DNA of 64,000 bases, taken from positions 55,217 to 119,216 of the IMG/VR virus record IMGVR_UViG_3300047274_000273; one strand, 5' to 3'. The position numbers and the translations under genes are program-made. The DNA comes from a virus (Duplodnaviria; Heunggongvirae; Uroviricota; Caudoviricetes). The notes below the pieces were generated by a model that worked only from the letters and a program-made list of their open reading frames with translations, had not been told where the DNA came from and did no database searches. How positions within the stretch are numbered: the stretch's first letter is position 1; each line of letters starts with the position of its first letter. Shown here one piece after another: positions 1 to 64,000 of this stretch.

Positions 1-345
1 TTTATCAAGCCCGATGTGGCTACCTACGTCATGGGACAGGCCTGCTCTATGGGATCATTCTTAGCTAATGCAGGAGCAGCAGGTAAGCGATTCATGCTGC
101 CTAATGCCCGTCACATGATCCATCAGCCATCGGGAGGCGCAAGAGGAATGGCATCAGATATCGAGATTTCCTATAAAGAGATCATGCATGTTAAAAAGCG
201 CCTTACGGAGTTGTATGTTAAACACAATACCAAAGGCAAGACCTACGAAGAGTTCGAAAGAGACATGGACCGTGACAAGTTCATGAGCGCAGAAGAAGCT
301 CTTGAATACGGACTCATTGACAAAATTATTGAGAAGCGACCATGA
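1..345 (+). CDS. clpP: ATP-dependent Clp protease proteolytic subunit ClpP, C-terminal part (5' end lies upstream of window)
   Basis: Frame-1 translation from nt 1 reads [21 protein letters not shown]...[17 protein letters not shown]...[13 protein letters not shown]. This matches the bacterial ClpP C-terminal half nearly residue for residue. Confidence 0.9.
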
Positions 346-743
346 CACAGAGATTAGAAGGTAAAGTAGACAAGGGTTGGGGATACGAGATCATTTGGGC
401 TACCAATGACAAATATGCAGGTAAGATCCTAGTATTTGAAAAGGTAGGTGCCAAGTTCAGTATGCATTTTCACAAAGAAAAAGACGAAACATGGTTCGTA
501 AATGCCGGCAGTTTCAAATTAATATATTGTGATACAAAAACAGCGACCTATCATGAAAAGATACTAAATGAAGGAGATGTTTGGAGAAATCCTCCTATGA
601 TGCCACATCAACTTATAGCTTTACAACCTAACTCAATGGTCTTTGAAGTTAGTACGCCCGATTCGGTAGAAGATAATTATCGAATTATTCCAGGAGATAG
701 TCAAAGTGCAACCAGCTCGCCAGAACAATCAACCAACACTTAG
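342..743 (+). CDS. cupin-fold protein (possible sugar-phosphate isomerase or epimerase)
   Basis: ATGA overlap with the clpP stop. Cupin motif G-x5-HxH-x3-E ([18 protein letters not shown]) and a second motif ([13 protein letters not shown]). Confidence 0.5.
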
Positions 744-1320
744 TTGGATAGGGGGAGAATTCCGAACTAAGTGTGTTATAGGTTTAGATCGGGACGGAGT
801 GATCAACAAAGACCTTGGTACATACTGTTATAAACCTGAAGACTTTGAAGCCATAGAAGGCAGTATGGAAGCTGTTGCTACTCTGCGCAGGAAAGGTTAC
901 AAGATAGTTGTGATAACAGATCAGGGCGGTATTGAGAAAGGACTGTATACGATGGAAGATGTAGACAAAGTCCACGAGAAGATGTTTGAGATGCTGGGTC
1001 AGGCCGGTTGCTCTAGTATTGATGCTCTTTACTATTCTGCTAGTAGTCGCAAGGAAGATCCTTTTGCCAAACCTAACACGGGCATGTTCAAACGCTGCGA
1101 AAAAGAAAATCCCGATATCAAATTCAAAGAAGGGTACTATGTAGGCGACAAGATCAAAGATCTTAAAGCCGCAGTCAACATGGGAGCAAAACCTATCCTT
1201 GTTCGAACTGGCTACGGACTAGAAACAGAAAAAGAATTGAATAAGTTTACCTACAGAGATCTTAAGAGACGCACAAAGATCTATGATAATCTTGCGGCCT
1301 TTGTTGAAAGCCTACCATGA
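706..1320 (+). CDS. HAD-superfamily phosphatase, GmhB-like (D,D-heptose 1,7-bisphosphate phosphatase family)
   Basis: N-terminal HAD motif VIGLDRDGVINKD; family IIIA layout (VVITDQGGI, GDKIKDL). The only ATG is at 706, so it overlaps the cupin ORF by 38 nt in another frame. Confidence 0.6.
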   Translation: MQPARQNNQPTLSWIGGEFRTKCVIGLDRDGVINKDLGTYCYKPEDFEAIEGSMEAVATLRRKGYKIVVITDQGGIEKGLYTMEDVDKVHEKMFEMLGQAGCSSIDALYYSASSRKEDPFAKPNTGMFKRCEKENPDIKFKEGYYVGDKIKDLKAAVNMGAKPILVRTGYGLETEKELNKFTYRDLKRRTKIYDNLAAFVESLP

Positions 1321-1721
1321 AGAAAGTAATTGTAAATGGAACTTTTGATATCTTCCACCTCGGGCACCTTAGATTATTGCAATACGCAAGGTCAGTACCT
1401 GACTCTTATGTATATGTTCTCATAGACAGTGACCGTCGAGTTAAACAACTCAAAGGTAATGACAGGCCTATACACAGCGAATACGAACGTGCAAGTTTCT
1501 TAGCAGCATTAAGAGCAGTCGATAGGGTAGATATATTTGACACCGATGACGAACTAATAAACTACATTAAAAACTTTGCTCCAGATATCATGGTCAAGGG
1601 CAGCGACTATAAAGATAAACCTATCATTGGAGCAGAATACTGCAAGAAGATTATATTCTATGACAGACTGGAAAAATACTCAACCACAAACAAAATACAA
1701 GATATTATTAATAGGAGATAA
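1317..1721 (+). CDS. heptose 1-phosphate adenylyltransferase (HldE domain II / HldC-like cytidylyltransferase fold)
   Basis: NGTFDIFHLGHLRLLQYAR (HxGH nucleotidyltransferase motif); RVKQLKGNDRP, VKGSDYK, STTNKIQDI. These align with the RfaE/HldE C-terminal domain. Confidence 0.75.
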   Translation: MKKVIVNGTFDIFHLGHLRLLQYARSVPDSYVYVLIDSDRRVKQLKGNDRPIHSEYERASFLAALRAVDRVDIFDTDDELINYIKNFAPDIMVKGSDYKDKPIIGAEYCKKIIFYDRLEKYSTTNKIQDIINRR

Positions 1722-2421
1722 CTGCGAAGATGTGTACCAATACGGCACTGTAGATCGCATATCACCCGAAGCACCTGTGCCGGTGTTTAAGTTTAGTCAC
1801 GAAGAACGTCGACCCGGTATGGCCGGTAACGTGGCTCGTAATCTAGAAGCACTAGGCTGTGAAGTTAATTACCTCCACGGCGAAACTTCGATCAAAACTA
1901 GATTAATTGATCGACGAAGCAAACAACATATTGTTAGAATCGACAATGATGTTACATCGAAGCCGATCGTCTTTGAAACAGAGATACCTAAAGCCTACGA
2001 CGCTATTGTCATCAGCGACTACAACAAAGGCACAGTTTCCTACGATATCATCGAGGAAGCCATCGCTACTAGAATTCCGGTATTCATAGATACTAAGAAG
2101 CCTGACCTCGAACACATGCAGGGTGCGTGGGTGAAGATCAACGAATTAGAATATAGTAAGATTAAATCAGAATGTTCTGGATTGATCGTTACACAGGGAT
2201 CGAAAGGTGCTCGTGCTGTACATCATGACCTTGAATTGCCTGCACCCAAGGTAGAAGTAGCGGATGTCACAGGTGCAGGTGATACATTTCTCGCAGCATT
2301 TGCCGTAGAGTTCATTAGACATAAAGATCTACGATCTGCCATGGAGTATGCTATACGAGCAGCTAGTATCACGGTACAGCACTTTGGTGTATACGCACCC
2401 ACAACTGAGGAACTTAAATGA
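1660..2421 (+). CDS. D-glycero-beta-D-manno-heptose 7-phosphate kinase (HldE domain I / HldA-like, PfkB family)
   Basis: KILLIGDNCEDVYQYGTVDRISPEAPVPV matches the HldE kinase N-terminus. C-terminal DVTGAGDTFLAAFA is the ribokinase-family anion-hole motif. Start taken at ATG 1660, giving a 62-nt overlap with the upstream gene. Confidence 0.75.
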   Translation: MTDWKNTQPQTKYKILLIGDNCEDVYQYGTVDRISPEAPVPVFKFSHEERRPGMAGNVARNLEALGCEVNYLHGETSIKTRLIDRRSKQHIVRIDNDVTSKPIVFETEIPKAYDAIVISDYNKGTVSYDIIEEAIATRIPVFIDTKKPDLEHMQGAWVKINELEYSKIKSECSGLIVTQGSKGARAVHHDLELPAPKVEVADVTGAGDTFLAAFAVEFIRHKDLRSAMEYAIRAASITVQHFGVYAPTTEELK

Positions 2422-3281
2422 TAGTCTTAACTGGAGCAGGTGGTTTTATTGGTAGTGTGATGTTGGGCTACCTCAACAAACAGGGCCGAGATGACGTTGT
2501 AATTTTCGATGATCTACCGCAGTCCAATCAATTTCAAAATCTAGTTGGCAAGAAGTACACTAACCTCTATAGGACACAGGATACCCCTGATCTAGATAAC
2601 ATAGAATGTGTGATACATCTAGGAGCCAACAGCAATACCCTAGAAAAAGATTGGAGTAGTATCTATAAGACCAACGTAGAATCTACTAGACTTTGGAATG
2701 CATTTTGTCTAGAACGTAACATTCCACTGATCTTTGCATCGTCTGCGGCGGTCTATGGTAATGGTCACGGTCCGATGAACCAATATGCATTTTCTAAACA
2801 TGTCAGTGAAAACGAAATCACTGCGGTGCGTCTTAGGCTGTTCAACGTCTACGGTCCAAACGAGCATCACAAAGGAGTCATGGCCAGTACAATCTACCAT
2901 TGGTATCAGCAGTTACAGTCGTCATCTAATATCAGGATCTTCCAAAATAGTAGACAGTACTTTAGAGATTTTATCTGGGTCGAAGATGTCTGTAAAACTA
3001 TCTATTATTTCATGACTAATTATCAGCCAGGCATCTACGATCTAGGCACAGGGAAACCCCGAGACTTTGAGTCTGTGGCTGATTTGGTCTTAAAGACAGT
3101 TGGACGTGGCGGAAAAACGTTTGTAGACATGTCTGAAGATCTCAAGGCACAGTACCAGACCTACACACGGGCTAACACAGATAGACTAGTTGAAGCAGGC
3201 GTACAGGTTCAAGAGTTCTTGGGCATAGAAGATGGTATTCCTCTATATATAGATTATCTCAAGAATGATTCTTACTATTAA
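2418..3281 (+). CDS. hldD: ADP-L-glycero-D-manno-heptose 6-epimerase-like NAD-dependent epimerase (HldD/RfaD family)
   Basis: [13 protein letters not shown] Rossmann start, short-chain epimerase layout, length 287 aa. Follows the HldE-like genes. Confidence 0.65.
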
Positions 3282-4465
3282 AATATCTGCTTGAGTGCAG
3301 ATACTAGGTCGCTCATCATGGCATCGTCATGATAGGGAGTAGGAGCGAATCTTAGTCTTTCGGTGCCTACCGCCACAGTTGGATAATTTATAGGCTGTAC
3401 ATAGATATTATAATCTGCCAGTAGTTGATCGCTCATGGCCTTGCATTTTTTAGCTTCCCCTACTAGTACAGGAACGATATGAGTAGTGCTGTCCATGACA
3501 GGTAGATCATTCTCTTTCAGCAGTTGTTTGAGCTTGGTAGCCCGCTCTTGATGGCGAACACGTATCTCGTTGTGATCTTTCAGCCATTTGACCGCAGCCA
3601 ATGCTCCTGCACAGGCCACAGGACTCATTGAAGTGGTAAAGATAAAACCAGCAGCTACCGAACGGATAGCATCAACGACATCTGCATCGGCAGCAATATA
3701 GCCACCTTGGACTCCAAAGGCCTTGCCTAGGGTACCATTGATTATATCAATCCTAGACTCTAGTCCGAGTTCTTCTACTTTTCCACCTCCGTGGGTTCCA
3801 TAGAGCCCTACCGCATGTACTTCGTCGATATAGGTAATGGCCTGATACTTGTCTGCGAGATCGCAGATATCTCGTATAGGTGATACATCACCGTCCATTG
3901 AGTAAACTGATTCAAATACTATACAGGGTGTATAGCCTGCGAGCTTTGAGGCTGCGAGTTTATCTTCTAGATCGTTTAGGTCATTGTGTTTGAAAACCTG
4001 TTTGGGGGCCTTAGAATGTTGTATGCCAACGATAAGGCTGTTGTGATTCTTACTGTCGCTGATAAATTGGATGTTATCAATGATCTTGCTCAGGGCAATG
4101 ATAGTCCACTCATTGGCCACATACGCAGAGCTGAACAGTAGAGCCTTGCTCTTATTGTGCAGCATGGCCAGTTCGTGTTCTAGGGCCACATGATAATGGC
4201 TGGTCCCCCCAATGTTACGAGTACCGCCCGAACCCGCGCCTGTTTGATCTAAGGCAGTGTGCATGGCATCTAGAACCACTTTGTGCTGCCCCATGCCTAG
4301 ATAGTCGTTGGAGCACCAATTAACTATAGTTTTAATGTTATAGGGACCGTACCAAATAGCACGAGGAAACTTGCCCGCTTCGCGAACGATGTCGTTAAAC
4401 ACGCGATATTTGCCCGTGTCTTTGAGATCTAGTATGAGTTTTTTAAAGGGTTCTTTGTTTATCAT
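3278..4465 (-). CDS. hemA: 5-aminolevulinate synthase (alpha-oxoamine synthase family, PLP-dependent)
   Basis: [63 protein letters not shown]. Alignable almost end to end with Rhodobacter-type ALAS. Confidence 0.8.
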
Positions 4466-4506
4466 AATCGTATTTAAGCCGATAAATATAGGATAAGGAA
4501 AGAGCC

Positions 4507-4746
4507 ATGGCAGATATTGTTAAATTAGATGTTCCCCTTTTTATTAGGTTACTCGAGCTTGCTAGAGAAGAAATCAAGGACGATGCAGACATCCACGATG
4601 TGGCAGAAATCGTTATCAAGATGAGCAAGGCAGGCCCGGTAACTATGGCCAACTACGATGCCATAGTTGAATTTATGAAAAAACAGGGCAGCGATTCCTC
4701 AGACAACGAATTGTCTAGGATTAAAAAATTAGGCGGTGTAGAATGA
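4507..4746 (+). CDS. hypothetical small acidic protein
   Basis: ORF with SD aaggaaagag upstream; no recognisable motif. Confidence 0.35.
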
Positions 4747-5033
4747 GAGTCACTGAGATCATACGGGGAATACTGGATATCATCGATGGAAAAAATATTC
4801 CACGTCCCGACCAAGAAGTTCCCAACGAACAGTTCTACGATGACGATGTTCGCAGGTTTCGTCAGATCGTAGATCTAAAAGATCAAGGTAATGCCACAGA
4901 ATATTCAAATACTCCCAAAGAAGAATATGCAGGTATTGAAGCAGTTACTACAGCAGCCGGCGGTGGCCCTAACAAACCTAAGCACATAGACGATATTCGA
5001 GGCGACAGTATTAGAGTACACGGAGGTAATTGA
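4743..5033 (+). CDS. hypothetical protein
   Basis: ATGA overlap with the upstream ORF. Confidence 0.35.
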   Translation: MRVTEIIRGILDIIDGKNIPRPDQEVPNEQFYDDDVRRFRQIVDLKDQGNATEYSNTPKEEYAGIEAVTTAAGGGPNKPKHIDDIRGDSIRVHGGN

Positions 5034-5034
5034 A

Positions 5035-5259
5035 ATGTCAGCAAACGGGATTTCAACTTTAGCAAATAAAAAATTAAGACAGGAAGCTAAACTTGCCTTA
5101 GCAGGACAAGATCGTGCAGATCAGAATGTTATCGAACCTGGAAGATACGCAGATACTACGGCAGACATTTCTCAGTTACCTACAAAATACAAAGCAGACA
5201 ACACTGTAGAAGACAATCCAAATGTAGGCGGACTACTACAAAGTCGGCCTTGGGCTTAA
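5035..5259 (+). CDS. hypothetical protein
   Basis: Tightly packed in the same operon. Confidence 0.3.
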   Translation: MSANGISTLANKKLRQEAKLALAGQDRADQNVIEPGRYADTTADISQLPTKYKADNTVEDNPNVGGLLQSRPWA

Positions 5260-5262
5260 TAT

Positions 5263-6597
5263 ATGGCTGAACGTAATCAAAGCAATACCACAAACTACGA
5301 GCATCCTCAGGAGAGTAATCTTCTAAACGTCCATAAGGCTATGGAGTACAATGCTTTAGGGCAACCTGTGCTTCGTACCACACTTAAGGTAGGACAGACA
5401 GATGCGTTTGGTCGTATTCGTATGTCTAGTCCGTTTACCTTAGGTGACTACAAACACTTATATGGATTAGATCCAAACTTTATTGACTATGCAGTTAACG
5501 GTGGTACAGTAGCATTTCAACCTAACAAAGCCTGTGCTAGACTAACAACCTCAAACGATCCTAGCAGTCGAGTAGTGCATCAGACTAAATTCTATCATCA
5601 CTACATGCCAGGCAAGAGTCAACAGATATTAAGTAGTTTTAACTTTTATGCGGCTACACCTAACGTAACTAAGCGTACAGGTTACTTTGACGACAACAAT
5701 GGTATCTACTTTGAACAAGCAGGCGACGGCACTCTATCGTGGGTTATACGCAGTTATACAACTGGAGCACCACAAGAAGTTCGCAAAACACAATCGCAGT
5801 GGAATATTGATCAGTGTAACGGACAAGGCGGCAGTCTGTTTAACTTAGACATAACTAAAACACAACTATCATTTATAGAGTTTCAATGGTTAGGTGTGGG
5901 TTCAGTTACTGTAGGATTTGTACACGAAGGTGCATTTATTCCCTGTCACATATTCCATCACTCTAATGATTTGTCTACTGTGTATATGAGTACACCTAAC
6001 TTGCCTGTACGCTGTGAAATTGTAAACACAGGCGAAACCACAGGTGCTTACTTTGATCAGATATGTTCAACTGTGGCTAGTGAAGGGGGATATGTAGAAG
6101 CAGGTATTGATTGGGCCGTAACTAGTCCTACATTAAAAACGATTGCCTCTGGCGCTACTTTGCCTATCATAGCTATTAGATTGAAAACAGCATTTAGAAC
6201 CTATGCCAATCGTATGATTGTACGCATGGGTAATCTTAAGATGTTTAGTGATGGCGACAGTATCAAGTGGCGTTTGCTAAAACTACCAGACAGTACCTAT
6301 CTCAACGATACCAATTGGGTTGATGTAGATGATGACAGTGGTGTTCAGTATAACGTAGATGCTACTACCTGGACCGACGGTGATGAACTGGACAACGGAT
6401 GGGTTGGTGCTAGTACACAAGGTAGTCAAAAAGCAGGCGGTGCGCCAGCATCTAACCTGCCCAGTGAAGCTAAGAAAAACTACATTGTACAAAACTATGA
6501 CAGTACTAATAGTGAAATCTATTTGGTAGTAGCAACTAATATTGGAGCACAGAGCACCAACGTAGGTGCGGGACTACAGTGGCGGGAGATTTATTAA
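5263..6597 (+). CDS. hypothetical beta-rich 444-aa protein (possibly virion-associated)
   Basis: Long ORF, Gly/Thr/Asn-rich beta-strand-like composition; no catalytic motifs recognised. Confidence 0.4.
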   Translation: MAERNQSNTTNYEHPQESNLLNVHKAMEYNALGQPVLRTTLKVGQTDAFGRIRMSSPFTLGDYKHLYGLDPNFIDYAVNGGTVAFQPNKACARLTTSNDPSSRVVHQTKFYHHYMPGKSQQILSSFNFYAATPNVTKRTGYFDDNNGIYFEQAGDGTLSWVIRSYTTGAPQEVRKTQSQWNIDQCNGQGGSLFNLDITKTQLSFIEFQWLGVGSVTVGFVHEGAFIPCHIFHHSNDLSTVYMSTPNLPVRCEIVNTGETTGAYFDQICSTVASEGGYVEAGIDWAVTSPTLKTIASGATLPIIAIRLKTAFRTYANRMIVRMGNLKMFSDGDSIKWRLLKLPDSTYLNDTNWVDVDDDSGVQYNVDATTWTDGDELDNGWVGASTQGSQKAGGAPASNLPSEAKKNYIVQNYDSTNSEIYLVVATNIGAQSTNVGAGLQWREIY

Positions 6598-7019
6598 TGT
6601 ATCGAAAGTATATCAAAATAGTAGAAGCAGCCAACAAAGGCTGTCCTATAGCGACCTATGACATCGATGTTAATCTAAAGAATCGTCAAAAAGCCATAGA
6701 TGAATATCACTACGGTCCTGCCAATCCCGAAGCACCAGAAAGTTATTGGAAAGATGCTGCCCGCCGTTGGGGTATTACAGAAAAGACTGCTAAGACTATG
6801 AAGTGCGGTAATTGTGCGGCCTTTGATGTTTCAGATAAGATGTGGTCTTGTATCGAGGACGGTATCAAAGGCGACAGCAAAGAAACAGATGCTATGGCCA
6901 CAATATACAAGGCAGATTTGGGCTATTGTAACTTTTTACATTTCAAATGCGCAGGCGATCGAAGTTGTACAGCGTGGGTCACAGGCGGCGCCATAGATAA
7001 CAAAGACCGAACACAATAA
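6579..7019 (+). CDS. hypothetical Cys-containing protein
   Basis: ORF only (KCGNCAAFD, CNFLHFKCAGDRSC). Confidence 0.35.
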   Translation: MAGDLLMYRKYIKIVEAANKGCPIATYDIDVNLKNRQKAIDEYHYGPANPEAPESYWKDAARRWGITEKTAKTMKCGNCAAFDVSDKMWSCIEDGIKGDSKETDAMATIYKADLGYCNFLHFKCAGDRSCTAWVTGGAIDNKDRTQ

Positions 7020-7029
7020 GGAGCGTATT

Positions 7030-7185
7030 ATGGAAAATTTTATAGACGGCGACGATACATATAAAAGATTAAAACTAGAATGCCAGTGCTGGCATACGCA
7101 ACACTGCGGGCATTCTTGTACAGATTCAGAATGCGATTGTAATGAATGTGTCTGTCCGGCATGTATAACTGAAACAGAGAAATAA
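7030..7185 (+). CDS. small Cys-rich protein (51 aa)
   Basis: MENFIDGDDTYKRLKLECQCWHTQHCGHSCTDSECDCNECVCPACITETEK: 10 Cys in 51 aa, below the ORF-track cutoff. Confidence 0.3.
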   Translation: MENFIDGDDTYKRLKLECQCWHTQHCGHSCTDSECDCNECVCPACITETEK

Positions 7186-7187
7186 AA

Positions 7188-7811
7188 ATGTTTCGTAGAC
7201 ATGATGTAACTCTCATGTCAAATCCTAGTTGTAGCAGAGCTGTTGATAATCTAGAAGATCGAGATTTTCGGTATTACGACAAAGACGGATTTGAGCTCAA
7301 TCAAGCAGAGCAGAAGTTTTACTCTGCTATGAGTTATCCTATCCAGTATCCCTGTCTCAATCATACCTGTTGGCAGGAGCCCTGGTTCGAACTAGAAAAG
7401 GGAGTTGATAACTTAATACTAGATCATTCTCTGTTCTTGTGTAGATGTGACTATGATAAAGAAGCCTTAGATCAATTACAGCAGATAAAAAATACTTTCC
7501 CCTTGGCTGACCTATTAATGCGTACAAAACGCAAGTGGGGATTTGATTTTTCATTAGATGCTGTGTCGAGAGAAGGCACAGTCTACGAAGTACTACATAT
7601 AGAGTACGATAACTATGACTACGAAAATTTTAAAAATCGTATGATTAATTTTGAGTGGATCGTCCGCCACACAGATTGGTCAGATGCTGCTCGACGTATA
7701 TGGGCAGAAAGAGAATCTTGGCAGCATCTGCACGGTTTTGATCAGAATAATTGGAAAGCTGAATATCTCTTAGGTTGGAAAAAGGCCGAGTATACTGAAA
7801 AGACCGTATAA
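7188..7811 (+). CDS. hypothetical protein
   Basis: ORF only. Confidence 0.35.
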   Translation: MFRRHDVTLMSNPSCSRAVDNLEDRDFRYYDKDGFELNQAEQKFYSAMSYPIQYPCLNHTCWQEPWFELEKGVDNLILDHSLFLCRCDYDKEALDQLQQIKNTFPLADLLMRTKRKWGFDFSLDAVSREGTVYEVLHIEYDNYDYENFKNRMINFEWIVRHTDWSDAARRIWAERESWQHLHGFDQNNWKAEYLLGWKKAEYTEKTV

Positions 7812-7838
7812 ATATAGTATCTTATTTGGATTCCTTAC

Positions 7839-8273
7839 ATGAAAAAACTGCTACTATTATTACTTGCTGTGCCTGCACTAGTATTCGCACAGAAAGCCCC
7901 ACAGGGTGTGACCTACGATGCTAAAATTCTTCGCGTGAGCGATGGCGATACGGTGGTGATCGCAGCTCCCTTTCTACCCGCACCCCTTAAGCCAGAACTC
8001 GCGATCAGAATTTATGGAGTTGACACTCCAGAAAAAGGACACAGAGCCCAATGTCCGAGTGAAAATCAACGAGGACAAGCTGCTTCTGCCTTTACCAAAA
8101 ACGCAGTCGCCACTACTCAAAAACATCAGGTCACGTTATACGGATGGGATAAGTTCGGTGGTCGTGTATTGGGAGATATCATTTTAAATGGTGTCAGTTT
8201 AAGAGCCGAGTTGATACGCAACGGATTCGCCCGCGAGTATTTCGGCGAAGCAAAGCAATCTTGGTGTAATTAA
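7839..8273 (+). CDS. secreted thermonuclease (staphylococcal nuclease / SNase-like)
   Basis: Signal peptide MKKLLLLLLAVPALVFA; LRVSDGDTVV...IRIYGVDTPEK...WDKFGGRVLGDI, the SNase-fold motifs. Confidence 0.7.
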   Translation: MKKLLLLLLAVPALVFAQKAPQGVTYDAKILRVSDGDTVVIAAPFLPAPLKPELAIRIYGVDTPEKGHRAQCPSENQRGQAASAFTKNAVATTQKHQVTLYGWDKFGGRVLGDIILNGVSLRAELIRNGFAREYFGEAKQSWCN

Positions 8274-8274
8274 A

Positions 8275-9141
8275 ATGCAGACAAAGAACTATCAAATCTT
8301 TGCACAACTTCTAGAAGGGTATGTTGACGAAGCGTCAACCTCCTTGAATCTAATCACAGATAGTCCTGGAGGCAAAGAAGTGGTTATGGCTCTGCACAAA
8401 GACATGCAGTTAGCGCACGATCAAGATTATCGTCAAGTAGATAAGATATCTTGGTCGGAACTCAAAGGCAGCTACAGAGGTGCATGGGTTATTATCAAAG
8501 GCAGCAAAGGTACAGGCGCTATCAAATCTAGAAACGATAACTACGACGCTGTGGCCAGCTCCGGCGGTCCTATACAAACTACCACTGATAGTAGAGGTGG
8601 TAATATTTTAGATTTTCTTAAAGGCGAGATTGGTAAACTACAAAAGTTTTATGTAGGAAAGAATACCACCGCAGTGGCTGACAAGCGTAAGAAACGCAGT
8701 GATAATGCAGCCGGTGCTAGTAACGAAGTCACTGTGGATACACTGACTAAAAAATTCAAACCTCTATGGGTACGAGCCATCACTGCCGCCATAGCAGATA
8801 TCAAAGGACATATCGCTAATCAGATCAAGAACGATGCCTTTGATAAAGCAGAAAAGAAACTTAGCCAAGTTAGAAATCTGCAGAATGCCATAGAAAGCCT
8901 AGAAGCAGGTTCTTCAGATGTACCAGGGTCTGTTGCCACAGCTATCAATACCGCGGTACTGATGGCAGCAAGTCACCATTATCCTGAACAGACAGGGAAT
9001 ATCACACGCGGTTATAATCGAGGCTTCACAGCACAGTTTCCGGAAGGAGCCAGGCAACTGTTACAAGACATTGCCGGTGGCGATCAAAAGAAACTAGGTA
9101 CAGTTCTTGGATTCTTCAAAAGGACTTTGATATCAGGATGA
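8275..9141 (+). CDS. hypothetical protein
   Basis: ORF only. Confidence 0.35.
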   Translation: MQTKNYQIFAQLLEGYVDEASTSLNLITDSPGGKEVVMALHKDMQLAHDQDYRQVDKISWSELKGSYRGAWVIIKGSKGTGAIKSRNDNYDAVASSGGPIQTTTDSRGGNILDFLKGEIGKLQKFYVGKNTTAVADKRKKRSDNAAGASNEVTVDTLTKKFKPLWVRAITAAIADIKGHIANQIKNDAFDKAEKKLSQVRNLQNAIESLEAGSSDVPGSVATAINTAVLMAASHHYPEQTGNITRGYNRGFTAQFPEGARQLLQDIAGGDQKKLGTVLGFFKRTLISG

Positions 9142-10268
9142 AATTAACTCAAATCGTATTAGAGGCCAATATCGCGGCCAAACTCAAAGATCCCAAGACT
9201 ATCAAGATGCTGGCCATCGCCATGCGTCACGATGGTACTTTGCCTAAGAACAGAGTAGCTAAACTAGGAACTAAACCTTCAGACGAGGAAGTGATTAAAC
9301 TATGGAGTGAGTTGTTAGATGACAGTCTTCGCAGCACAGACTACGGCGACCTAAGTGCCGATGGTAAGTTTGATGATTGGCTCACACGTCTTTATACCAA
9401 CGGTGTTGTTGACTACGAAGATATCAACGGAGAAGGCGGTGATGCACTTGGTGCTTGGAAGGCCCTGAGCACACGAGGTAAACTCAAAGAACCTCATCAA
9501 GATTTCAACAGGTTTAAGAGCCTAAAACAGATCCAGCAGATCGTACAAGACAGAGAATATCGAGAAGAACTGCGCAAGATCAAAGATGCAGAAACTATTG
9601 AAAAACACAAGCGTGAAAAGAAAGAAACCACACTGATCGATGATGATCGTTTCCTAGTAACATTGCCTTATAACTACGGCGCATGCTATACTTTCAATAA
9701 TAGCCACGGCTTCAATGCCAGCTTCTGTACAGGATCTAGCTCAGGCATGCGTTGGTTTGAAAGATATGCTCCAGAAGGTCCTATCATCAGTATTTTCGAC
9801 AAACAGAATCCAGACGAGAAGAATGGTAAGTGGCAGATGCATGGTCCAACAGGACAGATGAACAACGGAGATCAAAGTCTTAGTTACAGTAGAGGTGACA
9901 AGGAGTTTGCCGATCTATTCCCGGGACTATTGAAAAAGATTATCGCAGCTCTCAAATCTAAAGCAGAAGAAATCAAGACTAATTCTACAGAGATCGTCAA
10001 AGGGGGCTATGATATTAACAAGGCCATCGCCGATATCAAAGACAAGCTGCCTTATTCCTATGCATCAGAAGCAGCAGCTGAAGAACCAGAAGCTGAAGAG
10101 GATCCCAATGACGGCCCAGGAACTTATTTGGTAACACAGATAGCATCTGGTAGAACTGCACGTATCGAGGGCGAAAGCCGCCAAGACATCGTCACTAAGT
10201 TAACCACACGCTATCCCGATAGTACAGAAGCTGATTATACTATCGAGAAGCAACCTAACACACCTTAG
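9138..10268 (+). CDS. hypothetical protein with acidic C-terminus
   Basis: ATGA overlap with the upstream ORF. Confidence 0.35.
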   Translation: MKLTQIVLEANIAAKLKDPKTIKMLAIAMRHDGTLPKNRVAKLGTKPSDEEVIKLWSELLDDSLRSTDYGDLSADGKFDDWLTRLYTNGVVDYEDINGEGGDALGAWKALSTRGKLKEPHQDFNRFKSLKQIQQIVQDREYREELRKIKDAETIEKHKREKKETTLIDDDRFLVTLPYNYGACYTFNNSHGFNASFCTGSSSGMRWFERYAPEGPIISIFDKQNPDEKNGKWQMHGPTGQMNNGDQSLSYSRGDKEFADLFPGLLKKIIAALKSKAEEIKTNSTEIVKGGYDINKAIADIKDKLPYSYASEAAAEEPEAEEDPNDGPGTYLVTQIASGRTARIEGESRQDIVTKLTTRYPDSTEADYTIEKQPNTP

Positions 10269-10357
10269 GACCCGTTTAATTACGGTGTGTGTGCCCGGCT
10301 GCTGGGCGAGGATGATAGTAGGAGTCGTGCCCGAGGGCATCCTCAAGTGAGCTTTAT

Positions 10358-11005
10358 TTGGGATTTATGAAAACCATTGCTATTTTTGCACACCATCCTT
10401 TGTGTTCGGTGCAATCAGTAAACGGGATTATAGAATCCTTAACTCCCCATTACAAATTTAAAATTTTCACTAGACACGAAATCGAAGATGATTTCTTAGA
10501 TGATGTAGACTGTGTATGCTTTCCAGGCGGTGTCGGTGATTCTGATAGATACGATAATCTTTTAGTAAAACACAGGTCATCGATAAGGAAATTTGTCACC
10601 GGCGGTGGACATTATCTAGGAATTTGCCTAGGTGCTTATTGGGCGGGACATCACTACTTTGATATCCTAGATCCAGGTACACAGGTAATGCAGTATATCA
10701 AACGACCCAATGCCTGCACCAAAAGACCACATGCCAAGGGCATGCAGATCAATTGGCGGGGTACTGAACAGAGGATGTATTTCTATGACGGCTGTGCTAT
10801 TGTTGGTGATAATATGGACGTTGTGGCTACCTACAGCAACCATGATCCTATGGCTATTATACAAGGGAAAGTTGGGTTGATAGGATGCCACCCAGAAAGC
10901 CAAAAAAATTGGTACTCTTACCACTCTTGGATGCCCAAACATTGGCATCATAATACACATCACAAACTACTGTTAGATTTCACAGATTCTCTACTGTCTA
11001 GGTAG
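10358..11005 (+). CDS. hypothetical protein (class I glutamine amidotransferase-like / BPL_N-like fold?)
   Basis: CFPGGVGDSDRY...GGGHYLGICLGAY: weak resemblance only. Confidence 0.3.
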   Translation: MGFMKTIAIFAHHPLCSVQSVNGIIESLTPHYKFKIFTRHEIEDDFLDDVDCVCFPGGVGDSDRYDNLLVKHRSSIRKFVTGGGHYLGICLGAYWAGHHYFDILDPGTQVMQYIKRPNACTKRPHAKGMQINWRGTEQRMYFYDGCAIVGDNMDVVATYSNHDPMAIIQGKVGLIGCHPESQKNWYSYHSWMPKHWHHNTHHKLLLDFTDSLLSR

Positions 11006-11041
11006 TCCCGTATAAATATCTGTACAAGGAGGGGCAAGACC

Positions 11042-11194
11042 ATGAGACAGAAAAAGCTCGTAATGGAACTGTACAAGGCTTGCTTCGACCACGACGCCAA
11101 GAAGATGGCAGAACTCAAAAAGATCGAGTTCCAAAAAATCTTGAAACGCAAGGCCGAAGGTAAGCATTTTACACACCGCTGGACCGTTGTTCAG
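11042..11194 (+). CDS. small basic protein (50 aa)
   Basis: Strong SD (aaggagg) 7 nt upstream; below the ORF-track cutoff. Confidence 0.25.
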
Positions 11195-11244
11195 ATATAA
11201 TCGATCTGTAACATCTTAAAACTGATGCTGCGGTAAATACTGCT

Positions 11245-12075
11245 ATGCAGCGAACTTACCGCAGTATCTTCATCTCGGATGTACACCTTGGCACCAAGGA
11301 CTGTAAGGCCGAGGCGCTGAACAATTTTCTCAAACATCACACCTGCGATACGCTATATCTCGTAGGCGACATTATCGATGCCTGGAAAATACAACAGAAC
11401 AAGTGGCGTTGGAAACAAACACATACAAATGTTGTAAGAAGAATACTAGGACATGCCAAGAGAGGAACTCGTGTGGTCTATGTCGCGGGAAATCACGATG
11501 AGTTTTTAAGACCTATGATCCCATATGATTTCTCATTTGGGCTGGTTGAAATCCACAATCAGATAGAACACATAGGTGCAGATGGTAAACACTATCTAGT
11601 AGTACATGGCGATCTGTTTGACGGTATTACCAGATTGGCACCTTGGTTGAGTTTCTTAGGTGACAAGGCCTACGACTTCGTTCTATATCTAAACAGCAGA
11701 TTTAATTGGATAAGGCATAAGCTAGGTTTTGGATACTGGAGTCTCAGTAAGTATCTTAAACACAAGGTCAAGAAAGCAGTTGATTTTATATTTCAGTTCG
11801 AAATAAATTTAGCTGCCTACTGCAAGAAAAGAGGGTTTGACGGTGTGATCTGCGGACACATACATCACGCAGAGATCAAAGAAGTAGACGGTATTATATA
11901 TATGAATGACGGAGATTGGGTTGAGTCAATGACGGCCTTAGTAGAACACTGGGATGGTCGTTGGGAGATAGTAACTTGGACCAAGGAGCGAGACGATGTG
12001 GTTGCTGATAATACTAGCGGTACACGCAAACAATCCGCAAGACGTGCCGGGAAGAATAGTTCTAAACTTCGATAG
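11245..12075 (+). CDS. LpxH-family calcineurin-like phosphoesterase (UDP-2,3-diacylglucosamine pyrophosphatase-like)
   Basis: IFISDVHLG, LYLVGDIIDAW, VYVAGNHDE, VVHGDLFDG, ICGHIHH. This is the LpxH-type metal-ligand pattern. Confidence 0.6.
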   Translation: MQRTYRSIFISDVHLGTKDCKAEALNNFLKHHTCDTLYLVGDIIDAWKIQQNKWRWKQTHTNVVRRILGHAKRGTRVVYVAGNHDEFLRPMIPYDFSFGLVEIHNQIEHIGADGKHYLVVHGDLFDGITRLAPWLSFLGDKAYDFVLYLNSRFNWIRHKLGFGYWSLSKYLKHKVKKAVDFIFQFEINLAAYCKKRGFDGVICGHIHHAEIKEVDGIIYMNDGDWVESMTALVEHWDGRWEIVTWTKERDDVVADNTSGTRKQSARRAGKNSSKLR

Positions 12076-12150
12076 CCAGGAACAATGCGAAAAGACATTA
12101 TCAACTATGACATATTGGCTTAAATTTGACAGCTTCAGGATCAAGGGTGA

Positions 12151-13161
12151 ATGCATAAAAAAATCTTAATCATAACAGATAACCTACCGGATCAGATAAA
12201 TGGCGTGGTTACGACCTTTAAGAATATTGAGGCACGTGCTTTTCTGGACGGGCATAGCATTCTATACCTTGATCCCAGGCAGTTCTTACATTTTAGTAGC
12301 CCAGGCTACCCTGAAGTTAAACTTAGCCTTCCTTGGAAGATCGGCAAGAAGATTGAGGCGATGGCTCCGGATTATATACACATCGCCACCGAAGGTCCTA
12401 TTGGTCTGTGTGCTAGACTTTATCTTGACCAACGCGGCTATCGTTACAATACTAGTTACCATACTAAGTTCCCTGAATTTCTAAACAAAATCTACAACAT
12501 TCCTGTGGCATGGACCTACGCATATATGAGATGGTTCCATAAACACAGCGGTAGAGTATTGACCACAACGCAGTCTATGGTCGATGAACTTAGAGAACAC
12601 GGATTCAAGGGAGACATACGGCCCTGGACACGCGGAGTAGATCGAGCTAACCTCAAACCTACTAAGATATATTCTCACAGCGCATACCTACACCTGAAGC
12701 CTATAGTTCTTTATGTGGGCAGAGTCAGCAAAGAAAAAGGTCTAGATGATCTGTGTAGATTGCAAGATGAGTTCTCTATAGAAGTCGTGGGTGACGGACC
12801 TTATAGAGAAGAATTGATGAAAATGTATCCCGGGGTAAAGTTTCTAGGATATCAAACAGGTGCAGAATTGGCCAACAGCTATTCTCGAGCAGATGTATTC
12901 TGCTTTCCTAGCCAGACTGATACATTTGGTATCGTTATCATCGAAGCTCTTAGCCTTGGAACCCCAGTGGCTGCTTATCCCGTGCAAGGTCCTATAGATA
13001 TCTTAGAAACAGGTATCACAGGACACATGAGTTGGGATTTGAAGCAGAGTATAGAGATAGCCAAGCTATACCCTAGAGAGCGAGTAGCAGAAGCCAGCAA
13101 GAAATGGTCTTGGGATGCCTGCTGGCAGATCTTCAAAGAAAATCTTATTCCGCTACGATAG
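12151..13161 (+). CDS. glycosyltransferase, GT-B fold (GT4 family)
   Basis: N-terminal ITDNLPDQINGVVTT and C-terminal EALSLGTPVAAYP motifs typical of GT4. Confidence 0.65.
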   Translation: MHKKILIITDNLPDQINGVVTTFKNIEARAFLDGHSILYLDPRQFLHFSSPGYPEVKLSLPWKIGKKIEAMAPDYIHIATEGPIGLCARLYLDQRGYRYNTSYHTKFPEFLNKIYNIPVAWTYAYMRWFHKHSGRVLTTTQSMVDELREHGFKGDIRPWTRGVDRANLKPTKIYSHSAYLHLKPIVLYVGRVSKEKGLDDLCRLQDEFSIEVVGDGPYREELMKMYPGVKFLGYQTGAELANSYSRADVFCFPSQTDTFGIVIIEALSLGTPVAAYPVQGPIDILETGITGHMSWDLKQSIEIAKLYPRERVAEASKKWSWDACWQIFKENLIPLR

Positions 13162-13732
13162 TATCGTAGATTTCTTTCCAGTTCTTGACTTTACGGATAC
13201 CTTCTTGATCGAAGTCCATGTTATGTCCGTGTTCTACGAGCAAGGGTCTAAGACCTACATTTAGACCTGCGACACAATTGGTAAACTTATCTTCAATCCA
13301 CCAATAGTTTTTGCCTCGATACTGCTCAAGAACTTCATCTTTGTCTGCACCTGTTTCTAGGATGATAAATTTGGTAAATGCTGTCTTACCAAATAGCTTA
13401 CAGAGATTCATCTTGCGTAGAGCCTGGGCATTTTCATCTGAACTCATTGATGTGATACAATGGAACACATACCCATGCTCTTCGTGTAGTCTTTTTACAT
13501 AGTACATGGCATCACGCAGAGGGGGCAAGAAACCCATGTGCGCAGATTCATTGAAGATTTTGATTAGTTTTTTTGACTGCTCTTTTTCGATTCCATAGCG
13601 TTTGGCTATGTCATATTTGAACTGCCAATCATCTTGTTTTTGGAAGCCGTGTTGTTCCATCCAAACTGAGAATGCGAACTCCCAATCAAGGAGAACACCG
13701 TCTGCATCGGTTAAAATAATTTTATTTTTCAT
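13145..13732 (-). CDS. HAD hydrolase, 5'(3')-deoxyribonucleotidase-like
   Basis: N-terminal ILTDADGVLLDW (DxDG motif). Served by a consensus promoter that places the TSS on the start codon. Confidence 0.55.
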   Translation of the reverse strand: MKNKIILTDADGVLLDWEFAFSVWMEQHGFQKQDDWQFKYDIAKRYGIEKEQSKKLIKIFNESAHMGFLPPLRDAMYYVKRLHEEHGYVFHCITSMSSDENAQALRKMNLCKLFGKTAFTKFIILETGADKDEVLEQYRGKNYWWIEDKFTNCVAGLNVGLRPLLVEHGHNMDFDQEGIRKVKNWKEIYDTIVAE

Positions 13733-13738
13733 ACTGCT

Positions 13739-13767
13739 ATTATATACTCAGTTAATGATTATGTCAA
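13739..13767 (-). promoter_or_regulatory. consensus sigma70 promoter (TTGACA-17-TATAAT) giving a leaderless transcript for the HAD gene
   Basis: Minus-strand reading: TTGACA (13767-13762), 17-nt spacer, TATAAT (13744-13739). The predicted +1 falls on the ATG at 13732. Confidence 0.6.
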
Positions 13768-13813
13768 CCACTAGGACATTGCCATAAATATTGAACACAG
13801 TAAGGACAGACCA

Positions 13814-14434
13814 ATGTTAGAAACAATATGTGATATACTAGTAGAATCTTATAAACGAAATTGGATTACCAGCAGAGACGGTAATATCAGCATCCGCCAT
13901 CATGATCGAGACCATTTTTACGTAACGCCCAGTGGTGTTCGTAAGCAGACCATGCAGCCCGATCAGTTTAAAAAGATAGCCATAATTAATAGCAAAGATT
14001 GGACTGAATTGCCCTATAGCGATATCAGCATAGGGCTTAGGCCCACAGGAGAAATGCCTCTACATTTTGGCCTCCAGAGAAAAATTCATACGGACGAAGT
14101 TCGTGTCGTAACTCATATCCACCCTACCTATATCGTAGCTGCCATGCATGCTGGTATCGAACTCTGTGAATTAGTCAAAGACTTCCCTGAACTTAGTCGG
14201 TATACTAGAGTAGCACCTAATGTAGGTGATGTACCTCCTATTTCACAAGAACTAGGCGATCAGTGTCACAAAAACCTGGGTTTAAATGAAGAAACTGGAG
14301 AGATTAAGTATGATATCGTAGGAATAAAAGGTCACGGGGTCGTGGCCATAGATTCTACGCCGTGGCGTAGTTTCGAACATATAGAGCGTCTAGAACATAT
14401 CTGTAAGATAGTTTTAGCCTCTGGGAATTATTAA
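13814..14434 (+). CDS. class II aldolase/adducin-family protein
   Basis: SRDGNISIRH, YVTPSGV, VVTHIHPTY. Class II aldolase/epimerase signature. Confidence 0.55.
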   Translation: MLETICDILVESYKRNWITSRDGNISIRHHDRDHFYVTPSGVRKQTMQPDQFKKIAIINSKDWTELPYSDISIGLRPTGEMPLHFGLQRKIHTDEVRVVTHIHPTYIVAAMHAGIELCELVKDFPELSRYTRVAPNVGDVPPISQELGDQCHKNLGLNEETGEIKYDIVGIKGHGVVAIDSTPWRSFEHIERLEHICKIVLASGNY

Positions 14435-15138
14435 TGCTAACAATCTTATATACCCTAGTGATGGTACAAATCACTATTGCTTGTGTTACACTTTATCTAC
14501 ATCGTAGCCAAGCCCATAGATCAGTTCACTTTCATCCAGCGGTCGCACACTTCATGAGATTCTGGTTATGGCTGACCACAGGCATGAATACTCGAGAATG
14601 GGTAGCAGTCCATCGCAAACATCATCAGGCTGCTGATACAAGCGCAGATCCGCACAGCCCAAAAATATACGGTATTTGGCGTGTGTTATTTGGTGGTGCT
14701 CTGTTATATGTCAAGGCCAAGAGAAACAAGATACTTGTCAACGAATTGGGTCATGGCACACCCAGTGATTGGATTGAAGAAAAAGTTTATACTCCCCATC
14801 CTTACTTCGGGATTCTATTGATGTTGGTCATAGACCTTATTCTTTTTGGCCCGGTAGGAATAGTGGTATGGGGAGTTCAAATGCTATGGATACCTTTCTG
14901 GGCTGCAGGTGTAATCAACGGGCTTAGTCATTGGTGGGGTTACAGAGTATCAAATACTAACGATACTTCGAGGAATCTGTGGCCGCTGGCTATATGGATC
15001 GGCGGTGAAGAACTACATAACGGACATCACAGTGACGGAGCGAATGCAAAATTTAGTCAACGATGGTATGAAGTTGACATTGGATGGATATACATTTGTA
15101 TCCTGAGATTTTTTAAGCTAGCTAAAGTTAGGGCATAA
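14434..15138 (+). CDS. membrane fatty-acid desaturase (acyl-CoA/acyl-lipid delta-9 desaturase family)
   Basis: Three His boxes (HRSQAHRS, HRKHH, HNGHH) and hydrophobic spans. Confidence 0.75.
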   Translation: MLTILYTLVMVQITIACVTLYLHRSQAHRSVHFHPAVAHFMRFWLWLTTGMNTREWVAVHRKHHQAADTSADPHSPKIYGIWRVLFGGALLYVKAKRNKILVNELGHGTPSDWIEEKVYTPHPYFGILLMLVIDLILFGPVGIVVWGVQMLWIPFWAAGVINGLSHWWGYRVSNTNDTSRNLWPLAIWIGGEELHNGHHSDGANAKFSQRWYEVDIGWIYICILRFFKLAKVRA

Positions 15139-15140
15139 AG

Positions 15141-15168
15141 AAAGGGCTCCGAAGAGCCCTTTCTTTTA
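15141..15168. terminator. bidirectional rho-independent terminator between convergent genes
   Basis: aagggctc-cgaa-gagccctt: perfect 8-bp stem, flanked by an A-tract upstream and a T-tract downstream. Confidence 0.7.
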
Positions 15169-15217
15169 CCACACTAATATGTATACTTCCGCTATGCGGG
15201 ATATTTGAATAATATAA

Positions 15218-15499
15218 TTATTTCTTTGTACCGTTATTTACAAAAGCGTACATCTTTTCAGCGGTTTCAAGAACCTTGTCTAATCCTGGAAACTCAGGCA
15301 TAGAAACCTTGTTAACGATCTGACCGGTCTTCTCATCACGCTCTGCAGTCATTTCCCAACCTTGGAACTTGACATGGAAATCTTGGGCGACCAGGTCTTT
15401 GGCCATACCAAGGATTTCTGTACGGATTTCATAACCGTTCTTATTAAACTTAACTTCGGGTAATTTCATTTCTGGTAGGTTTAGTCCATTGTTTGACAT
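15218..15499 (-). CDS. hypothetical protein
   Basis: ORF with SD; last gene of a minus-strand operon. Confidence 0.4.
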   Translation of the reverse strand: MSNNGLNLPEMKLPEVKFNKNGYEIRTEILGMAKDLVAQDFHVKFQGWEMTAERDEKTGQIVNKVSMPEFPGLDKVLETAEKMYAFVNNGTKK

Positions 15500-15525
15500 A
15501 ATATTCTCCTTTGTGTGTGTATGTC

Positions 15526-15849
15526 TTATTCGGCTGCTTTGTCTACTTTGTAGGGAGCGGTTGCAGCCTGCTCCTTCTGCGGAAACAGCATCTTAGATAC
15601 TGAATCGACGGAATACTTAGCTAATGCAACAGTATTGTCTGCTAACATTAGAGCGAATTTGGTCTGTGCATCGATGTAGGCATGTGCTGCCTTGTTGAGT
15701 GTGGCGTCCTTAAAAATCTGATTAGCCACTACCTTTTTGGTGTTTTGAAAAGACTCAATATAGAAACTTGGTGAAAACATAACTCCTCCTTGTGTGTTTG
15801 TGTATGTAGTATTATATATCCCTAAGGGAAAGAAATCAAGACCCAACAT
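15526..15849 (-). CDS. hypothetical protein
   Basis: ORF only. Confidence 0.4.
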   Translation of the reverse strand: MLGLDFFPLGIYNTTYTNTQGGVMFSPSFYIESFQNTKKVVANQIFKDATLNKAAHAYIDAQTKFALMLADNTVALAKYSVDSVSKMLFPQKEQAATAPYKVDKAAE

Positions 15850-15852
15850 GAA

Positions 15853-16059
15853 TTAAAATCTCCTATCTGCCTCTAACAGCTCTACTTCCTGCTGACAATC
15901 TTCCCAATCACTGAACCGTTTCACGATCTTAGTTTTGTATGGGGTGATGCTCTTAAGGATTATATCATCATCAGCAAACTGAGCGATGGTAGTTATATAA
16001 CCCCATTGATTTCTCCAAGGACCCCATTGACTAAAAGGAATTTCCTTGAAATTTTGCAT
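15853..16059 (-). CDS. hypothetical protein
   Basis: ORF only. Confidence 0.35.
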   Translation of the reverse strand: MQNFKEIPFSQWGPWRNQWGYITTIAQFADDDIILKSITPYKTKIVKRFSDWEDCQQEVELLEADRRF

Positions 16060-16061
16060 GT

Positions 16062-16184
16062 TCAGTCTCTAAGAATGATATCCCTGGCCAGGTCGTGTCT
16101 GCCCATACGGCTGTAATATGCGGCTGCTCTGGCCTTACCGAAGCTTTCGCAAACTGCGAAGAATGATTTGATGATTTCTTTCAT
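16062..16184 (-). CDS. small protein (40 aa)
   Basis: MKEIIKSFFAVCESFGKARAAAYYSRMGRHDLARDIILRD; below the ORF-track cutoff. Confidence 0.25.
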   Translation of the reverse strand: MKEIIKSFFAVCESFGKARAAAYYSRMGRHDLARDIILRD

Positions 16185-16480
16185 ATGATTTTTCCCTGTA
16201 AGGTTCTGTGCTCGAACTCTTTAGTATAATGTTCGACATCTGCGGCGTTTTGGGGGTATTTTGATGCGATGTAGCGTTCTAGATCGCTGTGATATTGCTG
16301 CTTGGGGAACATTTCGGATAATCGTTCCAGGATACCAAGCATTTTGGCTGATAGTTGTTTCATTGTGGTCCTCTGTAAGTGTGTGTAGACTCTGTATATC
16401 AGTGTTTCTACTGATTTATTTATGTCACGATGCTGATGTGCAAAAGTATATAGAAAATCGTTAAATTTAATATCGAACAC
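16181..16480 (-). CDS. hypothetical protein
   Basis: ORF only. Confidence 0.35.
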   Translation of the reverse strand: MFDIKFNDFLYTFAHQHRDINKSVETLIYRVYTHLQRTTMKQLSAKMLGILERLSEMFPKQQYHSDLERYIASKYPQNAADVEHYTKEFEHRTLQGKII

Positions 16481-16515
16481 ATTTGAGTTAAATATACTCA
16501 GTACACGGGTAAATT

Positions 16516-16794
16516 ATGAAATTACGCACAAGATCTATCCTACAGGAACTTAATGAAATCGCAGAAGTCCGTAACAAGGACTCGCTGTTTGAAAGCCGCG
16601 CCACTAATATTATCAACTCGGCTATAAATCTACTAGAAAGTCTGCACAAGAACTACACGCCCGAGCAGGCAGATGAACTAGAGCGCAGATTTGTAAATGC
16701 TATCAGAGGACAGGATCCTGCCAAGTTCGTACGAGGTATACGCAAGATAGCAGAATCTCGTAGACAGAAGAGACCGTTAAATGAATCAGAGTAA
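16516..16794 (+). CDS. hypothetical protein
   Basis: ORF only. Confidence 0.35.
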   Translation: MKLRTRSILQELNEIAEVRNKDSLFESRATNIINSAINLLESLHKNYTPEQADELERRFVNAIRGQDPAKFVRGIRKIAESRRQKRPLNESE

Positions 16795-17572
16795 GCTATT
16801 AGAGGGCGGTAATGTATTCAAAGGCCCAGATAAAGAACCGTTGACACGCAGAATTAAGCGTGAGGAAATACCTACCACTATAGGATTCTTAGAGAAAGAA
16901 ACTGGCGTAGACTTTACGATGGACAAGGACGAAGAAGGTGTACCTATTAAGTGGCTAGGTACCACCGGACGTAAAGCTGATTCTGGCGACCTTGATCTTT
17001 CTGTTGATGCCAATGAAGTTGATAAAAAAGAATTTGCAGCCAAACTGATTTCCGTATTCGGCAAAGAATCAGTTAAACTCAGCGGAGACAGTGTTCACCT
17101 AAAAACTCCCATCAACGGAGATCCCAGTAACGGATTCGCTCAAACAGATTTTATGTTCAGCACTAATCCCAAGTTCCAACAGGGAAGCATGCTAGGAGGC
17201 GGCGCCGACAGCCCCTATAGAGGAGAGCATAGACACATCTTATTGAGCAGTATAGCTCGTGCTAGAGGTCTTAAATACTCCCCTAAGTTCGGACTTGTTG
17301 ATCCAGAAACCAACGAGCCAGTACCCGGCGGTGATGATTGGAATACCATAGCCAAACAACTGCTAGGACAGACCGCCACAGTCAAAGACATTCGTTCTGT
17401 AGAAAGCATCACGAACTACATCAAGAAGCTGCCTAACTATGAAGAGCTGATCGCAGCCGCTCAAGAAACACTTGGCAAGTCGGGCATCGAACTTCCTAAA
17501 AAAGAAGCACTAGAACATTATACACCTAATAGTCCGTCCTGGATGCGTAGGATTATTGACATCGTAAAATGA
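16781..17572 (+). CDS. Pol-beta-superfamily nucleotidyltransferase
   Basis: WLGTTGRKADSGDLDLSVD fits the G[ST]...SDLDL minimal NTase signature. Confidence 0.5.
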   Translation: MNQSKLLEGGNVFKGPDKEPLTRRIKREEIPTTIGFLEKETGVDFTMDKDEEGVPIKWLGTTGRKADSGDLDLSVDANEVDKKEFAAKLISVFGKESVKLSGDSVHLKTPINGDPSNGFAQTDFMFSTNPKFQQGSMLGGGADSPYRGEHRHILLSSIARARGLKYSPKFGLVDPETNEPVPGGDDWNTIAKQLLGQTATVKDIRSVESITNYIKKLPNYEELIAAAQETLGKSGIELPKKEALEHYTPNSPSWMRRIIDIVK

Positions 17573-18783
17573 GAGCATTTGAATTTTTAACAGAAGAATG
17601 GAGCCAGAAGTACAAACGCTCTATAAACTGCTCAAACCCCAAGGGTTTCAGCCAGAAGGCTCATTGTGCAGGCCGCAAGAAAAACGAAAGTGTTAATGAA
17701 GCAGAAGCTCCTGCTCCTAAAAAAGTAGGTCGTGAATTTAACCATCTAGAAGATCTAGTGTTCACAGAACCCAAAGGTGCTTTAAAAGCAGTATCTGTTC
17801 TAAAATCAATGAGCCAGGATTCGTCAGATGTTGCTATCAAATGGGACGGTAACCCCACAGTGTATTGGGGTCGCGACGAGGACGGTACCTTCCGTATGGT
17901 AGGTAAGAACAATTGGGGTCGTGAAGAAGGCAAGAGTTCTAGTCCAGAAGAGCTAAAACAGTTTATCAACAGTCGTGGCAAGGGCGAAGAGTGGCGTGCC
18001 AAGTTTGCTGGAGACATGGCAGCGATGTGGTCTGTGTTTGAAAAGGCGACCCCTGCAGATTTCCGTGGTTATGTCTACGGTGATATCTTGTTCCATCCAG
18101 GTAAGCCCTATGAAGGTGCCGATGGACGCATGACCTTCACGCCAAATCAAACCACATATTCAGTAAACGGAAATTCTCAGGTAGGTAGAAAGATAGCCAA
18201 GGCCAAGATAGCTGTGGCTGCACATCAACAGTACAGTTACTTCGGAGATAAGAGTGGAGAGCCGTTCGAGAATCCAGAAATATTTGCAGGCAATCCAGAG
18301 CTGATAGTCTTTGGACAGACCTATGTTAGCCATGTGCCTGCGGTCAATGCAGATAATCTTGGAGCCATAGAAAAAGTAGCTAACAAGAGCAGTTCTAAAA
18401 TCGATCAGTTCCTTGCTCCTATAGCAGGACTCAGCGATCTACAGAACATCATATACACTTATGTAAATGCCAGAGCCAAGGATAAAGCACTAGACAGCAT
18501 AGACAGCAAGGACTTTTTCAATTGGTTAAAGACCAGCAAAGTAAGTCCGGGCAAACAACAGAAAATAATAGATCATCCTCATGCAGAAGCCATGGCTGAT
18601 CTTTTCTACCTAGTCAAAGAGTTAATGAAAGCCAAAAACGAAGTCATCGCTGAGCTCGATCAAGCAGAAGGTGACATCACAGCTACCACGGGCGGTAAGC
18701 CTGGCGGAGAAGGCTATGTCAAGGGCAAAGACAGCGTAAAACTAGTGCCCAGAGATCGTTGGACACCATATCGAGCCGATTAA
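17569..18783 (+). CDS. hypothetical protein with MRAFEF N-terminus (possible nucleotidyltransferase/ligase-like KxDG motif)
   Basis: AIKWDGNP motif; N-terminal MRAFEFL shared with the ORFs at 21901 and 51051. Confidence 0.35.
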   Translation: MRAFEFLTEEWSQKYKRSINCSNPKGFSQKAHCAGRKKNESVNEAEAPAPKKVGREFNHLEDLVFTEPKGALKAVSVLKSMSQDSSDVAIKWDGNPTVYWGRDEDGTFRMVGKNNWGREEGKSSSPEELKQFINSRGKGEEWRAKFAGDMAAMWSVFEKATPADFRGYVYGDILFHPGKPYEGADGRMTFTPNQTTYSVNGNSQVGRKIAKAKIAVAAHQQYSYFGDKSGEPFENPEIFAGNPELIVFGQTYVSHVPAVNADNLGAIEKVANKSSSKIDQFLAPIAGLSDLQNIIYTYVNARAKDKALDSIDSKDFFNWLKTSKVSPGKQQKIIDHPHAEAMADLFYLVKELMKAKNEVIAELDQAEGDITATTGGKPGGEGYVKGKDSVKLVPRDRWTPYRAD

Positions 18784-18870
18784 GGCACCTATAACCATAT
18801 TTTTCTCCAAAATCAATAAATAAGATTGCCAGTCCCGGAGCGGGACTATAGATAAAGAGGAGAAAATATC

Positions 18871-19293
18871 ATGGCAGCATTTACAAGAGTAAATCCGAAC
18901 CCAACTACTACAGTTGACGTTCTATACGATACACTACAAATCCGTGCATTCAGAGTAGAAGCCCCTGGTGTAGACCTAGAGTCTGGTGTTATTGGTGGTA
19001 AGATGGAGCGTCTAGCTCAGGAGTTTGGTACAACCGGTGCGATCATCGAGTTCGATGCAGACGCCTTCGTTGTTATTGGCGATAGCCACGCCCTAAGCAG
19101 CAATATCATTGCTCGTCGTGCAGACAAAGTTCTAGGCGGTACAGGCGCATTGGTTAACTACGTTGCTGAAAACGGTAACCTAGGCACAGTAGGTTCAGGC
19201 TCCGCAGTAGCAGGTACAGTTGCAGCTCCAGTTACAACAGCTATCGTTGAAGTTGGTTCTGTAACATCACTATTTGGTCTAAGCTCAACCTAA
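18871..19293 (+). CDS. hypothetical small protein, probably highly expressed
   Basis: Strong SD (aaagaggag) and a strong terminator directly downstream. Confidence 0.45.
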   Translation: MAAFTRVNPNPTTTVDVLYDTLQIRAFRVEAPGVDLESGVIGGKMERLAQEFGTTGAIIEFDADAFVVIGDSHALSSNIIARRADKVLGGTGALVNYVAENGNLGTVGSGSAVAGTVAAPVTTAIVEVGSVTSLFGLSST

Positions 19294-19323
19294 TAGCGTA
19301 TTTTCCTAGGGATGGGAAGATGA

Positions 19324-19349
19324 GGGCGGATTTATTCCGCCCTTTTTTT
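19324..19349 (+). terminator. rho-independent terminator
   Basis: gggcgga-tttat-tccgccc followed by ttttttt. Confidence 0.8.
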
Positions 19350-19372
19350 ATCTGCGTAAATAGTAGCATATT

Positions 19373-19768
19373 ATGCCAAGATACCAGATAATTACCTTAG
19401 TTGACATCACACGCAGTCAAGCCCATCGATCTGAGACCGATCGGATCAAAGTTGGTCAGCAGGCGAATTTCAATTCTCTAATACAGGCCATCGGTATACG
19501 AGCCAATCCTTCTTGGTATCAAGATCCTAAGATGCATACCGGCAGATTACCCTTACCTCTTACCGGCAAATGCAATCATTGGACCTGGGAGTTTGACATT
19601 GAGCGAGATGATATATACAAAAAAGACGACGATCCAGTAGCATTGCTCAAAGAAGATCTCCATGGCGTACCGATAATAGATCAACTAAATAATTCAGCAG
19701 ACATACATCCTTCGGCGTTTCAAACAGAAGGTAAAAATCCTAATACCTGGATATGTATTTTGGAATAA
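19373..19768 (+). CDS. hypothetical protein
   Basis: ORF only. Confidence 0.35.
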   Translation: MPRYQIITLVDITRSQAHRSETDRIKVGQQANFNSLIQAIGIRANPSWYQDPKMHTGRLPLPLTGKCNHWTWEFDIERDDIYKKDDDPVALLKEDLHGVPIIDQLNNSADIHPSAFQTEGKNPNTWICILE

Positions 19769-19864
19769 CTCTGCTAAATACGATATCAAAGGCAAATCAC
19801 TAGGCATTCTTCATTAGGCACATGTCCTTAACGGGAACTTGACTTAACCAAGGAGACGGCTTAG

Positions 19865-20185
19865 ATGGCCACAGTAGCAGAACGAGTCAGTGTAGTAGAA
19901 GTAAAAGTCACTAACCTAGACGAAAAACTCGACGACCTAAAAGTAGATGTAAAAGAACTGCACGATTGTTTAGATCGTACAGGCGATAATCTATCTAGAA
20001 CTCTATCAGATATGAGAGCAGAAGCTACCAGTCAGCACGATCAGCTAGCCGGAAAGATCCAAGAATTAGAAAAATCCAAAGACAAGTTAATGATGTATGG
20101 AATGATTGGATTAGCATTCATAGCAGGTCTAGGCTGGACAGGACAGGTTAATATACAGACGATCTTCAGGTTTTTTGGTATTTAA
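19865..20185 (+). CDS. hypothetical coiled-coil protein with C-terminal TM helix
   Basis: SD aaggagacgg; C-terminal MMYGMIGLAFIAGLGW hydrophobic span. Confidence 0.4.
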   Translation: MATVAERVSVVEVKVTNLDEKLDDLKVDVKELHDCLDRTGDNLSRTLSDMRAEATSQHDQLAGKIQELEKSKDKLMMYGMIGLAFIAGLGWTGQVNIQTIFRFFGI

Positions 20186-20202
20186 AATATACCCACTTAA
20201 AT

Positions 20203-20224
20203 AAGGACCATAGGTCCTTTTTTT
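20203..20224 (+). terminator. rho-independent terminator
   Basis: aaggacc-ata-ggtcctt followed by ttttt. Confidence 0.75.
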
Positions 20225-20644
20225 ATGACACAACTTTCTAAGAAATTAGAATCACTGATCAAGAATTCCAAAGAGATTTTGCCTGTAAAAACAGAGCAGG
20301 GAATTCTGGTAGGCAGTATTTTAATTGTCAGCAAAGGACCTTTGAAAGATTTATATCATGATCAGAACTGTATCTACAGTGATGTTAGTCTAAACAAGAT
20401 AGCTATTAGGTTAGCCAACATGCTGGCCAGAAGCGGACAAACATATCAGACTGATAAAATTTACAGGGCCGATCAAGAATATGGACGATGGTTTGCCGAC
20501 AGCCAGATGCTGAGGAATCAGTATCAGCGAGCTGTAAATATTGGTAACTTTGAAAAATCAGATACACTATGGGCTAGATACTGTGAAAGCAGGAGCAAAA
20601 CCGTAGCAGCTAAAAACCTAGCTGAATTTTTGGCCAACGTTTGA
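20225..20644 (+). CDS. hypothetical protein
   Basis: ORF only. Confidence 0.35.
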   Translation: MTQLSKKLESLIKNSKEILPVKTEQGILVGSILIVSKGPLKDLYHDQNCIYSDVSLNKIAIRLANMLARSGQTYQTDKIYRADQEYGRWFADSQMLRNQYQRAVNIGNFEKSDTLWARYCESRSKTVAAKNLAEFLANV

Positions 20645-20675
20645 ATAAATATAGTATCAATCTGGACCCTTTATT

Positions 20676-21626
20676 ATGAAAACCACTGACTTATTTGCAA
20701 ATAACAGATCTTCTAAGAAACTTAACGAATCCCTACAAAAGGCCTTCGGAAAAAGTATTGATCTAGAAAAGTTCACCACTGAGCAGCTAGAAGATGCTAG
20801 GAATAAACTACGCACCCAGATACACGATGTGCGTTCTAACAGCAACTTCAACGAAACTGTAGAAAACGAAACTCTAACACAAGCCCAGTGGATGTTGGAT
20901 GCTATCGTTTCTGAACTAGCAGAACGTCAAGAATTTATCGTAGATAAGACCGGTGAACAAGTTGATGAAGTAAGTCCTCCGGGATTTGCAGGCACAGTGA
21001 AAGCTATGAAGAAACACAAGGAAGTTGATAATCCTTTTGCACTAGCATGGCACATGAAAAACAAAGGTTACAAGAGTCATAAAAAAGCAGATGGCTCTGA
21101 CAAGAAAGAATCAGTCGAAACAGGAGAAGAAATGACTAAAGTCACAGAAGGTGAGATCCAGCAAGCGTCTGCGATCGTTACCGCAAAAACAATGGTTGAC
21201 AGAGTAGGTCGTTGGATTGAAGAACTAAGTGGCATGGAGAACGACACACTCCTACAGTTAGGCGATTCTATCCGTGATGAGATGGGCTCAGAGCAGGCAA
21301 AGAATTTTATCTCTGCTGTAGCTCCAGCGATCCAGCAAGCTCTAGAAAATCTAAAGACCACACGCGAAACTCTAGCCACAGGTGTTCGCACACTCACAGG
21401 TGAAGAACAGGGTGCTGAGATGTTGGGTTCGGAACCCGGAGCCGAAGAAGGCGGTGATGATATGGCCGCAGCAGCTCCCGATGAAATGAACATGCCTGCT
21501 GAAGAGCCAGCAGCAGACGATTTTGCCGCAGCGGAACCGGCAGCAGGCGGAATGGGCGATGCTGGCAGAGAACAGCGTGAAAGCATTCAATTTGAAAATC
21601 GTCTACTGAAAGTTCTAGCAGGATGA
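20676..21626 (+). CDS. hypothetical acidic helical protein (scaffold-like composition)
   Basis: Highly acidic, low-complexity A/E/G-rich C-terminus. Confidence 0.35.
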   Translation: MKTTDLFANNRSSKKLNESLQKAFGKSIDLEKFTTEQLEDARNKLRTQIHDVRSNSNFNETVENETLTQAQWMLDAIVSELAERQEFIVDKTGEQVDEVSPPGFAGTVKAMKKHKEVDNPFALAWHMKNKGYKSHKKADGSDKKESVETGEEMTKVTEGEIQQASAIVTAKTMVDRVGRWIEELSGMENDTLLQLGDSIRDEMGSEQAKNFISAVAPAIQQALENLKTTRETLATGVRTLTGEEQGAEMLGSEPGAEEGGDDMAAAAPDEMNMPAEEPAADDFAAAEPAAGGMGDAGREQRESIQFENRLLKVLAG

Positions 21627-21904
21627 GATTCCAAGACGTTGCATACGAGGGCGACTTTTTAAAGATTAAAGAGCTTGCCCCGACTGTCGGAGCACCTGCA
21701 CCCGGTGCAGCACCTGCTCCCGGACAGCCAGCTCCACAGCAGGCTAAACCCGCAGCAGGATTACCTGGAGGACAGATGGATCCGGCCCAGGCTGCACAGG
21801 CGGTTAAAGATCGTGCTGAACAGAAAAAGCAACTACAAGATCAGATCAAACAATTAGAGCAGCAGATAGCTGACGCAAGAAAAAGATTAGCGAGCCTAGG
21901 ATGA
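21623..21904 (+). CDS. hypothetical Pro/Ala/Gln-rich protein (MRFQDV N-terminus)
   Basis: ATGA overlap with the upstream gene; low-complexity PAPGAAPAPGQPAP followed by a coiled coil. Confidence 0.35.
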   Translation: MRFQDVAYEGDFLKIKELAPTVGAPAPGAAPAPGQPAPQQAKPAAGLPGGQMDPAQAAQAVKDRAEQKKQLQDQIKQLEQQIADARKRLASLG

Positions 21905-22275
21905 GATTTTTTGAATTTGCCGGCGACGGCGACACTGGCGATAAGTTTGTAATGGTTCTTAGGAACTATATTGGTCGTGCTGCCAGCAAAAAATCTCCAG
22001 CCAAACTGAATTGGAACGGACTAAATCAAGTCCTTAAAACCAACGGCTTTGAATTAACCGCTGACTATGAAACTTTCAAGGCTATCTACGATTCAAATCC
22101 TGCCATACAATCAATGGTCAAAAATTTCAATGACGACGGAATAGAACTCAATGTTCCGGGCGCACCAGAAGAACAGCCCAAGGGTGACGGAACACAGACA
22201 CCCCAGGACAGTCAAGCAGCCGTAGATAAAATAGCCGCTTCAGCTGCTCCCCAACAATTAGCCACTCAGGCTTGA
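21901..22275 (+). CDS. hypothetical protein with MRFFEF N-terminus
   Basis: ATGA overlap with the upstream gene; N-terminal 18 nt identical to the ORF at 51051. Confidence 0.4.
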   Translation: MRFFEFAGDGDTGDKFVMVLRNYIGRAASKKSPAKLNWNGLNQVLKTNGFELTADYETFKAIYDSNPAIQSMVKNFNDDGIELNVPGAPEEQPKGDGTQTPQDSQAAVDKIAASAAPQQLATQA

Positions 22276-22307
22276 CACGATGAAAATTCTGTAGTAATAT
22301 ATACAGA

Positions 22308-23009
22308 ATGACTAATCAATTTACACCGCCTCCATTCGTTGAACGGTTCCAATATAAGAACTGTACTCAGATCAACGACCCTGTAACCAAAAAACGAGTT
22401 TACCTTACTCCCGACGGAGAAAGTCTTCCTTCAGTGACCACTATCCTTTCGGCTACAAAGGATATGACACACCTAAACGAATGGAAGAAGCGTATAGGTG
22501 AAGAAAAAGCCAAACAGATTACCACAGAAGCCGCAGGAGTGGGCACAGCCATGCACAGTAATCTAGAAAGGTTTATCGCAGGCATGCAGAGACAACCAGG
22601 CAATAATCCTGTACATGTGCAGGCCAATGCCATGGCTGATCAAATAATAATTAATGGACTTGTCCATGTTAACGAAGTTTGGGCCATGGAACAGAGTTTA
22701 TATTTTCCTGGACTGTACTCGGGAACCACCGACCTAGTAGCAGTGTATAAAGATAATCCTAGCGTCTGCGACTACAAGCAGACCAATAAGCCTAAGAAAG
22801 AAGAGTGGGTCGAAGATTATAAAATTCAGCTGATCGCTTATATATTAGCACATAATGAAGTCTACAGCACAGACATCCGTGAAGGCCACGTGTTTATGTG
22901 CAGTCGTAACTGTGAATATCAGCAGTTTGATTTATGGCCCTCAGACTTCAACAAATATCAAGATCTGTGGCTGGGCAAAGTAGAAGAATACTACAACAGT
23001 TTAAGATAA
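22308..23009 (+). CDS. PD-(D/E)XK family nuclease (phage recombination-exonuclease-like)
   Basis: GTAMH...E, GTTDLV, CDYK. D..E.K catalytic triad arrangement. Confidence 0.5.
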   Translation: MTNQFTPPPFVERFQYKNCTQINDPVTKKRVYLTPDGESLPSVTTILSATKDMTHLNEWKKRIGEEKAKQITTEAAGVGTAMHSNLERFIAGMQRQPGNNPVHVQANAMADQIIINGLVHVNEVWAMEQSLYFPGLYSGTTDLVAVYKDNPSVCDYKQTNKPKKEEWVEDYKIQLIAYILAHNEVYSTDIREGHVFMCSRNCEYQQFDLWPSDFNKYQDLWLGKVEEYYNSLR

Positions 23010-23034
23010 ATACCCTATAACGGGAAATTTATCT

Positions 23035-24624
23035 ATGGCTGTCGTACAGATCTCTAAAATACAAGTCCGCAGAGGACAGAAATTATCAGGTATAGGCATA
23101 CCTCAATTAAGTTCGGCCGAATTTGCATGGGCTGTTGACACGCAGGAATTATACATCGGCAACGGCAGTGTTGCTGAGGGCGCACCTTATGTGGGCAACA
23201 CCAAGGTCCTAACCGAACACGACAATATTCTAGAACTAGCATCTAGCTATAGATTCGCTAGTGTAGATCCTAGCATTTCTCTCAGCATTTCTCGTACCCT
23301 ACAGAGTAAACTAGATGAGTATGTGAGTATATTAGATTTCGGAGCAGTACCAGACGGCTCTACAGATTGTTTGGCCAGCTTCCAGAATGCGCTAAATCAG
23401 CTGTTTAGAAATCCCGATGACAAGTTTAAGAAAACACTGTTGATACCAAACGGTGTATATCTACTCACAGGAAACCTAAATGTTCCTAGCACCGCTAAGA
23501 TCGCAGGAGAAACCAGAGATGGTGCTGTATTAGAAATAGGTGACAACAACATTCTTTTTGTGACCGAAGACGGCGAAGGTGTGGCAAATTTCAACAGCAG
23601 CAACAGACCAAGAAATGTTTCTATTTCAAACCTAACCATCAGCCATAATCTAGGCGAGCTAGTACTCACTGGCTTGGCCGATAGTTCTGTTACCGGAGTT
23701 AGATTTAAATCTAGCTATGTGCTTGGCGACTCCATTGGAGCAGTTGAATCTCATCCTGCTTCTATATTCTGGGAAAATTCTTTACCGGGAACTAAAGTAA
23801 CAGACATTCGCATCGACGATTGTTTATTCGAAAGCACAGCATTGGCTATTAGGAGTGATCAGATCACTGTTGACTCTAGTTCTCCTCCTAATTTTGAAAC
23901 ACATATAGATATTACCAACTGTAAGTTCTACGTCTGTGATTCTGCTATCGTGATCAACGGCATAGCATCACAGGGCAATAAGTGGCATGTTGATCATTGC
24001 CATTTCGAAGAGATATCTCAATACGCTTTTAGAGCATCAAACGGTCGAGGAACGTTGATCAGATACTGTACACTGACCAACTGCGGCAACTTAACCAACA
24101 CAGCAGCATACCCAGTCAGCGAAATGATCTACTTTGGCGAAAGCGAAGGTAACAGAGTCATAGAGTGTTCGACTAACAGACACCAGTCGGGCGGTATCGT
24201 GTCTGTGAGCACTGTTGATGCTAAAGTAGAAGTATATAACTCTAGTCTAACATCACTGAATGATCAATACTATTCTGATATCTTTTTATCAGACAGTTTT
24301 AGACCGTTGGCCGTATTATCAGCTTTCAATAGGTTTACATATGTAGACTATACTCTTAGATTGAACAATCATGTTAGAGCCGGTAGACTTACTATCATGG
24401 TTGATGCTACACTAGGAGAATATAGTTTCGCAGATAATTATACCTATTCAACACCTTTCGCAACATCCCCAGGAGGAGTTCTAATGACAAACTTTGAATT
24501 TCAAGCAGAATTAAAAGACAATGACCTAGACAGCGGTATAGAAACCCTATTATTGTCATACCAGAACCCTATTAGTACTGGCGCTATCGGAACGATTTCC
24601 TACTCTGTGACCTACGGTGTTTGA
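23035..24624 (+). CDS. right-handed beta-helix (pectate-lyase-like) fiber or tailspike protein
   Basis: N-terminal IQVRRG...ELYIGNG motif seen in phage fiber proteins; repetitive N/S/T-rich beta-helix-like body. Confidence 0.45.
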   Translation: MAVVQISKIQVRRGQKLSGIGIPQLSSAEFAWAVDTQELYIGNGSVAEGAPYVGNTKVLTEHDNILELASSYRFASVDPSISLSISRTLQSKLDEYVSILDFGAVPDGSTDCLASFQNALNQLFRNPDDKFKKTLLIPNGVYLLTGNLNVPSTAKIAGETRDGAVLEIGDNNILFVTEDGEGVANFNSSNRPRNVSISNLTISHNLGELVLTGLADSSVTGVRFKSSYVLGDSIGAVESHPASIFWENSLPGTKVTDIRIDDCLFESTALAIRSDQITVDSSSPPNFETHIDITNCKFYVCDSAIVINGIASQGNKWHVDHCHFEEISQYAFRASNGRGTLIRYCTLTNCGNLTNTAAYPVSEMIYFGESEGNRVIECSTNRHQSGGIVSVSTVDAKVEVYNSSLTSLNDQYYSDIFLSDSFRPLAVLSAFNRFTYVDYTLRLNNHVRAGRLTIMVDATLGEYSFADNYTYSTPFATSPGGVLMTNFEFQAELKDNDLDSGIETLLLSYQNPISTGAIGTISYSVTYGV

Positions 24625-25039
24625 TCTATTTGGTAATAATAGATTAACCAAATGGAAAGAAATACGCGATGAGATCGAAACAGCCACTGACCCTTTGACG
24701 TTGGTAGCTGAACTCTGGGCGAGAGCGCCTTTGGTTAATCCTTTTCTAGAACCTACGAATCCAGATTCATGGCCGGACCCATGGCATTTGGTATTAGATG
24801 ATAGGTATGATGACCTTGCAATCGTAATAGGGATGCTGTATACTATAAAGTTAACACAGCGGTTTATGGACAGCGATTGCGAGATACATATGTCTGTACG
24901 TGACGAAAAGTTAGATCCAGAATTCTTTTTGATCGTAGATGGCAGGCTAGTATTGAACATAGAGCCAAGAAAAGTCGTTGATAAGAGCCAATTAAACTAC
25001 GATTCAAAGATAATTTGGTCCGGGAAAGCTATACAATAA
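24617..25039 (+). CDS. hypothetical protein
   Basis: ORF only. Confidence 0.35.
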   Translation: MFDLFGNNRLTKWKEIRDEIETATDPLTLVAELWARAPLVNPFLEPTNPDSWPDPWHLVLDDRYDDLAIVIGMLYTIKLTQRFMDSDCEIHMSVRDEKLDPEFFLIVDGRLVLNIEPRKVVDKSQLNYDSKIIWSGKAIQ

Positions 25040-25061
25040 ATATCAGACCAAGGTAAAAAAA

Positions 25062-27395
25062 ATGAGCATAACAGTAATTAAAAGAAACGGAACGAAAGAA
25101 CTATTAACGATTGAAAAATGGCAGGCTCAGGTAAACAAGGTCTGTAAAGGTATAGCTGACGTAAGTCAGTCAATGATTGAAATCAAAGCGCAGGTAAATT
25201 TTTACGATGGTATCACTACAAAAGAAATCGATGAGATAACTCTTCGAGCCATCGTCGATCTCATCGATGTAGAACATAATCCAGATGTTGGTCATACCAA
25301 CTATCAATACGTGGCAGGCAAGCAAAGACTCAGCATGCTACGAAAAGATGTATATGGTTCCTACGAACCGCCCCATCTATACGAACTAGTCAAAAAAAAT
25401 GTAGCCGTGGGACTGTACACTCCTGAACTACTAGAGTGGTACAGTGAAGATGATTGGAATCGCATGAACGACATCATCGACCACAGCAAAGACGAAGACT
25501 ATTCTTATGCAGCCATTGAGCAGTTAATTGAAAAATATCTAGTACGTAATCGCGCTACTAAAGAAATTTATGAAACACCCCAGGTCAGATACATGATAGC
25601 GGCTGCTACGGTATTTCACAAAGAAGAGCCCAACACAGCTCGTATGCGTTACATCAAGGAGTATTATAATGCAGCTTCAGACGGTCTATTTACTCTCGCT
25701 ACTCCTGTTCTTGCTGGCCTTGGCACTCCCACTAAGCAGTTCAGTAGTTGTGTGCTCATTCGCAGTGATGATGATCTTGACTCCATTTTTGCTAGTGGCG
25801 AAATGATGGCCAAATATGCCAGCAAACGTGCTGGTATTGGTCTGGAGATTGGACGTCTAAGATCGCTAGGTAGCCCCATCAGAGGCGGCGAAATCATGCA
25901 CACCGGCATGATTCCCTTTTTGAAGAAATGGTTTGGTGATTTAAGGAGTTGCAGTCAAGGTGGTATTAGAAACGCATCTGCTACAGTTTTTTATCCTATT
26001 TGGCATCATCAGTTTGACGACCTCATCGTTCTTAAGAACAATCAAGGAACTGAAGAAACTCGCGTTCGACACATGGACTACGGAGTTGTACTATCAGCGT
26101 TCTTTTGGCGTAGGTTTAAAAATAAAGAAAATATTACTTTCTTTGATCCTAATGAAGTGCCTGATCTCTACGAAGCATTTTACAAAGACACAAAATTATT
26201 TGAAGAATTATATGTAAAATATGAAAAGCGCCGCGACCTACGTAAGAAAGTCATGGGTGCTGAAGAAGTTTTCAAGGGTGGTATACTGAAAGAACGCACA
26301 GACACGGGTCGCATCTATTTGGTGTTTATTGATAATGTAATGAATCAAGGACCATTCGATCCTGAATATCATACGATATATCAGAGTAACCTGTGCTGTG
26401 AGATCCTATTACCCACACGTCCATTCAAACGACTCGACGACGACAGTGGTCGCATAGCGTTATGTACACTGGGATCTATCAACTGGGGTGCGTTCCGAAA
26501 TCCAGAGGATATGCGTAGAGCCTGTAGGATTCTACAGCGTAGCCTGTGTAACATCCTTGATTACCAGGATTTCTTATCGATACAGAGCAAGCTGTCAAAC
26601 GATGAAATCCAACCGCTGGGCATCGGTGTTACTAACCTAGCCTATTGGCATGCGAAGAGGAGTATCAAATATGGCGACAAGGACGCATTGGCAGAAGTTA
26701 AAAGTTGGATGGAGCATCAGGCCTTTTACCTTACGGAAGCGACCGTTGAACTCGCAAAAGAAAGAGGCAGATGCAAAGACTCAGACAAAATCTGGTACGG
26801 AAGAGGAATCTTCCCCTGGGAAAGAAGATCGCAAGGTGTTAACGAGCTCGCTGATTTTTCGCCCGAACTCGATTGGGAATCACTGAGACAGGAGATGAAA
26901 ACTCATGGTGTACGAAATGCTACTCTTATGGCTATTGCTCCAGTTGAGTCTAGCTCTGTTGTTATTAATAGCACAAATGGAATAGAAATGCCCATGAGTC
27001 TGATCTCAACTAAAGAAAGCAAAGCAGGATCGTTTACACAGGTCGTGCCTGAGTACCACAAGTTGAAGAACAAATATCAGTTGATGTGGGATCAAAAAGA
27101 CTGTTCAGGATATCTCAAGACTGCGGCAGTATTAGCGGCCTATGTTGATCAGAGCATTTCAACAAATACATTTTATAATCCGGCACACTTCCCGGATCGC
27201 AAAGTACCAACTACATTGATCGCTAAAAATCTAATGCAGGCTCAACTATGGGGTATTAAAACGTTCTACTATAGTTTAATTAACAAAGCAGGTAGTAAGA
27301 GTCAAGATCTTACACCCGAAGTACACTACAATGGTTTTCATAATGAAAGAGAACTAATCGAAGACGATGCCGACTGCGAATCTTGCAAGTTGTAA
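25062..27395 (+). CDS. nrdA: ribonucleoside-diphosphate reductase large subunit (class Ia, with ATP cone)
   Basis: N-terminal ATP-cone (VIKRNGTKE); active-site NLCCEI and C-terminal CESCKL thiol pair. Confidence 0.9.
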   Translation: MSITVIKRNGTKELLTIEKWQAQVNKVCKGIADVSQSMIEIKAQVNFYDGITTKEIDEITLRAIVDLIDVEHNPDVGHTNYQYVAGKQRLSMLRKDVYGSYEPPHLYELVKKNVAVGLYTPELLEWYSEDDWNRMNDIIDHSKDEDYSYAAIEQLIEKYLVRNRATKEIYETPQVRYMIAAATVFHKEEPNTARMRYIKEYYNAASDGLFTLATPVLAGLGTPTKQFSSCVLIRSDDDLDSIFASGEMMAKYASKRAGIGLEIGRLRSLGSPIRGGEIMHTGMIPFLKKWFGDLRSCSQGGIRNASATVFYPIWHHQFDDLIVLKNNQGTEETRVRHMDYGVVLSAFFWRRFKNKENITFFDPNEVPDLYEAFYKDTKLFEELYVKYEKRRDLRKKVMGAEEVFKGGILKERTDTGRIYLVFIDNVMNQGPFDPEYHTIYQSNLCCEILLPTRPFKRLDDDSGRIALCTLGSINWGAFRNPEDMRRACRILQRSLCNILDYQDFLSIQSKLSNDEIQPLGIGVTNLAYWHAKRSIKYGDKDALAEVKSWMEHQAFYLTEATVELAKERGRCKDSDKIWYGRGIFPWERRSQGVNELADFSPELDWESLRQEMKTHGVRNATLMAIAPVESSSVVINSTNGIEMPMSLISTKESKAGSFTQVVPEYHKLKNKYQLMWDQKDCSGYLKTAAVLAAYVDQSISTNTFYNPAHFPDRKVPTTLIAKNLMQAQLWGIKTFYYSLINKAGSKSQDLTPEVHYNGFHNERELIEDDADCESCKL

Positions 27396-27457
27396 ACTAT
27401 AAGTTTTCTGTAAAAATGGATGGATCCCAACACAAGATATCGAATGGAAAAATATAA

Positions 27458-28567
27458 ATGAGCAAACAACAATATAATTTACAAACAAAGACAGATTATC
27501 TTAACCGTAAGATGTTCCTAGATCCAGCGGGTCCAGTTACCATCCAACGATTCGAAGAAGTCAAGTATAACAAGATTGCAGACTTTGAAAAAACTGCACG
27601 TGGTTTCTTTTGGGTTCCTGAAGAAATTTCGTTAACCAAAGACGCACAAGATTTCAAGGATGCATCAGATGCGGTCAAACATATCTTCACTAGCAATCTG
27701 CTTAGGCAAACTGCTCTTGACAGTCTGCAAGGTCGCGGCCCAAGTCAAATCTTTACTCCGGTCGTAAGCCTCCCTGAGTTAGAAAGTCTTGTCTACAATT
27801 GGACATTCTTTGAAACTAATATTCATAGTCGTTCATACAGCCACATCATTCGTAACATCTACAACGTGCCTAAGGAAGTGTTTAACACTATCCATGACAC
27901 TAAAGAAATTGTTGACATGGCAAGTAGTGTTGGCAAGTACTATGATTATCTACATAGATTAAACTGCCGGAAAGAACTCAATGACAATGGTATCGCAGTC
28001 AGCGAAGAAGAACATATCAAATCTATTTGGCTGGCATTGAACGCTAGTTATGCCTTAGAAGCGTTCCGTTTTATGGTATCATTCGCTACAAGCCTAGCCA
28101 TGGTAGAGAATAAGATCTTTATTGGTAACGGTAATATCATCAGCCTAATCCTACAAGACGAGCTACTACACAAAGGCTGGACTGCCTGGTTGATCAATCA
28201 AGTAGTTAAGGAAGACCCGCGTTTTGCTCGAGCTAAACAAGAGTGTGAAGCTGAAGTCTATGAACTGTACATGGATGTGATCCGTGAGGAAAAACAGTGG
28301 GCAGATTATCTGTTCAAGAAAGGTCCTGTGATCGGTCTGAACGCTAACATCCTAAAAGATTTTGTCGACTATACCGCAGCCACCGGATTAAAAGAAATTG
28401 GTATTCGTTATCAACAGGCTGCTCCAAAATCAACTCCGATTCCTTGGTTTAACAAGCATAGCGACACCAGCAAAAAGCAGACCGCTCTACAGGAAAGCGA
28501 AAGTACCAATTATGTAATCGGTGTGATGAGTGAAAAAATCGACTACGAAGAATTACCGGCTATATAA
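27458..28567 (+). CDS. nrdB: ribonucleoside-diphosphate reductase small subunit
   Basis: Di-iron / tyrosyl-radical ligand pattern (E..H...E, ESxxxNYV C-terminus). Confidence 0.85.
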   Translation: MSKQQYNLQTKTDYLNRKMFLDPAGPVTIQRFEEVKYNKIADFEKTARGFFWVPEEISLTKDAQDFKDASDAVKHIFTSNLLRQTALDSLQGRGPSQIFTPVVSLPELESLVYNWTFFETNIHSRSYSHIIRNIYNVPKEVFNTIHDTKEIVDMASSVGKYYDYLHRLNCRKELNDNGIAVSEEEHIKSIWLALNASYALEAFRFMVSFATSLAMVENKIFIGNGNIISLILQDELLHKGWTAWLINQVVKEDPRFARAKQECEAEVYELYMDVIREEKQWADYLFKKGPVIGLNANILKDFVDYTAATGLKEIGIRYQQAAPKSTPIPWFNKHSDTSKKQTALQESESTNYVIGVMSEKIDYEELPAI

Positions 28568-28584
28568 GAAGAAAGGAAACAGAC

Positions 28585-28815
28585 ATGAAGGCAATAGTAT
28601 GGAGCAAGTACAACTGCCCATTTTGTGATCAGGCCAAGATGCTATTGAACCAAAAGGGTATCGCATTTGAAGAGCGTAAAATTGGTGATGGTTATACCAA
28701 AGAAGATTTACTAGAAGCAGTACCAACAGCAAGAACAGTGCCACAGATTTTTCTAGGAGAAGAATTAATTGGTGGATTCACAGAATTAAAGAAAAGGTTA
28801 GAAAATGTTAATTGA
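28585..28815 (+). CDS. glutaredoxin (NrdC/GrxC-like)
   Basis: CPFC active site, TVPQIF, GGF(T)E. Placed directly after nrdAB, as in T4-like phages. Confidence 0.8.
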   Translation: MKAIVWSKYNCPFCDQAKMLLNQKGIAFEERKIGDGYTKEDLLEAVPTARTVPQIFLGEELIGGFTELKKRLENVN

Positions 28816-29098
28816 TAAAGGTGTGGCAGCAGGAGAAGTAATCACGTTGAAATTGACCAGCGGCGAAGAATTAATCGGCAAGCTAGTAGAAGACAGCCCT
28901 ATGCACTATAAGATTTCAAAGCCAATGGTGTTGACAGCTGGACAACAGGGCCTAGGCATGGCTCCTTATCTGTTTACGGTCAATCCAGACAAAGACATCA
29001 AGATTTCTAAGAGTAATGTTACGGTTTGTGAAGCCACAGACAAACAGTTCGCTGATTCTTATATTTCAGGTACTACAGGTATCGCGATGGCGAGATAA
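28805..29098 (+). CDS. hypothetical protein
   Basis: ORF only. Confidence 0.35.
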   Translation: MLIDKGVAAGEVITLKLTSGEELIGKLVEDSPMHYKISKPMVLTAGQQGLGMAPYLFTVNPDKDIKISKSNVTVCEATDKQFADSYISGTTGIAMAR

Positions 29099-29101
29099 TA
29101 G

Positions 29102-29542
29102 ATGGCTCTGCAAGATAGAATACAATCAAGCACTGTTGTCGGGGAAGATTCGTCGAACCCCGTGACAGTGATCTATGATGATGTATCCGGCCACTTACAA
29201 ATAGATTATTCTTCTTATTATAATAGAATCGCAGCATCGTTAGAAACACTAGCAGCTAATTCTGCAGGTATTAAATCATCATTGCAGACCATAGAAGAAA
29301 AACAAACTGCGATGGAGTCCTATCAAAAGAAAATAAAAGAGTTGGCAGAGGGTGAAGGAATACACTTTTTGAGTCCTCTAGAGTACGTTGGATTCATAAC
29401 CACATATCGACTTTTGATCGAAGAAGGTAAGATTCTAAGTTGGAGAGATCTCCAGCCCACAGATAAAGAATTAAGTAAATCTCTCAATGATCTTGGCAAG
29501 TACATAGACAAGATCAGACAGAACATTCCAAAGGCCTTTTAA
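29102..29542 (+). CDS. hypothetical protein
   Basis: ORF only. Confidence 0.35.
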   Translation: MALQDRIQSSTVVGEDSSNPVTVIYDDVSGHLQIDYSSYYNRIAASLETLAANSAGIKSSLQTIEEKQTAMESYQKKIKELAEGEGIHFLSPLEYVGFITTYRLLIEEGKILSWRDLQPTDKELSKSLNDLGKYIDKIRQNIPKAF

Positions 29543-29543
29543 T

Positions 29544-29804
29544 ATGCCAGGCGCAGCGAGACAAGGACAAGATACAGCAGGCGGAGTTATAATCGGCGGA
29601 TCACCGAACGTATTTGTTAACCTCTCTCCTGTAGCAAGAATTGGCGACCCAGTTGTGCCTCACGGCAAAGGTCCTCATGCCGGACCAGTGATGGCGGCAG
29701 GCAGCGGAAATGTCTTTGCTAACAATATTCCTGTGTGCAGAGCAGGTGACACAGCTACCTGTGGTCATGCAGCTTCCGGTTCAGGAAATGTAATCGTAAA
29801 TTAA
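29544..29804 (+). CDS. PAAR-repeat protein (spike-tip, gp5.4-like)
   Basis: Repeated GDxxxCGH/PAAR-like segments: IGDPVVPHGKGPHAGP and RAGDTATCGHAASG. Confidence 0.7.
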   Translation: MPGAARQGQDTAGGVIIGGSPNVFVNLSPVARIGDPVVPHGKGPHAGPVMAAGSGNVFANNIPVCRAGDTATCGHAASGSGNVIVN

Positions 29805-29805
29805 T

Positions 29806-30216
29806 ATGAAAAAATTATTTTGGAACATCTTAGGATTTTTAAGTCTAGGTCTAGCCTATATAGGTTTGATCACCCCGGGTATCCCATACAGTCCGTTTAT
29901 CGTATTCTCTGCTTACTGCTTCAGCAAAGGCAGCGAACGTATGCATCGATGGATCTATAATCACAAGATCTTTGGGCCTTTCCTCACTAACTGGAACGAA
30001 AAGCGTGTATTCCCAACCAAACTAAGATATCTGATGTTGTTTATGATGAGCCTAAGTTTGGTACTAATGTACACAGGGGGAGTCAAACCCATAGGTATCG
30101 CCAGCACTGCTGTATTCATGGCCTTGGTTGCAGTCTGGGCATGGAGATATCCTGCTACCCCCGAAGAGCATGACCAACGTAAACTAGAAGGCAAGAAAAT
30201 TGGCTGGTGGAAATGA
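29806..30216 (+). CDS. inner-membrane protein, YbaN/DUF454-like
   Basis: Two TM pairs and the GIPYSPF motif. Confidence 0.5.
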   Translation: MKKLFWNILGFLSLGLAYIGLITPGIPYSPFIVFSAYCFSKGSERMHRWIYNHKIFGPFLTNWNEKRVFPTKLRYLMLFMMSLSLVLMYTGGVKPIGIASTAVFMALVAVWAWRYPATPEEHDQRKLEGKKIGWWK

Positions 30217-30953
30217 ACCTAGGCTTCTACGGTCACAGTGCCTGTAGATCAAAAAAAGAAAACAGTCACACTAGTTTATTAGCTGATAGATTATCGGCCA
30301 ATATAGTCAATATTGGTGTATCACACGGCAGCGAAGAGCGTATACTCCACGAACTAAAAAAGACCAAAAAGATCGACTTTGCTGTCATATTCCATTCGTA
30401 TCCCTGGTACGTTTACATACTGGATGTAGATCGTGATATCGACATTACGAAAAATATAGAGGAAAAAGCCGAATATTTGTATCCAAGACATTATCGAGAT
30501 TTCGAGAATCCCGAACTCATAGATAAAGACAAACATCCAAAATTTTACAAAAAATATTCAACTGCTATTGAGTTCCAGAATGTAATACAAAACTATAAAC
30601 AAAATTTTTACGATCCAGACCTTTTCAAATATAGATTCGAAGGTGCTGTAATCTCTATAGATTATTATCTCAAATTTAAAAATCTTCCCTGTTATCATAT
30701 TGTCGATCCGGATAAAAATTTCCTACCTTCGTGGTATAAGATACAATCCGGCCCGGTTGACTACGAATTAATGACCTACATCAAATCCAAACAATCTCGG
30801 GGCCCTAATCTAATAAGCAAAGAAGCCAATCAATATGTAGCAGACTATCTTTATGATAAAATTGCGGCCAGTGGTAGAGTGGTGCATACGCCAAATGTCC
30901 AATTTGGAGACGGAGGTTCGAATCCCCCGGCCGCTCCAGCTAACAATGTTTGA
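30207..30953 (+). CDS. hypothetical protein (3' end overlaps a tRNA-Gly-like element)
   Basis: ORF only. Confidence 0.35.
   Translation: MEMNLGFYGHSACRSKKENSHTSLLADRLSANIVNIGVSHGSEERILHELKKTKKIDFAVIFHSYPWYVYILDVDRDIDITKNIEEKAEYLYPRHYRDFENPELIDKDKHPKFYKKYSTAIEFQNVIQNYKQNFYDPDLFKYRFEGAVISIDYYLKFKNLPCYHIVDPDKNFLPSWYKIQSGPVDYELMTYIKSKQSRGPNLISKEANQYVADYLYDKIAASGRVVHTPNVQFGDGGSNPPAAPANNV
30864..30938 (+). pseudogene. degenerate tRNA-Gly(UCC)-like element embedded in a CDS 3' end
   Basis: Canonical T-arm GGAGGTTCGAATCCCCC; acceptor GCGGCC/GGCCGC with discriminator U and CCA; perfect 5-bp anticodon stem around tgTCCaa. The 5' D-stem strand is missing, position 33 is G, and there are A-C mismatches. 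Confidence 0.4.
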
Positions 30954-31377
30954 ATATCTTGATCATTTGCCTAAAATACCCGAACATCTAATAGCGCAGG
31001 TCTATGAATGTTTAGAATCGGATAATCTTTTTTCGAATAAAAAAATACACGGCAAATATGGAACCTATGCTATCACTAACGATCTAGCAGATTGGTTGTC
31101 TACTTTCTTTTCTCGTGAATACATGTTTAAGGTACAGAGAGTGGAAAATGGACTACATGCACACATAGACAAATCTAGACTAGAAGCCTTCAATTATCTA
31201 ATCGATACGGGTGGCCCTGAAGCTGCTCTGTGTTACTATGACAATCTCGGAAATATCACAGCCCAATTTCAAATCGAAGCACACCGCTGGCACAGAATCG
31301 ATGTCACACATCTGCATACTGTAAAACATATCAAAACAACTAGGATAGCCATAACTGTATTCAAACCTCTTGACTAA
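30946..31377 (+). CDS. hypothetical protein
   Basis: ATGTTTGA overlap with the upstream stop. Confidence 0.35.
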   Translation: MFEYLDHLPKIPEHLIAQVYECLESDNLFSNKKIHGKYGTYAITNDLADWLSTFFSREYMFKVQRVENGLHAHIDKSRLEAFNYLIDTGGPEAALCYYDNLGNITAQFQIEAHRWHRIDVTHLHTVKHIKTTRIAITVFKPLD

Positions 31378-31613
31378 TTTCTAAAAAGATTGTATAGTTA
31401 TCTATATCACTTTTGGAAGGTAACCTATGGCCAAGATCTTTTTGACATTTTTTCTTTTAGTAGTAATCTTTTATTTTTCCATTAATGCCGTACGGACATT
31501 GAATAAAAAGGAAAAATGGGCATTGACCAAGACCGTAGGCTATGCTATACTATGCGCATCGCTGGCTGTTCTAGCGATGATTTCTATCGTAATTCTCTTT
31601 TAAGGACACAGAC

Positions 31614-32411
31614 ATGAAACGTATTTTCACTCTCTCTATTCTCGCCGCCGCCGTCCTGGCCACTGGCTGCACTCGTATCGAAACCGGTGAGGTCGGTGTT
31701 CGAGTTGGTTTCGACAAGCAGGTCAAGCCCGGCGAACTCTTGCCCGGCTCATTCAACCAAACTATCATCGGTGATGTGCTTACATTTCCGATCAAGGATG
31801 TTAATGTTGTTCTTGAGAACATGACTCCTGTGGCCAAAGACAACAGCACTATGAAAGACTTTGATGCTGTGGTAGTCTACAACATCAATCCACAGAGCGT
31901 AGCTGAACTCTACAGCACCAAGAACAAGGCATTCCACGCAGAGTTCAAAGGTGACACCTACGTGATGTATAACTATGTTGTACAGAATGCTCGTAACGCT
32001 ATCTACAAGGCAGCACGTAAGTATGAAGCCTTGGACATGGCAGACAATCGCGAGCCTATGGAAAAGTACATCCAGGAAGAAATCACTCGTAATCTTGCCG
32101 AAGAAAAACTAGACGGCACTATCATCATTAGCCAAGTTCTAATCCGTAATGTAGTGCCTGCTGATTCAGTTGTTGAATCCGCTAATGCTCTTGTTCGTGC
32201 CAAGAACGAATACAAGCAGAAGGAAGTCGAAGTGCAAACTGCCAAGAAAGAAGCAGAACGTATGGCCGCATTGGCTAACAATTCAGCAAGTTCTATCGCA
32301 TTCATGAACGCACAGGCCGCACTTAATATTTCCGAAGGTATTAAGAACGGTAAAGTCCAGACTATCGTTGTTCCTGCTAACTTTAATGCTTTGATGTTAC
32401 CTAAGCAGTAA
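31614..32411 (+). CDS. SPFH/Band-7 domain lipoprotein
   Basis: Lipobox LATGC; ETGEVGVRVGF...FDAVVVYNINP SPFH core; C-terminal coiled coil. Confidence 0.65.
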   Translation: MKRIFTLSILAAAVLATGCTRIETGEVGVRVGFDKQVKPGELLPGSFNQTIIGDVLTFPIKDVNVVLENMTPVAKDNSTMKDFDAVVVYNINPQSVAELYSTKNKAFHAEFKGDTYVMYNYVVQNARNAIYKAARKYEALDMADNREPMEKYIQEEITRNLAEEKLDGTIIISQVLIRNVVPADSVVESANALVRAKNEYKQKEVEVQTAKKEAERMAALANNSASSIAFMNAQAALNISEGIKNGKVQTIVVPANFNALMLPKQ

Positions 32412-32412
32412 T

Positions 32413-32604
32413 ATGGCTCTGAGAATGATCAAGAAACTTTTCAGACCTCATCCTAATAATAGATATCCCGTGACACGGGATCCCAAACGGAATCCTAGGT
32501 GCTATGAACTCACTGATAAAGAGCGTGAAGAAGCTATTCAACGAGTGGATCGAATCTTACGAGAACGAACTGCTGAACACGAACACGGATACTACGGAGC
32601 CTAA
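32413..32604 (+). CDS. small basic protein
   Basis: ORF only. Confidence 0.3.
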   Translation: MALRMIKKLFRPHPNNRYPVTRDPKRNPRCYELTDKEREEAIQRVDRILRERTAEHEHGYYGA

Positions 32605-32720
32605 ATGACCAGGATTAGGATAGCCCTCGCTCGCTGGATTTTGGGTCGCCATTGTCCCTGCTACAAGATGGGCTATCATAATCTCTGCGATTTTCGTAAT
32701 CATAAGATCGGAAACAAAAA

Positions 32721-33065
32721 ATGAGTTTTCTAAGTTTTTTAGGATTTGGTAAAATGGTCAAAGATGGTGCAGAAGTTTTAGAGTTTCCAAAACCCAAGGC
32801 AGTTCCTAAGATGCCCGAAGTTCCACCACCTCCACCAAAAGAAGAGCCTGCTAAAATCTTTTATCGACTAGGAATAACCGATAACAACCGTGTTGCTTTT
32901 AGTATGGGCTACAGTGAAATACTAATGAATAAAGCGGGTTGTCAGCAAATGATTGATCAGATCGCCTTCTTTCAAAGTCAGTTACATGACGAAGGCGGCC
33001 CCTCTGATGATCCCGATGGTGGTTTGCCATTACCGGAAGAAGTTGAACAAGCAAAGGCAGCATGA
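32721..33065 (+). CDS. hypothetical Pro-rich protein
   Basis: ORF only. Confidence 0.35.
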   Translation: MSFLSFLGFGKMVKDGAEVLEFPKPKAVPKMPEVPPPPPKEEPAKIFYRLGITDNNRVAFSMGYSEILMNKAGCQQMIDQIAFFQSQLHDEGGPSDDPDGGLPLPEEVEQAKAA

Positions 33066-33736
33066 TGGGATCTATACTCAGTGACATCTTCGAAAGGATC
33101 GGAGATCTTGAAACGAAACCCCTACATAAGAATCACGGCAAGGCCGTAGATGTTGTAGAGTTTCCTTGTGTACATCGAGATGACAGCGAACCCCTGAGTA
33201 TAATTTGGCCTGATCTTAAACAAGGTCCTTGGCTCGCTGGCGGCGCCTGCCTGCGTTGGTATCAAGGACAGCCTGTGGGAGAAAATGACATTGATATATT
33301 CTGCTCCAGTGCAGAACAGGCACAGAACATCATCGATGATATCAAGAGCTATGGTAGATATTCTATAAAGTATGAAAGCGAAAATGCTACGACGTTGAGT
33401 TACTACAGTAAAGATTCTAATAAGACTTGGACATTACAGATCATCAAGCGTAGATATTTTACCAGCCTAAAAGACATCATCGATAACTTTGATATCTCTG
33501 TCTGCCAAATCGGAACTGCGGGCAATGATTGGTTATTAGGAAAGAATACCGCTCGCGATATTCGTGAGAGAAATCTGCGTATGAACATGCCTTTGCAGCC
33601 TGATGCTGTGAAAAGATTAGCGAAATACTGGACTTATGGTTATCGTCCAGTAGACGGGCTGTTAGATGCTGTTAGGGTGAATCCCATAGGAAAGAAAATG
33701 TTCCAAAGTAACGAGGACTATGAAAATGCGTTCTGA
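33062..33736 (+). CDS. nucleotidyltransferase with CCA-adding/poly(A)-polymerase-type head motif
   Basis: WLAGGACLRWYQGQPVGENDIDIF matches the GGxxR...G...DxDh head motif of class II tRNA nucleotidyltransferases and PAP. Confidence 0.45.
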   Translation: MMGSILSDIFERIGDLETKPLHKNHGKAVDVVEFPCVHRDDSEPLSIIWPDLKQGPWLAGGACLRWYQGQPVGENDIDIFCSSAEQAQNIIDDIKSYGRYSIKYESENATTLSYYSKDSNKTWTLQIIKRRYFTSLKDIIDNFDISVCQIGTAGNDWLLGKNTARDIRERNLRMNMPLQPDAVKRLAKYWTYGYRPVDGLLDAVRVNPIGKKMFQSNEDYENAF

Positions 33737-34115
33737 ACAATCATGGAGCCTTCTAGATCCGAAACCAGTGATGCTGTATCTTTCCAATCTAGATGAATAC
33801 ATCGTATATTGGAACGGTATCGCCACTACACATCTAATGGCTTTAAATTTAGCCATGGAGTATTATGGTATCTTTCCTACCCCTGAAATGAAATCAGCTA
33901 TGGAGCAAAACTACAGCAAGATTTACTATGCGAATGGTTTCAATACAAGAGCATGGGATCTTAAAGTATCCAGTTCGCCAATTTATCCCTATGTGAAAAG
34001 GCTGTTGGCAGAACACTGTAAAAAAGTGATTGACGAATCGGGTCGAGATATTTCTGAAGTTTTAGGCTGGTTCGATTACAGTCGAGCAAGAAAAGAACAA
34101 TGCGCTGATAGCTAA
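33720..34115 (+). CDS. hypothetical protein (3' end overlaps the tRNA by 14 nt)
   Basis: ORF only. Confidence 0.35.
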   Translation: MKMRSEQSWSLLDPKPVMLYLSNLDEYIVYWNGIATTHLMALNLAMEYYGIFPTPEMKSAMEQNYSKIYYANGFNTRAWDLKVSSSPIYPYVKRLLAEHCKKVIDESGRDISEVLGWFDYSRARKEQCADS

Positions 34116-34177
34116 ATGGAACAGCAGGAGCCTCTAAAACTCCAGATGCGTGGGTTCGATTCCCACTCAGCGCACCA
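34102..34177 (+). tRNA. tRNA with anticodon CUA (candidate amber suppressor), CCA encoded
   Basis: 76 nt. 7-bp acceptor stem GCGCUGA/UCAGCGC; U8; A14, G18, G19, A21; anticodon loop cuCUAaa with U33 and A37; T-arm GTGGG-TTCGATT-CCCAC; discriminator A; 3' CCA. One mismatch each in the D and anticodon stems; 6-nt variable loop. Confidence 0.6.
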
Positions 34178-34298
34178 GAGCAGCGAGACTATCACAACCT
34201 CAGTATGAGTCGCTAAGGTAGGCGCCTAATCCTTAGGGCAAGCAACAGTACGAAATTGTGAGTGGCACCTCGGAACTAGACGGGGCATAGGATTTAAA

Positions 34299-34550
34299 AT
34301 GGCAGCATTAATGTTTAAAACTAAAGAAGAAGCGCAGGCCTGGATCCGTTCAATTATGGGTCCTCCTAAGCGTATTCTCCATGGCGAAGAACACGATCGG
34401 GTTTGGTTGATGTTGCAGATGACAGAACCTGTTAGAGAAACTAACAATCAGCATAGTTGGTGTGCTGAATACAACGTTGGCGGAATTATGTATGATGTAC
34501 ATTATTTCCCAAACGAAGAACCTTTTATTGAGCAGTATCTAAATGATTGA
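34299..34550 (+). CDS. hypothetical protein
   Basis: ORF only. Confidence 0.35.
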   Translation: MAALMFKTKEEAQAWIRSIMGPPKRILHGEEHDRVWLMLQMTEPVRETNNQHSWCAEYNVGGIMYDVHYFPNEEPFIEQYLND

Positions 34551-34848
34551 TTATCACGAAGCACTTAAAGAAATGCATCAGGGCAAAGTAGTCAAATATG
34601 TTGGCACTGTGAATGGCAATGTAATGACTAACAAAGGTGCTAGTTTCTGTATGTGTCGCGGGTGTATCTTTCTTTTTGATAGTGGTGTAATCAAATGGAA
34701 CAAATTAGGCTATATGGTCTATGACCCAGACTTTCGTTATGAGCCAACAGGCGAAACAGTTGACCCTAGGGCTTGGAAACCAGAAAAGAAAAGTAAAGAA
34801 ATCAAATCAAAGTTAGGATACAGTCGTATTGGATTAAGCAATGTATAA
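34543..34848 (+). CDS. hypothetical protein
   Basis: ORF only. Confidence 0.35.
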   Translation: MIDYHEALKEMHQGKVVKYVGTVNGNVMTNKGASFCMCRGCIFLFDSGVIKWNKLGYMVYDPDFRYEPTGETVDPRAWKPEKKSKEIKSKLGYSRIGLSNV

Positions 34849-35026
34849 CGAACATTTTAAAAATCAAATAGAGCAAGGTGCTAGAGAAATGTTTTTCTAC
34901 GCACTTGAAAATGCAGATCAATCTAGGGTAGAAATAAAAAGTCACAAAGGTACAATTGATACTTTTCCTGAACTAGAATACATCCGCCATTTAAGCGATG
35001 GCGTTCCTTTATTCAAGAATAAATAG
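34841..35026 (+). CDS. hypothetical protein
   Basis: ORF only. Confidence 0.3.
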   Translation: MYNEHFKNQIEQGAREMFFYALENADQSRVEIKSHKGTIDTFPELEYIRHLSDGVPLFKNK

Positions 35027-35104
35027 AATTTGTAGGGTGGTCCTACAAACCAACACTCTTTAAACACTAGGTACTTAGAGTGTGTACCGTAACAAGGAGA
35101 AATC

Positions 35105-35839
35105 ATGATGTATGAATCAAAGCTCGCCGCGGCAATCAAAGTAGACGGTAAAGTCCTAAGAGAATTCAAGGACACAGTACATATCCCATTTGGCAGTGAA
35201 TATACAATCCTACTTAAGAACCTTAATACGACCCGTGCTGTCGTTAATGTTTTTATCGATGGTAACGATATGGTCCCTGGTGGACTTGTACTGGATCCTG
35301 GCAGAGAAGTCGACCTCGAACGATCGGTCAAGAACGGCAATCTCACAGAAGGCAATCGATTCAAGTTTATCGAACGCACAGGGAGTGTGGAAAAGCACAG
35401 GGGAATCGGTATTGAGGACGGACTGGTAAGAATCGAGTTCCAGTTCGAACAACCACCACGTCCTATCCTTTGGAATACTTCTAATATCAACAGTATCTAT
35501 CCGCAGGGCGGAATCCTTCGCGGTGTGAACGATGTTCATTACGGTGTGACTTGTTCTACAGCCAGCTATGATGCTACTTCTGTGAACAGCAGCCACTCGT
35601 TGTTAAACGATGTTGGTATCACTGTTCCCGGTAGTCACAGCACACAGAAGTTTTCAACTGCCTATGTTGGCGTACTAGAAAGTGTCAAACACTCAATGGT
35701 GTTCAAACTTTTCGGTGGTACTATGCCAAAACCGATTACAGTTAAGCACAAACCAAAATGTGTGACCTGCGGCAAGCAGAACAAAGCTACCAGCAAGTTT
35801 TGCCAAGAGTGCGGTACTGCTCTTGAAATATTCGCATAA
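35105..35839 (+). CDS. hypothetical protein with C-terminal zinc-ribbon
   Basis: SD aaggag; C-terminal CVTCG...CQECG double Cys pair. Confidence 0.4.
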   Translation: MMYESKLAAAIKVDGKVLREFKDTVHIPFGSEYTILLKNLNTTRAVVNVFIDGNDMVPGGLVLDPGREVDLERSVKNGNLTEGNRFKFIERTGSVEKHRGIGIEDGLVRIEFQFEQPPRPILWNTSNINSIYPQGGILRGVNDVHYGVTCSTASYDATSVNSSHSLLNDVGITVPGSHSTQKFSTAYVGVLESVKHSMVFKLFGGTMPKPITVKHKPKCVTCGKQNKATSKFCQECGTALEIFA

Positions 35840-36030
35840 GTAGTATATAATGAAAAGCATACGACACGGCACAGCAGCAGCCAACTCAAAGTTGCGTGGT
35901 CGTAAGACCGCGATGCTAACCTGCCGTTGTTGTATGCTGATTAATTTCAAACACGAAGAACGTGTAAAAGAAGCCAAAACTGACATAAGGAGATATCAAA
36001 ATGGCCTAGATTGAATATGCTTGTAAGGAC

Positions 36031-36561
36031 GTGGTGTTCCATTTCAACAAAAAACACCTAGAGGACCAAACCATACCTATGTGGGTCCTAAAAACACATG
36101 GGGAATCATTTTACGTCAATCACGTGACCTGCGAGATACCTTGGACTACCAAGGAAACGCCAGACAACTCGCATACCAAAGGCAGTATCAAAGTCAAAGA
36201 TTGTCTATTGACAATTGACGAAGAAAACTCTGCTACTATCAGTAATCTTTCAGTATTTGATAAAATCCGCTTACGCAACCAAAAGTTGGGTATCACTAGG
36301 ATAATCTTCTCTTGGGGATCCAAGATGCATACAGCTCTAGCCGGAAACGAGTTCAAACACAGTCCTTTCAAGAATGTTGAAGGAGGCTGTGGAACTAGTT
36401 TCGTTATCTGCGATCTACTAAAGAAAGAAGAAGCTACATTAGCAGCGTTGAAATATCCAAACTGTTGGCGTGTTCTCAAACCAAATGAGGCCTACTATCA
36501 GCGATACGATCAGAAAGGCACGATTTGGGAAGATGAAGATCTTGACGAGGATGACGAATGA
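36031..36561 (+). CDS. hypothetical protein
   Basis: ORF only. Confidence 0.35.
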   Translation: MVFHFNKKHLEDQTIPMWVLKTHGESFYVNHVTCEIPWTTKETPDNSHTKGSIKVKDCLLTIDEENSATISNLSVFDKIRLRNQKLGITRIIFSWGSKMHTALAGNEFKHSPFKNVEGGCGTSFVICDLLKKEEATLAALKYPNCWRVLKPNEAYYQRYDQKGTIWEDEDLDEDDE

Positions 36562-36587
36562 GTGTTAAATAACTGTATTGCTGTATG

Positions 36588-36899
36588 AAGCAAAGAGAAA
36601 AGTGTTCTGGACGCGGGTTCGATTCCCGCCCGGTCCACCAGAAAGAATTCTTCACCCTGTATAGAGACAGACAAGTGCTATAGACTATACTAAAGAGTTC
36701 TTTCTAATGGGCCGGACCTGGTTTCGACAGGGCAAAGAGTAACAGAGTGGACAGCAGGGTAGGCGATGACCCTAAATCAAGCAAAACTATAACTGCAAAC
36801 GCAGCTAATGACGAGGTTTACGCTCTAGCAGCCTAAACTTCCGGGGCAGGTATGCCTTGTAACCAAAAATACCAAAGCGGCTCTTGTGGCCGCTTTTTC
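36588..36899 (+). ncRNA. ssrA: two-piece (circularly permuted) tmRNA: acceptor piece upstream, coding piece with tag ORF downstream, intrinsic terminator
   Basis: 36607-36640 GGACGCGGGTTCGATTCCCGCCCGGTCCACCA is nearly identical to the E. coli tmRNA 3' end (T-arm, 3' acceptor, CCA). 36709 GGGCCGGACCTGGTTTCGACAGGG is the tmRNA 5' end-like, forming G3:U70 with the upstream acceptor strand. Tag reading frame 36795-36836 reads GCAAACGCAGCUAAUGACGAGGUUUACGCUCUAGCAGCCUAA (..ANDEVYALAA stop). Terminator at 36876-36899. Confidence 0.8.
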
Positions 36900-36927
36900 T
36901 TGACTTTTACTGATAGTTTGTTATATA
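36900..36927 (+). promoter_or_regulatory. sigma70-like promoter TTGACT-16-TATATA
   Basis: Sits directly after the tmRNA terminator in a 200-nt AT-rich region upstream of ahpC. Confidence 0.45.
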
Positions 36928-37020
36928 CTTGTCCTAGATAAAGGTTATTTTTGTACGACCGTTATTAATTTTTTATATTATCCTCATTGAAAAATACAAT
37001 AAAAAATCTATTAAAATTAG

Positions 37021-37049
37021 TTGATTAATAGGATAATTAAATGTATAGT
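37021..37049 (+). promoter_or_regulatory. sigma70-like promoter TTGATT-17-TATAGT upstream of ahpC
   Basis: Near-consensus hexamers with a 17-nt spacer, about 58 nt upstream of the ahpC ATG. Confidence 0.55.
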
Positions 37050-37106
37050 AATTACATAGGACATGGAGTTCTAAAGTTTTTCAAACACACACAAAGGAGA
37101 TTGTAA

Positions 37107-37658
37107 ATGAAAACAGTTGGTAATAAATTAGAAAAATTTGCAGTAACAGGAGTTAACCCAGGTAAGGATGATTTCTTTACTATCGATGAAAATAGTTTTT
37201 CAGGCAAGTGGAAGGTAATCGTTTACTATCCTAAGGACTTTACATTTGTTTGTCCCACAGAAATCGTTGCCTATGACAAATTGTTTCAAGACTTTGCTGA
37301 TCGTGACGCAGTATTGCTCACTGGTAGCACAGACAACGAATTCTGCAAACTAGCATGGCAGGCCGCACACGAAGATCTCAAGAAAATCAAGCACATCCAA
37401 TTTGCCGATACACAGCGTTGGAATGATGAGACTATGGAAGATTTAAGCCTAATTAATCAGTTAGGTGTGTTCTATGCTCCAGCAGGTGCCGCACTCCGTG
37501 CGACATTCATCGTCGATCCGGATAATGTTATCCAACACGTCACTGTCAACAACTTGAATGTTGGTCGCTCACCAGAAGAAACACTTCGTGTTCTTGATGC
37601 ATTACAGACTGGCGAACTTTGTGCTTGTAACCGCACAGTAGGCGGAGAAACACTATAA
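37107..37658 (+). CDS. ahpC: peroxiredoxin AhpC (typical 2-Cys, mycobacterial type)
   Basis: FTFVCPTEI peroxidatic Cys motif; C-terminal ELCACN; close alignment to actinobacterial-type AhpC. Confidence 0.85.
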   Translation: MKTVGNKLEKFAVTGVNPGKDDFFTIDENSFSGKWKVIVYYPKDFTFVCPTEIVAYDKLFQDFADRDAVLLTGSTDNEFCKLAWQAAHEDLKKIKHIQFADTQRWNDETMEDLSLINQLGVFYAPAGAALRATFIVDPDNVIQHVTVNNLNVGRSPEETLRVLDALQTGELCACNRTVGGETL

Positions 37659-38164
37659 TGGCATTCATTGACGCAATTAAAACTGCGTTGCCAGAATACG
37701 CAAAGGACACCAAGTTAAACTTGGACGCTGTCCTTTTGCGTTCAACATTAGATGCTGATGTGGCTATGGGATGTGCTGTGGCCGCCTTGGCCGCAACTGG
37801 TAACGGTAAGGTACTTGCTGTTATGCTGGCCGATGCACCTGTTCACGCAGAGTCGGCGATGACTGCTGCCAGCATCATGGCACAGAACAACGTTTGGTAC
37901 CCATATGTTGAAATGGCAGACGATGAAAGCCTAAAAGGATTGCCAGCACAGTTACGCATGAACGCTATTGCAAGTCATGGCGGAACTACAAAGGCAAACT
38001 TTGAAGCGTTTAGTCTTGCCGCAAGCATTGTGGGCAAATGTCATTTCTGTGTTAAGGCACACTACGACACATTGAAGAAGGAAGGCTACACAGTAGAACA
38101 ACTTCGTGACATTGGACGTATCGCCGCAGTAATGAACTCAGTGGCAAAGGTATTGAACTCTTAA
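37658..38164 (+). CDS. ahpD: alkylhydroperoxidase AhpD (CMD family)
   Basis: ALPEYAKDTKLNL N-terminus; GKCHFCVKAH (CxxCxxxH) catalytic motif; overall alignment to M. tuberculosis AhpD. TAATG overlap with ahpC. Confidence 0.75.
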   Translation: MAFIDAIKTALPEYAKDTKLNLDAVLLRSTLDADVAMGCAVAALAATGNGKVLAVMLADAPVHAESAMTAASIMAQNNVWYPYVEMADDESLKGLPAQLRMNAIASHGGTTKANFEAFSLAASIVGKCHFCVKAHYDTLKKEGYTVEQLRDIGRIAAVMNSVAKVLNS

Positions 38165-38167
38165 GAA

Positions 38168-38190
38168 AAACCCACCATTGGTGGGTTTTT
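38168..38190 (+). terminator. rho-independent terminator
   Basis: aaacccacc-att-ggtgggttt followed by tt. Confidence 0.8.
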
Positions 38191-38216
38191 AAATTATCTA
38201 TTAAAGAGAGAATAAA

Positions 38217-38630
38217 ATGTTAGAGTGTTTGATCTTAGGTGATAGTCTTGCAGTGGGCATAGGACAGATCCGCAAAGAATGTACGACCTATGCCGTCAGT
38301 GGTATCAGTAGCTATAACTATGTTAATAGACATATCTTATACACTGGTTCTAATAACAAAGAAGCCAAGACAGTGATAATCAGCTTAGGATCAAACGATC
38401 TCAAGAACATCAATACCTACGAAGAATTAGACACTTTGAGACAACTAGTCAAAGCAGATCGAGTTTATTGGATCTTGCCTGCTATCAAAGAAAATAAACG
38501 GGAAGCAGTCCAAAAAATTTCTCAAAAATACAATGATGTTGTCATTGACGCAAGACAGCATTCTATGAGTCCTGATGGGGTACATCCTACCTACAAAGGC
38601 TACAAAGAAATTTCTGCCAAAACCAAATAA
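38217..38630 (+). CDS. SGNH/GDSL-family hydrolase
   Basis: ILGDSLAVG (GDS block), GSND, DGVHP (DxxH block). Confidence 0.55.
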   Translation: MLECLILGDSLAVGIGQIRKECTTYAVSGISSYNYVNRHILYTGSNNKEAKTVIISLGSNDLKNINTYEELDTLRQLVKADRVYWILPAIKENKREAVQKISQKYNDVVIDARQHSMSPDGVHPTYKGYKEISAKTK

Positions 38631-38650
38631 ACTATAAAGTGCAGTAATAT

Positions 38651-38854
38651 ATGCAAGAATCATCACTACGCAGTCTGGCCAAAACACTTAGTTGGCGGGT
38701 CACAGGTAGTGCTTCTACATTCATTATCGTTTATCTTGTCACGGGTAGTGCAGGTGTAAGTTCGGGAGTGGCTGTTATACAGATGATCGTCAATACTTTC
38801 TTGTATTGGTTTCACGAACGAGTATGGAATCGTATCAAGTGGGGCAAAGACTAA
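38651..38854 (+). CDS. small membrane protein (DUF2061-like)
   Basis: Two TM spans. Confidence 0.35.
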   Translation: MQESSLRSLAKTLSWRVTGSASTFIIVYLVTGSAGVSSGVAVIQMIVNTFLYWFHERVWNRIKWGKD

Positions 38855-39711
38855 TTTTTGAGAAATAGTTTTTTTTCTACGATTTCTTTAAGAGGTATTC
38901 CGTGTAGTTTCGATTTTGTGTAACAGTCAGCATAGGGATCATAATCGATCCATGTGCCTAGACCTAAGACAATATGGATTCTATCTTCTGGAAATTCGCA
39001 GCGCCTGTTAACAGTGACCTTATGCGGAATCCTAGTATTCCAGATATAAGCCTTCCCTAATTCAAGATGTTTTCTTATAGATAATTCGTTTCCGTATTCA
39101 TCGCGACCATCGATTTCTATTATATATTCTCGAGATGTCTGCAATGGAATATTGATCCTCAGTAAGTGTGTAGGCGGCTCGTCTACGTGAGGATCACTGT
39201 CGTTACGAGATTTTCCGAACATATTTAAAAAAGCCACTCGACTGCGAAATATAGGCATACTCAATTTTGAAAATAAACTACCAAACGATCGTTCTATTAT
39301 GGGATCGATTTTTCTAAATGCAAATGTATCATAATAGGTATTTCTAATCTTATCATGCTCGCCCATGCCCGCAGACCTTCCATAGTTCTGGAGCAAATTA
39401 CCAGAACCCCAGGTCTGATGAAATTTAGAAGAGCCAGTATCTTTATAGTCAGGATTATAGGTGAGAGAAAATCCCGAATATTTTCTGCTCTTACCAAATT
39501 TAGTAGTCCATGGCTGTAGTCCTATTTGATTCTTAACAGCCATAGTTGACTCTAGTAGCTCGGTATGGCTAGGCAAGCCTAGCTCTCTCAAATCGAACTC
39601 ATAAAATAAAAAGTTCTGCAATGAATCCGAAATCATCTGCTCGGAGTAAAAACCGGCACTGGTTAGGTGTGCGATAATTTCTTTAGAATCATCGAGATCG
39701 GATATGTTCAT
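38851..39711 (-). CDS. hypothetical protein, possible 2OG-Fe(II) oxygenase / cupin-type HxD...H fold
   Basis: PHVDEPP...IPHKV, a possible facial-triad arrangement. Weak call. Confidence 0.3.
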   Translation of the reverse strand: MNISDLDDSKEIIAHLTSAGFYSEQMISDSLQNFLFYEFDLRELGLPSHTELLESTMAVKNQIGLQPWTTKFGKSRKYSGFSLTYNPDYKDTGSSKFHQTWGSGNLLQNYGRSAGMGEHDKIRNTYYDTFAFRKIDPIIERSFGSLFSKLSMPIFRSRVAFLNMFGKSRNDSDPHVDEPPTHLLRINIPLQTSREYIIEIDGRDEYGNELSIRKHLELGKAYIWNTRIPHKVTVNRRCEFPEDRIHIVLGLGTWIDYDPYADCYTKSKLHGIPLKEIVEKKLFLKN

Positions 39712-39843
39712 TAGTGTATTTATGGGCCGTATTCATTAGTCATCTTTAATGATTTAACGTATGTTTTTTCCGGTGATTTTACCGTATTATAATGATACAT
39801 ACTGATGCAATAGAAGTATGTTTTTATAAAAAGGAGACACATT

Positions 39844-39915
39844 ATGTGGACCAAACCTGAAGCAACCGAAATGCGTTTTGGCTTTGAAGTAACAATGTAC
39901 GTAGCTAATCGCTAA
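39844..39915 (+). CDS. pqqA: PqqA-like peptide (coenzyme PQQ precursor peptide, 23 aa)
   Basis: [23 protein letters not shown] versus Klebsiella PqqA [23 protein letters not shown]: same length, and the conserved MW.KP, G.EVT.Y..NR residues are kept, including the Glu and Tyr that become PQQ. Strong SD aaggag; terminator directly downstream. Confidence 0.6.
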
Positions 39916-39924
39916 TCCAAAAGA

Positions 39925-39945
39925 GCCCACTTCGGTGGGCTTTTT
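39925..39945 (+). terminator. rho-independent terminator
   Basis: gcccac-ttcg-gtgggc followed by ttttt. Confidence 0.8.
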
Positions 39946-40005
39946 CTTGACTTTTTTTCCTACCGGTGTTATAATAATATCAACAGTAACGACTGGAGAA
40001 CAATT

Positions 40006-40401
40006 TTGAGTATGCATTTGGAAGGCCCGTGGCTCAGCACCACAGGCAAAAAGAAAGGCAAACGCAAATTTCGAAACGCTGATGAAGCGAGAAAGGCTAG
40101 ACAGTTGAAAGAAGAATGGGAAGATCTTCTCAAACGTCACGGTATTGAGCAAGAACAGCGCCGTAAGAATCGAGCTCTAGCTGTCCCTACTTATACGCCA
40201 ATTAAGGCCGAACCTTATAGGCGAGATACAGGTCCAAGGATTCCTAGTTTGAATCCCACCGATATGGCTCCTTGCCTTAAGACTCCAGACAAGGTCTATA
40301 CAGGAACTGCTATCAAAGGTATTGGTACTATGCATAAATCTAACGCTGTACCTATCTTTTCGGACGAAGAAGCGATAGATATCGCCAAAATGCGTCGATA
40401 A
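40006..40401 (+). CDS. hypothetical basic protein
   Basis: ORF only; Lys/Arg-rich N-terminus. Confidence 0.35.
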   Translation: MSMHLEGPWLSTTGKKKGKRKFRNADEARKARQLKEEWEDLLKRHGIEQEQRRKNRALAVPTYTPIKAEPYRRDTGPRIPSLNPTDMAPCLKTPDKVYTGTAIKGIGTMHKSNAVPIFSDEEAIDIAKMRR

Positions 40402-40667
40402 TCACCGGTTTACAACTAGAATATTTGATGTTATGCTATATATAACTACGTTTCGCAAAGAAACTGAGATAGTAGAACCGAAGTATGTCAAAAGCTGAAA
40501 AGGTTCCGCGAGTCTTGGCCTATGAGAAACCCGTGAGATTCGGGCGGTCAAGGCTCCAAAGGCACATGAGTTATGAGATCATGCGTCCAATGGAGACAAC
40601 TACACGAACCCAGGGTTCTTTCAAGAGCCTCGTGAAGTTTACTCCCTTAATGTAATGTCGTGAAGTA

Positions 40668-41252
40668 TTGCGACACCAAGTGAAAGGAGGACTTATGGAA
40701 AAGTCAATTCGTTTTATCTGTTGCCTTCTCGGCTTTTTGGCCGTGGTAACTGTTATCCAATCTTTGGTTAACAAAAAGTTTGAAAATCTCAAACAAGTCA
40801 ATGGCTACTATAGCCAAGATGTAATTTCTATCAAAACCCGTGAAACTCAACTAGACTGTCTGGCCATGAATATCTATCGTGAAGCCGGATATGAAAATTT
40901 TGAGGGCAAGGTCGCAGTCGCACAAGTGACTATGAATCGTGTCAAGGACGGTAGGTTTGGAGAAGATGTCTGTGGAGTGATCTACAAGAAAAATGTCGTG
41001 ATGGACAAGGTCGTTTGCCAATTCTCATGGGCTTGCGATCATGCAGCCAGAACTAGACCTGTGAATCCCACAGCCTACAAAGAAAGTTACGAAGTAGCTA
41101 AGAAAGTTCTTTTGGAAGGTTTCCAATTGAGTGTTCTCAAAGATGCATTATACTATCATGCAAACTATGTGAACCCTCGTTGGCCCTTAGAAAAGATTGG
41201 ATCAATCGGTAATCACATTTTCTACAGAGGAAAGAAAGGCAACAATGTTTAA
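40668..41252 (+). CDS. SleB-type cell-wall hydrolase (endolysin candidate) with N-terminal signal-anchor
   Basis: LDCLAMNIYREAGYE...GKVAVAQVTMNRV...VCQFSWACD: the Hydrolase_2/SleB signature. SD aaaggagg. Confidence 0.65.
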   Translation: MRHQVKGGLMEKSIRFICCLLGFLAVVTVIQSLVNKKFENLKQVNGYYSQDVISIKTRETQLDCLAMNIYREAGYENFEGKVAVAQVTMNRVKDGRFGEDVCGVIYKKNVVMDKVVCQFSWACDHAARTRPVNPTAYKESYEVAKKVLLEGFQLSVLKDALYYHANYVNPRWPLEKIGSIGNHIFYRGKKGNNV

Positions 41253-41574
41253 TAAATTTAACATCCTACCACATTTTGAATCCATGGAAGAATTTAAATC
41301 TTGGGCAGTGGCCAAGGTTAGTTCGATTTCTTCTGAAACATTCGGATGGCTAGCTGTTATCGTTCTTCACGCAGCCACTATTCCTAGTATGCTAGCAGTA
41401 ATGAGCGGTCTAACCGATCGACTACCTGCGGTAGACCTAGTCTTATTGGTTTGGGGAGGACTCGGACTGTTGTTCGTCAAGGCCGCGGTGCAGAAAGACA
41501 TGCTGAACGTTGTCACGATTGGTTTGGGATTCATCCTACAGGCTGTATTAATGGCTCTGATATTTTTCAAGTAA
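41245..41574 (+). CDS. three-TM small membrane protein (holin candidate)
   Basis: ATGTTTAATAA overlap with the lysin stop; three hydrophobic helices. Confidence 0.45.
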   Translation: MFNKFNILPHFESMEEFKSWAVAKVSSISSETFGWLAVIVLHAATIPSMLAVMSGLTDRLPAVDLVLLVWGGLGLLFVKAAVQKDMLNVVTIGLGFILQAVLMALIFFK

Positions 41575-41653
41575 TTTGGTAAACGCCATAGTTGACTTTT
41601 GTCGGCTATGGTGTTACTATATGTAAGTCGTAACTACTCATAGAGAGGCACAC

Positions 41654-42253
41654 ATGAAAAAGGCATTTGTTGTTGTACCGTTGGTAATTGCTCTTACCGC
41701 CTGCGGTTCGATGACCACACTTCAAACTGAAAATCTAGAAAAGAAAACAGTCCCCACTTGGTATCTTGATCATGCAGATAAAGGCAGTGAATCAAAATCA
41801 TGGTACAAGCCCTGGGACCGTGATGGCATGTATTATGCTGTCGCAGAAGATGTTAGCCCTTCGATGGAAATGGCGCTGAAAAAGGCCACACTCAAAGCCA
41901 AGGCCAAGATCGCTGATAGGGTCAACGGTGAGATGAACAACCGTACTACTATCAAATATGACGAATCTGGTCCTCCGTCCAATCCGATCGGAACAGGTGG
42001 CGCACAGGATGTGATCGTTAATCTTATCGCCGAAAGCGTACTTCGTACCTACGGTGTTGAAAAGAAAATGATCATCTATAATCCAGAACTTCGAAATTAT
42101 AGAGCATTCGTGATGTTGAAGATCAGCCAGCAAGATGTGCAGGCATTGGCTGCAACTTTCGATCAAAACAAACAGGTCAAGCTTCAAGGCAGAGTCGCTG
42201 GCAAGACTCTAGATGAAACAGCCAAAGAAGTTCTTGAGCAATCACGTCGATGA
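41654..42253 (+). CDS. lipoprotein, hypothetical
   Basis: Lipobox LTAC. Confidence 0.45.
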   Translation: MKKAFVVVPLVIALTACGSMTTLQTENLEKKTVPTWYLDHADKGSESKSWYKPWDRDGMYYAVAEDVSPSMEMALKKATLKAKAKIADRVNGEMNNRTTIKYDESGPPSNPIGTGGAQDVIVNLIAESVLRTYGVEKKMIIYNPELRNYRAFVMLKISQQDVQALAATFDQNKQVKLQGRVAGKTLDETAKEVLEQSRR

Positions 42254-42609
42254 AAACACTATATCCAAAAACAGCACGGATCTTAACCTGCTCCGTGTTG
42301 ATTTTGGCCTTGTCGGCCTGTGCATCTAAGCCCGCGATCAAGGCCAAGTCAGAACAGTACTGCGATCTCAAATCAACGACTGTTGTGGTGAAAAATCAAC
42401 ACGGTGTTTTGGAAGAGCAAACAGTTGAGATTTTAAAGTGCAACGACAACGAAATTGACAGACTATTCTTGGCTCAATCCGGAATGGCTGCTAACTGCGG
42501 TGAATTCACTTATTGGATGAAGATTGGAGACAGGGATGTTAGACGTAAGGGCGTCAGCTGCCAAAAGTTGGATGGTAATTGGGAAATTGTTAATACTGGT
42601 CGCAACTAG
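42250..42609 (+). CDS. lipoprotein, hypothetical
   Basis: Lipobox LSAC. Confidence 0.4.
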   Translation: MKTLYPKTARILTCSVLILALSACASKPAIKAKSEQYCDLKSTTVVVKNQHGVLEEQTVEILKCNDNEIDRLFLAQSGMAANCGEFTYWMKIGDRDVRRKGVSCQKLDGNWEIVNTGRN

Positions 42610-42967
42610 TCCTGCACTGGCCAACGATATTAATAATCCTAGATTTTTTAATTATAGAGGTGAGTCTTTCGTTAACGATCTAGTCATTGGCGGGTTTGGT
42701 TGGTTTCGAACACTTAATGACGATCAGAAAGATGCTTACACACAGGCCGTGACTCATGCGGTAATGTACGCAGAAAATGGGCAAGCAGTTGAATGGTTTA
42801 AGGGCACAGCCAGCGGTATGGCAGTGCCTGTTATGACCTGGCCCACGGGTTCTGGCTACTGTAGAAGAATACATGCACAGGCCATTGCCTACGGTGTAGA
42901 AAAAACAATGAGTAAGACTGCCTGCTATTCAAATGCTAGCAGTAATTGGAGATGGATGGATAACTAA
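42572..42967 (+). CDS. secreted hypothetical protein
   Basis: Signal peptide MVIGKLLILVATSPALA; the start is uncertain and could be 42536. Confidence 0.35.
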   Translation: MVIGKLLILVATSPALANDINNPRFFNYRGESFVNDLVIGGFGWFRTLNDDQKDAYTQAVTHAVMYAENGQAVEWFKGTASGMAVPVMTWPTGSGYCRRIHAQAIAYGVEKTMSKTACYSNASSNWRWMDN

Positions 42968-42977
42968 ATAATTTTTC

Positions 42978-44438
42978 ATGAAAATCAATATTAGCGATCG
43001 TATCATTGCCTATTTGGCCCTAGTCAGCGGTTTATCAATATCCGCAGTGGCTATCTATTACTCTGTTGCAGGCCTAGTGTCTATCTTTGCCGCGGCAGTG
43101 ATTCCTATCACGGTTATGGGTGTGGTCTTAGAAGTAGGCAAGCTATCGGCCACTGTTTGGTTGAAGCAAAATTGGTCTGTGGCACCTAGGTTCCTTAAGG
43201 CCTACCTAATGATCGCTATCACGGTGCTGATGTTGATTACCAGCATGGGTATATTTGGTTATCTTTCTAAGGCGCATTTAGATCAAGCAGTACCTACAGG
43301 AGATGTAGCTGCCAAGGTCGCTCTCCTAGACGAAAAGATAAAAACAGAAAGAGACAATATCGAAACAGCCCGTGCCGCTATAAAACAAATGGATGCACAG
43401 GTCGAAGCGAGATTAAGTCGCAGTGATGACGAAAAAGGTGCAGAACGTGCTGTGCAAATACGTCGTCAACAACAGACAGAGCGCGGCCGCTTACAAAAAG
43501 AAATTGGCGATGCTCAGGCACGTATCGCAAAGCTAAATGAAGAACGAGCTCCAATCGCCAGCGAGCTTCGTAAAGTAGAAGCCGAAGTTGGACCTATCAA
43601 ATATATCGCTGCATTGATGTACGGTGATAATCCAGATCAAAATCTTTTAGAAGCTGCGGTAAGATGGGTCATCATTATCATAGTTTTTGTATTTGATCCG
43701 TTAGCAGTGATTCTGTTATTGGCCAGTCAGTATAGTTTCTCTTGGTTCCGCAAGCAGGAAGAAGAAAACCAATTACCTCCAGAGAACGTCGAAGAGGCAC
43801 CAATCGAAGAAGCAGTAGTCGAAGAAGAAAAAGAGGACGACTTTAAATTCTTGGCCGAAGATGAGGATCTTTATCCAGAAGGAAAACCTTGGGAAGAAAA
43901 AGAAAAAGAAAACGAATACAAGATCACTCCCGAAACTCACTCTTATCTTTTCAAACCATGGGTAAGCCGTGTGCCGGGAGTTGAACCTGTAGGCCCATTG
44001 GTTTATAAACCAGAAACTGATACAGTGATCACTCCTGAATCTGCGGTTGAAGAAGAACTAGACACAGACGACGAGGATGAATTAAATCATCCTGACGATT
44101 CGGCAGAAATGAAAGCAGCCAAATCTTCATGGAAACATGATCATCCTAATGACTCGTTGAAGCGTCATCGAAAGCTATTCGAAAAAGGCATCATCTCAAA
44201 ATTACCTTGGGAAAGTTATCTAAAACCTCAGGCAGATTTCAGCGACGACGAAGCAGCCGAGGAAGCAGCCAAGTGGGCCGCTGAACAACTCGAAGCCAAA
44301 AAAAAAGGCAGTGACTTGGATAGAGAGAGTGGGCAAGGAACAGATAACCAAAACCAAAGATTGATAGAAAACTACGAACAGAATGCTGAACAAAGTGAAT
44401 CCACTCTTTGGAAAAAGATAAAAGATGCTAAAAGATGA
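42978..44438 (+). CDS. membrane protein with coiled-coil and acidic C-terminal region
   Basis: Three N-terminal TM helices, a long coiled coil, a further TM helix and an E/D-rich tail. Confidence 0.4.
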   Translation: MKINISDRIIAYLALVSGLSISAVAIYYSVAGLVSIFAAAVIPITVMGVVLEVGKLSATVWLKQNWSVAPRFLKAYLMIAITVLMLITSMGIFGYLSKAHLDQAVPTGDVAAKVALLDEKIKTERDNIETARAAIKQMDAQVEARLSRSDDEKGAERAVQIRRQQQTERGRLQKEIGDAQARIAKLNEERAPIASELRKVEAEVGPIKYIAALMYGDNPDQNLLEAAVRWVIIIIVFVFDPLAVILLLASQYSFSWFRKQEEENQLPPENVEEAPIEEAVVEEEKEDDFKFLAEDEDLYPEGKPWEEKEKENEYKITPETHSYLFKPWVSRVPGVEPVGPLVYKPETDTVITPESAVEEELDTDDEDELNHPDDSAEMKAAKSSWKHDHPNDSLKRHRKLFEKGIISKLPWESYLKPQADFSDDEAAEEAAKWAAEQLEAKKKGSDLDRESGQGTDNQNQRLIENYEQNAEQSESTLWKKIKDAKR

Positions 44439-44812
44439 CTGATAAGATCATTATAGCAACACCGCCCGACGACTGCTATCTGGATGCTGTAAGAATCCTA
44501 ACAGTAAATCTCACACACGATCAGTCTAATACGATCTCCCAAGCACTGATGAATCTAGACACAGATGTCAACGTCGTCTGCTATGTCTGGAAAACAGGTG
44601 ATCCCATACAATGGTTACTAGATAAAAAGGTCAAAGCCGACTGCACGTTTTTTAATGCAGACACTGTGATATCGGAATTAGTCACAGGTTATATAGCAGC
44701 CCAATCTAGATCTTATTATTTTGGTAATCTCAGAGATTTACAAGAAGCTAATAGAAATGTTATATATACTAAAGATGATGTTTTATCAATTCTAGGAAAG
44801 ATCACAATTTAA
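44435..44812 (+). CDS. hypothetical protein
   Basis: ORF only. Confidence 0.35.
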   Translation: MTDKIIIATPPDDCYLDAVRILTVNLTHDQSNTISQALMNLDTDVNVVCYVWKTGDPIQWLLDKKVKADCTFFNADTVISELVTGYIAAQSRSYYFGNLRDLQEANRNVIYTKDDVLSILGKITI

Positions 44813-44813
44813 T

Positions 44814-45053
44814 ATGAAAAAACTCTACGAAGACAGAAAAGGTACAGGTGTTACTGTAAAAGAACACGAGAATATCAATCAAGCTCTACGCCGTTTTAAG
44901 AAGAAAGTAGAAGAGTCTGGCACACTAGAAGCTCTTAGAAAAAAAGAGTTTTATGAAAAGCCTACGACTGTAAAAAAGAGAAAAGCGGGTGCTGCTAAGG
45001 CTCGTTGGCAAAAGAAACTCAGAGATCAACAACTACCTCCCAAACTATTCTAA
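44814..45053 (+). CDS. rpsU: ribosomal protein bS21
   Basis: ALRRFKKKVEESGTLEALRKKEFYEKPTTVKKRK aligns with bacterial S21 (ALRRFKR...EFYEKPT..RKR). Confidence 0.85.
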   Translation: MKKLYEDRKGTGVTVKEHENINQALRRFKKKVEESGTLEALRKKEFYEKPTTVKKRKAGAAKARWQKKLRDQQLPPKLF

Positions 45054-45065
45054 GAAAGGTATTCT

Positions 45066-46100
45066 ATGCGTATCGAAGACGAAGTCAAGCTAGACTTCCG
45101 TGATGTGCTGATCCGTCCTAAGCGTTCTACGCTGTCAAGTCGCAAAGAAGTAGATCTCAATCGTACTTATAAGTTTAAGCATAGCGGTGCAGAATGGACC
45201 GGTGTTCCAATCATGGCCTCTAACATGGATGGAGTTGGTACACTTTCCATGGCATCAACTTTATACGATCATCGTATGTTTACCTGTTTGGTCAAATCAT
45301 ATGAGGAAGACGATCTCTTCGAAATCACAGGAAAGATTGGTGGAAATTATTTTGCGGTCAGTACCGGCACCAGCGAAAATGATTTTAGAAGATTAAGTCG
45401 GATCATCAATTCTTACCCCGAAATCCATTTTATCTGCATCGATGTGGCCAACGGGTATTCGGAAAGATTCGGAGATTATGTAGCGGATGTTAGAGATGCA
45501 TTTCCGCATTGTACAATTATCGCTGGTAACGTTGTTACCGCAGACATGACACAGGAGTTAATTTTACGTGGCGCGGACATTATTAAAGTGGGTATTGGCC
45601 CTGGTAGCGTTTGTACTACTCGTATCCAAACTGGTGTGGGCTACCCACAGCTTAGTGCTATTATTGAGTGTGCCGATGCCGCTCATGGTCTTGGCGCTCA
45701 TATTATTGCTGATGGTGGATGTGTTTGCCCTGGTGATGTTGCTAAGGCTTTCGGCGCTGGTGCGGACTTTGTGATGCTGGGCGGTATGCTGGCCGGACAT
45801 GATGAAGGTGGTGGTACCATTGTTTCTGAAGACGGATACAATCCTAGGGTAATCTTCTATGGAATGAGTTCAGATACCGCTATGAACAAACATCATGGTG
45901 GTGTCGCGGAATATCGATCATCTGAAGGTAGGACAGTAGAAGTAAAATACAAGGGTTCAGTTAATGGCACAGTGTTAGATCTCCTGGGAGGTTTGAGATC
46001 TGCATGTACCTATGTCGGAGCTCCGACTCTAAAGCAGCTATCTAAGTGTACTACATTTATTAGAGTGAATAGACAAATCAACGATGTGTTTTTAAAATAA
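45066..46100 (+). CDS. guaC: GMP reductase
   Basis: [23 protein letters not shown]...[11 protein letters not shown]...GGMLAG...[12 protein letters not shown]. Near co-linear with E. coli GuaC. Confidence 0.9.
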
Positions 46101-46723
46101 TGCTTGACTTTTATAACAAAAAACAATATAATAATACTATGAACACTGACGTAATGATTGATTTAGAAACACTAGATGTACGACCCTCAGCAACAGTATT
46201 GACTATCGGCGCTGTAAAATTTGATCCTTTTGGTTCTGATATTGAAGAACCCTCAATGGAAAAATTTTATGTTAGAGTCGATGTTGATAGCTGTGATCGA
46301 CTAGGCTGCACAGTTAGCCAATCTACTCTAGATTGGTGGGCCGGCCAAGATAAGGCTGCACAGGACGAAGCATTTGATCCTAATGGTAGGATTGACATTG
46401 TTGATGCAATGAATCAACTTTACAAATTCTGCTGGGGAGCCAAGCGTGTATGGAGTCATGGCGCAGGTTTTGATATTATTATCTGCGAAACATTATTCCA
46501 TAAAATTGGAAAAGCAGTTCCTTGGAGTTTTTGGGAAGTACGAGATACACGTACTTTGTTTGATTTAGGTATCGACTCTCATCGTCCGCCTGTACTAAAG
46601 CATCATGCCCTAGAAGATGCTTGGAACCAGGCTGTGGGAGTTCAAAATGTTTTTAAAATTTTAAGGACATCGAGCTCTAGTCTTAACGGAAAATTGATTA
46701 TGCCCTTGGCTAATCAGAGATAA
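46100..46723 (+). CDS. DEDD-family 3'-5' exonuclease (DnaQ-like)
   Basis: IDLETLD (Exo I) and HGAGFD (Exo III-like). The start could be 46139. Confidence 0.5.
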   Translation: MLDFYNKKQYNNTMNTDVMIDLETLDVRPSATVLTIGAVKFDPFGSDIEEPSMEKFYVRVDVDSCDRLGCTVSQSTLDWWAGQDKAAQDEAFDPNGRIDIVDAMNQLYKFCWGAKRVWSHGAGFDIIICETLFHKIGKAVPWSFWEVRDTRTLFDLGIDSHRPPVLKHHALEDAWNQAVGVQNVFKILRTSSSSLNGKLIMPLANQR

Positions 46724-46755
46724 ATAAAATTTATAAACTGTACCAATATGTGGGC

Positions 46756-46801
46756 AGTTTATAGGGCATAGTGCCCAAATAGATCTTACTTTACAAGGAG
46801 A
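46756..46801 (+). promoter_or_regulatory. conserved heat-shock-type promoter/leader cassette upstream of dnaK
   Basis: AGTTTA-N11-GCCCAAAT-N4-CTTACTTTACAAGGAGA; the same cassette precedes hsp20. Confidence 0.45.
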
Positions 46802-46805
46802 TATT

Positions 46806-48695
46806 ATGTCTAAGATCATCGGTATTGACCTCGGCACCACCAACTCATGCGTGGCTATCGTCGAGAACGGAACTTCCAAAGTTATTGAAAATTCAGAAGG
46901 TGCAAGAACTACACCTAGTATCGTTGCCTATGCTAATGATGAAATCCTCGTAGGCGCATCAGCCAAGCGTCAAGCAGTAACTAATCCTAAAAATACAATC
47001 TATGCGGCCAAGCGACTAATTGGTCGTAAGTTCAAAGAACAGGCTGTACAAAAAGATATCGATCTCATGCCATATGAAATCATGGAAGCCAAGAATGGCG
47101 ATGCATGGGTTAGAGCACAGGGCAAAGAACTAGCCCCTCCACAGATTTCCGCAGAAGTCCTTCGCAAGATGAAGAAGACCGCAGAAGATTATCTTGGTAC
47201 TACAGTTACTCAAGCAGTCATTACTGTTCCTGCGTACTTTAATGATCAACAACGTCAGGCGACCAAAGATGCAGGACAGATCGCAGGATTAGAAGTACTG
47301 CGTATCATCAACGAGCCAACCGCGGCCGCTCTAGCTTACGGTGTTGATAAGGAATCAAAAGGCGATCGCAAGATCGCAGTCTATGACCTAGGTGGTGGTA
47401 CATTTGACGTTTCGATTATTGAAATCGCGAATGTTGATGGTGATAAGCAAATCGAAGTATTGTCTACAAACGGTGACACTTTCCTGGGCGGTGAAGACTT
47501 TGACCAACGTATCATGGACTACTTGGTCGACGAATTCCGTAAAGAGCAGGGAGTGGATCTAACCAAGGACATGTTAGCTTTACAACGACTCAAAGATGCT
47601 GCTGAAAAAGCTAAGATTGAATTATCTAGCAGCACACAAACAGAAGTTAATCTTCCATATATCACAGCAGATGCCAACGGTCCTAAGCACTTAGTAGTCA
47701 AGTTGTCCAAAGCTAAACTAGAAAGCCTAGTTGACGATCTAATCCAACGCTCATTAGAGCCTTGCCGCATCGCTATGAAAGATGCAGGTGTTACTGCCGC
47801 TGACATCGACGAAGTTATTCTTGTTGGCGGTCAGACACGTATGCCTAAGGTACAAGAAGAAGTTGAGAAGTTATTTGGTAAAGCACCACGTAAAGATGTG
47901 AATCCAGACGAAGCAGTGGCTGCGGGCGCTGCTATCCAAGGTGCTGTTCTTGGCGGTGACCGCAATGATGTTCTATTACTAGATGTTACACCATTGAGCC
48001 TAGGTATTGAAACACTGGGCGGTGTAATGGCTAAGATCATCCAGAAGAATACAACTATTCCTACTAAGGGACAACAAACATTTTCTACAGCAGAAGATAA
48101 TCAACCTGCGGTAACTATCAAGGTTTTCCAGGGTGAACGTGAACTCTGTCAGCACAATAAGCTCTTGGGCGAATTTAATCTAGAAGGCATCGCTCCGGCA
48201 CGTCGCGGCCAGCCTCAGATCGAGGTTGCTTTTGATATCGATGCCAATGGTATCATGAATATCAGTGCCAAGGACAAGAGCACAGGTAAAGAAAATAAGA
48301 TCACTATCAAGAGCGACAGCGGTCTGAGCAAAGAACAGATCGAGCAGATGATTCGCGATGCTGAAGCTAATGCAGAAGCAGATAAGAAATCCAGAGAGCT
48401 TATTGAAGCTAAAAATCAAGCAGAGTCTACAGTTCACGAAGTGAAGCGTGATATGGAAGAACTCAAGGATGATCTCAGTGATGCCGAAAAGGCTGAAATT
48501 GAATCTGCGATCGCAGCCGTTCAAGAAGCAGCCAAGACAGACGACACAGACAAGATCAAATCCGAGCTTGAAAAAGTTTATCCGGCAATGAAAACATTGT
48601 TGGAAAAAAAGCAGGCCAAAGAGCAATCACAGGCTCAACCTGCTGGTACAGATGATAATGTAGTCGATGCTACCTTTACGGAGAAAAAAGACTAA
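46806..48695 (+). CDS. dnaK: chaperone DnaK (Hsp70)
   Basis: [21 protein letters not shown], full-length 629 aa with C-terminal lid. Confidence 0.95.
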
Positions 48696-48701
48696 TTATC
48701 A

Positions 48702-48750
48702 TGTTTAGGGGTACCTACGGGGCCCTAATTGTTCTTACTTTATAAGGAGA
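48702..48750 (+). promoter_or_regulatory. conserved heat-shock-type promoter/leader cassette upstream of hsp20
   Basis: TGTTTA-N14-GCCCTAAT-N4-CTTACTTTATAAGGAGA. Confidence 0.45.
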
Positions 48751-48755
48751 CTATT

Positions 48756-49190
48756 ATGAACAATCAACTCGCAAGACTAGATGCTCTGAACAGAGCTCTT
48801 ATTGGTTTCGACACCATGTTCGACCAAATGGAACGCCGTTTCGCTAACAGCGTTAATAATAACTATCCCCCACACAACATCCTACGTTTGGCTGACAATG
48901 AATATGCCATTCAACTGGCTGTCACGGGCTTTGATAAAAGCGAAATTTCAGTGACTATTGAAAACAACGTTCTAGTTGTCAAGGGTGAAAGCATGACCAC
49001 TGATTATGCTGCTGAACAATATCTACACCGTGGACTAGCTACCCGAGACTTTGTCAAGGAATTTTCTCTTGCAGAGCACATCGAAGTAGCAGGCGCAGAA
49101 ACTAAGAACGGTATGCTAACCATTAAGTTGATTAGAAACATTCCAGAATCTGCCAAACCGCGTGTCGTTGATATCGTAGAGGTTAAGTAA
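48756..49190 (+). CDS. small heat-shock protein (Hsp20/IbpA family)
   Basis: Alpha-crystallin domain (YAIQLAVTGFDKSEISV...LLVVKGE). Start moved to 48756 to sit behind the SD. Confidence 0.8.
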   Translation: MNNQLARLDALNRALIGFDTMFDQMERRFANSVNNNYPPHNILRLADNEYAIQLAVTGFDKSEISVTIENNVLVVKGESMTTDYAAEQYLHRGLATRDFVKEFSLAEHIEVAGAETKNGMLTIKLIRNIPESAKPRVVDIVEVK

Positions 49191-49194
49191 ATAT

Positions 49195-49216
49195 ATATGG
49201 GGGCAAAGCCCCCATA
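49195..49216 (+). terminator. GC-rich hairpin between hsp20 and clpS (possible attenuator or weak terminator)
   Basis: atgggggc-aaa-gcccccat, but with a poor U-tract. Confidence 0.35.
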
Positions 49217-49233
49217 TCATCGAAGGAGAACTT

Positions 49234-49536
49234 ATGAGCACTGAAATCCAATTTGATGAAAAGGTAAAGGTTGGTCTTCAACCGCCTAAGATGTGGAAGG
49301 TCATTTTTCTTAATGACGATCACACTCCCATGGAATTTGTCATGGAATTGCTAACTTCTATTTTCAGACACAGTGAAGAAGAAGCTAGGACGATAACTCT
49401 AGAAATCCACAATTCGGGCAGCGCAGTTGTTGGAGTTTATACTCACGAGATTGCTGAGCAGCGAGGTCTTGAATCTACACAATTAGCTAGAAGTAATGGA
49501 TTTCCGTTGAGAATCACTCTTGAACAAGAGCAATGA
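49234..49536 (+). CDS. clpS: ATP-dependent Clp protease adaptor ClpS
   Basis: PKMWKVIFLNDDHTPMEFVMELL...AEQ aligns with ClpS (P.MYKV.L.NDD.TPM.FV). Confidence 0.85.
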   Translation: MSTEIQFDEKVKVGLQPPKMWKVIFLNDDHTPMEFVMELLTSIFRHSEEEARTITLEIHNSGSAVVGVYTHEIAEQRGLESTQLARSNGFPLRITLEQEQ

Positions 49537-49793
49537 CCTTTGACGATGTAAAACTTATTAAACATCAAAGCACAGGCGCAAGAAAATTTGGTTACTGGGT
49601 TCATTTTAGAGACCAACGCCCGCATCATCTATCTGTGGGTGTAGCCGGAAAAAAATCAATCAGAAAATTTTTAGAGACAAGCCTTGGTCCTATGGGACAA
49701 AAATGGCAGTATGAAAAGTTCAATCAATTTGATTATTTTATCAAATTAGACAACGAAAAAGATCTCTTATTTCTCATCCTCAAGTTTAAGTGA
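49533..49793 (+). CDS. hypothetical protein
   Basis: ATGA overlap with the upstream gene. Confidence 0.35.
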   Translation: MTFDDVKLIKHQSTGARKFGYWVHFRDQRPHHLSVGVAGKKSIRKFLETSLGPMGQKWQYEKFNQFDYFIKLDNEKDLLFLILKFK

Positions 49794-49809
49794 TAGTAAA
49801 TAACTCACT

Positions 49810-50367
49810 ATGAATCTAAAAGAACTCACTCACGAACAACACAGAAGGGCCGAAACTCGTCCTTTTGTCAAGGTACTATTTTCAGGTAATGTAAATCCTA
49901 AGATTTATGCGACCTATCTAAAAAATCAGCATCCTATGTACGAAATCTTAGAAGTCTGTGCCATGCCGCATGGACTACTAAATGGACTATCCGAAATACG
50001 CAGAGCACCGGCGATACTCGAGGATTTCTCCGAACTATGGGGAGATTCAGATGAAAAGCCATATATGTGTCCTGTAGTAGATGATTATATCAAATACATT
50101 CTCGGTATCAAGGATAACCCAGAAAAATTAATGGCACATATCTATGTTCGTCATATGGGAGATCTCAGCGGCGGACAGATGATAGCTAAACGTGTTCCCG
50201 GTACCGGTAAGTATTATCAATTCGGCGATTCTCCGGAAAAGATCAAAGAAGCTATCAGATCAAAACTAGATGATAGTATGGCTGAAGAAGCCAAAGTCTG
50301 CTTTGATTTTGCCGCTAGATTTTTCGACGAAATGATGGAAGTGGTAAAATTATATGACACAGAGTAA
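49810..50367 (+). CDS. heme oxygenase
   Basis: LKELTHEQHRRAETRPFVK...NPKIYATYL: the heme-oxygenase N-terminal proximal helix with conserved His. Confidence 0.7.
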   Translation: MNLKELTHEQHRRAETRPFVKVLFSGNVNPKIYATYLKNQHPMYEILEVCAMPHGLLNGLSEIRRAPAILEDFSELWGDSDEKPYMCPVVDDYIKYILGIKDNPEKLMAHIYVRHMGDLSGGQMIAKRVPGTGKYYQFGDSPEKIKEAIRSKLDDSMAEEAKVCFDFAARFFDEMMEVVKLYDTE

Positions 50368-51040
50368 GGTCTGGGATACACTGATAGAAATACAAACTCT
50401 ATTAGAAGATTCTTTTAACCGCACAGGTAAAGAAGTATTCGAGCCAGGAATGGATCGTTTCAATCAGCCGGGTTGGGTAAATCGTGTCTGGACCAGTGAC
50501 AGTTATCGTAGAGCTCATATCGATGTAGTCGATGCCCGATCCACAAAGGGCCTTTGGATGATGCACTGCTGTATCTTCCCACATATCCATAACCCGGCAC
50601 CCATATTTGGTTTTGATGTTATCGCAGGTAAGAACAAAATCACAGGTTGTTTTCATGATTTTAGTCCCGCAGGTGATAGCGAGCATCACCTAATCGATTG
50701 GTTCGCAGATGAAGCCAGTAGATTAGAGTGGAATAAAACCCGTAAACTTCCCGAGTGGGCGGAGCGTATTTTTACAGGTAGTATGATAGCTGCCGGTAAT
50801 GTACAAGATGAAGCTGAACTAGAACAGCTCACAGATCTTGTAAAATTAACCACTAAAGTCTATCTACAGCACGTGGGCGATACGAATCATACTGCAAAGA
50901 ATACTACCTTTAATCAAAATTTCTACGCCCAAAATCAAAAAATGAATCCTCATACTCCTAAAGTAATGGCTAGCCTAGGCCTGAACGAAGAGGATGTACA
51001 GGTGTTTATACAGGATTGTCTGTTCCCAGAGATCCGATAA
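50354..51040 (+). CDS. ferredoxin-dependent bilin reductase (PcyA/PebS/PcyX family)
   Basis: FDBR family layout with central GFDVIAG and conserved His/Asp positions (HIDVVDA, HDFSPAGD). Overlaps the ho gene by 14 nt. Confidence 0.7.
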   Translation: MTQSKVWDTLIEIQTLLEDSFNRTGKEVFEPGMDRFNQPGWVNRVWTSDSYRRAHIDVVDARSTKGLWMMHCCIFPHIHNPAPIFGFDVIAGKNKITGCFHDFSPAGDSEHHLIDWFADEASRLEWNKTRKLPEWAERIFTGSMIAAGNVQDEAELEQLTDLVKLTTKVYLQHVGDTNHTAKNTTFNQNFYAQNQKMNPHTPKVMASLGLNEEDVQVFIQDCLFPEIR

Positions 51041-51050
51041 ATACTCTGTT

Positions 51051-52427
51051 ATGAGATTTTTTGAATTTAATCTACACGAGTCATCTAGAGGAATCCTATT
51101 TCGTACAGTAGGAGATCCCTTTAAATCCACTGCGGACCCTAATAAAACACTGACCTATGCAGGATCGCAGACATTTCCCGCCCCAGTTCCGGGCCAAGGT
51201 GCAGCTCAATTTCCCGATCCTGAAACATTTAATCAAGAAGTCGCTGCTGCTGAAAAAAAGTTTCCGGGGATCACATGGACTAATAAATCAAATGCTTCGA
51301 TGCGAGCATTTGCTGTGGTTACCTTAGACGATCCTGTCGCAAAGAAGAAGGTACATTTTGGTAGATTTTTCAAAGAAATATCACCGGACATGGCAGGTAA
51401 ATGGAAAAATGACGGTATACCCGGATATAGTCTAGAAATTAAATCTTCAAAGAAATCTAGATCGGGTCTTAAGCCCAACGATCTAATTCCATTAGGGCAG
51501 CAATTTCCAAACCCACAGGCACTTATAGAAGCTCTAAAACCAGATTTAGATCCTGCTATCAAAGCAGGATTGACAATGATAGTTGAAAAGAAACTACCAG
51601 TGTTTAATGTTGATGCTAGCATGGAAGCAGCTATTAGAGATGACCTAGGGGAAATAATCGCTCCCATGGCACTATGGCAAGGCATGATATCTGCAGAAGC
51701 AGAGTCAGCTAGAAAGTTTTTGTTGAAAACAACACCATGGAGTGCCTGTGCTATAACATTTTCATCAACTAAGAATGCAGGCTTGATTGATAGCTATGTT
51801 AAACCTCCAAAAGGCGTAGCTGTTGGTATTTCTAGTAAGGGTGCAGAAGGAGCTAAGGCATCTGCATCGAACATATGGGCAGGTGTTGAATTGCTACGTT
51901 CTACAGGACAACAAGATGTTGTCGATCAATACCCAGAAGCTGTTCATGTATTAGAAATGATCAAGCGAGAATCTCAATACCGAGGACCTATGGTACTAGG
52001 TACAGAATATGGTTTTCTTACTGGTCAAGACGAAACATTGATCAACCAGGCAATCAAGCAGGGAATGCAAAAACTACCTCCAGGACCAGAATGGGAAAAC
52101 ATAGGTGCATTAATGAAAAAATTTGCTCCTAGAGACATGTCTAAATCTAACTATAACATAGGGTATCATGCTCTTGCCGGATTGGCAAAAATGGTACAAG
52201 AAAAAGTCAACAGTAGTGTTCCAAAGTTTAGTGAAGCGTGTATAACATTCCTAAATAGTTCTCCATTATTACAGATACATCTGTATACCAAAGCATCCGG
52301 TAATACTGTTTCAGTAACCGGTTTCAAAACAATATGGCCTCCACAGTTCAAAGGATCCGTATCTCTCAATGCCGGCAAGAGTTATTATGCTACCGGTGTC
52401 ATAAACAAGTTCGCGTTTAGTTGGTAG
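51051..52427 (+). CDS. hypothetical protein with MRFFEF N-terminus
   Basis: Start chosen at ATGAGATTTTTTGAATTT, identical to the start of the ORF at 21901. Confidence 0.4.
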   Translation: MRFFEFNLHESSRGILFRTVGDPFKSTADPNKTLTYAGSQTFPAPVPGQGAAQFPDPETFNQEVAAAEKKFPGITWTNKSNASMRAFAVVTLDDPVAKKKVHFGRFFKEISPDMAGKWKNDGIPGYSLEIKSSKKSRSGLKPNDLIPLGQQFPNPQALIEALKPDLDPAIKAGLTMIVEKKLPVFNVDASMEAAIRDDLGEIIAPMALWQGMISAEAESARKFLLKTTPWSACAITFSSTKNAGLIDSYVKPPKGVAVGISSKGAEGAKASASNIWAGVELLRSTGQQDVVDQYPEAVHVLEMIKRESQYRGPMVLGTEYGFLTGQDETLINQAIKQGMQKLPPGPEWENIGALMKKFAPRDMSKSNYNIGYHALAGLAKMVQEKVNSSVPKFSEACITFLNSSPLLQIHLYTKASGNTVSVTGFKTIWPPQFKGSVSLNAGKSYYATGVINKFAFSW

Positions 52428-52497
52428 TCTATATCTAGTGTTATAATTTTTTCAACCCGCTCAGTAAATACTAATACCGTTTACCGGGAGCGAAAAG

Positions 52498-52953
52498 ATG
52501 AAAAAATTGATAGCTGTGGCCATGGTTGCCTCTATGGCCGTTTCTGCACACGGAGCAGAAATAGTACATCAGTTCAATAGCCCTTCTTTTTCTGGAATAG
52601 GCTTCTCTAGTCATACGTTGACAATCTATTCCCAGGAACTAAGTAGAAAATTAGCTATTGCCGCTGAAAAAAAGGCAGAAGAGTTAAAAGCAGAGCAAGA
52701 TGCTAAAAATACCACACAGGCCAAGTTTATTGCGAACTTAGAAAGTAGGGTATACAACGAACTTGCACGTCAAATCACAGAAAAACTGTTCGAAGGAACA
52801 GGCACACAAGTCACTGGAACCTTCGCGTTCAACGGTGGCACCATTCGTTATACAAAAACAGGTAACGAAATAACCATAACAATAACAGGTGCAGACGGAA
52901 GTGTAACTACCATGACTGTGCCAGTAGGAGACTTCGGATGGCTAGCACCTTAA
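52498..52953 (+). CDS. csgF: CsgF-like curli assembly protein
   Basis: Signal peptide; mature N-terminus IVHQFNSPSFSG versus E. coli CsgF TMTFQFRNPNFGG; similar length. Confidence 0.55.
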   Translation: MKKLIAVAMVASMAVSAHGAEIVHQFNSPSFSGIGFSSHTLTIYSQELSRKLAIAAEKKAEELKAEQDAKNTTQAKFIANLESRVYNELARQITEKLFEGTGTQVTGTFAFNGGTIRYTKTGNEITITITGADGSVTTMTVPVGDFGWLAP

Positions 52954-54149
52954 TGAAACTTACACCGATAGCACTGGCTATCACACTAACTGGCTGTGGA
53001 ACAATAGGCAATGCTGTCCGATCATTTGACGAGCCTACTGTAACTAAACCTACACTAAAAGTAGAATCAACCTTAAAAGAACCGGCTGCTGGGGCTATCG
53101 CCATAGCTGTCTACAACTTCCGTGATATGACTGGCCAGCGTAAGGCCAGCCAAAACATTGCCAGCCTTAGTTCGGCTGTAACACAAGGTGCAGATGCTTA
53201 CCTTGTTAAGAGCCTACAAGAAGTAGGTGGCGGTCGTTGGTTCAAAGTATTAGAAAGAGGTGGATTAGATAATCTGGTCAAAGAACGTCAGCTTATCCGT
53301 CAAATGCGCGAACTGTATCAAGGTAAAGATGCACAGCCTTTACCTCCTATGCTGTTCGCTGGAATCATATTAGAAGGCGGTATTATCGGCTATGATTCTA
53401 ACACAATGAGCGGCGGATCCGGTGCTAGATTCCTAGGCATTGGCGCTTCTACAGAATATCGACAGGACGAAGTTACTATCAGCCTACGAGCAGTTTCAGT
53501 AGCCACTGGAGAAGTTCTAGTGACTGTGAACACAAACAAAAAAGTCTACAGTTTTCAAGACAAGCTAGGAGTTTTGCGTTTTGTAGATGCCGGAACACAA
53601 GCACTGGAGTTAGAAACAGGTTCTGCTACTAACGAATCTATGAACAAAGCGGTACAATTAGCCATACATGCTGCGGTCATAGAACTTATTAACTCTGGAG
53701 CAGGAAAAGGTCATTGGGCATTTAAATCCGATGTTGCTGCGGCACCTCAGCCAAGACCAGAACCTGTGGTTGTAAAAGAGGAGGAGGTAAAGAAAGATGA
53801 GTTGGTTCAAAAGGACTCCGCACCTAAAGAAGAAAAAATTGAAGCACCTGCGACACCCGCAGTACCACAACCCGATGACAGAAAAACTGTTACAGAAGAG
53901 CCAGCAAGAACAGAATCAAAAAACACAGACACAAACACAGTAATAACCGTGCAGCCTAAAGTTACTTTAGGAAATGTCACAGATTGGGTAAACGTAAGAA
54001 AAGAACGCGATATAAACAGCGAAAAGTTAGCCAATCTTAGGCCTGGAACGCAAGTAGAAGTACTTGATACTAAAGGCGATCACTACGTTGTTAGAGTCAA
54101 CGGAAAGGAAGGTTATGTAGTAAGAAAATTTATTAAGGTACAAAAATAA
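52938..54149 (+). CDS. csgG: CsgG-like curli secretion channel lipoprotein with C-terminal SH3b domain
   Basis: Lipobox LTGCG. IAVYNFRDMTGQ, LERGGLDNLVKERQLIR, GGIIGYDSNTMSGGSGARFLGIGAS and ISLRAVSVATGEVL align with E. coli CsgG. C-terminal VNVRKERD...GTQVEVL...YVVR is SH3_3-like. Confidence 0.8.
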   Translation: MASTLMKLTPIALAITLTGCGTIGNAVRSFDEPTVTKPTLKVESTLKEPAAGAIAIAVYNFRDMTGQRKASQNIASLSSAVTQGADAYLVKSLQEVGGGRWFKVLERGGLDNLVKERQLIRQMRELYQGKDAQPLPPMLFAGIILEGGIIGYDSNTMSGGSGARFLGIGASTEYRQDEVTISLRAVSVATGEVLVTVNTNKKVYSFQDKLGVLRFVDAGTQALELETGSATNESMNKAVQLAIHAAVIELINSGAGKGHWAFKSDVAAAPQPRPEPVVVKEEEVKKDELVQKDSAPKEEKIEAPATPAVPQPDDRKTVTEEPARTESKNTDTNTVITVQPKVTLGNVTDWVNVRKERDINSEKLANLRPGTQVEVLDTKGDHYVVRVNGKEGYVVRKFIKVQK

Positions 54150-54176
54150 CAATAACAGTACCACGGAGCGAAGAAA

Positions 54177-54860
54177 ATGATCAAAAATAATTATAAAATG
54201 GCTTTCATTATGGCGGCCATATTTGCCGGTTCAGGATCAGTTCAGGCAAACAACGGAGTCTATATTGAACAAGTAGGTTCCACAAACACAGTTACTATCA
54301 CTCAAATAGGCGCTAATAATAGAGTGGGTAACAGCGGTTTAAATCAACAGAGTAAAATTACAGGCAGCAACAACACATTGACTGCTAGCCAAACAGGCGA
54401 CGGAAATATCATAGACTACACAGTAATAGGCAGCGGCAACACTATTACTAAAACTGTAGCAGGAGATACCAATCAAATCACCTTTATCTGCGGCGATGGA
54501 ACAACCAGCTGTAGTAATGTGACCAGCACCATGACACTCACTGGTAATCAAAATACTGTTACTAGTACGATCAAAGGTTCTTCGATCACTAACATGTTGT
54601 CTATCACCGGTGACAGCAATACTGTAACACAGACTATCACTACCAACAATAGCACTAGTTCTATTACTATCCTAGGCGACAGTAATACCTTTACTAGTTC
54701 GATGACTGGTGCCAGCGCAGGCGCAGGACATCATTTGCTGGCGTCTGTTACAGGTACCAGCAATACCCATACTATTACACAGAGCGGTACCGTGAATACC
54801 ACGGTTAATGTTACCACCAATGGTAACAGCAATAATGTAACTGTAAGTACTGGAAACTAA
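54177..54860 (+). CDS. curlin-repeat protein (CsgA/CsgB-like amyloid subunit candidate)
   Basis: Signal peptide, then repeats of T-x-T-Q-x-G-x-x-N type (VTITQIGANN, LTASQTGDGN, HTITQSGTVN). Confidence 0.55.
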   Translation: MIKNNYKMAFIMAAIFAGSGSVQANNGVYIEQVGSTNTVTITQIGANNRVGNSGLNQQSKITGSNNTLTASQTGDGNIIDYTVIGSGNTITKTVAGDTNQITFICGDGTTSCSNVTSTMTLTGNQNTVTSTIKGSSITNMLSITGDSNTVTQTITTNNSTSSITILGDSNTFTSSMTGASAGAGHHLLASVTGTSNTHTITQSGTVNTTVNVTTNGNSNNVTVSTGN

Positions 54861-55939
54861 TGAAATATGCATGGCTACTATTGACCGTATTTGCCCTGGA
54901 CGCTAATGCCGCAATTGGCACGATGAGCGAAGTCCAGGGCACAGCCATTGAAATCAAAAGAAACAAATCTGCCATCGTAGGCAAAACAAATTCAGAAGTA
55001 GAATCTATGGATGCAGTAACCGTAGGTTCAAAATCACAGGTCGGAATTATTTTCAAAGATAGTACCAAAGTAAAGATCACAGAAAATTCTAGACTGGTCA
55101 TAGACGATTTCGTCTTCGACCCTAAGAAATCAGATGCTGGTAAACTAGGCATGAAAGTGGCTCTAGGCACCGTACGTTACGCATCTGGGCAGGTAGCTAA
55201 AAATAATCCTCAAAATGTAAACATAAAAACCCCTACAGCTTCTATCGCTGTACGTGGAACAGACTTTGCCATGACTGTAGATGAAGTTGGACGTAGTCTT
55301 GTTGTATTGTTACCTAGCTGCGATGATCCCACCAAACTAAACAACTACCAGATACAAGGTAACTGCGTGGTAGGGGCTATCGATGTTATTACAGATGCAG
55401 GTCTAGTCAGCCTCAATCAAGCCTATACAGCGACTTATGTAACTGATGCACAACAGCCTCCACTGCCCCCAGTAAAGGTCGATCCTGTGGCTGTTAGCAA
55501 TGACAGCAATCTTAAAAAACCGGAAAACATCGCTCGGGCAGAAACTGATAGAGAAGAGAAGAAAGACGCAGCAAGAGATAAATCAAAGTTCGGTGATGAC
55601 GAACGTAAAAAGGCCGGCGAATCTAATGAAAGATCTCTGTCGGAAAAGAAAGCTCAAGAAGAAGAAGGTACGAAACTCATAGGATTGAATGGTAATAATA
55701 ATGGTGCATTAGGTAATCCTGCATCTAATCCCTGTTGGCCTTTCAATGACTGTGGTAATGAAAAAGGACTGAACTGGTACTATCGCAAAGATGACGATCG
55801 CGGCAATACTATCTTTATTAGGTCCGGAGAAAAGTTCGATAATACTACCTATAATATTTCTATCAACAGCAACGACATAGAAACTCGCGTCAACGGAGAT
55901 GGCAGTAATAAAGTTACAGTAAGGATATGGAACAAATGA
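54860..55939 (+). CDS. secreted FecR-domain protein
   Basis: Signal peptide; IAVRGTDFAMTV FecR-like core. Confidence 0.45.
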   Translation: MKYAWLLLTVFALDANAAIGTMSEVQGTAIEIKRNKSAIVGKTNSEVESMDAVTVGSKSQVGIIFKDSTKVKITENSRLVIDDFVFDPKKSDAGKLGMKVALGTVRYASGQVAKNNPQNVNIKTPTASIAVRGTDFAMTVDEVGRSLVVLLPSCDDPTKLNNYQIQGNCVVGAIDVITDAGLVSLNQAYTATYVTDAQQPPLPPVKVDPVAVSNDSNLKKPENIARAETDREEKKDAARDKSKFGDDERKKAGESNERSLSEKKAQEEEGTKLIGLNGNNNGALGNPASNPCWPFNDCGNEKGLNWYYRKDDDRGNTIFIRSGEKFDNTTYNISINSNDIETRVNGDGSNKVTVRIWNK

Positions 55940-57858
55940 GAAATCTGTTGATTTTTTTGTTCGGTGTTATGTCTGTATTGAATTCTGCGATAGCTAATGC
56001 TAACTACGGATTTGAAGGCGGCCTAGGAGCTGAATGGCAGATCGGAGGTACTACCGGCACACAATCTGCAACTGCCTGGAATGATACAGGAGTTGGTGTA
56101 AGTATAGTTACTGGTGTTACAAACTACAGTCCTGGCGGTGGTAATACTTGGAACATAACTCCCTATGGTACTAAAATGGCCAGTATACAAGGCGGTGGTT
56201 TAGCCTTTGATCAGATCACTTCGGGACTAGGGCTGTCGGGAGTAGAGAACACTGCGATCAAAAATATGTTGACCTATCAGTCACAGAATGGTGGCGGTGG
56301 CAATCCAACACCTACCACAGGTTCCTATATGAAACGGGAAGTCACACTGCAAGCAGGTCAGACCTATACCATGGCCTGGCAGTATCTTTCCACAGACTAT
56401 ACTCCGTTCAATGATGGTTCTATCATGACTTTGGTTCATAGCAGTGACGGAAACATTACTCCTACACTAAACAATAAACAACAGAGATATTCTTTACTAG
56501 GTTTTACCAATCCCGGAACGGGTAACTATGCCACAGGCAGCTACGGTGCCACAGGTTGGCAGGTAGCTACATTTACTGTGCCGGTGTCGGGCACATATGT
56601 TCTAGGTTTTACATCATTTAACCTAGGTGATACAGCATTGAGTCCTATCCTACTAGTTGACGAAGTACAGGGAACAACTACACTAAACGGACAGACATTT
56701 ACTCCAGTTAATCCTAATCCGGGATCAGATGCACCTCCACCTCCTACACCGTCTGTGCCCACAGCCGTGTATAACTCGGGCATCAGTCAAAATGTTTGGA
56801 TAACTAATCACTATCCTACATCAAATAATTCACCTGCAGGAGAAGGTGCTGCTAATGCCTTTGACAATAATCCCGATACCAAATATTTGAACTTTGATAA
56901 GAAGAATGCAGGTGTTACGGTCAAACTAAACGTTGGTAAAGTCATAACAGGATTTACATTGACCACTGCCAACGACTTTCCGGGACGAGATCCAACCAGT
57001 TACAAACTATATGCGTCTAACGACGGCGTCACTTGGACACTGATCAGTGAAGGTAGTCTTTCATTGACTGACAGTAGAAAAACAACCAGCAGTATGATCT
57101 CAGTGACCAATACCAACCCTTATGTCTACTACTACATTTTCTTTCCTACAACCAAAGCAGGTGAGGGTTGCGGATTAAACTGTGACAGTATGCAGATCGC
57201 TGAAATCACTTTTTATTACGAATCTGGTAATACAGCAACTTCAACTGCCACAGGATCGGGATCGGTGTCAAACCCTAGTGATCTTTGTTGCGGCGGAGTT
57301 AGCACTCCATTCAATGCTAACACAGGATTCGCTACTAGAGCAGGAGTATTTTCTGCCGCAGGAGACAGCCGTGTTATCATAGAACAGATAGGTAACTATA
57401 ACACAGCTAACATTACACAGTCAGGCAGCAAAAACTATCTCGAAGCTAATTTCACAGGCAACAATAACTCATTGACTGCTAATCAAACTACTGCTAACTC
57501 GTCTACAAACTACACAGAGTTAAACGTTACAGGAAACAGTAATACTCTTAACATCACACAGAATAATACAGGTGGTTCCAAAGGCATAATGGCTACTGTG
57601 GATAATTCTTCTAACTCTGTAACTGTTAATCAATCTGGTACGGGCAATCATTATTCAGAAATAAACCTCACTGGTGGTAACAAGACCGTGAATGTAACAC
57701 AGAGTGGATCAGCAGCACACATGGCCAAGATTGAACTCAGCGGTGGTGCTACATCGATCACTACCACACAGACTGGTGCTACACAGCAGCACTATTCAAT
57801 CACTCATAACTGCGCTCAAGCTAGTTGTGCAGCAATCACTGTAACACAAGGGCAATAA
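55927..57858 (+). CDS. large secreted protein: F5/8-type-C (discoidin) domain fused to C-terminal curlin repeats
   Basis: Signal peptide; AFDNNPDTKYLNF...YKLYASNDGVTWTLI discoidin-like segment; C-terminal approximately 200 aa of ITQSGSKN / VNQSGTGN / VTQSGSAA repeats. Confidence 0.55.
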   Translation: MEQMRNLLIFLFGVMSVLNSAIANANYGFEGGLGAEWQIGGTTGTQSATAWNDTGVGVSIVTGVTNYSPGGGNTWNITPYGTKMASIQGGGLAFDQITSGLGLSGVENTAIKNMLTYQSQNGGGGNPTPTTGSYMKREVTLQAGQTYTMAWQYLSTDYTPFNDGSIMTLVHSSDGNITPTLNNKQQRYSLLGFTNPGTGNYATGSYGATGWQVATFTVPVSGTYVLGFTSFNLGDTALSPILLVDEVQGTTTLNGQTFTPVNPNPGSDAPPPPTPSVPTAVYNSGISQNVWITNHYPTSNNSPAGEGAANAFDNNPDTKYLNFDKKNAGVTVKLNVGKVITGFTLTTANDFPGRDPTSYKLYASNDGVTWTLISEGSLSLTDSRKTTSSMISVTNTNPYVYYYIFFPTTKAGEGCGLNCDSMQIAEITFYYESGNTATSTATGSGSVSNPSDLCCGGVSTPFNANTGFATRAGVFSAAGDSRVIIEQIGNYNTANITQSGSKNYLEANFTGNNNSLTANQTTANSSTNYTELNVTGNSNTLNITQNNTGGSKGIMATVDNSSNSVTVNQSGTGNHYSEINLTGGNKTVNVTQSGSAAHMAKIELSGGATSITTTQTGATQQHYSITHNCAQASCAAITVTQGQ

Positions 57859-57974
57859 TCCTCTAACTAAATAGCTGTGTTTTTTTAAGGACAAGCTATG
57901 ATTTTAGAAATAATGATGTGGGGATTTTTCTCTGCGTGGGGCTGGTTTGGTGCTAGTTATATCAAAGATAAAGT

Positions 57975-58283
57975 TTGGCCCGAAACTCCCCCGGCACAGT
58001 CACAGCCCGAAACGCAACACAGAAAAGACAGCTGATGTTAACATATCTTATAACTTTTATTGCGATTTTTGTAACAGATATAATTTATGTTTGTTTTGTA
58101 AATTCTATACAACAAAATCAACCAATGACTGCTAGCTTCTGGTCGGCGTTCGTTACCTTCACCGCCAGTATCGCAGTGATTAATTATACCCAGGATAACT
58201 GGGCATTGATACCTGCGTTACTGGGCGCATTCTGCGGAACCTATGCAGGCATGCTTATAAAGGATAGGATTAAAACTAAATAG
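57975..58283 (+). CDS. small membrane protein
   Basis: Three hydrophobic spans. Confidence 0.35.
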   Translation: MARNSPGTVTARNATQKRQLMLTYLITFIAIFVTDIIYVCFVNSIQQNQPMTASFWSAFVTFTASIAVINYTQDNWALIPALLGAFCGTYAGMLIKDRIKTK

Positions 58284-58301
58284 TGTTTTAAGGAGTGAGC
58301 C

Positions 58302-58598
58302 ATGCGTTTTTTAACCGTGGCGTTCCTATTCTGCCTATCCGGCACCGTAGCCAACGCCCAGCCATTTGAGAGCCGTAAACCTGTGCTCTGCGATGATACC
58401 AAAACTCTAATCAAGAGCCTTACGGAAAACTATAACGAAAAACCCATTTGGACAGCTCGCAATCCCGTAGACCATACAAGATTTGGGTTATTCGTTAATT
58501 CTAAAACCGGATCTTGGACACTTTTACAAATGACTCCGGACATAGCCTGTATTCTCGGCGTTGGCGAAGAATCTAGTTCGATTGGCGATTCGACCTAA
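58302..58598 (+). CDS. small secreted protein
   Basis: Signal peptide MRFLTVAFLFCLSGTVANA. Confidence 0.4.
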   Translation: MRFLTVAFLFCLSGTVANAQPFESRKPVLCDDTKTLIKSLTENYNEKPIWTARNPVDHTRFGLFVNSKTGSWTLLQMTPDIACILGVGEESSSIGDST

Positions 58599-58733
58599 AA
58601 AGAAATTTCTTATGTAGGTGTAGTCTTGTCTTGTTGTATTGAACAGCAATAACGACTAATGCATCTAATCAAGGTAGTGTTTTTGCTACCAATAGTGCCA
58701 TACCTGCCCACTATGCATTTAGTTAAATATAAA

Positions 58734-60788
58734 ATGATGAAAAAAATACTTTTAAGTCCTTGGACTGCCTTGATCACATTAGTACTTGTTACAAGTATAA
58801 GAATAGCCGATCCTGTACTTGTAGAAAGTATAAGATTACGTTATTTCGACACGCTGATCACTAGTAAAGCACCTACAGAAAATAACATCGTTACTGTAAA
58901 CATAGATGAGTCGGCCTTAGAGAAATACGGCCAGTGGCCATTTAAGCGAGACATTTATGCCGATCTAATCGAAGATCTTTATAAAAGAAAAGCAGGTCTA
59001 GTAGTTTTCAACGTGCTGATGACCGAACCAGATCGACAAGGTGGTGACGGAGCTCTAGCAGCCACACTTAATGAGTTTCCTGTGGTGTTGCCTAACATGC
59101 CCGCAGATCGAAATAAAAATATGCCTCGACAACCAGGTACGGCTGTGATAGGTGCAGACTTCCAGGATATGATAGTGCAGTATCCCGGTATCATAGCTAA
59201 TGTTCCGGATTTAGAAAGCAGAGCAGTAGGAGTAGGTACGGTCAACACACTACCAGAAGTAGATGGAGTTAATCGTCGCATGCCACTGATAGTGTCTGTC
59301 GACGGCAAAGTATATCCTAGCCTATCTATGGAGATACTAAGAGTGGCATCTGGGGATACTACTACACAGATCAAACTGTTTGAAGGTGGTGTTGAAAAGA
59401 TGCGTATACCTGCCTACGGTCCTGTGTCTACAGATCCTCTAGGCCGTGTGTGGATTGATTGGAGCCAGAAGAGTCGCTCAGTGTCTATGACAGATCTTCC
59501 TAAAGACTTAAATGGTGCTGTAGTTATCGTAGGAGTAGCCGCAGCCGGTCTAGGTAATCCTGTGCCCACAGCAGTCGGCAGCATATGGCCGCACGAAGCA
59601 CAGGCTGCGGTAGTTGGAACGATGTTCAACAATGTCACTATTCAACGCCCTGATTATGCCGACGGTGCTGAAATCTTAACACTGGCTCTAGCAGGTATAT
59701 TATTGATATTTTTAACGAGGTATGTATATGCAGGTTTGGCAACGACGATTATTCTTATCTCTGGCACTGCTGTTGGCAGTTGGATTGTGTTCGATCTCTA
59801 TCTATGGTTATTTGACGCTACTGCCCCTGGAGTTGGCCTACTCATGGTCGCTCTGCATGCCTATGGCGTCAAGTTTGTAAGTGAGTTCTTACAGAAGCAG
59901 GCAATCAAGAAACAGTTCGCTGGCTACTGCTCACCTGAAGTTGTTAGACTTCTACAAGAAAATCCAGACTTAATCAAGAAAGGTGTTAAGAAAGATGTGT
60001 CAGTTATGTTCAGTGACCTGCGTGGATTTACTCCTATCGGTGAACACTTTGACAAGCCAGGCAATGGCGGGCCTGAAGGTCTGGCCAAGTATATGAACGG
60101 ATATATGGATGCTATTACTATTCCTATCATTGATGCCAACGGTATGGTGCTCAAGTATGTAGGTGATGCATCAATGCACATACATGGTGCTCCTTTAGAA
60201 GATCCTAACCATGCACATACTATTGTAAGGGTAGGACTAGAGATGTTAGATCGAGTAGACGCTTATACAAAAGAAATGGAAGCAAAAGGTCTACCACCTG
60301 CCGCAATGGGGTGGGGTTGCAATACAGGAGACGGATATATCGGTGAGATGGGATCAACTGCAAGACACGGCTACGACATCCTAGGTGATATGGTTTCAAC
60401 TGCGGCTCGTCTAGAAGCACGTTGTAAGGCCTACGGTGTGTTGTGTATCATTGGTGCTGAAACTTATAAGCGTACCAAGGATGATTTCTTTTATTTGCTA
60501 CTAGACAACCTACAACCAAAAGGTAAGAGTGTAGCAGATCTGATCTATACTGTGTTGCGCACTCATGGTGAAGATTATACAAAAGATCGAGAACAACATG
60601 ATAGGATGCATGCCTTGTACAAGGCCAAGAAGTTTGACGAAGCAGCCGCTATGTGCGAAAAACTAAAGGGTAACTTCGGTGGACAAATGGACAAGTACTA
60701 CGATATCTGGATTGACCGTTGTAGTTTTATGAAACAGCAAGATCTAGGCGATAATTGGAATGGCGAATTTATCGCCCACGAAAAATGA
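58734..60788 (+). CDS. CHASE2-sensor membrane class III adenylate/guanylate cyclase
   Basis: CHASE2 segment (IVTVNIDESALEKYGQWPFKRDIYADLIEDL...VVFNVLMTEPD), TM cluster, then CYCc domain (VSVMFSDLRGFTP, KYVGDASM, MVSTAARLE). Confidence 0.7.
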   Translation: MMKKILLSPWTALITLVLVTSIRIADPVLVESIRLRYFDTLITSKAPTENNIVTVNIDESALEKYGQWPFKRDIYADLIEDLYKRKAGLVVFNVLMTEPDRQGGDGALAATLNEFPVVLPNMPADRNKNMPRQPGTAVIGADFQDMIVQYPGIIANVPDLESRAVGVGTVNTLPEVDGVNRRMPLIVSVDGKVYPSLSMEILRVASGDTTTQIKLFEGGVEKMRIPAYGPVSTDPLGRVWIDWSQKSRSVSMTDLPKDLNGAVVIVGVAAAGLGNPVPTAVGSIWPHEAQAAVVGTMFNNVTIQRPDYADGAEILTLALAGILLIFLTRYVYAGLATTIILISGTAVGSWIVFDLYLWLFDATAPGVGLLMVALHAYGVKFVSEFLQKQAIKKQFAGYCSPEVVRLLQENPDLIKKGVKKDVSVMFSDLRGFTPIGEHFDKPGNGGPEGLAKYMNGYMDAITIPIIDANGMVLKYVGDASMHIHGAPLEDPNHAHTIVRVGLEMLDRVDAYTKEMEAKGLPPAAMGWGCNTGDGYIGEMGSTARHGYDILGDMVSTAARLEARCKAYGVLCIIGAETYKRTKDDFFYLLLDNLQPKGKSVADLIYTVLRTHGEDYTKDREQHDRMHALYKAKKFDEAAAMCEKLKGNFGGQMDKYYDIWIDRCSFMKQQDLGDNWNGEFIAHEK

Positions 60789-60939
60789 TGTATACTCCAC
60801 TGGATTGGTGGTTTGACTATTCTGTATGGTTGATGCTACAATATAAGTTTATATATCCAGCTAAGTTGATCAGTGTCAACGAAGACATGGAAAACTTCTT
60901 AAAACAATTTAGTCTTAACGGAATCAAAACCGTTAACAT

Positions 60940-61659
60940 TTGCAGACCATGGTAAAAATAACTTTATTTCTATTTACGATATTGTTATCAGTACAGAGCT
61001 ATGCTAAAGATATCACTGCTACAGCTTGGTTAGTAGCCAACGGTGATGGGGATATCATTCAGAGTGAAAACATGCATGAACGCAGAAGCATAGCCAGTAT
61101 TACAAAACTGATGACTGTCATGGTGGTACTTGATGCTCATCAAGATCTAGATCAATACTTCCGACCCTATACTAGAAAAGAACTGATACAACTGGCTATC
61201 GTTCATTCTGATAATAGAGCTTCGGAAAAACTGTGCAATCATTATCCGGGAGGAAGACCCGCCTGTGTCTCGGCTATGAATGCTAAGGCCAGATATCTGG
61301 GCATGATTGATACCAACTTTGTCGACCCCACTGGTCTGGGAGTAATGAATTCTAGCACAGCCTACGATCTAATTAAATTGGTCAGAGCAGCAGAGCATTA
61401 TAGTGAAATCGTAGAAGCCAGCAATATGTCTGCGGTTAAGATACAGAACAAGAAAAAATTCCTAGTGTTTAAGAATACTAATCCGTTAGTCGCTCAAAAT
61501 GATTTTATCATTAGCAAAACTGGTTATATCAGAGCATCAGGGGGCTGTATAGTTATGATGCTAGATACAAAAATAGGACGACGCATAGTCGTCCTATTGA
61601 ATTCAAAGAATACTAGAACTCGTATTCCTGAAGCCTATAAGCTAGCCAGTAGCTATTAA
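60940..61659 (+). CDS. secreted D-alanyl-D-alanine carboxypeptidase/endopeptidase (peptidase S11, PBP7-like)
   Basis: Signal peptide; SIASITK (SxxK), HSDN (SxN), SKTGY (KTG). Confidence 0.65.
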   Translation: MQTMVKITLFLFTILLSVQSYAKDITATAWLVANGDGDIIQSENMHERRSIASITKLMTVMVVLDAHQDLDQYFRPYTRKELIQLAIVHSDNRASEKLCNHYPGGRPACVSAMNAKARYLGMIDTNFVDPTGLGVMNSSTAYDLIKLVRAAEHYSEIVEASNMSAVKIQNKKKFLVFKNTNPLVAQNDFIISKTGYIRASGGCIVMMLDTKIGRRIVVLLNSKNTRTRIPEAYKLASSY

Positions 61660-62000
61660 CCTTCTCCGCTGGCCGCTGACTTTTTATCATCTATGTGAGC
61701 AGCTTCGTCAAATTTTTGATTGGCTTCTTTGTCTACCTTGACCTGTTCAAGCACACGTTCGCTTTCAATAATCTTGCCTCTTAGATGCAGAGTAGTATTA
61801 ACCTTCTGTTGAAGCCTTATAAGATCATTATCAAGCATACGAATACGATCAATAAGCGCGATTAAGGTAGTATTAGCTTCGCTGAGCACAGGTTTGATTT
61901 CAGTAGTGGCCCACTTCCATACGTAGAAAATAAGATATCCCATACCGCCGGCAGCGACGATAGGAAAACCGTATTTGTTAACTAATTCTACTGGATCCAT
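61656..62000 (-). CDS. single-TM coiled-coil protein, paralog of the ORF at 62761..63042
   Basis: YGFPIVAAGGMGYLIFYV TM, then a coiled coil. Confidence 0.4.
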   Translation of the reverse strand: MDPVELVNKYGFPIVAAGGMGYLIFYVWKWATTEIKPVLSEANTTLIALIDRIRMLDNDLIRLQQKVNTTLHLRGKIIESERVLEQVKVDKEANQKFDEAAHIDDKKSAASGEG

Positions 62001-62009
62001 TTATTTCTC

Positions 62010-62225
62010 CTAGATATTGTTGAATGGTGTATTTGGATTTTTTTTCACGGGTTTTTCTTTGGCTTTGTCGTGATAATAATTCCATGCACTCATTGACTGC
62101 CTTTTTTTAGTATCATTAAGTTCTTTTTCTATCTCTTTATAAGACATACAGGCATAGACGGCAAATACCAGAGCGATCGTAGCCAAAATGTAAGTTATTC
62201 CGAATAATATGATCGTCGAGTCCAT
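62010..62225 (-). CDS. small N-terminal-TM protein
   Basis: ORF only. Confidence 0.3.
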   Translation of the reverse strand: MDSTIILFGITYILATIALVFAVYACMSYKEIEKELNDTKKRQSMSAWNYYHDKAKEKPVKKNPNTPFNNI

Positions 62226-62461
62226 TATCCGATCAAAGGTCTAAAAGATTGTTCAACTGGTCTCCATGCCCATTCATAGCCTACTACGAGACCAACTAAA
62301 AATCCTATGACCACTCCTATGGCTAGAGATTTATACAAATCTTTGTCGCGCCAAACCGGTTGCTCCTTGATATACTTCTGCATCTGTGGAGATAAAGAAT
62401 CCCACCATACTTCATACTTGTTCATTTTTTTCCGCTCCTTTGAGTATGAACTGCTGTACAT
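62225..62461 (-). CDS. small C-terminal-TM protein
   Basis: ORF only. Confidence 0.3.
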   Translation of the reverse strand: MYSSSYSKERKKMNKYEVWWDSLSPQMQKYIKEQPVWRDKDLYKSLAIGVVIGFLVGLVVGYEWAWRPVEQSFRPLIG

Positions 62462-62642
62462 CTCCTACCTTTCTTAAAATTTGCCTTCCGTTAATATTGA
62501 TGAGTTGGAAATAATCACCGCCTTTCCAACCTAGTCTATCACTGTTAAATTCCTCGTCTAGGATGATGCCTCTTTCGCTACAATCCCAGGTATAATCAAT
62601 GTATAACATTTTTATTCCTTCCAAAATCCCCACGGATCCCAA
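62412..62642 (-). CDS. hypothetical protein
   Basis: ORF only. Confidence 0.25.
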   Translation of the reverse strand: MGSVGILEGIKMLYIDYTWDCSERGIILDEEFNSDRLGWKGGDYFQLININGRQILRKVGDVQQFILKGAEKNEQV

Positions 62643-62760
62643 ATTTTCCTAGGTTGCATTTTGGGTTCGTGATAATAGTATAATGCTGCTCCAACCAATA
62701 CCAAGCATTCGAGGAGATAAAAAACCAAAAAGGATTCGAACAGCAGGCTAAGTTCCATGC

Positions 62761-63042
62761 TTAATCTCTTCTAGCATCATTCTTTCCATCTGCACGAGCG
62801 ATACGTTCTACATCGGGTCTAAGACCCAATGCATTCGAAACCACTGTGTCGATTCGAATCACATCGTGATTCATGGTTTTGACTCTGTTATCCAATGCAC
62901 CAATGATACCTTTGATACCATTAACACTAGATGTAACACCAGCCAAAATAAATTTGAGCGTTAGGAATACGAAGTATCCTGCTCCCATTGCAGCCGCGAT
63001 TGGAAATCCCAATTCCGCGACCAGTTTGAAAAAATCTCCCAT
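62761..63042 (-). CDS. single-TM coiled-coil protein, paralog of the ORF at 61656..62000
   Basis: LGFPIAAAMGAGYFVF TM; ALDNRVKTMNHDVIRI parallels LIDRIRMLDNDLIRL in the paralog. Confidence 0.4.
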   Translation of the reverse strand: MGDFFKLVAELGFPIAAAMGAGYFVFLTLKFILAGVTSSVNGIKGIIGALDNRVKTMNHDVIRIDTVVSNALGLRPDVERIARADGKNDARRD

Positions 63043-63079
63043 CGTTTCGCTCCCGGGTTATGTACGTGTATTTAACTGA

Positions 63080-63108
63080 TTGACAGGATCTTTAACTGGT
63101 GCTATAAT
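63080..63108 (+). promoter_or_regulatory. perfect consensus sigma70 promoter TTGACA-17-TATAAT
   Basis: Exact consensus hexamers and a 17-nt spacer, about 30 nt upstream of the phosphoesterase ATG. Confidence 0.7.
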
Positions 63109-63137
63109 ATACACATATTTCTAACAAAGTGAGCAAA

Positions 63138-63983
63138 ATGCGTATCCAAATCGTATCAGATCTGCATCTAGAATTCGCAGATATCAACATCCAAAATGCA
63201 GGCGACACTGATGTGTTGATCCTGTCCGGAGACATCATGGTCGCTCAAGATCTCCATGATCATCCTACGGTTGATAGCCTTTGGGATCCACCAAATGCCC
63301 AGGGCATAGGACGTCGACAAGAAACTGCTCTTCGCTTTCGCGACTTCCTCAAGCGTTGTAGTTTTCAGTTCCCTCACGTTATCTATGTTGCCGGCAACCA
63401 CGAATTTTATCATGGTAAGTTTTTTGCCAGTCTTGATTATCTACGTGAAGAATGTGCCAAGTTCGATAATGTGTATTTTCTAGAACAAGATGTTAAGACC
63501 ATAGATGGTATTATGTTTATGGGTGCTACTCTGTGGACTGACTGTAACAAACATGATCCGTTTACACTTCATGCTCTAGCAGATATGATGAACGATTTTA
63601 GAATCATTCGACATGACTATGCCGGATTCCGTAAACTTAAACCTGCTGATATCGCAGAACGACATCGCAAGACTCTAGACTACTTTAAGACTGTTCTAGA
63701 TACACAGGCTCCTGAACAAAAGTTTGTGGTGGTGGGACATCACACCCCGAGTCACTTGAGCTGTCATCCGCAGTATGCACATGATTATATCATGAACGGT
63801 GGTTATCACAGCGATCTAAGTGAGTTCATACTAGATCATCCTAACATCGTTCTTTGGACTCATGGTCATACACATCATCCTTTTGACTATGTCATAGGCA
63901 GTACTAGGATCGTGTGTAATCCCAGAGGCTATGATGGCTATGAGGATACTGGTTGGGACATGATGAAAGTCATAGAAATATGA
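63138..63983 (+). CDS. calcineurin-like metallophosphoesterase
   Basis: IVSDLHLEF, LSGDI, VAGNHE, GHHTP, THGHTH. Start taken at ATG 63138 rather than the GTG at 63129. Confidence 0.6.
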   Translation: MRIQIVSDLHLEFADINIQNAGDTDVLILSGDIMVAQDLHDHPTVDSLWDPPNAQGIGRRQETALRFRDFLKRCSFQFPHVIYVAGNHEFYHGKFFASLDYLREECAKFDNVYFLEQDVKTIDGIMFMGATLWTDCNKHDPFTLHALADMMNDFRIIRHDYAGFRKLKPADIAERHRKTLDYFKTVLDTQAPEQKFVVVGHHTPSHLSCHPQYAHDYIMNGGYHSDLSEFILDHPNIVLWTHGHTHHPFDYVIGSTRIVCNPRGYDGYEDTGWDMMKVIEI

Positions 63984-64000
63984 TCGATGTGTATCTAAAT

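Follow-up and report, generated by a model that had tools for sequence, protein, structure and literature searches.

Which signal governs the chaperone genes of this phage? dnaK and hsp20 each follow a short cassette that a preliminary description had read as a shared sigma32-like promoter with a conserved 17-nt leader. Our analysis of the 64-kb stretch of DNA at hand (the window) and of its relatives indicates instead that the cassette is probably a folded 5′ leader of the mRNA, similar to the ROSE-like RNA thermometers found on proteobacterial ibpA/hsp20 genes, with SD sequestration and thermosensing predicted.

The chaperone module and its cassette

Based on ORF calls and Pfam, the intact + strand ORFs at the locus are dnaK, hsp20 and clpS (Table 1). 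With E. coli queries, we found that Hsp20 is 44% identical to IbpA and ClpS 45% identical to its E. coli namesake; the closest bacterial Hsp20 proteins among those recovered were alphaproteobacterial, at 40–50% identity. The NDD..PMEFV (LNDDHTPMEFV) and H (EIH) motifs in the ClpS translation presumably form the N-degron pocket. A viral contig collection yielded 593 loci encoding a related DnaK, and the order dnaK-hsp20-clpS was retained in ∼77 of 80 related phage loci, with clpS after hsp20. The proteostasis module previously described, with bS21 and tmRNA nearby, is present, while the ClpP placed at the window start is there as a C-terminal fragment only. DnaJ J-domain, GrpE and GroES went undetected within the 64-kb window (tblastn, E. 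coli queries), in agreement with the earlier remark that dnaK lacks dnaJ/grpE partners here.

As had been noted, clpS follows hsp20 after a G+C-rich palindromic hairpin. This hairpin lies outside the cassette, the covariance model matching it only at E 5.6 and on the − strand. A terminator scan called no + strand terminator-like site either there or at 48708–48726; the former is terminator-like on the − strand only, because the + strand has no T-run after the stem. The SD of clpS (AAGGAGA, 49223–49229) has no anti-SD partner.

Table 1. Coordinates of the module, its leader elements and other features of the window
Feature	Position	Strand	Basis or remark
ClpP, C-terminal fragment only	16–345		cut by window start
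Permuted tmRNA	∼36548–36927		tag ANAANDEVYALAA
bS21	44814–45053		
T4-type late-promoter motif ATAAATA	46720–46726	+	upstream of dnaK; overlaps stop codon of preceding exoribonuclease gene
HP1, dnaK leader	46732–46763	+	RNAfold and RNAalifold predictions
HP2, dnaK leader, GGGCA-UAG-UGCCC	46764–46776	+	3′ arm is the start of the formerly proposed −10, GCCCAAAT
HP3, dnaK leader, AUCUU[A]CUU-UAC-AAGGAGAU	46783–46802	+	RNAalifold consensus
17-mer CTTACTTTAYAAGGAGA	46785–46801 and 48734–48750		upstream of dnaK and hsp20
dnaK (Hsp70), 629 aa	46806–48695	+	Pfam HSP70, E 1e-256, full length
HP1, hsp20 leader, GGGGU[A]CC-UACG-GGGCCCU	48708–48726	+	within model match 48704–48750
HP3, hsp20 leader, UCUU[A]CUU-UAU-AAGGAGA	48733–48750	+	fold prediction and covariance model
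hsp20 (IbpA-family small heat-shock protein), 144 aa	48756–49190	+	Pfam HSP20, E 4e-17
Palindromic hairpin AUAUGGGGGC-AAA-GCCCCCAUAU	49195–49217		between hsp20 and clpS; sequence
clpS (ClpAP N-degron adaptor), 100 aa	49234–49536	+	Pfam ClpS, E 5e-29, profile positions 2–80 of 80

The cassette reads exactly as first described: its two copies are near-identical, each lies directly upstream of a chaperone start codon, and neither recurs elsewhere in the window. Even with three mismatches permitted, the 17-mer was found at these two sites only. A covariance model of the whole cassette likewise returned two significant matches in the window, at 48704–48750 (E 1.7e-6) and 46748–46801 (E 1.3e-3), the next best having an E of 0.13.

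The same specificity was observed in relatives, which were gathered via the DnaK protein and thus independently of the leader. In 780 kb of related phage DNA from 80 loci, all 113 matches to the phage-leader covariance model lay on the gene strand at dnaK, hsp20 or groES start positions. This does not fit a generic phage promoter, a possibility that the preliminary description had named as one that would count against its reading. Similarly, CTTRCTT-N2-9-AAGGAG followed by an ORF preceded only dnaK, hsp20 or groES in the relatives. In other phages, chance copies of the exact 17-mer were seen ahead of some unrelated genes as well (∼11 of 134 matches). The cassette was also present before hsp20 in the cultured cyanophages Syn19, P-SSM3 and S-PM2, where the anti-SD reads UCGCU. 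In S-PM2, hsp20 lies directly 3′ of regA.

Predicted folding of the leader and its conservation

HP1 of the dnaK leader is predicted to form a 10-bp stem with a bulged A46742, a U·G wobble beside the bulge and a C-C-A/U-G-G apex. Its 3′ arm (CAGTTTAT, 46755–46762) holds the AGTTTA earlier proposed as a −35. In the hsp20 leader, HP1 begins 12 nt past the dnaK stop codon and has the bulged-purine shape seen in dnaK HP1 and in bacterial hsp20 leaders. Across very divergent stems the apex motif Y-[R]-C-C...G-G-G-Y was conserved. The short HP2 is optional: 45 of the 65 dnaK leaders have it, as do 10 of the 61 hsp20 leaders.

HP3 contains the SD, as the preliminary description had it for the 17-nt leader: AAGGAG makes up the 3′ arm. 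In dnaK the SD is predicted to be paired, with a U46787·G46798 wobble, a bulged A46788 and a C46789-G46797 pair, and the AUG at 46806 is predicted to be unpaired. The hsp20 HP3 is predicted to be alike, its SD being paired, A48737 bulged and the AUG at 48756 unpaired. In both genes 3–5 nt separate the end of HP3 from the start codon. Predicted free energies for dnaK HP3 were −7.4 kcal/mol at 10 °C, −5.5 at 20 °C, −2.3 at 37 °C and −0.8 at 45 °C, and those for hsp20 HP3 were −4.1 at 25 °C and −2.4 at 37 °C. The predicted pairing probability of the SD in the dnaK leader drops as temperature rises, although in full-length folds of that leader the SD was only partly paired, at 0.3–0.9 per base at 10 °C.

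We used an alignment of 92 distinct leaders to assess these folds. Compensatory changes were found in 9 of the 10 HP1 pairs, and for the 17 modelled pairs together 96% of cells paired, compared with 52.9–69.0% when the partner was slid; none of 500 shuffles reached the observed score. In the RNAalifold alignment, one HP2 pair (columns 49:59) was A-U in 15 sequences and G-C in 14. HP3 itself has no covariation support, because both of its arms are invariant: CUU-R-CUU and AAGGAG hardly change among the 92 leaders, and the six core pairs are either fixed or altered on one side (U·G to C-G). Its predicted pairing is supported by the complementarity of the arms and by the parallel with validated relatives. 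In 120 related leaders the bulge was always a purine (G in 66, A in 54). Loop length in relatives ranged from 2 to 8 nt, and a second extension pair beneath the stem was paired in only 56% of leaders.

Likeness to ROSE-like thermometers

ROSE-like elements are built of two to four hairpins, the 3′ one of which has a bulged G and pairs the SD imperfectly with a U(U/C)GCU anti-SD; the short type known from Pseudomonas leaves the AUG unpaired, and a crystal structure shows the U·G pair, the bulged G and the C-G pair (PMC3669281, PMC11342760, PMC11182007). The window leaders lie directly before heat-shock genes and have three (dnaK) or two (hsp20) hairpins with the SD in the last, and the phage leaders resemble accepted members by covariance model. 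In both window copies the anti-SD reads UUACU, at 46786–46790 and 48735–48739. Since 66 of the 120 related leaders carry UUGCU or UCGCU and 54 UUACU, the window copies are a single base away from a motif present in close relatives. It is thus A46788 and A48737, not a G, that are bulged, with the geometry of U·G, single bulge and C-G retained.

The phage-built model R1 matched bacterial hsp20 5′ UTRs, in SAR116 at E 1.6e-11 and in SAR11 genomes at E 2.5e-8 to 3.7e-5. At the E. coli ibpAB locus its top match was the hairpin CUC[G]CUG..CAGGAG of the validated ibpA thermometer (E 0.0014), followed by the ibpB leader (CUCGCUUcuuagAAGGAGA). The Rfam ROSE models behaved differently. Neither RF00435 nor any other ROSE-named model matched the window leaders at E ≤ 10, nor three related phage loci (L149, L172 and L187) at E ≤ 1; a Sphingomonas leader gave 34.6 bits, below the 45-bit threshold, and nothing was returned on Caulobacter, SAR11, SAR116 or phage leaders.

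A close likeness is to the short ibpA/ibpB thermometers of Pseudomonas and E. coli, which, as with phage hsp20, occupy the 5′ UTR of an IbpA-family gene. They too place a stable G+C-rich 5′ hairpin before a labile 3′ hairpin (PMC3669281, PMC11342760), and pair the SD with a U/C-rich anti-SD through U·G (or C-G), a bulge and C-G, leaving the AUG unpaired. For instance, E. coli ibpB has CUCGCUU-cuuag-AAGGAGA where the phage has UCUUACUU-uau-AAGGAGA. The window copies differ in bulging an A (UUACU) rather than the defining G, and the phage HP3 is predicted to be ∼2 kcal/mol weaker than its E. coli ibpA/ibpB counterparts at a given temperature, as might be expected if the set-point were lower in aquatic hosts. 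They also differ in that a late-type motif takes the place of sigma32, in serving dnaK and groES as well, and in residing in the genomes of virulent T4-like phages. The classical alphaproteobacterial ROSE (RF00435; Bradyrhizobium hspA, and Caulobacter and Sphingomonas hsp20) is G+C-rich with three to four hairpins, unlike the phage leaders. Its bulged-G hairpin GGACGCC-loop-GGGUCC nevertheless recurs as phage HP1 and its CCUUGCU..AGGA hairpin as phage HP3; both were present in the Sphingomonas and Caulobacter hsp20 leaders (GGACGCC..GGGTCC and CCTTGCT..AGGA). The phage leader probably descends from the ROSE-like thermometers of ibpA/hsp20, and within the phage lineage it seems to have been put in front of hsp20, dnaK and, in relatives, groES.

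Phage RNA thermometers are known from lambda cIII, from SPbeta blyA (a fourU) and from a sigma70 gene in a gut member of the Caudoviricetes (PMC11182007, PMC10586365). They are very few by the count of a 2024 paper, which has the lambda and SPbeta examples and a single candidate from a gut phage (PMC11182007). Like the cassette, they lie in 5′ UTRs of phage genes, where their folding reportedly adjusts translation to temperature; they differ in being fourU or alternative-structure switches on lysogeny or lysis genes, none of them ROSE-like or on chaperones. In the literature searched, subscription journals aside, no paper brought cyanophage, hsp20 and thermometer together.

Transcription, rival readings and proposed mechanism

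The ATAAATA before dnaK is similar to the T4-type late promoter (TATAAATA), a −10-like element without a −35 that is read by gp55/gp33, although the first T of the latter is not conserved in the window motif. Searches for late promoters in cyanomyoviruses have used TATAAAT (PMC3037559). In relatives, (A/C)TAAATA was found ∼4–6 nt before HP1 in all 67 distinct dnaK upstream regions. Within the window, 10 of the 13 ATAAATA sites are followed within 90 nt by a start codon on the same strand, and many genes besides dnaK have the motif ∼20–90 nt before their start codons; overall it is not over-represented there. No promoter motif was seen ahead of hsp20 HP1 in the window. We infer from these motifs that dnaK is driven by the phage's own late-type promoter, with a predicted transcription start just ahead of HP1.

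The sigma32-like reading takes (A/T)GTTTA as −35, GCCC(A/T)AAT as −10 and the 17-nt leader as a 5′ UTR, transcribed by the host RpoH holoenzyme. It draws on a loose similarity of GCCCWAAT, and of CCCCATTG in some relatives, to CCCCATNT, and on the genes being of the classical sigma32 regulon type. Moreover, homologous bacterial hsp20 leaders do stand behind sigma32-type promoters (CTTGAAA..CCCACAT in SAR11, CTTGAAA..CCCATTTTT in E. coli ibpA). However, the proposed boxes of the phage fall in the 3′ arms of hairpins: the dnaK −35 in HP1, the dnaK −10 in HP2 (TGCCC, 46772–46776) and the hsp20 −10 in HP1 (48720–48726). In relatives, boxes change together with their pairing partners, as from GGGCA/TGCCC to GAGCA/TGCTC (AU 15, GC 14), and HP2, the carrier of the dnaK −10, is missing from 20 of 65 dnaK leaders. 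The spacing of the boxes is unequal (11 nt for dnaK, 14 nt for hsp20) and the hsp20 −35, TGTTTA, is not conserved in relatives. GCCCWAAT alone is not significantly enriched, with 7 sites in the window for 3.45 expected, and CTTGA-N13-19-CCCNWT, modelled on a sigma32 −35 of CTTGAA and −10 of CCCCATNT set 13–17 nt apart, does not occur in the window. Together with the late-promoter motif at a fixed upstream distance in 67 of 67 relatives, these observations led us to reject the sigma32 promoter, which we regard as very improbable. What holds of the shared heat-shock-type element once proposed is that dnaK and hsp20 have it in common, that it includes the SD and that it is specific to chaperone genes; in our reading it is the folded leader of an mRNA rather than a sigma32-like promoter. 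The reported absence of CIRCE was borne out, as the inverted repeat TTAGCACTC-N9-GAGTGCTAA gave no match in the window with ≤3 mismatches.

Two further readings accept an RNA leader and dispense with thermosensing or make it secondary. We consider it unlikely that the cassette merely raises late chaperone synthesis, HP1 and HP2 being 5′-end or intercistronic stabilizers or processing sites and CUURCUU a U-rich enhancer (S1 binding or epsilon-like contact) by a strong SD. ACTTTA-N-AAGGAGATAT in the phage leader is similar to the T7 gene 10 leader TTAACTTTAAGAAGGAGATATACAT, and we take the resemblance to the T7 gene 10/pET leader TTAACTTTAAGAAGGAGATATACATATG as a point for an enhancer. That T7 leader, with its epsilon enhancer and SD, serves a capsid gene and is not described as an SD-sequestering hairpin. 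The inferred 5′ terminus of the late transcript coincides with the beginning of HP1, HP3 is weak, and the chance 17-mers before unrelated genes elsewhere also suit this reading, as does the knowledge that 5′ stem-loops stabilize mRNAs, a role discussed for ibpA (PMC3669281). A generic enhancer would be expected on other highly expressed late genes, however, and the cassette is chaperone-only. Invariance falls exactly on the bases complementary to the SD, the U·G/bulged-purine/C-G module of validated thermometers being kept while loop length and flanks vary, and the element matches leaders of bacterial heat-shock sHsp genes. Somewhat less likely still is a translational operator, in which HP1 and HP3, sharing that module, would be bound by a protein that sets the chaperone output during infection, be it a phage repressor of the RegA type, some host factor or, by feedback, a chaperone itself. 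The conservation of the HP1 apex seems to go beyond what support of folding alone would call for, HP3 is invariant, and S-PM2 has regA directly upstream of hsp20. Against an operator, the cassette has no candidate protein associated with it, and free-living bacteria (Sphingomonas, Caulobacter and SAR11) share the HP1 motif, although ROSE elements there are reported to function without protein (PMC3669281).

Because the hairpin is ROSE-like and sequesters the SD, the control exerted by the conserved leader would be translational in the thermometer reading that we favor. dnaK would be transcribed from ATAAATA and, its start lying just ahead of HP1, the mRNA would open with a stable hairpin. With no promoter ahead of it in the window, hsp20 probably shares the dnaK transcript, and clpS may do so too. 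The G+C-rich HP1 and HP2 would hold the sensor in its proper fold and shield the 5′ end. In HP3 the anti-SD CUU[R]CUU would pair with AAGGAG(A) via the U·G wobble, bulged purine and C-G, with the AUG free; weak as it is (∼−4 to −6 kcal/mol at 15–25 °C and ∼−2.3 at 37 °C), it would limit 30S binding in the cold, and its melting on warming would raise translation of the phage chaperones, making their translation temperature-dependent in this model. At −2 to −6 kcal/mol, such a hairpin may do no more than dampen translation, short of a true switch, and aquatic hosts may rarely meet temperatures that open HP3 fully.

We offer a wider scenario tentatively, as possible but short of an even chance. 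T4-like aquatic phages, from cultured cyanomyoviruses to the dnaK-bearing lineage, would carry a sigma32-independent "heat-shock regulon", whose ROSE-derived sensor was captured with a host ibpA-type hsp20, re-promoted by late promoters and copied onto dnaK and groES. Water temperature would then set, by translation, the chaperone supply for late morphogenesis; the bulged A and weaker hairpin would give a lower set-point, and HP1, in which the U·G/bulged-purine/C-G module recurs, may serve as an additional sensor or as a handle for a protein.

Recognizing a folded leader corrects an attractive but wrong annotation as a sigma32 promoter. hsp20 is a core gene of T4-like cyanophages and bears the cassette in the cultured models S-PM2, Syn19 and P-SSM3, so the thermometer prediction is directly testable at the bench. 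If it is true, ROSE-type control reaches beyond sHsp genes to dnaK and groES, and temperature directly modulates the chaperone output of these phages, and perhaps their burst size, in lakes and oceans.

The chaperone module and its genomic setting

The preliminary description proposed a proteostasis module of dnaK, hsp20 and clpS, and this was borne out: all three genes are intact ORFs on the + strand (see the table), and the order S21-(GMP reductase)-exoribonuclease-dnaK-hsp20-clpS-(orf86)-heme oxygenase-bilin reductase was kept in ∼77 of 80 related loci. The heme oxygenase/bilin reductase pair kept its synteny with the chaperone module across most relatives. Using E. coli queries, we found 44% identity between Hsp20 and IbpA and 45% between the two ClpS proteins. 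With queries of the same kind, no DnaJ, GrpE or GroES was detectable in the window, in agreement with the proposed dnaK without dnaJ/grpE partners. ClpP, bS21 and tmRNA were also present as described, the tmRNA being of the permuted (two-piece) type. Its scores were 138 bits with the Rfam tmRNA_permuted model and 134 bits with beta_tmRNA; clan competition kept the beta-type model, not the alpha or cyano tmRNA model, a match that may bear on host identity.

Features of the window and leader loci in related phages (L-numbers label fetched related loci; HP1 to HP3 are the leader hairpins in order)
Feature	Position	Strand	Remarks
ClpP C-terminal fragment	16-345		truncated by window start
tmRNA, permuted	about 36528-36927	+	tag peptide ANAANDEVYALAA
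bS21	44814-45053
GMP reductase/IMPDH-family gene and Rv2179c-like 3'-5' exoribonuclease	45066-46723	+	immediately 5' of dnaK
HP1	dnaK 46732-46763; hsp20 48708-48726		stem, single bulged purine on 5' side
HP2	46764-46776 (dnaK leader)		GRGCA-NNN-YGCYC
HP3	dnaK 46783-46802; hsp20 48733-48750		x-CUU-[R]-CUU / loop / AAG-GAG-A
dnaK	46806-48695	+	629 aa; Pfam HSP70 E 1e-256
hsp20	48756-49190	+	144 aa; HSP20 E 4e-17
Perfect 10-bp G+C-rich palindromic hairpin	49195-49217		between hsp20 and clpS
clpS	49234-49536	+	100 aa; ClpS E 5e-29
Heme oxygenase	49810-50367	+	after clpS and orf86
Ferredoxin-dependent bilin reductase	50354-51040	+	after heme oxygenase
CsgG (curli secretion channel) homologue	52938-54149	+	C-terminal SH3 domain
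groES leaders	L115:5895-5941, L160:1919-1971, L037/L070/L087/L113		gene in the dnaK-hsp20 interval or 5' of dnaK
Cyanophage cassettes	L272:305-356 (Syn19), L273:304-352 (P-SSM3), L274:328-380 (S-PM2)

Intergenic regions elsewhere in the window carry two promoter-like motif types, TTGAC-N17-TATAAT (for instance before 40006, 41654, 22308 and 63129) and ATAAATA, which stands 20-90 nt ahead of start codons. The latter is not over-represented (13 sites vs 17.7 expected); 10 of the 13 nevertheless have a same-strand start no more than 90 nt downstream, a placement that our own binomial estimate gives to ∼6% of sites by chance (P ∼1e-10). The virion protein at 5263-6597 had its closest counterparts in T4-like cyanophages (50% identity to S-RIM32), and S21 and CsgG, both encoded in the window, are described as pelagimyophage features (PMC7029224). 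A CsgG with a C-terminal SH3 domain has also been described in pelagimyophages and in one marine methylophage. Taken together, the promoter motifs, the virion protein and the S21 and CsgG genes place the window in an aquatic myovirus of the T4-like group whose putative promoters are of two kinds, early (sigma70-type) and late (T4-type). The same virion protein and S21 + CsgG pair, the TTGAC-N17-TATAAT promoters and the strong Shine-Dalgarno sequences (SDs) make the 'Moraphages', large Bacteroidota phages with DnaK/DnaJ (PMC12619734), an unlikely lineage. A DNA similarity search against cultured phages returned no close relative, the sole similarity being that of the dnaK coding sequence to bacterial-type dnaK.

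Several other features were noted along the way. Beside the ClpP fragment lies a sugar/nucleotide-sugar type gene cluster (342-4465) comprising cupin, HAD/PNK-phosphatase-like, PfkB kinase and NAD-dependent epimerase genes together with a class I/II aminotransferase gene, the last on the - strand. ORFs 50994-52427 and 42978-44438, neighbours of the CsgG gene, gave no family match. A tRNA whose CUA anticodon reads amber UAG (34102-34177, +; labeled 'tRNA-Pyl' by ARAGORN), is a candidate amber suppressor; there is no obvious genome-wide recoding, since TAG closes 9 of the 87 predicted ORFs.

Distribution and structure of the leader

The near-identical cassettes preceding dnaK and hsp20 read exactly as previously described, and their 17-mer CTTACTTTAYAAGGAGA (46785-46801 and 48734-48750) had no third copy in the window with up to 3 mismatches allowed. 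The GCCCWAAT box, by comparison, did not stand out as a distinctive motif, occurring at 7 sites vs 3.45 expected, which is not significant. An exact scan of viral contigs with the 17-mer yielded 134 sites on 114 stretches; ∼123 of these directly precede dnaK, hsp20 or groES, and the remaining ∼11 approximate our own chance estimate for a collection of that size. Because a 17-mer search favours the leader itself, relatives were gathered through the DnaK protein (593 loci found, 80 kept for analysis). All 67 distinct dnaK upstream regions shared one layout: (A/C)TAAATA, a 4-6 nt spacer, a long HP1, often a short HP2 and an A/U-rich spacer, followed by CTT[A/G]CTT, 2-8 variable nt, AAGGAG(A), 5-8 nt and ATG. 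Within the DnaK-anchored loci, the CTT[A/G]CTT to AAGGAG motif with an ORF behind it precedes only dnaK, hsp20 and groES, the last a 95-aa GroES (cochaperonin) gene that has the same leader in some relatives and, unlike in those relatives, is absent from the window itself.

RNAalifold analysis of 30 dnaK leaders predicted three hairpins. The pair beneath the HP1 bulge is U.G or C-G and those over it are C-G, and in HP3 the anti-SD CUU[A/G]CUU pairs with the SD. Whole-leader MAFFT alignments misaligned the 3' arm of HP3 and were set aside; for this reason, the covariance model R1 was built from 17 leaders of equal loop length having HP1 and HP3, and the rest were realigned by Infernal. With filters off, R1 recovered only the two cassettes in the window (E 1.7e-6 and 1.3e-3). 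The third-best match (E 0.13; 29625-29654, -; reading AAUUCUUGCU..AGGAGA) lies antisense inside ORF 29544-29804, lacks HP1 and is probably due to chance. The alternative of a generic phage promoter fared poorly, as all 113 R1 matches in the 780 kb of phage DNA collected through DnaK lay on the gene strand at dnaK, hsp20 or groES start positions.

Covariation was assessed on an alignment of 92 distinct sequences from the R1 matches. Compensatory changes were found in 9 of 10 HP1 pairs, and the middle pair of HP2 alternates between A-U (15) and G-C (14). Over the whole structure, 96% of cells pair vs 52.9-69.0% with the partner slid, and none of 500 shuffles reached the observed covariation. HP3 pairs are unvarying except for U.G to C-G in two sequences; since they practically never vary, covariation speaks neither for nor against this hairpin. 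Its support comes from two observations: the six anti-SD bases stay invariant although loop length (2-8 nt) and flanks change, and only purines occupy the unpaired position (G 66, A 54). The x2-y1 extension of HP3 alternates between A-U (37) and U-A (30), yet was not counted as covariation support because it is paired in only 56% of leaders. A pairing of the HP1 loop (ACCUU) with the SD was dropped, as it holds in some variants only. When window genes were ranked by predicted SD pairing with a crude SD rule and a fixed -40..+6 interval that cuts HP2, dnaK came 5th of 39 and hsp20 fell outside the top 15, a ranking to which we gave no weight. In full-length folds, the dnaK SD was predicted to be paired in part only.

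Promoter or RNA thermometer

The cassettes had been read as a shared heat-shock-like (sigma32) promoter, with AGTTTA or TGTTTA as -35 and GCCCWAAT as -10. Our analysis contradicts this. The dnaK '-35' sits in the HP1 3' arm, and both '-10' boxes sit in hairpin 3' arms, that of HP2 for dnaK and of HP1 for hsp20. In relatives the box bases change together with their pairing partners (GGGC/GCCC to GAGC/GCTC), a signature of structure rather than of a protein-read box. HP2 is absent in 20 of 65 dnaK leaders, the spacing between the proposed boxes is unequal (11 vs 14 nt) and the hsp20 TGTTTA is not conserved. The window contains no CTTGA-N13-19-CCCNWT at all, and, as the preliminary description had stated, no CIRCE element was found in it. 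Bacterial hsp20 genes with a matching leader do carry recognisable sigma32-type promoters (CTTGAAA..CCCACAT in SAR11, CTTGAAA..CCCATTTTT in E. coli ibpA), and the counterpart position in the phage holds a late-type motif. On the sequence evidence, the sigma32 reading gives way to a probable translational leader of the ROSE-like kind, preceded by a putative late-type promoter of the phage. That it acts purely as a stability and enhancer cassette seems improbable to us, and an operator worked by a protein somewhat more so.

ROSE-like thermometers, which mask the SD of bacterial ibpA/hsp20 genes, have 2-4 hairpins, of which the 3' one contains a bulged G and the SD, whose pairing with a conserved U(U/C)GCU is imperfect; in the short Pseudomonas ibpA type, a stable hairpin rich in G+C precedes a labile one and the AUG is free, and a ROSE-like crystal structure displays U.G, bulged G, C-G (PMC3669281, PMC11342760, PMC11182007). 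HP3 has the same geometry as the ROSE-like 3' hairpin, but the bulged base in the window copies is A, not G; UUGCU or UCGCU occurs in 66 of 120 related leaders.

For bacterial comparison, 80 hsp20 loci were fetched by searching with aligned phage Hsp20 proteins, and the nearest Hsp20s recovered were alphaproteobacterial (40-50% identity). R1 matched directly 5' of hsp20 in a Puniceispirillales (SAR116) genome (E 1.6e-11) and in the hsp20 5' UTRs of a Rhodobacterales-labeled MAG (E 2e-11) and three Pelagibacteraceae genomes (E 2.5e-8 to 3.7e-5). Like the phage leaders, those of Sphingomonas and Caulobacter hsp20 have a bulged hairpin, GCCGGACGCC-loop-GGGUCCGG, plus CCUUGCU..AGGA. At the E. coli ibpAB locus, the top R1 match was the hairpin CUC[G]CUG-AUUU-CAGGAG (E 0.0014) of ibpA, cited as a validated ROSE-like thermometer (PMC3669281), followed by the ibpB leader CUCGCUU-cuuag-AAGGAGA. 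In Rfam scans, whether run on the whole window or only on the leaders, the cassette was assigned to no known family. The Rfam ROSE model is narrow; among bacterial and phage loci it gave a sub-threshold 34.6 bits on the Sphingomonas leader and no match on others. Since the window copies, with their bulged A (UUACU), match neither the ROSE-like motif taken literally nor Rfam's curated model, we regard the cassette as a variant that resembles ROSE-like elements and would work like them, with thermosensing inferred, rather than as a strict member.

Proposed mechanism and occurrence in cultured cyanophages

Late transcription would begin just upstream of HP1, from a motif that, for dnaK, overlaps the exoribonuclease stop codon. 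The dnaK mRNA would then start with the stable HP1 and HP2, protecting the 5' end and preventing mispairing of HP3, which would hide the SD when cold and open on warming. The predicted dG of dnaK HP3 is -7.4, -5.5, -3.6, -2.3 and -0.8 kcal/mol at 10, 20, 30, 37 and 45 °C. At 37 °C this is ∼2 kcal/mol weaker than predicted for E. coli ibpA (-4.6) or ibpB (-5.1), which would suit a lower temperature set-point in a lake or ocean host. Deletion of the bulged A46788 is predicted to shift dG at 37 °C from -2.3 to -6.1 kcal/mol in the dnaK hairpin and, for A48737, from -2.4 to -4.6 kcal/mol in that of hsp20.

The window's hsp20 has no promoter motif of its own, and a + strand terminator scan found neither intergenic hairpin (dnaK-hsp20 or hsp20-clpS) terminator-like, so dnaK-hsp20-clpS is probably one late transcript. 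The palindromic hairpin before clpS has a T-rich tail on the - strand only and is thus not a canonical terminator for this transcript; it may be an mRNA stabiliser, a processing site or a terminator for antisense transcription. On such a transcript, dnaK and hsp20 would each have their own translational sensor and clpS an ordinary SD.

The cassette also precedes hsp20, a core gene of T4-like cyanophages (PMC3037559), in the cultured cyanophages Syn19, P-SSM3 and S-PM2, whose leaders R1 matched at E 3e-5, 3.9e-9 and 5.9e-7, respectively. In all three, CUC[G]CUU-loop-AAGGAG comes after a hairpin that contains a bulged G; TTAAATA lies a few bases 5' of the hairpin in Syn19 and P-SSM3, and the S-PM2 cassette is just downstream of regA. 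A search of the accessible literature found no report combining cyanophage, hsp20 and thermometer, and a 2024 paper put the number of RNA thermometers in phage genomes at only two or three, with no ROSE-like one among them (PMC11182007). The cassette would be of a familiar type met in new circumstances: in virulent T4-like phages, targeting dnaK and groES, and in a variant with a bulged A. It lends itself to direct testing in cultured cyanophages.

Follow-up and report, generated by a model that had tools for sequence, protein, structure and literature searches.

A heme oxygenase–PcyX-like reductase gene pair and a distant ALA synthase gene in a predicted T4-like phage genome

The hemO-pcyX gene pair, including arrangements in which hemO-pcyX and the ALA synthase gene valaS are split, is known from non-cyanophage marine and freshwater phages (Chen et al., 2020; Wegner et al., 2024, PMC11480375), and the combination of hemO-pcyX with an ALA synthase is already published for both marine and lake phages. 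A pair accompanied by a separate phage ALA synthase has been termed a 'broken cassette' (Wegner et al., 2024, PMC11480375). In the biochemically characterised marine case the gene for PcyX (PcyX_EBK42635, PDB 5OWG; Ledermann et al., 2016; 2018) is preceded by an overlapping heme oxygenase gene, PhiHemO, and activity has been demonstrated by others for PhiHemO and for the oxygenase vHemO of the peat-bog phage CB_2 (PMC11480375). PcyX, a ferredoxin-dependent bilin reductase (FDBR), carries Asp at the position of PcyA Glu76 and makes phycoerythrobilin (PEB), whereas the Glu-bearing enzyme of CB_2 makes phycocyanobilin (PCB) (PMC13446030; PMC11480375); in PcyA, Glu76 (Synechocystis numbering) is needed for 18-vinyl reduction. 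What heme-to-bilin genes do in phages of hosts without phycobilisomes is a real question, raised by the discoverers themselves (PMC11480375).

We analysed a 64-kb stretch of viral DNA (IMG/VR record IMGVR_UViG_3300047274_000273, positions 55,217 to 119,216), referred to hereafter as the window. The features that concern the pair and its surroundings are as follows.

3278..4465, minus strand: 5-aminolevulinate (ALA) synthase, phage vAlaS group, TIGR01821
46806..48695, plus strand: DnaK, identified from its translation
48729..49190, plus strand: Hsp20, Pfam HSP20
49234..49536, plus strand: ClpS, Pfam ClpS
49533..49793, plus strand: 86-aa ORF with no assigned function, upstream context of the pair
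49810..50367, plus strand: heme oxygenase (vHemO), compact form, ATG start, 185 aa, Pfam PF01126
50354..50367, plus strand: 14-nt overlap of oxygenase stop and reductase start, read directly from the sequence
50354..51040, plus strand: PcyX-like FDBR, ATG start, 228 aa, Pfam PF05996
51051..52427, plus strand: 458-aa ORF with no assigned function, starting 10 nt past the reductase stop

A first-pass annotation had proposed overlapping heme oxygenase and FDBR genes beside a chaperone cluster, with an ALA synthase gene elsewhere in the window. Both ORFs of the pair were found exactly where it had placed them, each passing its Pfam cut-off, and the reductase ATG lies within the final codons of the oxygenase gene; the DnaK, Hsp20 and ClpS genes upstream and the ALA synthase gene proved equally real. 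FDBR relatives are encoded by 375 IMG/VR contigs, and the best 80 matches, representing 79 distinct loci and 72–84% identical to the FDBR of the window, were compared. The oxygenase gene was directly upstream of the reductase gene and overlapped it in 79/79 loci, the overlap spanning 4–62 nt and most commonly 8, 11 or 14 nt. An identical FDBR protein with the same neighbours was found again in independent assemblies. The hemO-FDBR pair is thus real, far beyond chance, and its identification as a heme oxygenase and a PcyX-like FDBR is close to certain. From the way stop and start overlap, the two genes are probably coupled in translation at a 1:1 ratio, the 14-nt overlap of the window included. 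Among the same 79 loci, ClpS and Hsp20 genes were present in 75 and a DnaK gene in 73, the 86-aa ORF in only five, and a homologue of the 458-aa ORF in only 15.

The oxygenase is assigned to PF01126, and its conserved residues are those of the HO-1/HmuO type. It matched the Heme_oxygenase profile at E = 2.7e-22 (80 bits, cut-off 23), and its matches in the PDB were HO-2, HO-1 and HmuO (E = 3e-15 to 1e-9). His11 aligned with the proximal heme-ligand His of HO-2 and was kept in 79 of 80 relatives; in the glycine-rich distal-helix motif, G117-D118-L-S-G121-G122-Q123, the G, D, G, G and Q positions were invariant across the 80. Enzymes of this family open protoheme to yield biliverdin IX-alpha, Fe2+ and CO.

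The reductase had been left in the first-pass annotation as PcyA-, PebS- or PcyX-like. It is an FDBR, matching the Fe_bilin_red profile PF05996 above the cut-off (E = 2.7e-14, 53.8 bits, cut-off 31) and having the alpha/beta/alpha sandwich fold in a predicted structure, but the ambiguity did not survive, since profile, active site, tree and fold all point to a PcyX-like enzyme. The best relative of solved structure in a PDB sequence search was PcyX 5OWG (E = 2.1e-66); PcyA matched at only about 1e-11, and PebS, PebA, PebB and HY2 gave no match at E ≤ 1. The score against the NCBIfam PcyA equivalog NF002760 was 83.5 bits, below the cut-off of 206. The conserved catalytic residues, about which the first-pass annotation had asked, are present: Asp57, His71 and Asp88 are the counterparts of PcyX Asp55, His69 and Asp86, and all three were invariant in the best 80 relatives (80/80). 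All PcyA, CB_2 and Bradyrhizobium sequences aligned have Glu at the position equivalent to Asp57, and PebS, PebA, PebB and HY2, with a core identity of 14–18%, have Asn in place of His71.

In a neighbour-joining tree of the core alignment (capped distances, 500 bootstraps), the FDBR of the window fell inside the phage PcyX-like group (80% bootstrap), itself within a larger clade, AX (92%). PcyA plus AX split from the Peb enzymes at 98%, and PebS, PebA, PebB and HY2 lay outside the PcyA+AX clade, so that the phylogeny suggested in the first-pass annotation sets the protein apart from PcyA, PebA, PebB and PebS alike. The nodes joining the window clade to the characterised marine PcyX had bootstraps of 4–24%, with N, S and V variants interleaved. 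An AF2 model of the protein (pLDDT 76, moderate confidence) gave 5OWG as its top Foldseek match, and the matches at E ≤ 0.001 were FDBRs or RCCR, plus two chains of PcyA-containing complexes. This FDBR had no match in 185,579 species-representative cellular genomes by a method that detects only close relatives, which argues against a cellular origin.

By sequence comparison, the closest published relatives of the cassette are the lake-phage contigs of Wegner et al. (2024). The GROS21-1 UViGs from Lake Grosse Fuchskuhle carry the same three genes as the window, with hemO and the FDBR gene adjacent and valaS elsewhere (PMC11480375); identity to GROS21-1_SAMEA9560794 amounts to 68% for the heme oxygenase and, over the core, to 74.5% for the FDBR. 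They nevertheless represent a different genome. In the window, valaS lies 45 kb from the pair on the opposite strand, so the three genes are not contiguous and the arrangement fits the 'broken cassette' category. The ALA synthase scored 577.5 bits against TIGR01821 (cut-off 338.55), and, aligned as in Wegner et al., its N-terminal 49 aa shared ~80% identity with vAlaS of the GROS21-1 lake phages, a figure that applies to the N-terminus only. These matches place it in the published phage vAlaS group; the rhodobacterial type, which the first-pass annotation had read as a host marker, was not upheld.

A megablast search with the 12 kb that surround the pair gave no match among 50,697 phage records, a collection that excludes the GROS21-1 UViGs, consistent with there being no cultured close relative. 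The nearest cultured phage is Pelagibacter phage Mosig EXVC030M, a T4-like Kyanoviridae phage of a heterotroph, with an FDBR 48.7% and a heme oxygenase 43.5% identical to those of the window. The two phages agree in gene order and in the length of the overlap, 14 nt, but the Mosig pair is located between 2OG-Fe(II) oxygenases or ferrochelatase and neck genes, whereas that of the window lies between ClpS and a curli block. The marine PcyX shares with the window the overlapping upstream oxygenase and the three active-site residues, but is only 47% identical, and the marine contigs of Wegner et al. have a GC content of 33–38% as against about 42% in the window (PMC11480375). Phage CB_2 (vHemO/vPcyA) and Bradyrhizobium ORS278 (PcyA), together designated the 'PcyA*' part of AX, share this clade and, like the window, link the reductase to a heme oxygenase and an ALA synthase in non-cyanobacterial hosts; they differ in making PCB and in the Glu at the diagnostic position, which we confirmed for CB_2 by alignment. 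With the cyanophage cassettes of ho1 and pebS or pcyA the window shares the idea of a phage-encoded heme-to-bilin pathway. Cyanophage PebS, however, is 16–18% identical to its FDBR and has Asn where the latter has His, cyanophage PcyA is 22–29% identical and has Glu, and the cyanophage heme oxygenases belong to a different lineage.

The oxygenase would convert protoheme to biliverdin IX-alpha, and the reductase would add four electrons from host ferredoxin, probably giving PEB via 15,16-dihydrobiliverdin. A search of the 101 ORFs of the window for ferredoxin cysteine motifs found none. PEB is predicted because the residue by which PcyA directs reduction of the 18-vinyl group is Asp here, not Glu, and on the strength of these conserved residues and of relatedness we favour it, with some reserve, as the product. 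The case for a functional PcyA that makes PCB, as in CB_2 and Bradyrhizobium ORS278, and could supply a phytochrome-type chromophore, draws on the freshwater FDBR of CB_2, which was first annotated as PcyX-like and proved to make PCB (PMC11480375), on the likewise lake-derived origin of the closest published relatives and on the weak tie of the window clade to the characterised PcyX in the tree. We regard it as unlikely, given the Asp at position 57, the missed PcyA equivalog cut-off, a core identity of 35% to CB_2 and 34.5% to Bradyrhizobium as against 47–50% to marine PcyX and Mosig together, and the position of the CB_2/Bradyrhizobium group outside the phage PcyX-like group. In the course of FDBR evolution both regiospecificity and the number of electrons transferred have repeatedly changed (PMC13446030), and N, S, V, C, K or E occurs at position 57 in other branches of the same phage superclade, implying functional diversification; both observations would accommodate a different product, for example a two-electron stop at 15,16-dihydrobiliverdin or phytochromobilin, as in some pre-PcyA enzymes. 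Those lineages, however, are without the His or the acidic residue (PMC13446030), whereas all three residues of the four-electron PcyX are present and invariant in the window clade, and such a product is very unlikely here. The clade is a sensible target for bilin assays, since its active site predicts PEB but CB_2, its neighbour from lakes, makes PCB.

Judged from its sequence, the window is part of the genome of a large T4-like (Kyanoviridae-like) phage; the published phages nearest to its lineage were recovered from freshwater lakes. A virion structural protein matched phrog_1645 (E = 8.5e-108), the relatives were T4-like cyanophages and pelagiphages, coding density was 95%, and 87 of 101 ORFs lay on one strand. 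A non-cyanobacterial host had been proposed in the first-pass annotation from a permuted tmRNA, the ALA synthase and a SleB lysin; the conclusion is more likely right, but the reasons were partly wrong. A SleB-type hydrolase is not host-diagnostic. The tmRNA is indeed permuted, but by score it belongs to the beta-proteobacterial type rather than to the alpha or the cyanobacterial type, and permuted tmRNAs occur in cyanobacteria too (PMC9004378). Its tag end, NDEVYALAA*, was found only in Gammaproteobacteria (18) among 185,579 species genomes. These were rejected as donors, since all of the loci scanned (10 of 18) held standard one-piece tmRNAs, and the tag therefore says only 'proteobacterial-type'.

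Were the host a cyanobacterium, the cassette would keep up the supply of phycobilisome pigment, the role suggested for ho1 together with pebS or pcyA in cyanophages. The best cultured matches of the virion structural protein were indeed Synechococcus phages (S-RIM32, 50%), the GC content of the window resembles that of many Synechococcus myophages, and a permuted tmRNA would not be out of place. This reading is nonetheless highly improbable: a survey of about 97 ORFs turned up no photosystem, hli or cpeT gene, nor any other gene of photosynthesis, the tmRNA type and tag point away from cyanobacteria, the window shares ribosomal protein S21 and a curli CsgF/CsgG block with pelagimyophages and methylophages, the similarity to cyanophage PcyA is low, and the closest cultured match of both cassette genes is a Pelagibacter phage. 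We conclude that the phage is probably not a cyanophage. As a whole, the genes are best explained, with good confidence, as a phage auxiliary metabolic hemO-pcyX cassette, and for its role we tentatively prefer turnover of heme and salvage of iron inside infected cells to the supply of light-harvesting pigment. The reductase would remove biliverdin, letting the oxygenase keep turning over, while the separate phage ALA synthase would feed the front of the tetrapyrrole pathway. Two enzymes of di-iron families are also encoded in the window, a fatty-acid desaturase and the small subunit of a class I ribonucleotide reductase, as are AhpC, CMD, glutaredoxin and GST domains, which suggests an iron or redox context for the cassette. 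Alternatively, the bilin could be the chromophore of a photoreceptor (phytochrome) or a bilin-binding globin (BBAG), encoded by host or phage, with which the infected cell senses light. HemO and PcyA of CB_2 assemble a functional phytochrome in vitro (PMC11480375), FDBR-HO-BBAG clusters occur in heterotrophic proteobacteria (PMC13446030), and that a four-electron reductase is so strictly conserved suggests a need for its particular product. Against this, the pair has no conserved companion gene, the two flanking ORFs being rare in related loci, and the phytochrome or bilin lyase genes that the first-pass annotation had thought worth seeking did not appear: about 97 ORFs of the 64-kb window contained no phytochrome (PHY), GAF, PAS, globin, CpeS/T or ferredoxin domain, the window being part of a genome that is probably much larger. 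Contigs with related loci extend to 190–280 kb. PEB-bound phytochromes are, moreover, photochemically locked, and a photoreceptor role seems rather unlikely.

Iron salvage does not account for the strict conservation of a four-electron reductase where any biliverdin sink would serve. The linkage of DnaK, Hsp20, ClpS, HemO and PcyX in 73–75 of the 79 best-matching loci, together with a ClpP fragment and the tmRNA in the same genome, would also be compatible with a cassette that forms the end of a proteolysis and heme-salvage module, not a pigment pathway, in this lake-phage lineage. Host haemoproteins would then be tagged and degraded, the freed heme would be opened to provide iron for the di-iron enzymes of the phage, and PcyX would remove the biliverdin; we think it quite unlikely that the genes form such a module. 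The closest non-viral record of the FDBR clade is the single-cell genome (SAG AAA041-L13) of an acI-A7 actinobacterium from Lake Damariscotta. The acI lineage has been reported to be a heme auxotroph (bioRxiv 10.1101/2021.01.11.426183), and if it were the host, the ALA synthase and heme oxygenase of the phage would serve to manipulate a cofactor that is scarce and has to be imported.

The window is a well-defined member of an Asp-bearing lake clade. It does not itself open the question of role; the comparison adds the universal stop/start overlap, the linkage to DnaK, Hsp20 and ClpS, and an exchange of oxygenase lineages, two of which, 40% identical to each other, have been swapped beside an unchanging reductase within the clade. 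Between ClpS and the reductase, successive genes are spaced by −4, +16 and −14 nt, suggesting that the cassette is co-transcribed with ClpS. Terminator-like sites were enriched in the window, with none on the plus strand from ClpS to the end of the downstream ORF. Promoter scans were uninformative, giving 15 sigma-70 sites against 16.3 expected and two sites of the T4-late motif TATAAATA against 4.1 expected, none of the latter near the pair. The 86-aa and 458-aa flanking ORFs were considered as conserved bilin partners and dropped because of their rarity. The 458-aa ORF had no Pfam, PHROG or NCBIfam match, and its length was also called by gene callers in public assemblies. In the related loci, the differing genes found at its position nearly all start with MR[AFI]FEF.

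Two overlapping genes of the window, annotated in the first pass as a heme oxygenase and a ferredoxin-dependent bilin reductase (FDBR) at exact coordinates, both scored above the Pfam cut-offs of their families. The reductase ATG, read from the sequence, lies 14 nt within the end of the oxygenase gene, and the pair adjoins a chaperone cluster, as had been claimed.

Features of the window
3278..4465, minus strand: 5-aminolevulinate (ALA) synthase; TIGR01821, 577.5 bits (cut-off 338.55)
34102..34177: tRNA, anticodon CTA (amber suppressor); ARAGORN, tRNA-Pyl; Rfam tRNA, 59 bits
36528..36898: permuted two-piece tmRNA; Rfam beta_tmRNA, 134 bits, also RF04321; tag ANAANDEVYALAA
46806..49536: DnaK, Hsp20 and ClpS, upstream of the pair
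49810..50367, plus strand: heme oxygenase, 185 aa; Pfam Heme_oxygenase, 80 bits (cut-off 23)
50354..51040, plus strand: bilin reductase (FDBR), 228 aa; Pfam Fe_bilin_red, 53.8 bits (cut-off 31)
51051..52427: first ORF after the FDBR, without a family hit
52498..60788: curli/FecR/cyclase block; CsgF, CsgG fused to an SH3 domain, curlin-repeat, FecR-domain and F5/8 type C domain proteins, CHASE2-adenylate/guanylate cyclase

Both enzymes are intact family members with their catalytic residues kept. His11 of the oxygenase corresponds in alignment to the HO-2 proximal heme ligand and was kept in 79 of 80 relatives (best hits only); residues G, D, G, G and Q of the distal-helix motif GDLSGGQ were invariant in the aligned relatives. 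In the reductase, D57, H71 and D88 align with Glu76, His88 and Asp105, the catalytic residues of PcyA (PMC13446030; PMC10151467); the Asp/His residues on which the FDBR assignment had been made to depend are thus retained, and all three were invariant in the window reductase and 79 relatives (best hits of 375 contigs).

The identification of the pair was confirmed, and the earlier label 'PcyA/PebS/PcyX-like', correct as to family, was narrowed to PcyX-like by PDB search, equivalog score and phylogeny. Against all PDB sequences, the reductase matched the phage phycoerythrobilin synthase PcyX_EBK42635 (5OWG) over its full length (E=2.1e-66), followed by PcyA entries (~1e-11), with no PebS, PebA, PebB or HY2 entry at E<=1. 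Its score was far under the NCBI PcyA equivalog cut-off (83.5 versus 206 bits). Foldseek ranked 5OWG first for an AlphaFold model (pLDDT 76, pTM 0.78), then PcyA, PebB, PebA, HY2, RCCR and PebS. The phylogeny proposed in the first-pass annotation was run as a bootstrapped NJ tree (151 core columns; reference set of Wegner et al., 2024, Supplementary Dataset 6). The window reductase grouped with IMG/VR contigs (99%), its next neighbours being sequences from the lake-phage contig GROS21-1_SAMEA9560794 and the actinobacterial single-cell genome (SAG) AAA041-L13 (74%); all members of this lake clade carry Asp. The clade fell within the phage PcyX-like group (80%), which joined Glu-bearing Bradyrhizobium and peat-bog phage CB_2 sequences in the AX clade (92%). 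PcyA from cyanobacteria and cyanophages formed its own clade (93%), with PebS, PebA and PebB outside. The node linking the lake Asp clade to characterised marine PcyX had only 4–24% bootstrap. Core identity to the window reductase was 74.5% for the GROS21-1 sequence, 69.8% for the SAG, 49.7% for Pelagibacter phage Mosig (EXVC030M), 47.0% for characterised PcyX, 35.1% for CB_2, 23–28% for PcyA and 14–18% for Peb enzymes.

PcyX has Asp at the PcyA Glu76 position and produces phycoerythrobilin, not phycocyanobilin (PMC13446030; PMC10151467). By this rule, Asp57 points, on balance, to phycoerythrobilin as the predicted product. In the phage PcyX-like group at large, as sampled by representative proteins P0122–P0188 and the GROS21-1 lake contigs, the residue that determines the product (D57 in the window) is D, N, S, V, C, K, Q or E while the His and Asp do not change, so that several phage FDBR lineages may make different bilins.

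In IMG/VR, 375 contigs, some of 190–280 kb, encode reductase relatives; those of the best 80 hits (79 distinct loci) are 72–84% identical to the window's. In all 79 loci the oxygenase gene immediately precedes the reductase gene in the same orientation, its stop overlapping the reductase start by 4–62 nt, a strongly conserved arrangement that appears suited to coupled expression. Of these loci, 75 also carry ClpS and Hsp20 with the pair, and 73 carry DnaK. With a ClpP fragment at 16..345, this linkage makes an unusually full proteostasis set for a phage, beside heme genes. A perfect 10-bp GC-rich palindrome between Hsp20 and ClpS (49195..49217, ATATGGGGGC-AAA-GCCCCCATAT) may act as a terminator or mark a processing site that divides the chaperone genes from ClpS-hemO-pcyX.

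The window oxygenase is 68% identical to that of GROS21-1_SAMEA9560794, source of the closest published reductase. Oxygenases of the window and the related loci (best 80 of 375) form two lineages of 43 and 37 sequences (~66% identity within, 40% between), the second resembling those of the acI SAG AAA041-L13 (57%) and GROS21-1_623 (54%). The adjoining reductases show no matching split (77% between, 77–80% within), which suggests that the oxygenase gene has been replaced while its reductase partner stayed.

Mosig is the nearest cultured phage for both genes (reductase 48.7%, oxygenase 43.5% identity), with the same gene order and 14-nt overlap and a similarly compact oxygenase. The marine-phage cassette and the PcyX product were reportedly described by Ledermann et al. 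in 2016 and 2018. In their introduction, Wegner et al. (2024; PMC11480375) credit earlier work with hemO-pcyX in uncultured marine phages and with phycoerythrobilin synthesis by PcyX. Large freshwater phages carry ho1 next to a pcyX-like gene, as well as ALA synthase (Chen et al., 2020), and marine and lake phages carry viral ALA synthase along with hemO and pcyA/X in three-gene, 'broken' or stand-alone versions, the CB_2 enzymes being active (Wegner et al., 2024). The window cassette is thus of a published kind, and its main value is as an assay candidate for the lake Asp clade. The ALA synthase is a true enzyme of that family, as annotated; its start is ~80% identical over 49 residues to lake-phage ALA synthase in the alignment of Wegner et al. 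(2024), making the window another genome of the lineage sampled there.

Heme oxygenases convert heme to biliverdin IX-alpha, releasing Fe2+ and CO, and FDBRs reduce biliverdin to a phytobilin with four electrons from ferredoxin; the window enzymes would take these steps in turn. No ferredoxin is encoded among the 101 ORFs of the window, nor any phytochrome, GAF, globin or lyase domain among the ~97 scanned, and in the 79 loci the pair has no constant companion of unknown function. These absences favour, tentatively, a role in turning over heme and salvaging its iron, in which the reductase would serve as a biliverdin sink, over a bilin that may serve as chromophore. What the catabolic genes are for is, in the words of Wegner et al. 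(2024), 'still enigmatic'.

The host is probably non-cyanobacterial, as first proposed, but the reasons given for it fall away. Permuted tmRNAs occur in Cyanobacteria as well as in Alphaproteobacteria and former Betaproteobacteria (PMC9004378), and the ALA synthase, taken as rhodobacterial, is phage-type and hence no host marker; nor does a SleB-type hydrolase identify a host. Photosynthesis genes were absent from the ~97 ORFs scanned. The ending of the window's tmRNA tag, NDEVYALAA-stop, was found only in Gammaproteobacteria (Lysobacterales and Thiotrichaceae) among the species genomes searched; all 10 loci scanned encode one-piece tmRNAs, ruling these out as donors. A host lead is the same FDBR clade in the acI-A7 actinobacterium AAA041-L13 (Lake Damariscotta, 44.2% GC; window ~42%). 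The reductase had no close relative among 185,579 species-representative cellular genomes.

Coding sequence fills 95% of the window, and 87 of its 101 ORFs share a strand. A virion structural protein matches phrog_1645 (E=8.5e-108), and the cultured relatives of this protein are T4-like marine myoviruses. At the DNA level, 12 kb around the pair had no match among cultured phage records. Ribonucleotide reductase, GMP reductase, a CsgF/CsgG block, ribosomal protein S21 and the permuted tmRNA are content described for pelagimyophages (PMC7029224) and OM43 methylophage Melnitz (PMC9004378). Both papers report a partial curli system; no mention of its FecR and CHASE2-cyclase companions was found in them. 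Positions 1..41249 also encode a set of redox and lipid functions, namely AhpC/TSA, a CMD (AhpD-like) domain, glutaredoxin, a GST N-terminal domain and fatty-acid desaturase, together with PAAR, SleB-type Hydrolase_2, DUF454, PfkB kinase and class II aldolase. TAG terminates 11 of 101 ORFs, giving no sign of recoding within the window despite the CTA tRNA. The gene downstream of the FDBR is hypervariable, with at least five unrelated BLAST clusters (400–560 aa) in the window and related loci; nearly all versions begin MR[AFI]FEF (MRFFEF in the window), a pattern resembling the conserved capsid-targeting leaders of polymorphic T4 internal proteins.

Follow-up and report, generated by a model that had tools for sequence, protein, structure and literature searches.

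The window analysed here, a stretch of 64,000 nucleotides from an IMG/VR viral record, carries five open reading frames (ORFs) on the plus strand between positions 52498 and 57858, at the coordinates given in the original prediction. The identities it had assigned to these five co-directional genes are borne out by the ORF coordinates and by Pfam, where CsgG, CsgF, Curlin_rpt, F5_F8_type_C, FecR and SH3_3 were all matched. Its limits for the cluster were too tight: the conserved module reaches past 57858 to a 98-aa secreted protein and then to a CHASE2-cyclase at 58659-60788, the last conserved gene. Shine-Dalgarno-like sites and gene overlaps are seen in the module, the overlaps being 16 nt (csgF/csgG), 1 nt (curlin stop codon and fecR start codon) and 13 nt (fecR and the 643-aa gene). 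The module and its downstream neighbours are as follows.

52498..52953, plus strand: csgF, CsgF-like secreted protein, 151 aa (Pfam CsgF, PF10614)
52938..54149, plus strand: csgG, outer-membrane channel lipoprotein, 403 aa (Pfam CsgG, PF03783, and SH3_3, PF08239)
54177..54860, plus strand: curlin-repeat fibre subunit, 227 aa (Curlin_rpt, PF07012)
54860..55939, plus strand: FecR-domain protein, secreted, 359 aa (FecR, PF04773)
55927..57858, plus strand: lectin-curlin chimera, second fibre subunit, 643 aa (F5_F8_type_C, PF00754; Curlin_rpt)
57975..58283, plus strand: small predicted membrane protein, 102 aa from a TTG start (two hydrophobic 19-mers)
58302..58598, plus strand: conserved small secreted protein, 98 aa (position kept in most relatives)
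58659..60788, plus strand: CHASE2 sensor fused to a class III nucleotidyl (adenylate-type) cyclase, membrane (Pfam CHASE2, Guanylate_cyc)
60940..61659, plus strand: D-Ala-D-Ala carboxypeptidase, secreted (Peptidase_S11, E 2.5e-39)
61656..62000, minus strand: small membrane/coiled-coil protein, 114 aa (paralogue of 62761-63042)
62761..63042, minus strand: small membrane protein, 93 aa (paralogue of 61656-62000)

Heme oxygenase and bilin reductase genes flank the module upstream and the Peptidase_S11 gene downstream. As predicted, the cluster has no CsgE, CsgC or CsgD; from 50994 to 63983, no ORF of 60 aa or more matched any of them. The locus is a genuine operon for curli amyloid secretion, complete in appearance, in an uncultured large phage.

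The proposed phage context was confirmed. In the window, 82 of 95 ORFs lie on one strand with a coding density of 93%, tRNAs and a permuted tmRNA are present, and virion structural proteins are encoded (phrog_1645, E 8.5e-108; 50% identity to cyanophage S-RIM32). The module is carried on 15 IMG/VR viral contigs, while 185,579 bacterial and archaeal species genomes contained no homologue of more than 50% identity. All of this argues against assigning the block to a host chromosome or to a degraded prophage island outside any phage genome, a reading that we regard as highly improbable. It could draw on the CsgG relatives on contigs of 325-351 kb, for which a bacterial origin is conceivable, and on the window itself, in which we identified neither a terminase nor a major capsid gene; however, those contigs share the phage-like neighbourhood. 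Relatives lie on contigs of 285-351 kb, and only 14 of the 95 window ORFs have homologues in phage HTVC008M. Judged by gene content, the carrier, an uncultured large myovirus-like phage, belongs to a lineage other than that of HTVC008M.

Phage-borne curli machinery had been thought undescribed, which is wrong. The operon is already known from marine phages of SAR11 and OM43: in the GenBank records of Pelagibacter phage HTVC008M (KC465899) and Methylophilales phage Melnitz (MZ577097), genes annotated as csgF, csgG and curlin-repeat follow one another as they do here, and the curli cluster of pelagimyophages was reported by Zaragoza-Solas 2020 (PMC7029224). Buchholz 2022 modelled the phage CsgGF pore (PMC9004378). 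Wittmers 2022 defined the same module, including FecR, a second CsgA/B and adenylate cyclase, inferred an alphaproteobacterial origin and had already proposed the roles named in the original prediction, aggregation or 'sibling capture' and superinfection exclusion (PMC9599517). Viral T8SS genes are expressed in published metatranscriptomes (PMC9599517).

HTVC008M, Melnitz and the window phage share one order, CsgF-CsgG-curlin-FecR-second curlin-CHASE2-type adenylate cyclase, and all three are devoid of CsgE, CsgC and CsgD. We found that the viral CsgGs, including those of the window, pelagiphage and Melnitz, form one split in 99 of 100 neighbour-joining bootstraps, sister to alphaproteobacterial CsgG. 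At the level of sequence, the operon has been shown to be one more example of the virus-encoded type VIII (curli) secretion module already known. Its proteins are nevertheless only 31-48% identical to those of HTVC008M and Melnitz, and genome backbone and flanking genes differ. CsgG has 403 aa with linker and SH3b domain, compared with 278-280 aa in the two phages, the second subunit has 643 aa with beta-sandwich and discoidin/CBM32 heads, compared with 341-441 aa, and the conserved 98-aa secreted protein is extra. The podophage form of the module has a histidine kinase upstream, which the window module lacks. Alphaproteobacterial-type loci likewise combine csgG/csgF with curlin-repeat genes near csgG and have no csgC, csgD or csgE, but their identity to the window is at most 50%, and homologues of the viral FecR, cyclase and SH3b were undetectable in all 13 bacterial loci retrieved.

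CsgF matches PF10614 over profile positions 2-132 of 132 (E 6.8e-16) as well as phrog_35372 (E 1.7e-35), and is 39% identical to the HTVC008M protein. Its signal peptide is followed by HQFNSPSFSG, a motif conserved at the N-terminus, then by a helical central part and a C-terminus rich in beta structure. HQFNSPSFSG can be aligned with FQFRNPNFGG at the N-terminus of E. coli CsgF (PDB 6l7a), in a match that is weak by itself (E 0.3), and F26, P29, G33 and G35 are invariant among viral CsgFs (n=11). The full CsgF profile and the N-terminal docking motif are shared with the enterobacterial csgBAC-csgDEFG system of E. coli and Salmonella.

CsgG (PF03783, E 6.4e-52) consists of a core (aa 1-265; 52938-53732), a Pro/Glu/Lys-rich linker (aa 266-340) and an SH3b domain (SH3_3, E 9.5e-11; aa 351-399; 53988-54134). 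The core aligns in full with E. coli CsgG (PDB 3x2r, E 6e-47), the lipobox LTGC being in register with LSGC, which confirms the resemblance noted before; the 48% identity to HTVC008M CsgG covers only aa 8-263. At the constriction, the E. coli residues Y51/N55/F56 are replaced by S/S/L, and the loop is one residue longer. Scores of the equivalog models for CsgA, CsgB and CsgG are far below their cut-offs. The window differs from enterobacterial curli also in having one operon instead of two divergent ones, in lacking the CsgE gate, CsgC chaperone and CsgD regulator, and in the addition of FecR, cyclase, SH3b and lectin heads.

The 227-aa protein has a signal peptide and 12 G-x-x-N-x-hydrophobic turns in a Thr/Asn/Ser/Gly-rich sequence with an 11/22-residue period (z 6.6 for self-similarity at a shift of 11 and z 5.8 at 22), and scores 24.2 bits with Curlin_rpt, whose gathering score is 20.7. 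It is homologous to the 'curlin-associated protein' of HTVC008M, the 'curlin associated repeat protein' of Melnitz and curlin-like genes beside bacterial csgG.

In the 643-aa protein, a signal peptide precedes a beta-sandwich (aa 30-255; 56014-56691), a discoidin/CBM32 domain (aa 299-440; 56821-57246; PF00754, E 1.4e-10) and six curlin repeats of 21-25 aa each (aa 481-620; 57367-57786), a repeat length and Q/N/G ladder also found in enterobacterial substrates. The whole-length Pfam scan did not report Curlin_rpt; the C-terminal 198 aa scanned alone reached 23.5 bits, above the cut-off of 20.7, which upholds the predicted discoidin-curlin fusion. When shifted by 23 and by 47 residues, the repeat region is significantly similar to itself (z 4.3 and 5.9), and its Q/N/G ladder is invariant in 65 homologues. 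AlphaFold2 placed 12 regular strands at aa 481-616, with domain pLDDT of about 80-90, so that the C-terminus is predicted to be a 12-strand solenoid. Foldseek matched galactose-binding CBM32 modules (E 1e-5 to 1e-3). The second curlin protein of HTVC008M, 39% identical in the C-terminus, is a PA14-curlin fusion and also bears a lectin-type head. Among more than 100 homologue clusters, some have a discoidin head, others PA14+GLEYA or a different beta-sandwich, and others no head at all. The second fibre subunit is a chimera of lectin and curlin whose carbohydrate-binding heads are swappable.

Both fusions are real, as had been predicted. They cannot be called unusual, since they are frequent in metagenomes, except in that the three papers are silent on them: the CsgG-SH3b fusion is a new detail, not mentioned in PMC7029224, PMC9004378 or PMC9599517. 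What is new here is the carrier lineage, the probably cell-wall-binding SH3b tail of CsgG and the sugar-binding heads on one fibre subunit. Engineered CsgA fusions display heterologous domains on curli fibres (for example nanobody-CsgA; PMC9477280). Such fusions are artificial and usually carry small domains at the C-terminus. The chimera of the window is natural, N-terminal and much larger, with about 450 aa of non-curlin sequence. Common to both is a folded binding domain joined to curlin repeats, for CsgG export and fibre decoration.

Exchangeable heads on a lectin-curlin chimera favour an adhesive-fibre function, and the conservation of substrates and heads fits such a fibre, as a bare pore would need neither. 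It has been suggested for Melnitz (Buchholz et al. 2022) that CsgG and CsgF are repurposed as a pinholin-like or secretin-like pore timing lysis, with no amyloid export and the other genes incidental. In that study the phage CsgF model differs, Melnitz-infected cells did not clump and the host has no curli genes (PMC9004378); the constriction residues of the window CsgG, which differ from those of E. coli, also count for a lysis pore. Further points in its favour are a peptidoglycan carboxypeptidase gene adjoining the module and two small membrane proteins that could be lysis-related. In three phage lineages these accompany the module: the 61656-62000 product (no Pfam family matched) is 52% identical to HTVC008M gene 7181-7462 and 39% to the Melnitz gene directly upstream of csgF, and the 62761-63042 product, with a hydrophobic segment at aa 11-33, is 52% identical to HTVC008M gene 6900-7181 and 60% to a Melnitz gene upstream of csgF. 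However, all complete modules examined have, in conserved order, two curlin-repeat substrates with invariant Q/N/G ladders, CsgF retains its docking motif, and lectin heads superfluous to such a pore are kept and exchanged. Moreover, the lipobox sends CsgG to the outer membrane, whereas pinholins act at the inner membrane. We consider a lysis pore quite unlikely. The Peptidase_S11 gene, which adjoins the module in nine related loci (37-100% identity), lies outside the pelagiphage module and may be an accessory gene.

For the FecR-domain protein (PF04773, E 1.3e-10; phrog_37870, E 4e-70), identity is 42% with its HTVC008M counterpart and 36% with the 'FecR domain protein' that Melnitz encodes in the corresponding place. 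The cyclase (CHASE2, E 1.4e-39; Guanylate_cyc, E 5.4e-13; phrog_35576, E 7e-185) is 36% and 45% identical, respectively, to those in the same place in HTVC008M and Melnitz. Its CHASE2 domain is flanked by hydrophobic segments, and translation probably begins at an internal Met near aa 26. On inspection of the sequence, Ser replaces the canonical transition-state Asn, which makes cyclase activity uncertain. In most relatives the 98-aa protein, with two invariant Cys, is encoded after the second curlin gene and before the cyclase; it bears no resemblance to CsgE, CsgC or CsgH. For the 102-aa protein, shorter if a later ATG is used, neither Pfam nor PHROG gave a family; whether it belongs to the module is uncertain because only some relatives, three in all, have copies, 76-78% identical.

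In the Burkholderia 'BiofilmReg' operon, a secreted LysM-FecR protein adjoins a CHASE2 histidine kinase, a pair linked to a biofilm phenotype (PMC5192318). The likeness to the window, a secreted FecR-domain protein encoded next to a membrane CHASE2 sensor, is at the level of shared domains; there the output is a histidine kinase and response regulator instead of a cyclase, the FecR protein carries LysM, and curli genes are absent. We counted this known pair in favour of the mechanism proposed below. It also bears on the idea, discussed by Zaragoza-Solas 2020 (PMC7029224) and Wittmers 2022 (PMC9599517), that CsgG without its CsgE gate lets nutrients or cofactors (iron chelates, for example) enter through the outer membrane, FecR acting as sensor. 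The absent CsgE and the presence of a FecR-domain protein and a sensor cyclase would agree with uptake, but the protein bearing the FecR domain is secreted, the locus encodes neither an anti-sigma nor a TonB-box partner for it, and its pairing with CHASE2 matches a biofilm operon, not an iron-uptake operon. A conduit also leaves the conserved CsgF, both curlin subunits and the lectin heads unexplained, and we regard it as very unlikely.

The best explanation, which we hold to be moderately probable, is a virus-encoded type VIII (curli) module by which infected cells would export adhesive amyloid fibres with lectin heads. Host Sec would export all structural products during infection, because each has a signal peptide and CsgG a lipobox. 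CsgG would form an oligomeric channel in the outer membrane; as both termini of E. coli CsgG are periplasmic, the long linker and SH3b domain should hang into the periplasm and probably tether the channel to peptidoglycan. CsgF would dock into the barrel via its conserved F-x-x-P-x-F-x-G N-terminus. The 227-aa protein and the chimera would cross the channel unfolded and polymerise outside the cell into beta-solenoid amyloid fibres, the chimera supplying glycan-binding heads (CBM32/discoidin and the second beta-sandwich) that would turn the infected cell sticky for particular sugars. The FecR-domain protein and the periplasmic CHASE2 domain are probably a sensing pair setting cyclic-nucleotide output. 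Counted against the fibre model were the lack of clumping with Melnitz (PMC9004378), the S/S/L constriction, the absence of CsgE, the cyclase Ser, the low equivalog scores and the size of the chimera, 620 residues with two folded domains for a channel of roughly 1 nm, where natural curlin subunits are much smaller.

The same fibres might instead serve superinfection exclusion, as proposed by Wittmers 2022 (PMC9599517), by masking or occupying glycan receptors of competing phages. The surface polysaccharide of the infected cell itself could be a target of the heads, which vary among close relatives as expected when tracking variable surface glycans, and glycosyltransferase and sugar epimerase genes lie in the same window. 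Diverse heads would be expected just as much if they served adhesion to a variety of targets outside the cell, and we consider exclusion in place of aggregation unlikely. For adhesive fibres, a coat that hinders competing phages is a possible benefit; most likely, infected cells adhere to or aggregate with neighbours or particles, giving the progeny more hosts.

Five co-directional genes had been proposed to form a curli-like secretion cluster at 52498-57858. We found all five ORFs at these coordinates and on the + strand, and HMM searches returned Pfam matches to CsgF, CsgG, SH3_3, Curlin_rpt, FecR and F5_F8_type_C, in agreement with the gene identities of the original prediction. The end of the module at 57858 was not borne out, as it runs on to a 98-aa protein and a CHASE2-cyclase. 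The module and its immediate neighbours are as follows.

50994-52427, + strand: ORF (458-477 aa) between bilin reductase and csgF; no Pfam, PHROG or signal-peptide feature
52498-52953, + strand: CsgF (Pfam E 6.8e-16, whole profile)
52938-54149, + strand: CsgG with SH3_3 (Pfam E 6.4e-52 and E 9.5e-11)
54177-54860, + strand: Curlin_rpt protein, 227 aa (24.2 bits, gathering score 20.7)
54860-55939, + strand: FecR-domain protein (Pfam E 1.3e-10)
55927-57858, + strand: F5_F8_type_C protein, 643 aa (Pfam E 1.4e-10)
58302-58598, + strand: 98-aa secreted protein, in most relatives located after the second curlin gene and before the cyclase
58659-60788, + strand: CHASE2-cyclase, conserved last module gene (CHASE2 and class III cyclase domains above threshold)
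60940-61659, + strand: secreted D-Ala-D-Ala carboxypeptidase (Peptidase_S11, E 2.5e-39), directly following the cyclase
61656-62000 and 62761-63042, - strand: two small paralogous membrane/coiled-coil proteins; no family assignment

The products of the five predicted genes and the 98-aa protein all have a signal-peptide-like N-terminus. The module genes overlap or abut and most are preceded by Shine-Dalgarno-like sequences, and they form one operon; a promoter and terminator scan was uninformative, its sites being no more numerous than in shuffled sequence. The absence of CsgE, CsgC and CsgD from the cluster, as originally noted, holds for all ORFs of 60 aa or more between 50994 and 63983, none of which has a Pfam match to these families. 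No histidine kinase, which in the podophage form of the module lies directly upstream of csgF, was found at that position, and it is also missing in Pelagibacter phage HTVC008M (KC465899) and in the OM43 phage Melnitz (MZ577097). The ORF at 50994-52427 was rejected as such a kinase, having no Pfam or PHROG family and a homologue (30% identical) at the same position in one related contig only, L015.

Phage curli had been regarded as undescribed, which is wrong. A curli cluster of pelagimyophages, comprising CsgF, CsgG, a 'curli-associated protein' and two hypothetical proteins, was reported together with the proposals of uptake or 'sibling capture' (Zaragoza-Solas 2020, PMC7029224). The same genes were found in Melnitz, where CsgG and CsgF were modelled and a lysis-timing pore was suggested (Buchholz 2022, PMC9004378). 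The module has further been defined as CsgF, CsgG, CsgA/B, FecR, often a second CsgA/B, and adenylate cyclase, with no CsgE or CsgD; it occurs in podo- and myo-pelagiphages, and an alphaproteobacterial origin was inferred (Wittmers 2022, PMC9599517). According to the same study, the viral type VIII secretion system (T8SS) is present at all 65 GOV2.0 stations, accounts for about 0.1% of assembled viral proteins and is expressed in metatranscriptomes.

In the window, CsgF, CsgG, CsgA/B, FecR, a second CsgA/B and adenylate cyclase follow each other on one strand, and each position is matched in HTVC008M and Melnitz (tblastn), whose GenBank records show the module in exactly the same gene order. 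The positional homologues from csgF to the cyclase are 31-48% identical, and PHROGs already has families for four of the products (CsgF, CsgG, FecR protein and cyclase). When 29 CsgG cores were compared by neighbour joining, all 15 viral sequences (the window lineage, a second IMG/VR group, HTVC008M and Melnitz) form one split in 99 of 100 bootstraps, counted on unrooted splits of a distance-based tree with limited sampling. The viral CsgGs are sister to an alphaproteobacterial group in this tree; the E. coli outgroup sequence agrees with the CsgG alignment. With the viral CsgG split, the shared gene order and the positional homologues, the window module is a member of the known viral T8SS/curli system and not a new kind.

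The carrier is a virus. The window has 95 non-overlapping ORFs, of which 82 share a strand, and its coding density is 93%. Among the products is a virion structural protein (phrog_1645, E 8.5e-108) with 50% identity to a virion protein of the T4-like cyanophage S-RIM32, and further ones are a DUF6267 protein, a pectate-lyase protein resembling a tail spike and another virion-protein match; no terminase or major capsid gene was found within the 64-kb window. The exact window CsgG occurs on metagenome contigs with identical neighbours, the exact 643-aa protein on a 178-kb JGI contig, and relatives of the module on 15 IMG/VR viral contigs. Virion proteins, dense gene packing and viral relatives thus speak against a flank of host chromosome, which would have undermined the predicted phage context. 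The local gene order recurs in relatives on contigs of 285, 325 and 351 kb, and from these relatives only we infer a 'jumbo' genome size; literature searches for jumbo phages with curli gave nothing relevant. A scan in which 185,579 bacterial and archaeal species were each represented by one genome, made with the exact query peptides and thus showing only that there is no close relative rather than giving a bacterial CsgG census, returned core matches only, at 50% identity or less, and SH3b, FecR and cyclase homologues accompanied none of them.

Megablast of window positions 1-57858 against 50,697 GenBank phage records gave no match, so the phage is not a deposited genome; relatives were found by protein search. 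Only 14 of the 95 ORFs have homologues in HTVC008M, six of them being the module and two the linked small genes; the module is thus carried by another phage genome, which fits the transfer of modules across lineages proposed in PMC9599517. Auxiliary genes typical of phages encode, in the window, ribonucleotide reductase, ribosomal protein S21, GMP reductase, Hsp70, Hsp20, ClpS, heme oxygenase and a PcyA-like bilin reductase, and there are two tRNAs and a permuted tmRNA. Many of these features lie upstream of the module.

34102-34177, + strand: amber-suppressor-type tRNA, anticodon CTA (ARAGORN tRNA-Pyl; Rfam tRNA 59 bits)
36528-36898, + strand: permuted (two-piece) tmRNA (RF04321 138 bits, RF01850 134 bits; ARAGORN tag ANAANDEVYALAA)
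45066-46100, + strand: GMP reductase/IMPDH-family protein
46806-48695, + strand: full-length Hsp70/DnaK (Pfam E 1e-256)
49810-50367, + strand: heme oxygenase
50354-51040, + strand: PcyA-like ferredoxin-dependent bilin reductase
within 44800-51040, + strand: ribosomal protein S21, Rv2179c-like exonuclease, Hsp20 and ClpS

Relatives conserve the host-like gene block at 44800-51040 (+ strand), which immediately precedes the module; its heme oxygenase and bilin reductase pair suggests a PcyX-type phage pigment pathway. An AhpC/TSA peroxiredoxin gene followed by a carboxymuconolactone-decarboxylase-family (AhpD-like) gene (37107-38164, + strand) is also found near the module on the 325-kb relative L005. 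Melnitz has a two-piece ssrA with a glutamine riboswitch (PMC9004378), and no riboswitch reached the Rfam gathering score in the window. TAG still ends 10 of the 95 ORFs, so there is no wholesale TAG recoding; the tRNA with the CTA anticodon might allow read-through of selected genes.

The CsgG core matches PF03783 with 176.4 bits (gathering score 20.8) over profile positions 6-207 of 210. The predicted likeness to E. coli CsgG is confirmed by an alignment to PDB 3x2r (E 6e-47) in which the lipobox Cys residues coincide (LTGC in the window, LSGC in E. coli). The E. coli constriction residues Y51, N55 and F56 correspond to S, S and L in the window protein, whose loop has one extra residue. The enterobacterial CsgG equivalog model NCBIfam NF011731 gave 171.7 bits and its cut-off of 505 was not reached.

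Whereas the CsgGs of HTVC008M and Melnitz have 280 and 278 aa, the window protein adds a 75-residue Pro/Glu/Lys-rich linker and an SH3b domain after the core. SH3_3 (PF08239) scores 42.2 bits against 27 on this tail, which also matches PDB 2kt8 (E 9e-4). The fusion had been called an unusual architecture: it is real and it is not rare, since dozens of metagenomic clusters (at 90% identity) carry CsgG plus SH3_3, with 60-87% identity to the window protein. In close relatives the tail measures 268-412 aa and may or may not include SH3. In E. coli CsgG both termini are periplasmic, so the linker and SH3b domain should reach the peptidoglycan layer, and the domain is a likely peptidoglycan anchor. 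SH3 is mentioned nowhere in PMC7029224, PMC9004378 or PMC9599517.

CsgF matches PF10614 with 59.1 bits against 25.8 over profile positions 2-132 of 132. The CsgG-binding segment of E. coli CsgF is F-x-F-x-N-P-x-F-G-G. In the window protein the N-terminal segment reads HQFNSPSFSG, with F26, P29 and G33 invariant in 11 viral CsgFs, and aligns with FQFRNPNFGG of E. coli CsgF in 6l7a; the PDB match, obtained with a profile of the 11 viral CsgFs, is by itself not significant (E 0.3). The window CsgF by itself gave no CsgF match in the PDB (phmmer).

The 227-aa protein has 12 G-x-x-N-x-hydrophobic turns, with a period of 11 and 22 residues (z 6.6 and 5.8). Curlin_rpt was not reported for the 643-aa protein in a whole-protein Pfam scan; when its last 198 residues were scanned separately, Curlin_rpt (PF07012) reached 23.5 bits against 20.7, and the margin above the cut-off is small in both subunits (3-4 bits). 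Residues 481-620 comprise six 21-25-aa repeats with the pattern x-x-x-h-x-h-x-G-x-x-N-x-h-x-h-x-Q-x-G, in which Q, N and G positions do not vary among 65 homologues, and shifts of 23 and 47 give significant self-similarity (z 4.3-6.6 for both subunits together). AlphaFold2, run on the 65-homologue alignment, placed 12 regular strands in the repeat region (pLDDT 80-90) and modelled two beta-sandwich domains plus a solenoid; the pTM is low (0.43), the domains being flexibly linked, and the usable confidence is per domain only. The C-terminal score, the repeats, the invariant positions and the model uphold the curlin repeats originally claimed for this protein, and a curlin identity of both subunits is indicated by repeats, homology and model combined. 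The CsgA/CsgB equivalog models gave about 21 bits for the 643-aa protein, not reaching the cut-offs of 160-165, and no match for the 227-aa protein. The window proteins are thus members of the Pfam family and cannot be called CsgA or CsgB.

The discoidin/CBM32 domain (F5/8 type C) of the 643-aa protein scores 41.8 bits against 28.2, and Foldseek relates it to CBM32 modules that bind galactose (2bzd, 4lks and galactose oxidase, with E between 1e-5 and 1e-3). While the curlin C-terminus is conserved, being 39% identical to the second subunit of HTVC008M, the N-terminus of this subunit is modular: the window protein has two heads, and relatives have discoidin, a different beta-sandwich, PA14 plus GLEYA, or no head. 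Lectin-amyloid chimeras with exchangeable heads are found in more than 100 homologue clusters and in HTVC008M. There, the 'hypothetical' protein AGE60352 (10638-11963) fuses PA14 (27.7 bits against 24) to Curlin_rpt (33.1 bits), a fusion absent from the GenBank annotation. The lectin-curlin design thus belongs to the known viral module, in which it has gone unremarked. The words lectin, discoidin and PA14 are absent from PMC7029224, PMC9004378 and PMC9599517, as are carbohydrate and adhesin from PMC9599517, the only paper searched for these two, and literature searches for natural lectin-curlin fusions gave nothing relevant. Neither the CsgG-SH3b fusion nor the lectin-headed curlin subunit, the latter also present in HTVC008M, is discussed in the literature searched.

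Genes for a GT4 glycosyltransferase (12151-13161), a nucleotide-sugar epimerase-like protein (2418-3281) and a pectate-lyase-fold tail-spike-like protein (23035-24624), all on the + strand, suggest that the phage modifies and recognises surface polysaccharide, which may be linked to the lectin heads.

The CHASE2 domain of the cyclase is flanked by membrane segments and periplasmic. By inspection of the catalytic motifs, the cyclase keeps the metal-binding Asp residues (FSDLRGFT, VGD), the adenine-specifying Lys/Asp pair typical of adenylate cyclases (KYVGD, YDILG) and the Arg. The position of the transition-state Asn is taken by Ser (MVSTAAR), which makes its activity uncertain. A secreted FecR-domain protein is also encoded beside a CHASE2 sensor in an operon for biofilm in Burkholderia (PMC5192318). 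Given this pairing, we read the secreted FecR-domain protein and the periplasmic CHASE2 domain as a sensing pair with cyclic-nucleotide output.

The two small paralogous proteins (61656-62000 and 62761-63042) are 52% identical to two hypothetical genes immediately upstream of HTVC008M csgF, and homologues lie upstream of csgF in Melnitz too, so that they are module-linked in three phage lineages. The Peptidase_S11 gene is kept beside the module in nine related loci, adjoins it in this lineage only, and may be linked to cell-wall remodelling around the SH3b-anchored channel.

Domain content, gene order, secretion signals and conservation are observed; the following steps are modelled on the E. 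coli system, for which structures of CsgG and CsgG:CsgF exist. CsgG would be lipidated and sorted to the outer membrane to form the channel, and the CsgF N-terminus would insert into its barrel. The two curlin proteins would be exported unfolded and polymerise outside the cell, where the lectin heads would enable the fibres, or their cell-proximal ends, to bind sugars. We rank fibre production first and consider it rather probable, because models of a pore only, be it for lysis or uptake, account for CsgG alone and leave unexplained the joint retention of two curlin subunits, of the docking motif in CsgF and of exchangeable lectin heads. Counted against fibres are that Melnitz cultures did not clump (PMC9004378), that the constriction is S/S/L instead of Y/N/F, that the CsgG, CsgA and CsgB NCBIfam equivalog models are far from reached, and that CsgE is missing, the conserved 98-aa protein having no CsgC/E/H-like fold and being no recognisable substitute for it. 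Fibres, which we still prefer, might benefit the phage through either aggregation or superinfection exclusion.

More tentatively, and with somewhat greater doubt than belief, we suggest that the viral T8SS in general could be a programmable adhesin. A small-curlin amyloid stalk would be decorated or nucleated by a lectin-curlin chimera whose heads (PA14, PA14 plus GLEYA, discoidin/CBM32 or other beta-sandwiches) are exchanged among related phages. Nine SH3b domains would in addition anchor the channel of this lineage to the cell wall, and the FecR/CHASE2-cyclase pair would report envelope or secretion state through cAMP.

Overall, phage curli genes are abundant in the ocean, and it is still debated whether they serve for fibre-mediated aggregation, as a lysis pore or as an uptake channel. 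The window places the module in a second phage backbone, one with a larger genome, shows a channel that can carry a likely peptidoglycan anchor, and supplies concrete clonable parts for testing fibre function. The third point is the lectin-amyloid chimera, whose exchangeable heads favour, on sequence evidence alone, a function as adhesive fibre. If the programmable adhesin were true, infection would turn planktonic cells into glycan-specific sticky cells, and the function of phage curli would be settled in favour of adhesion or 'sibling capture' over a pore only.
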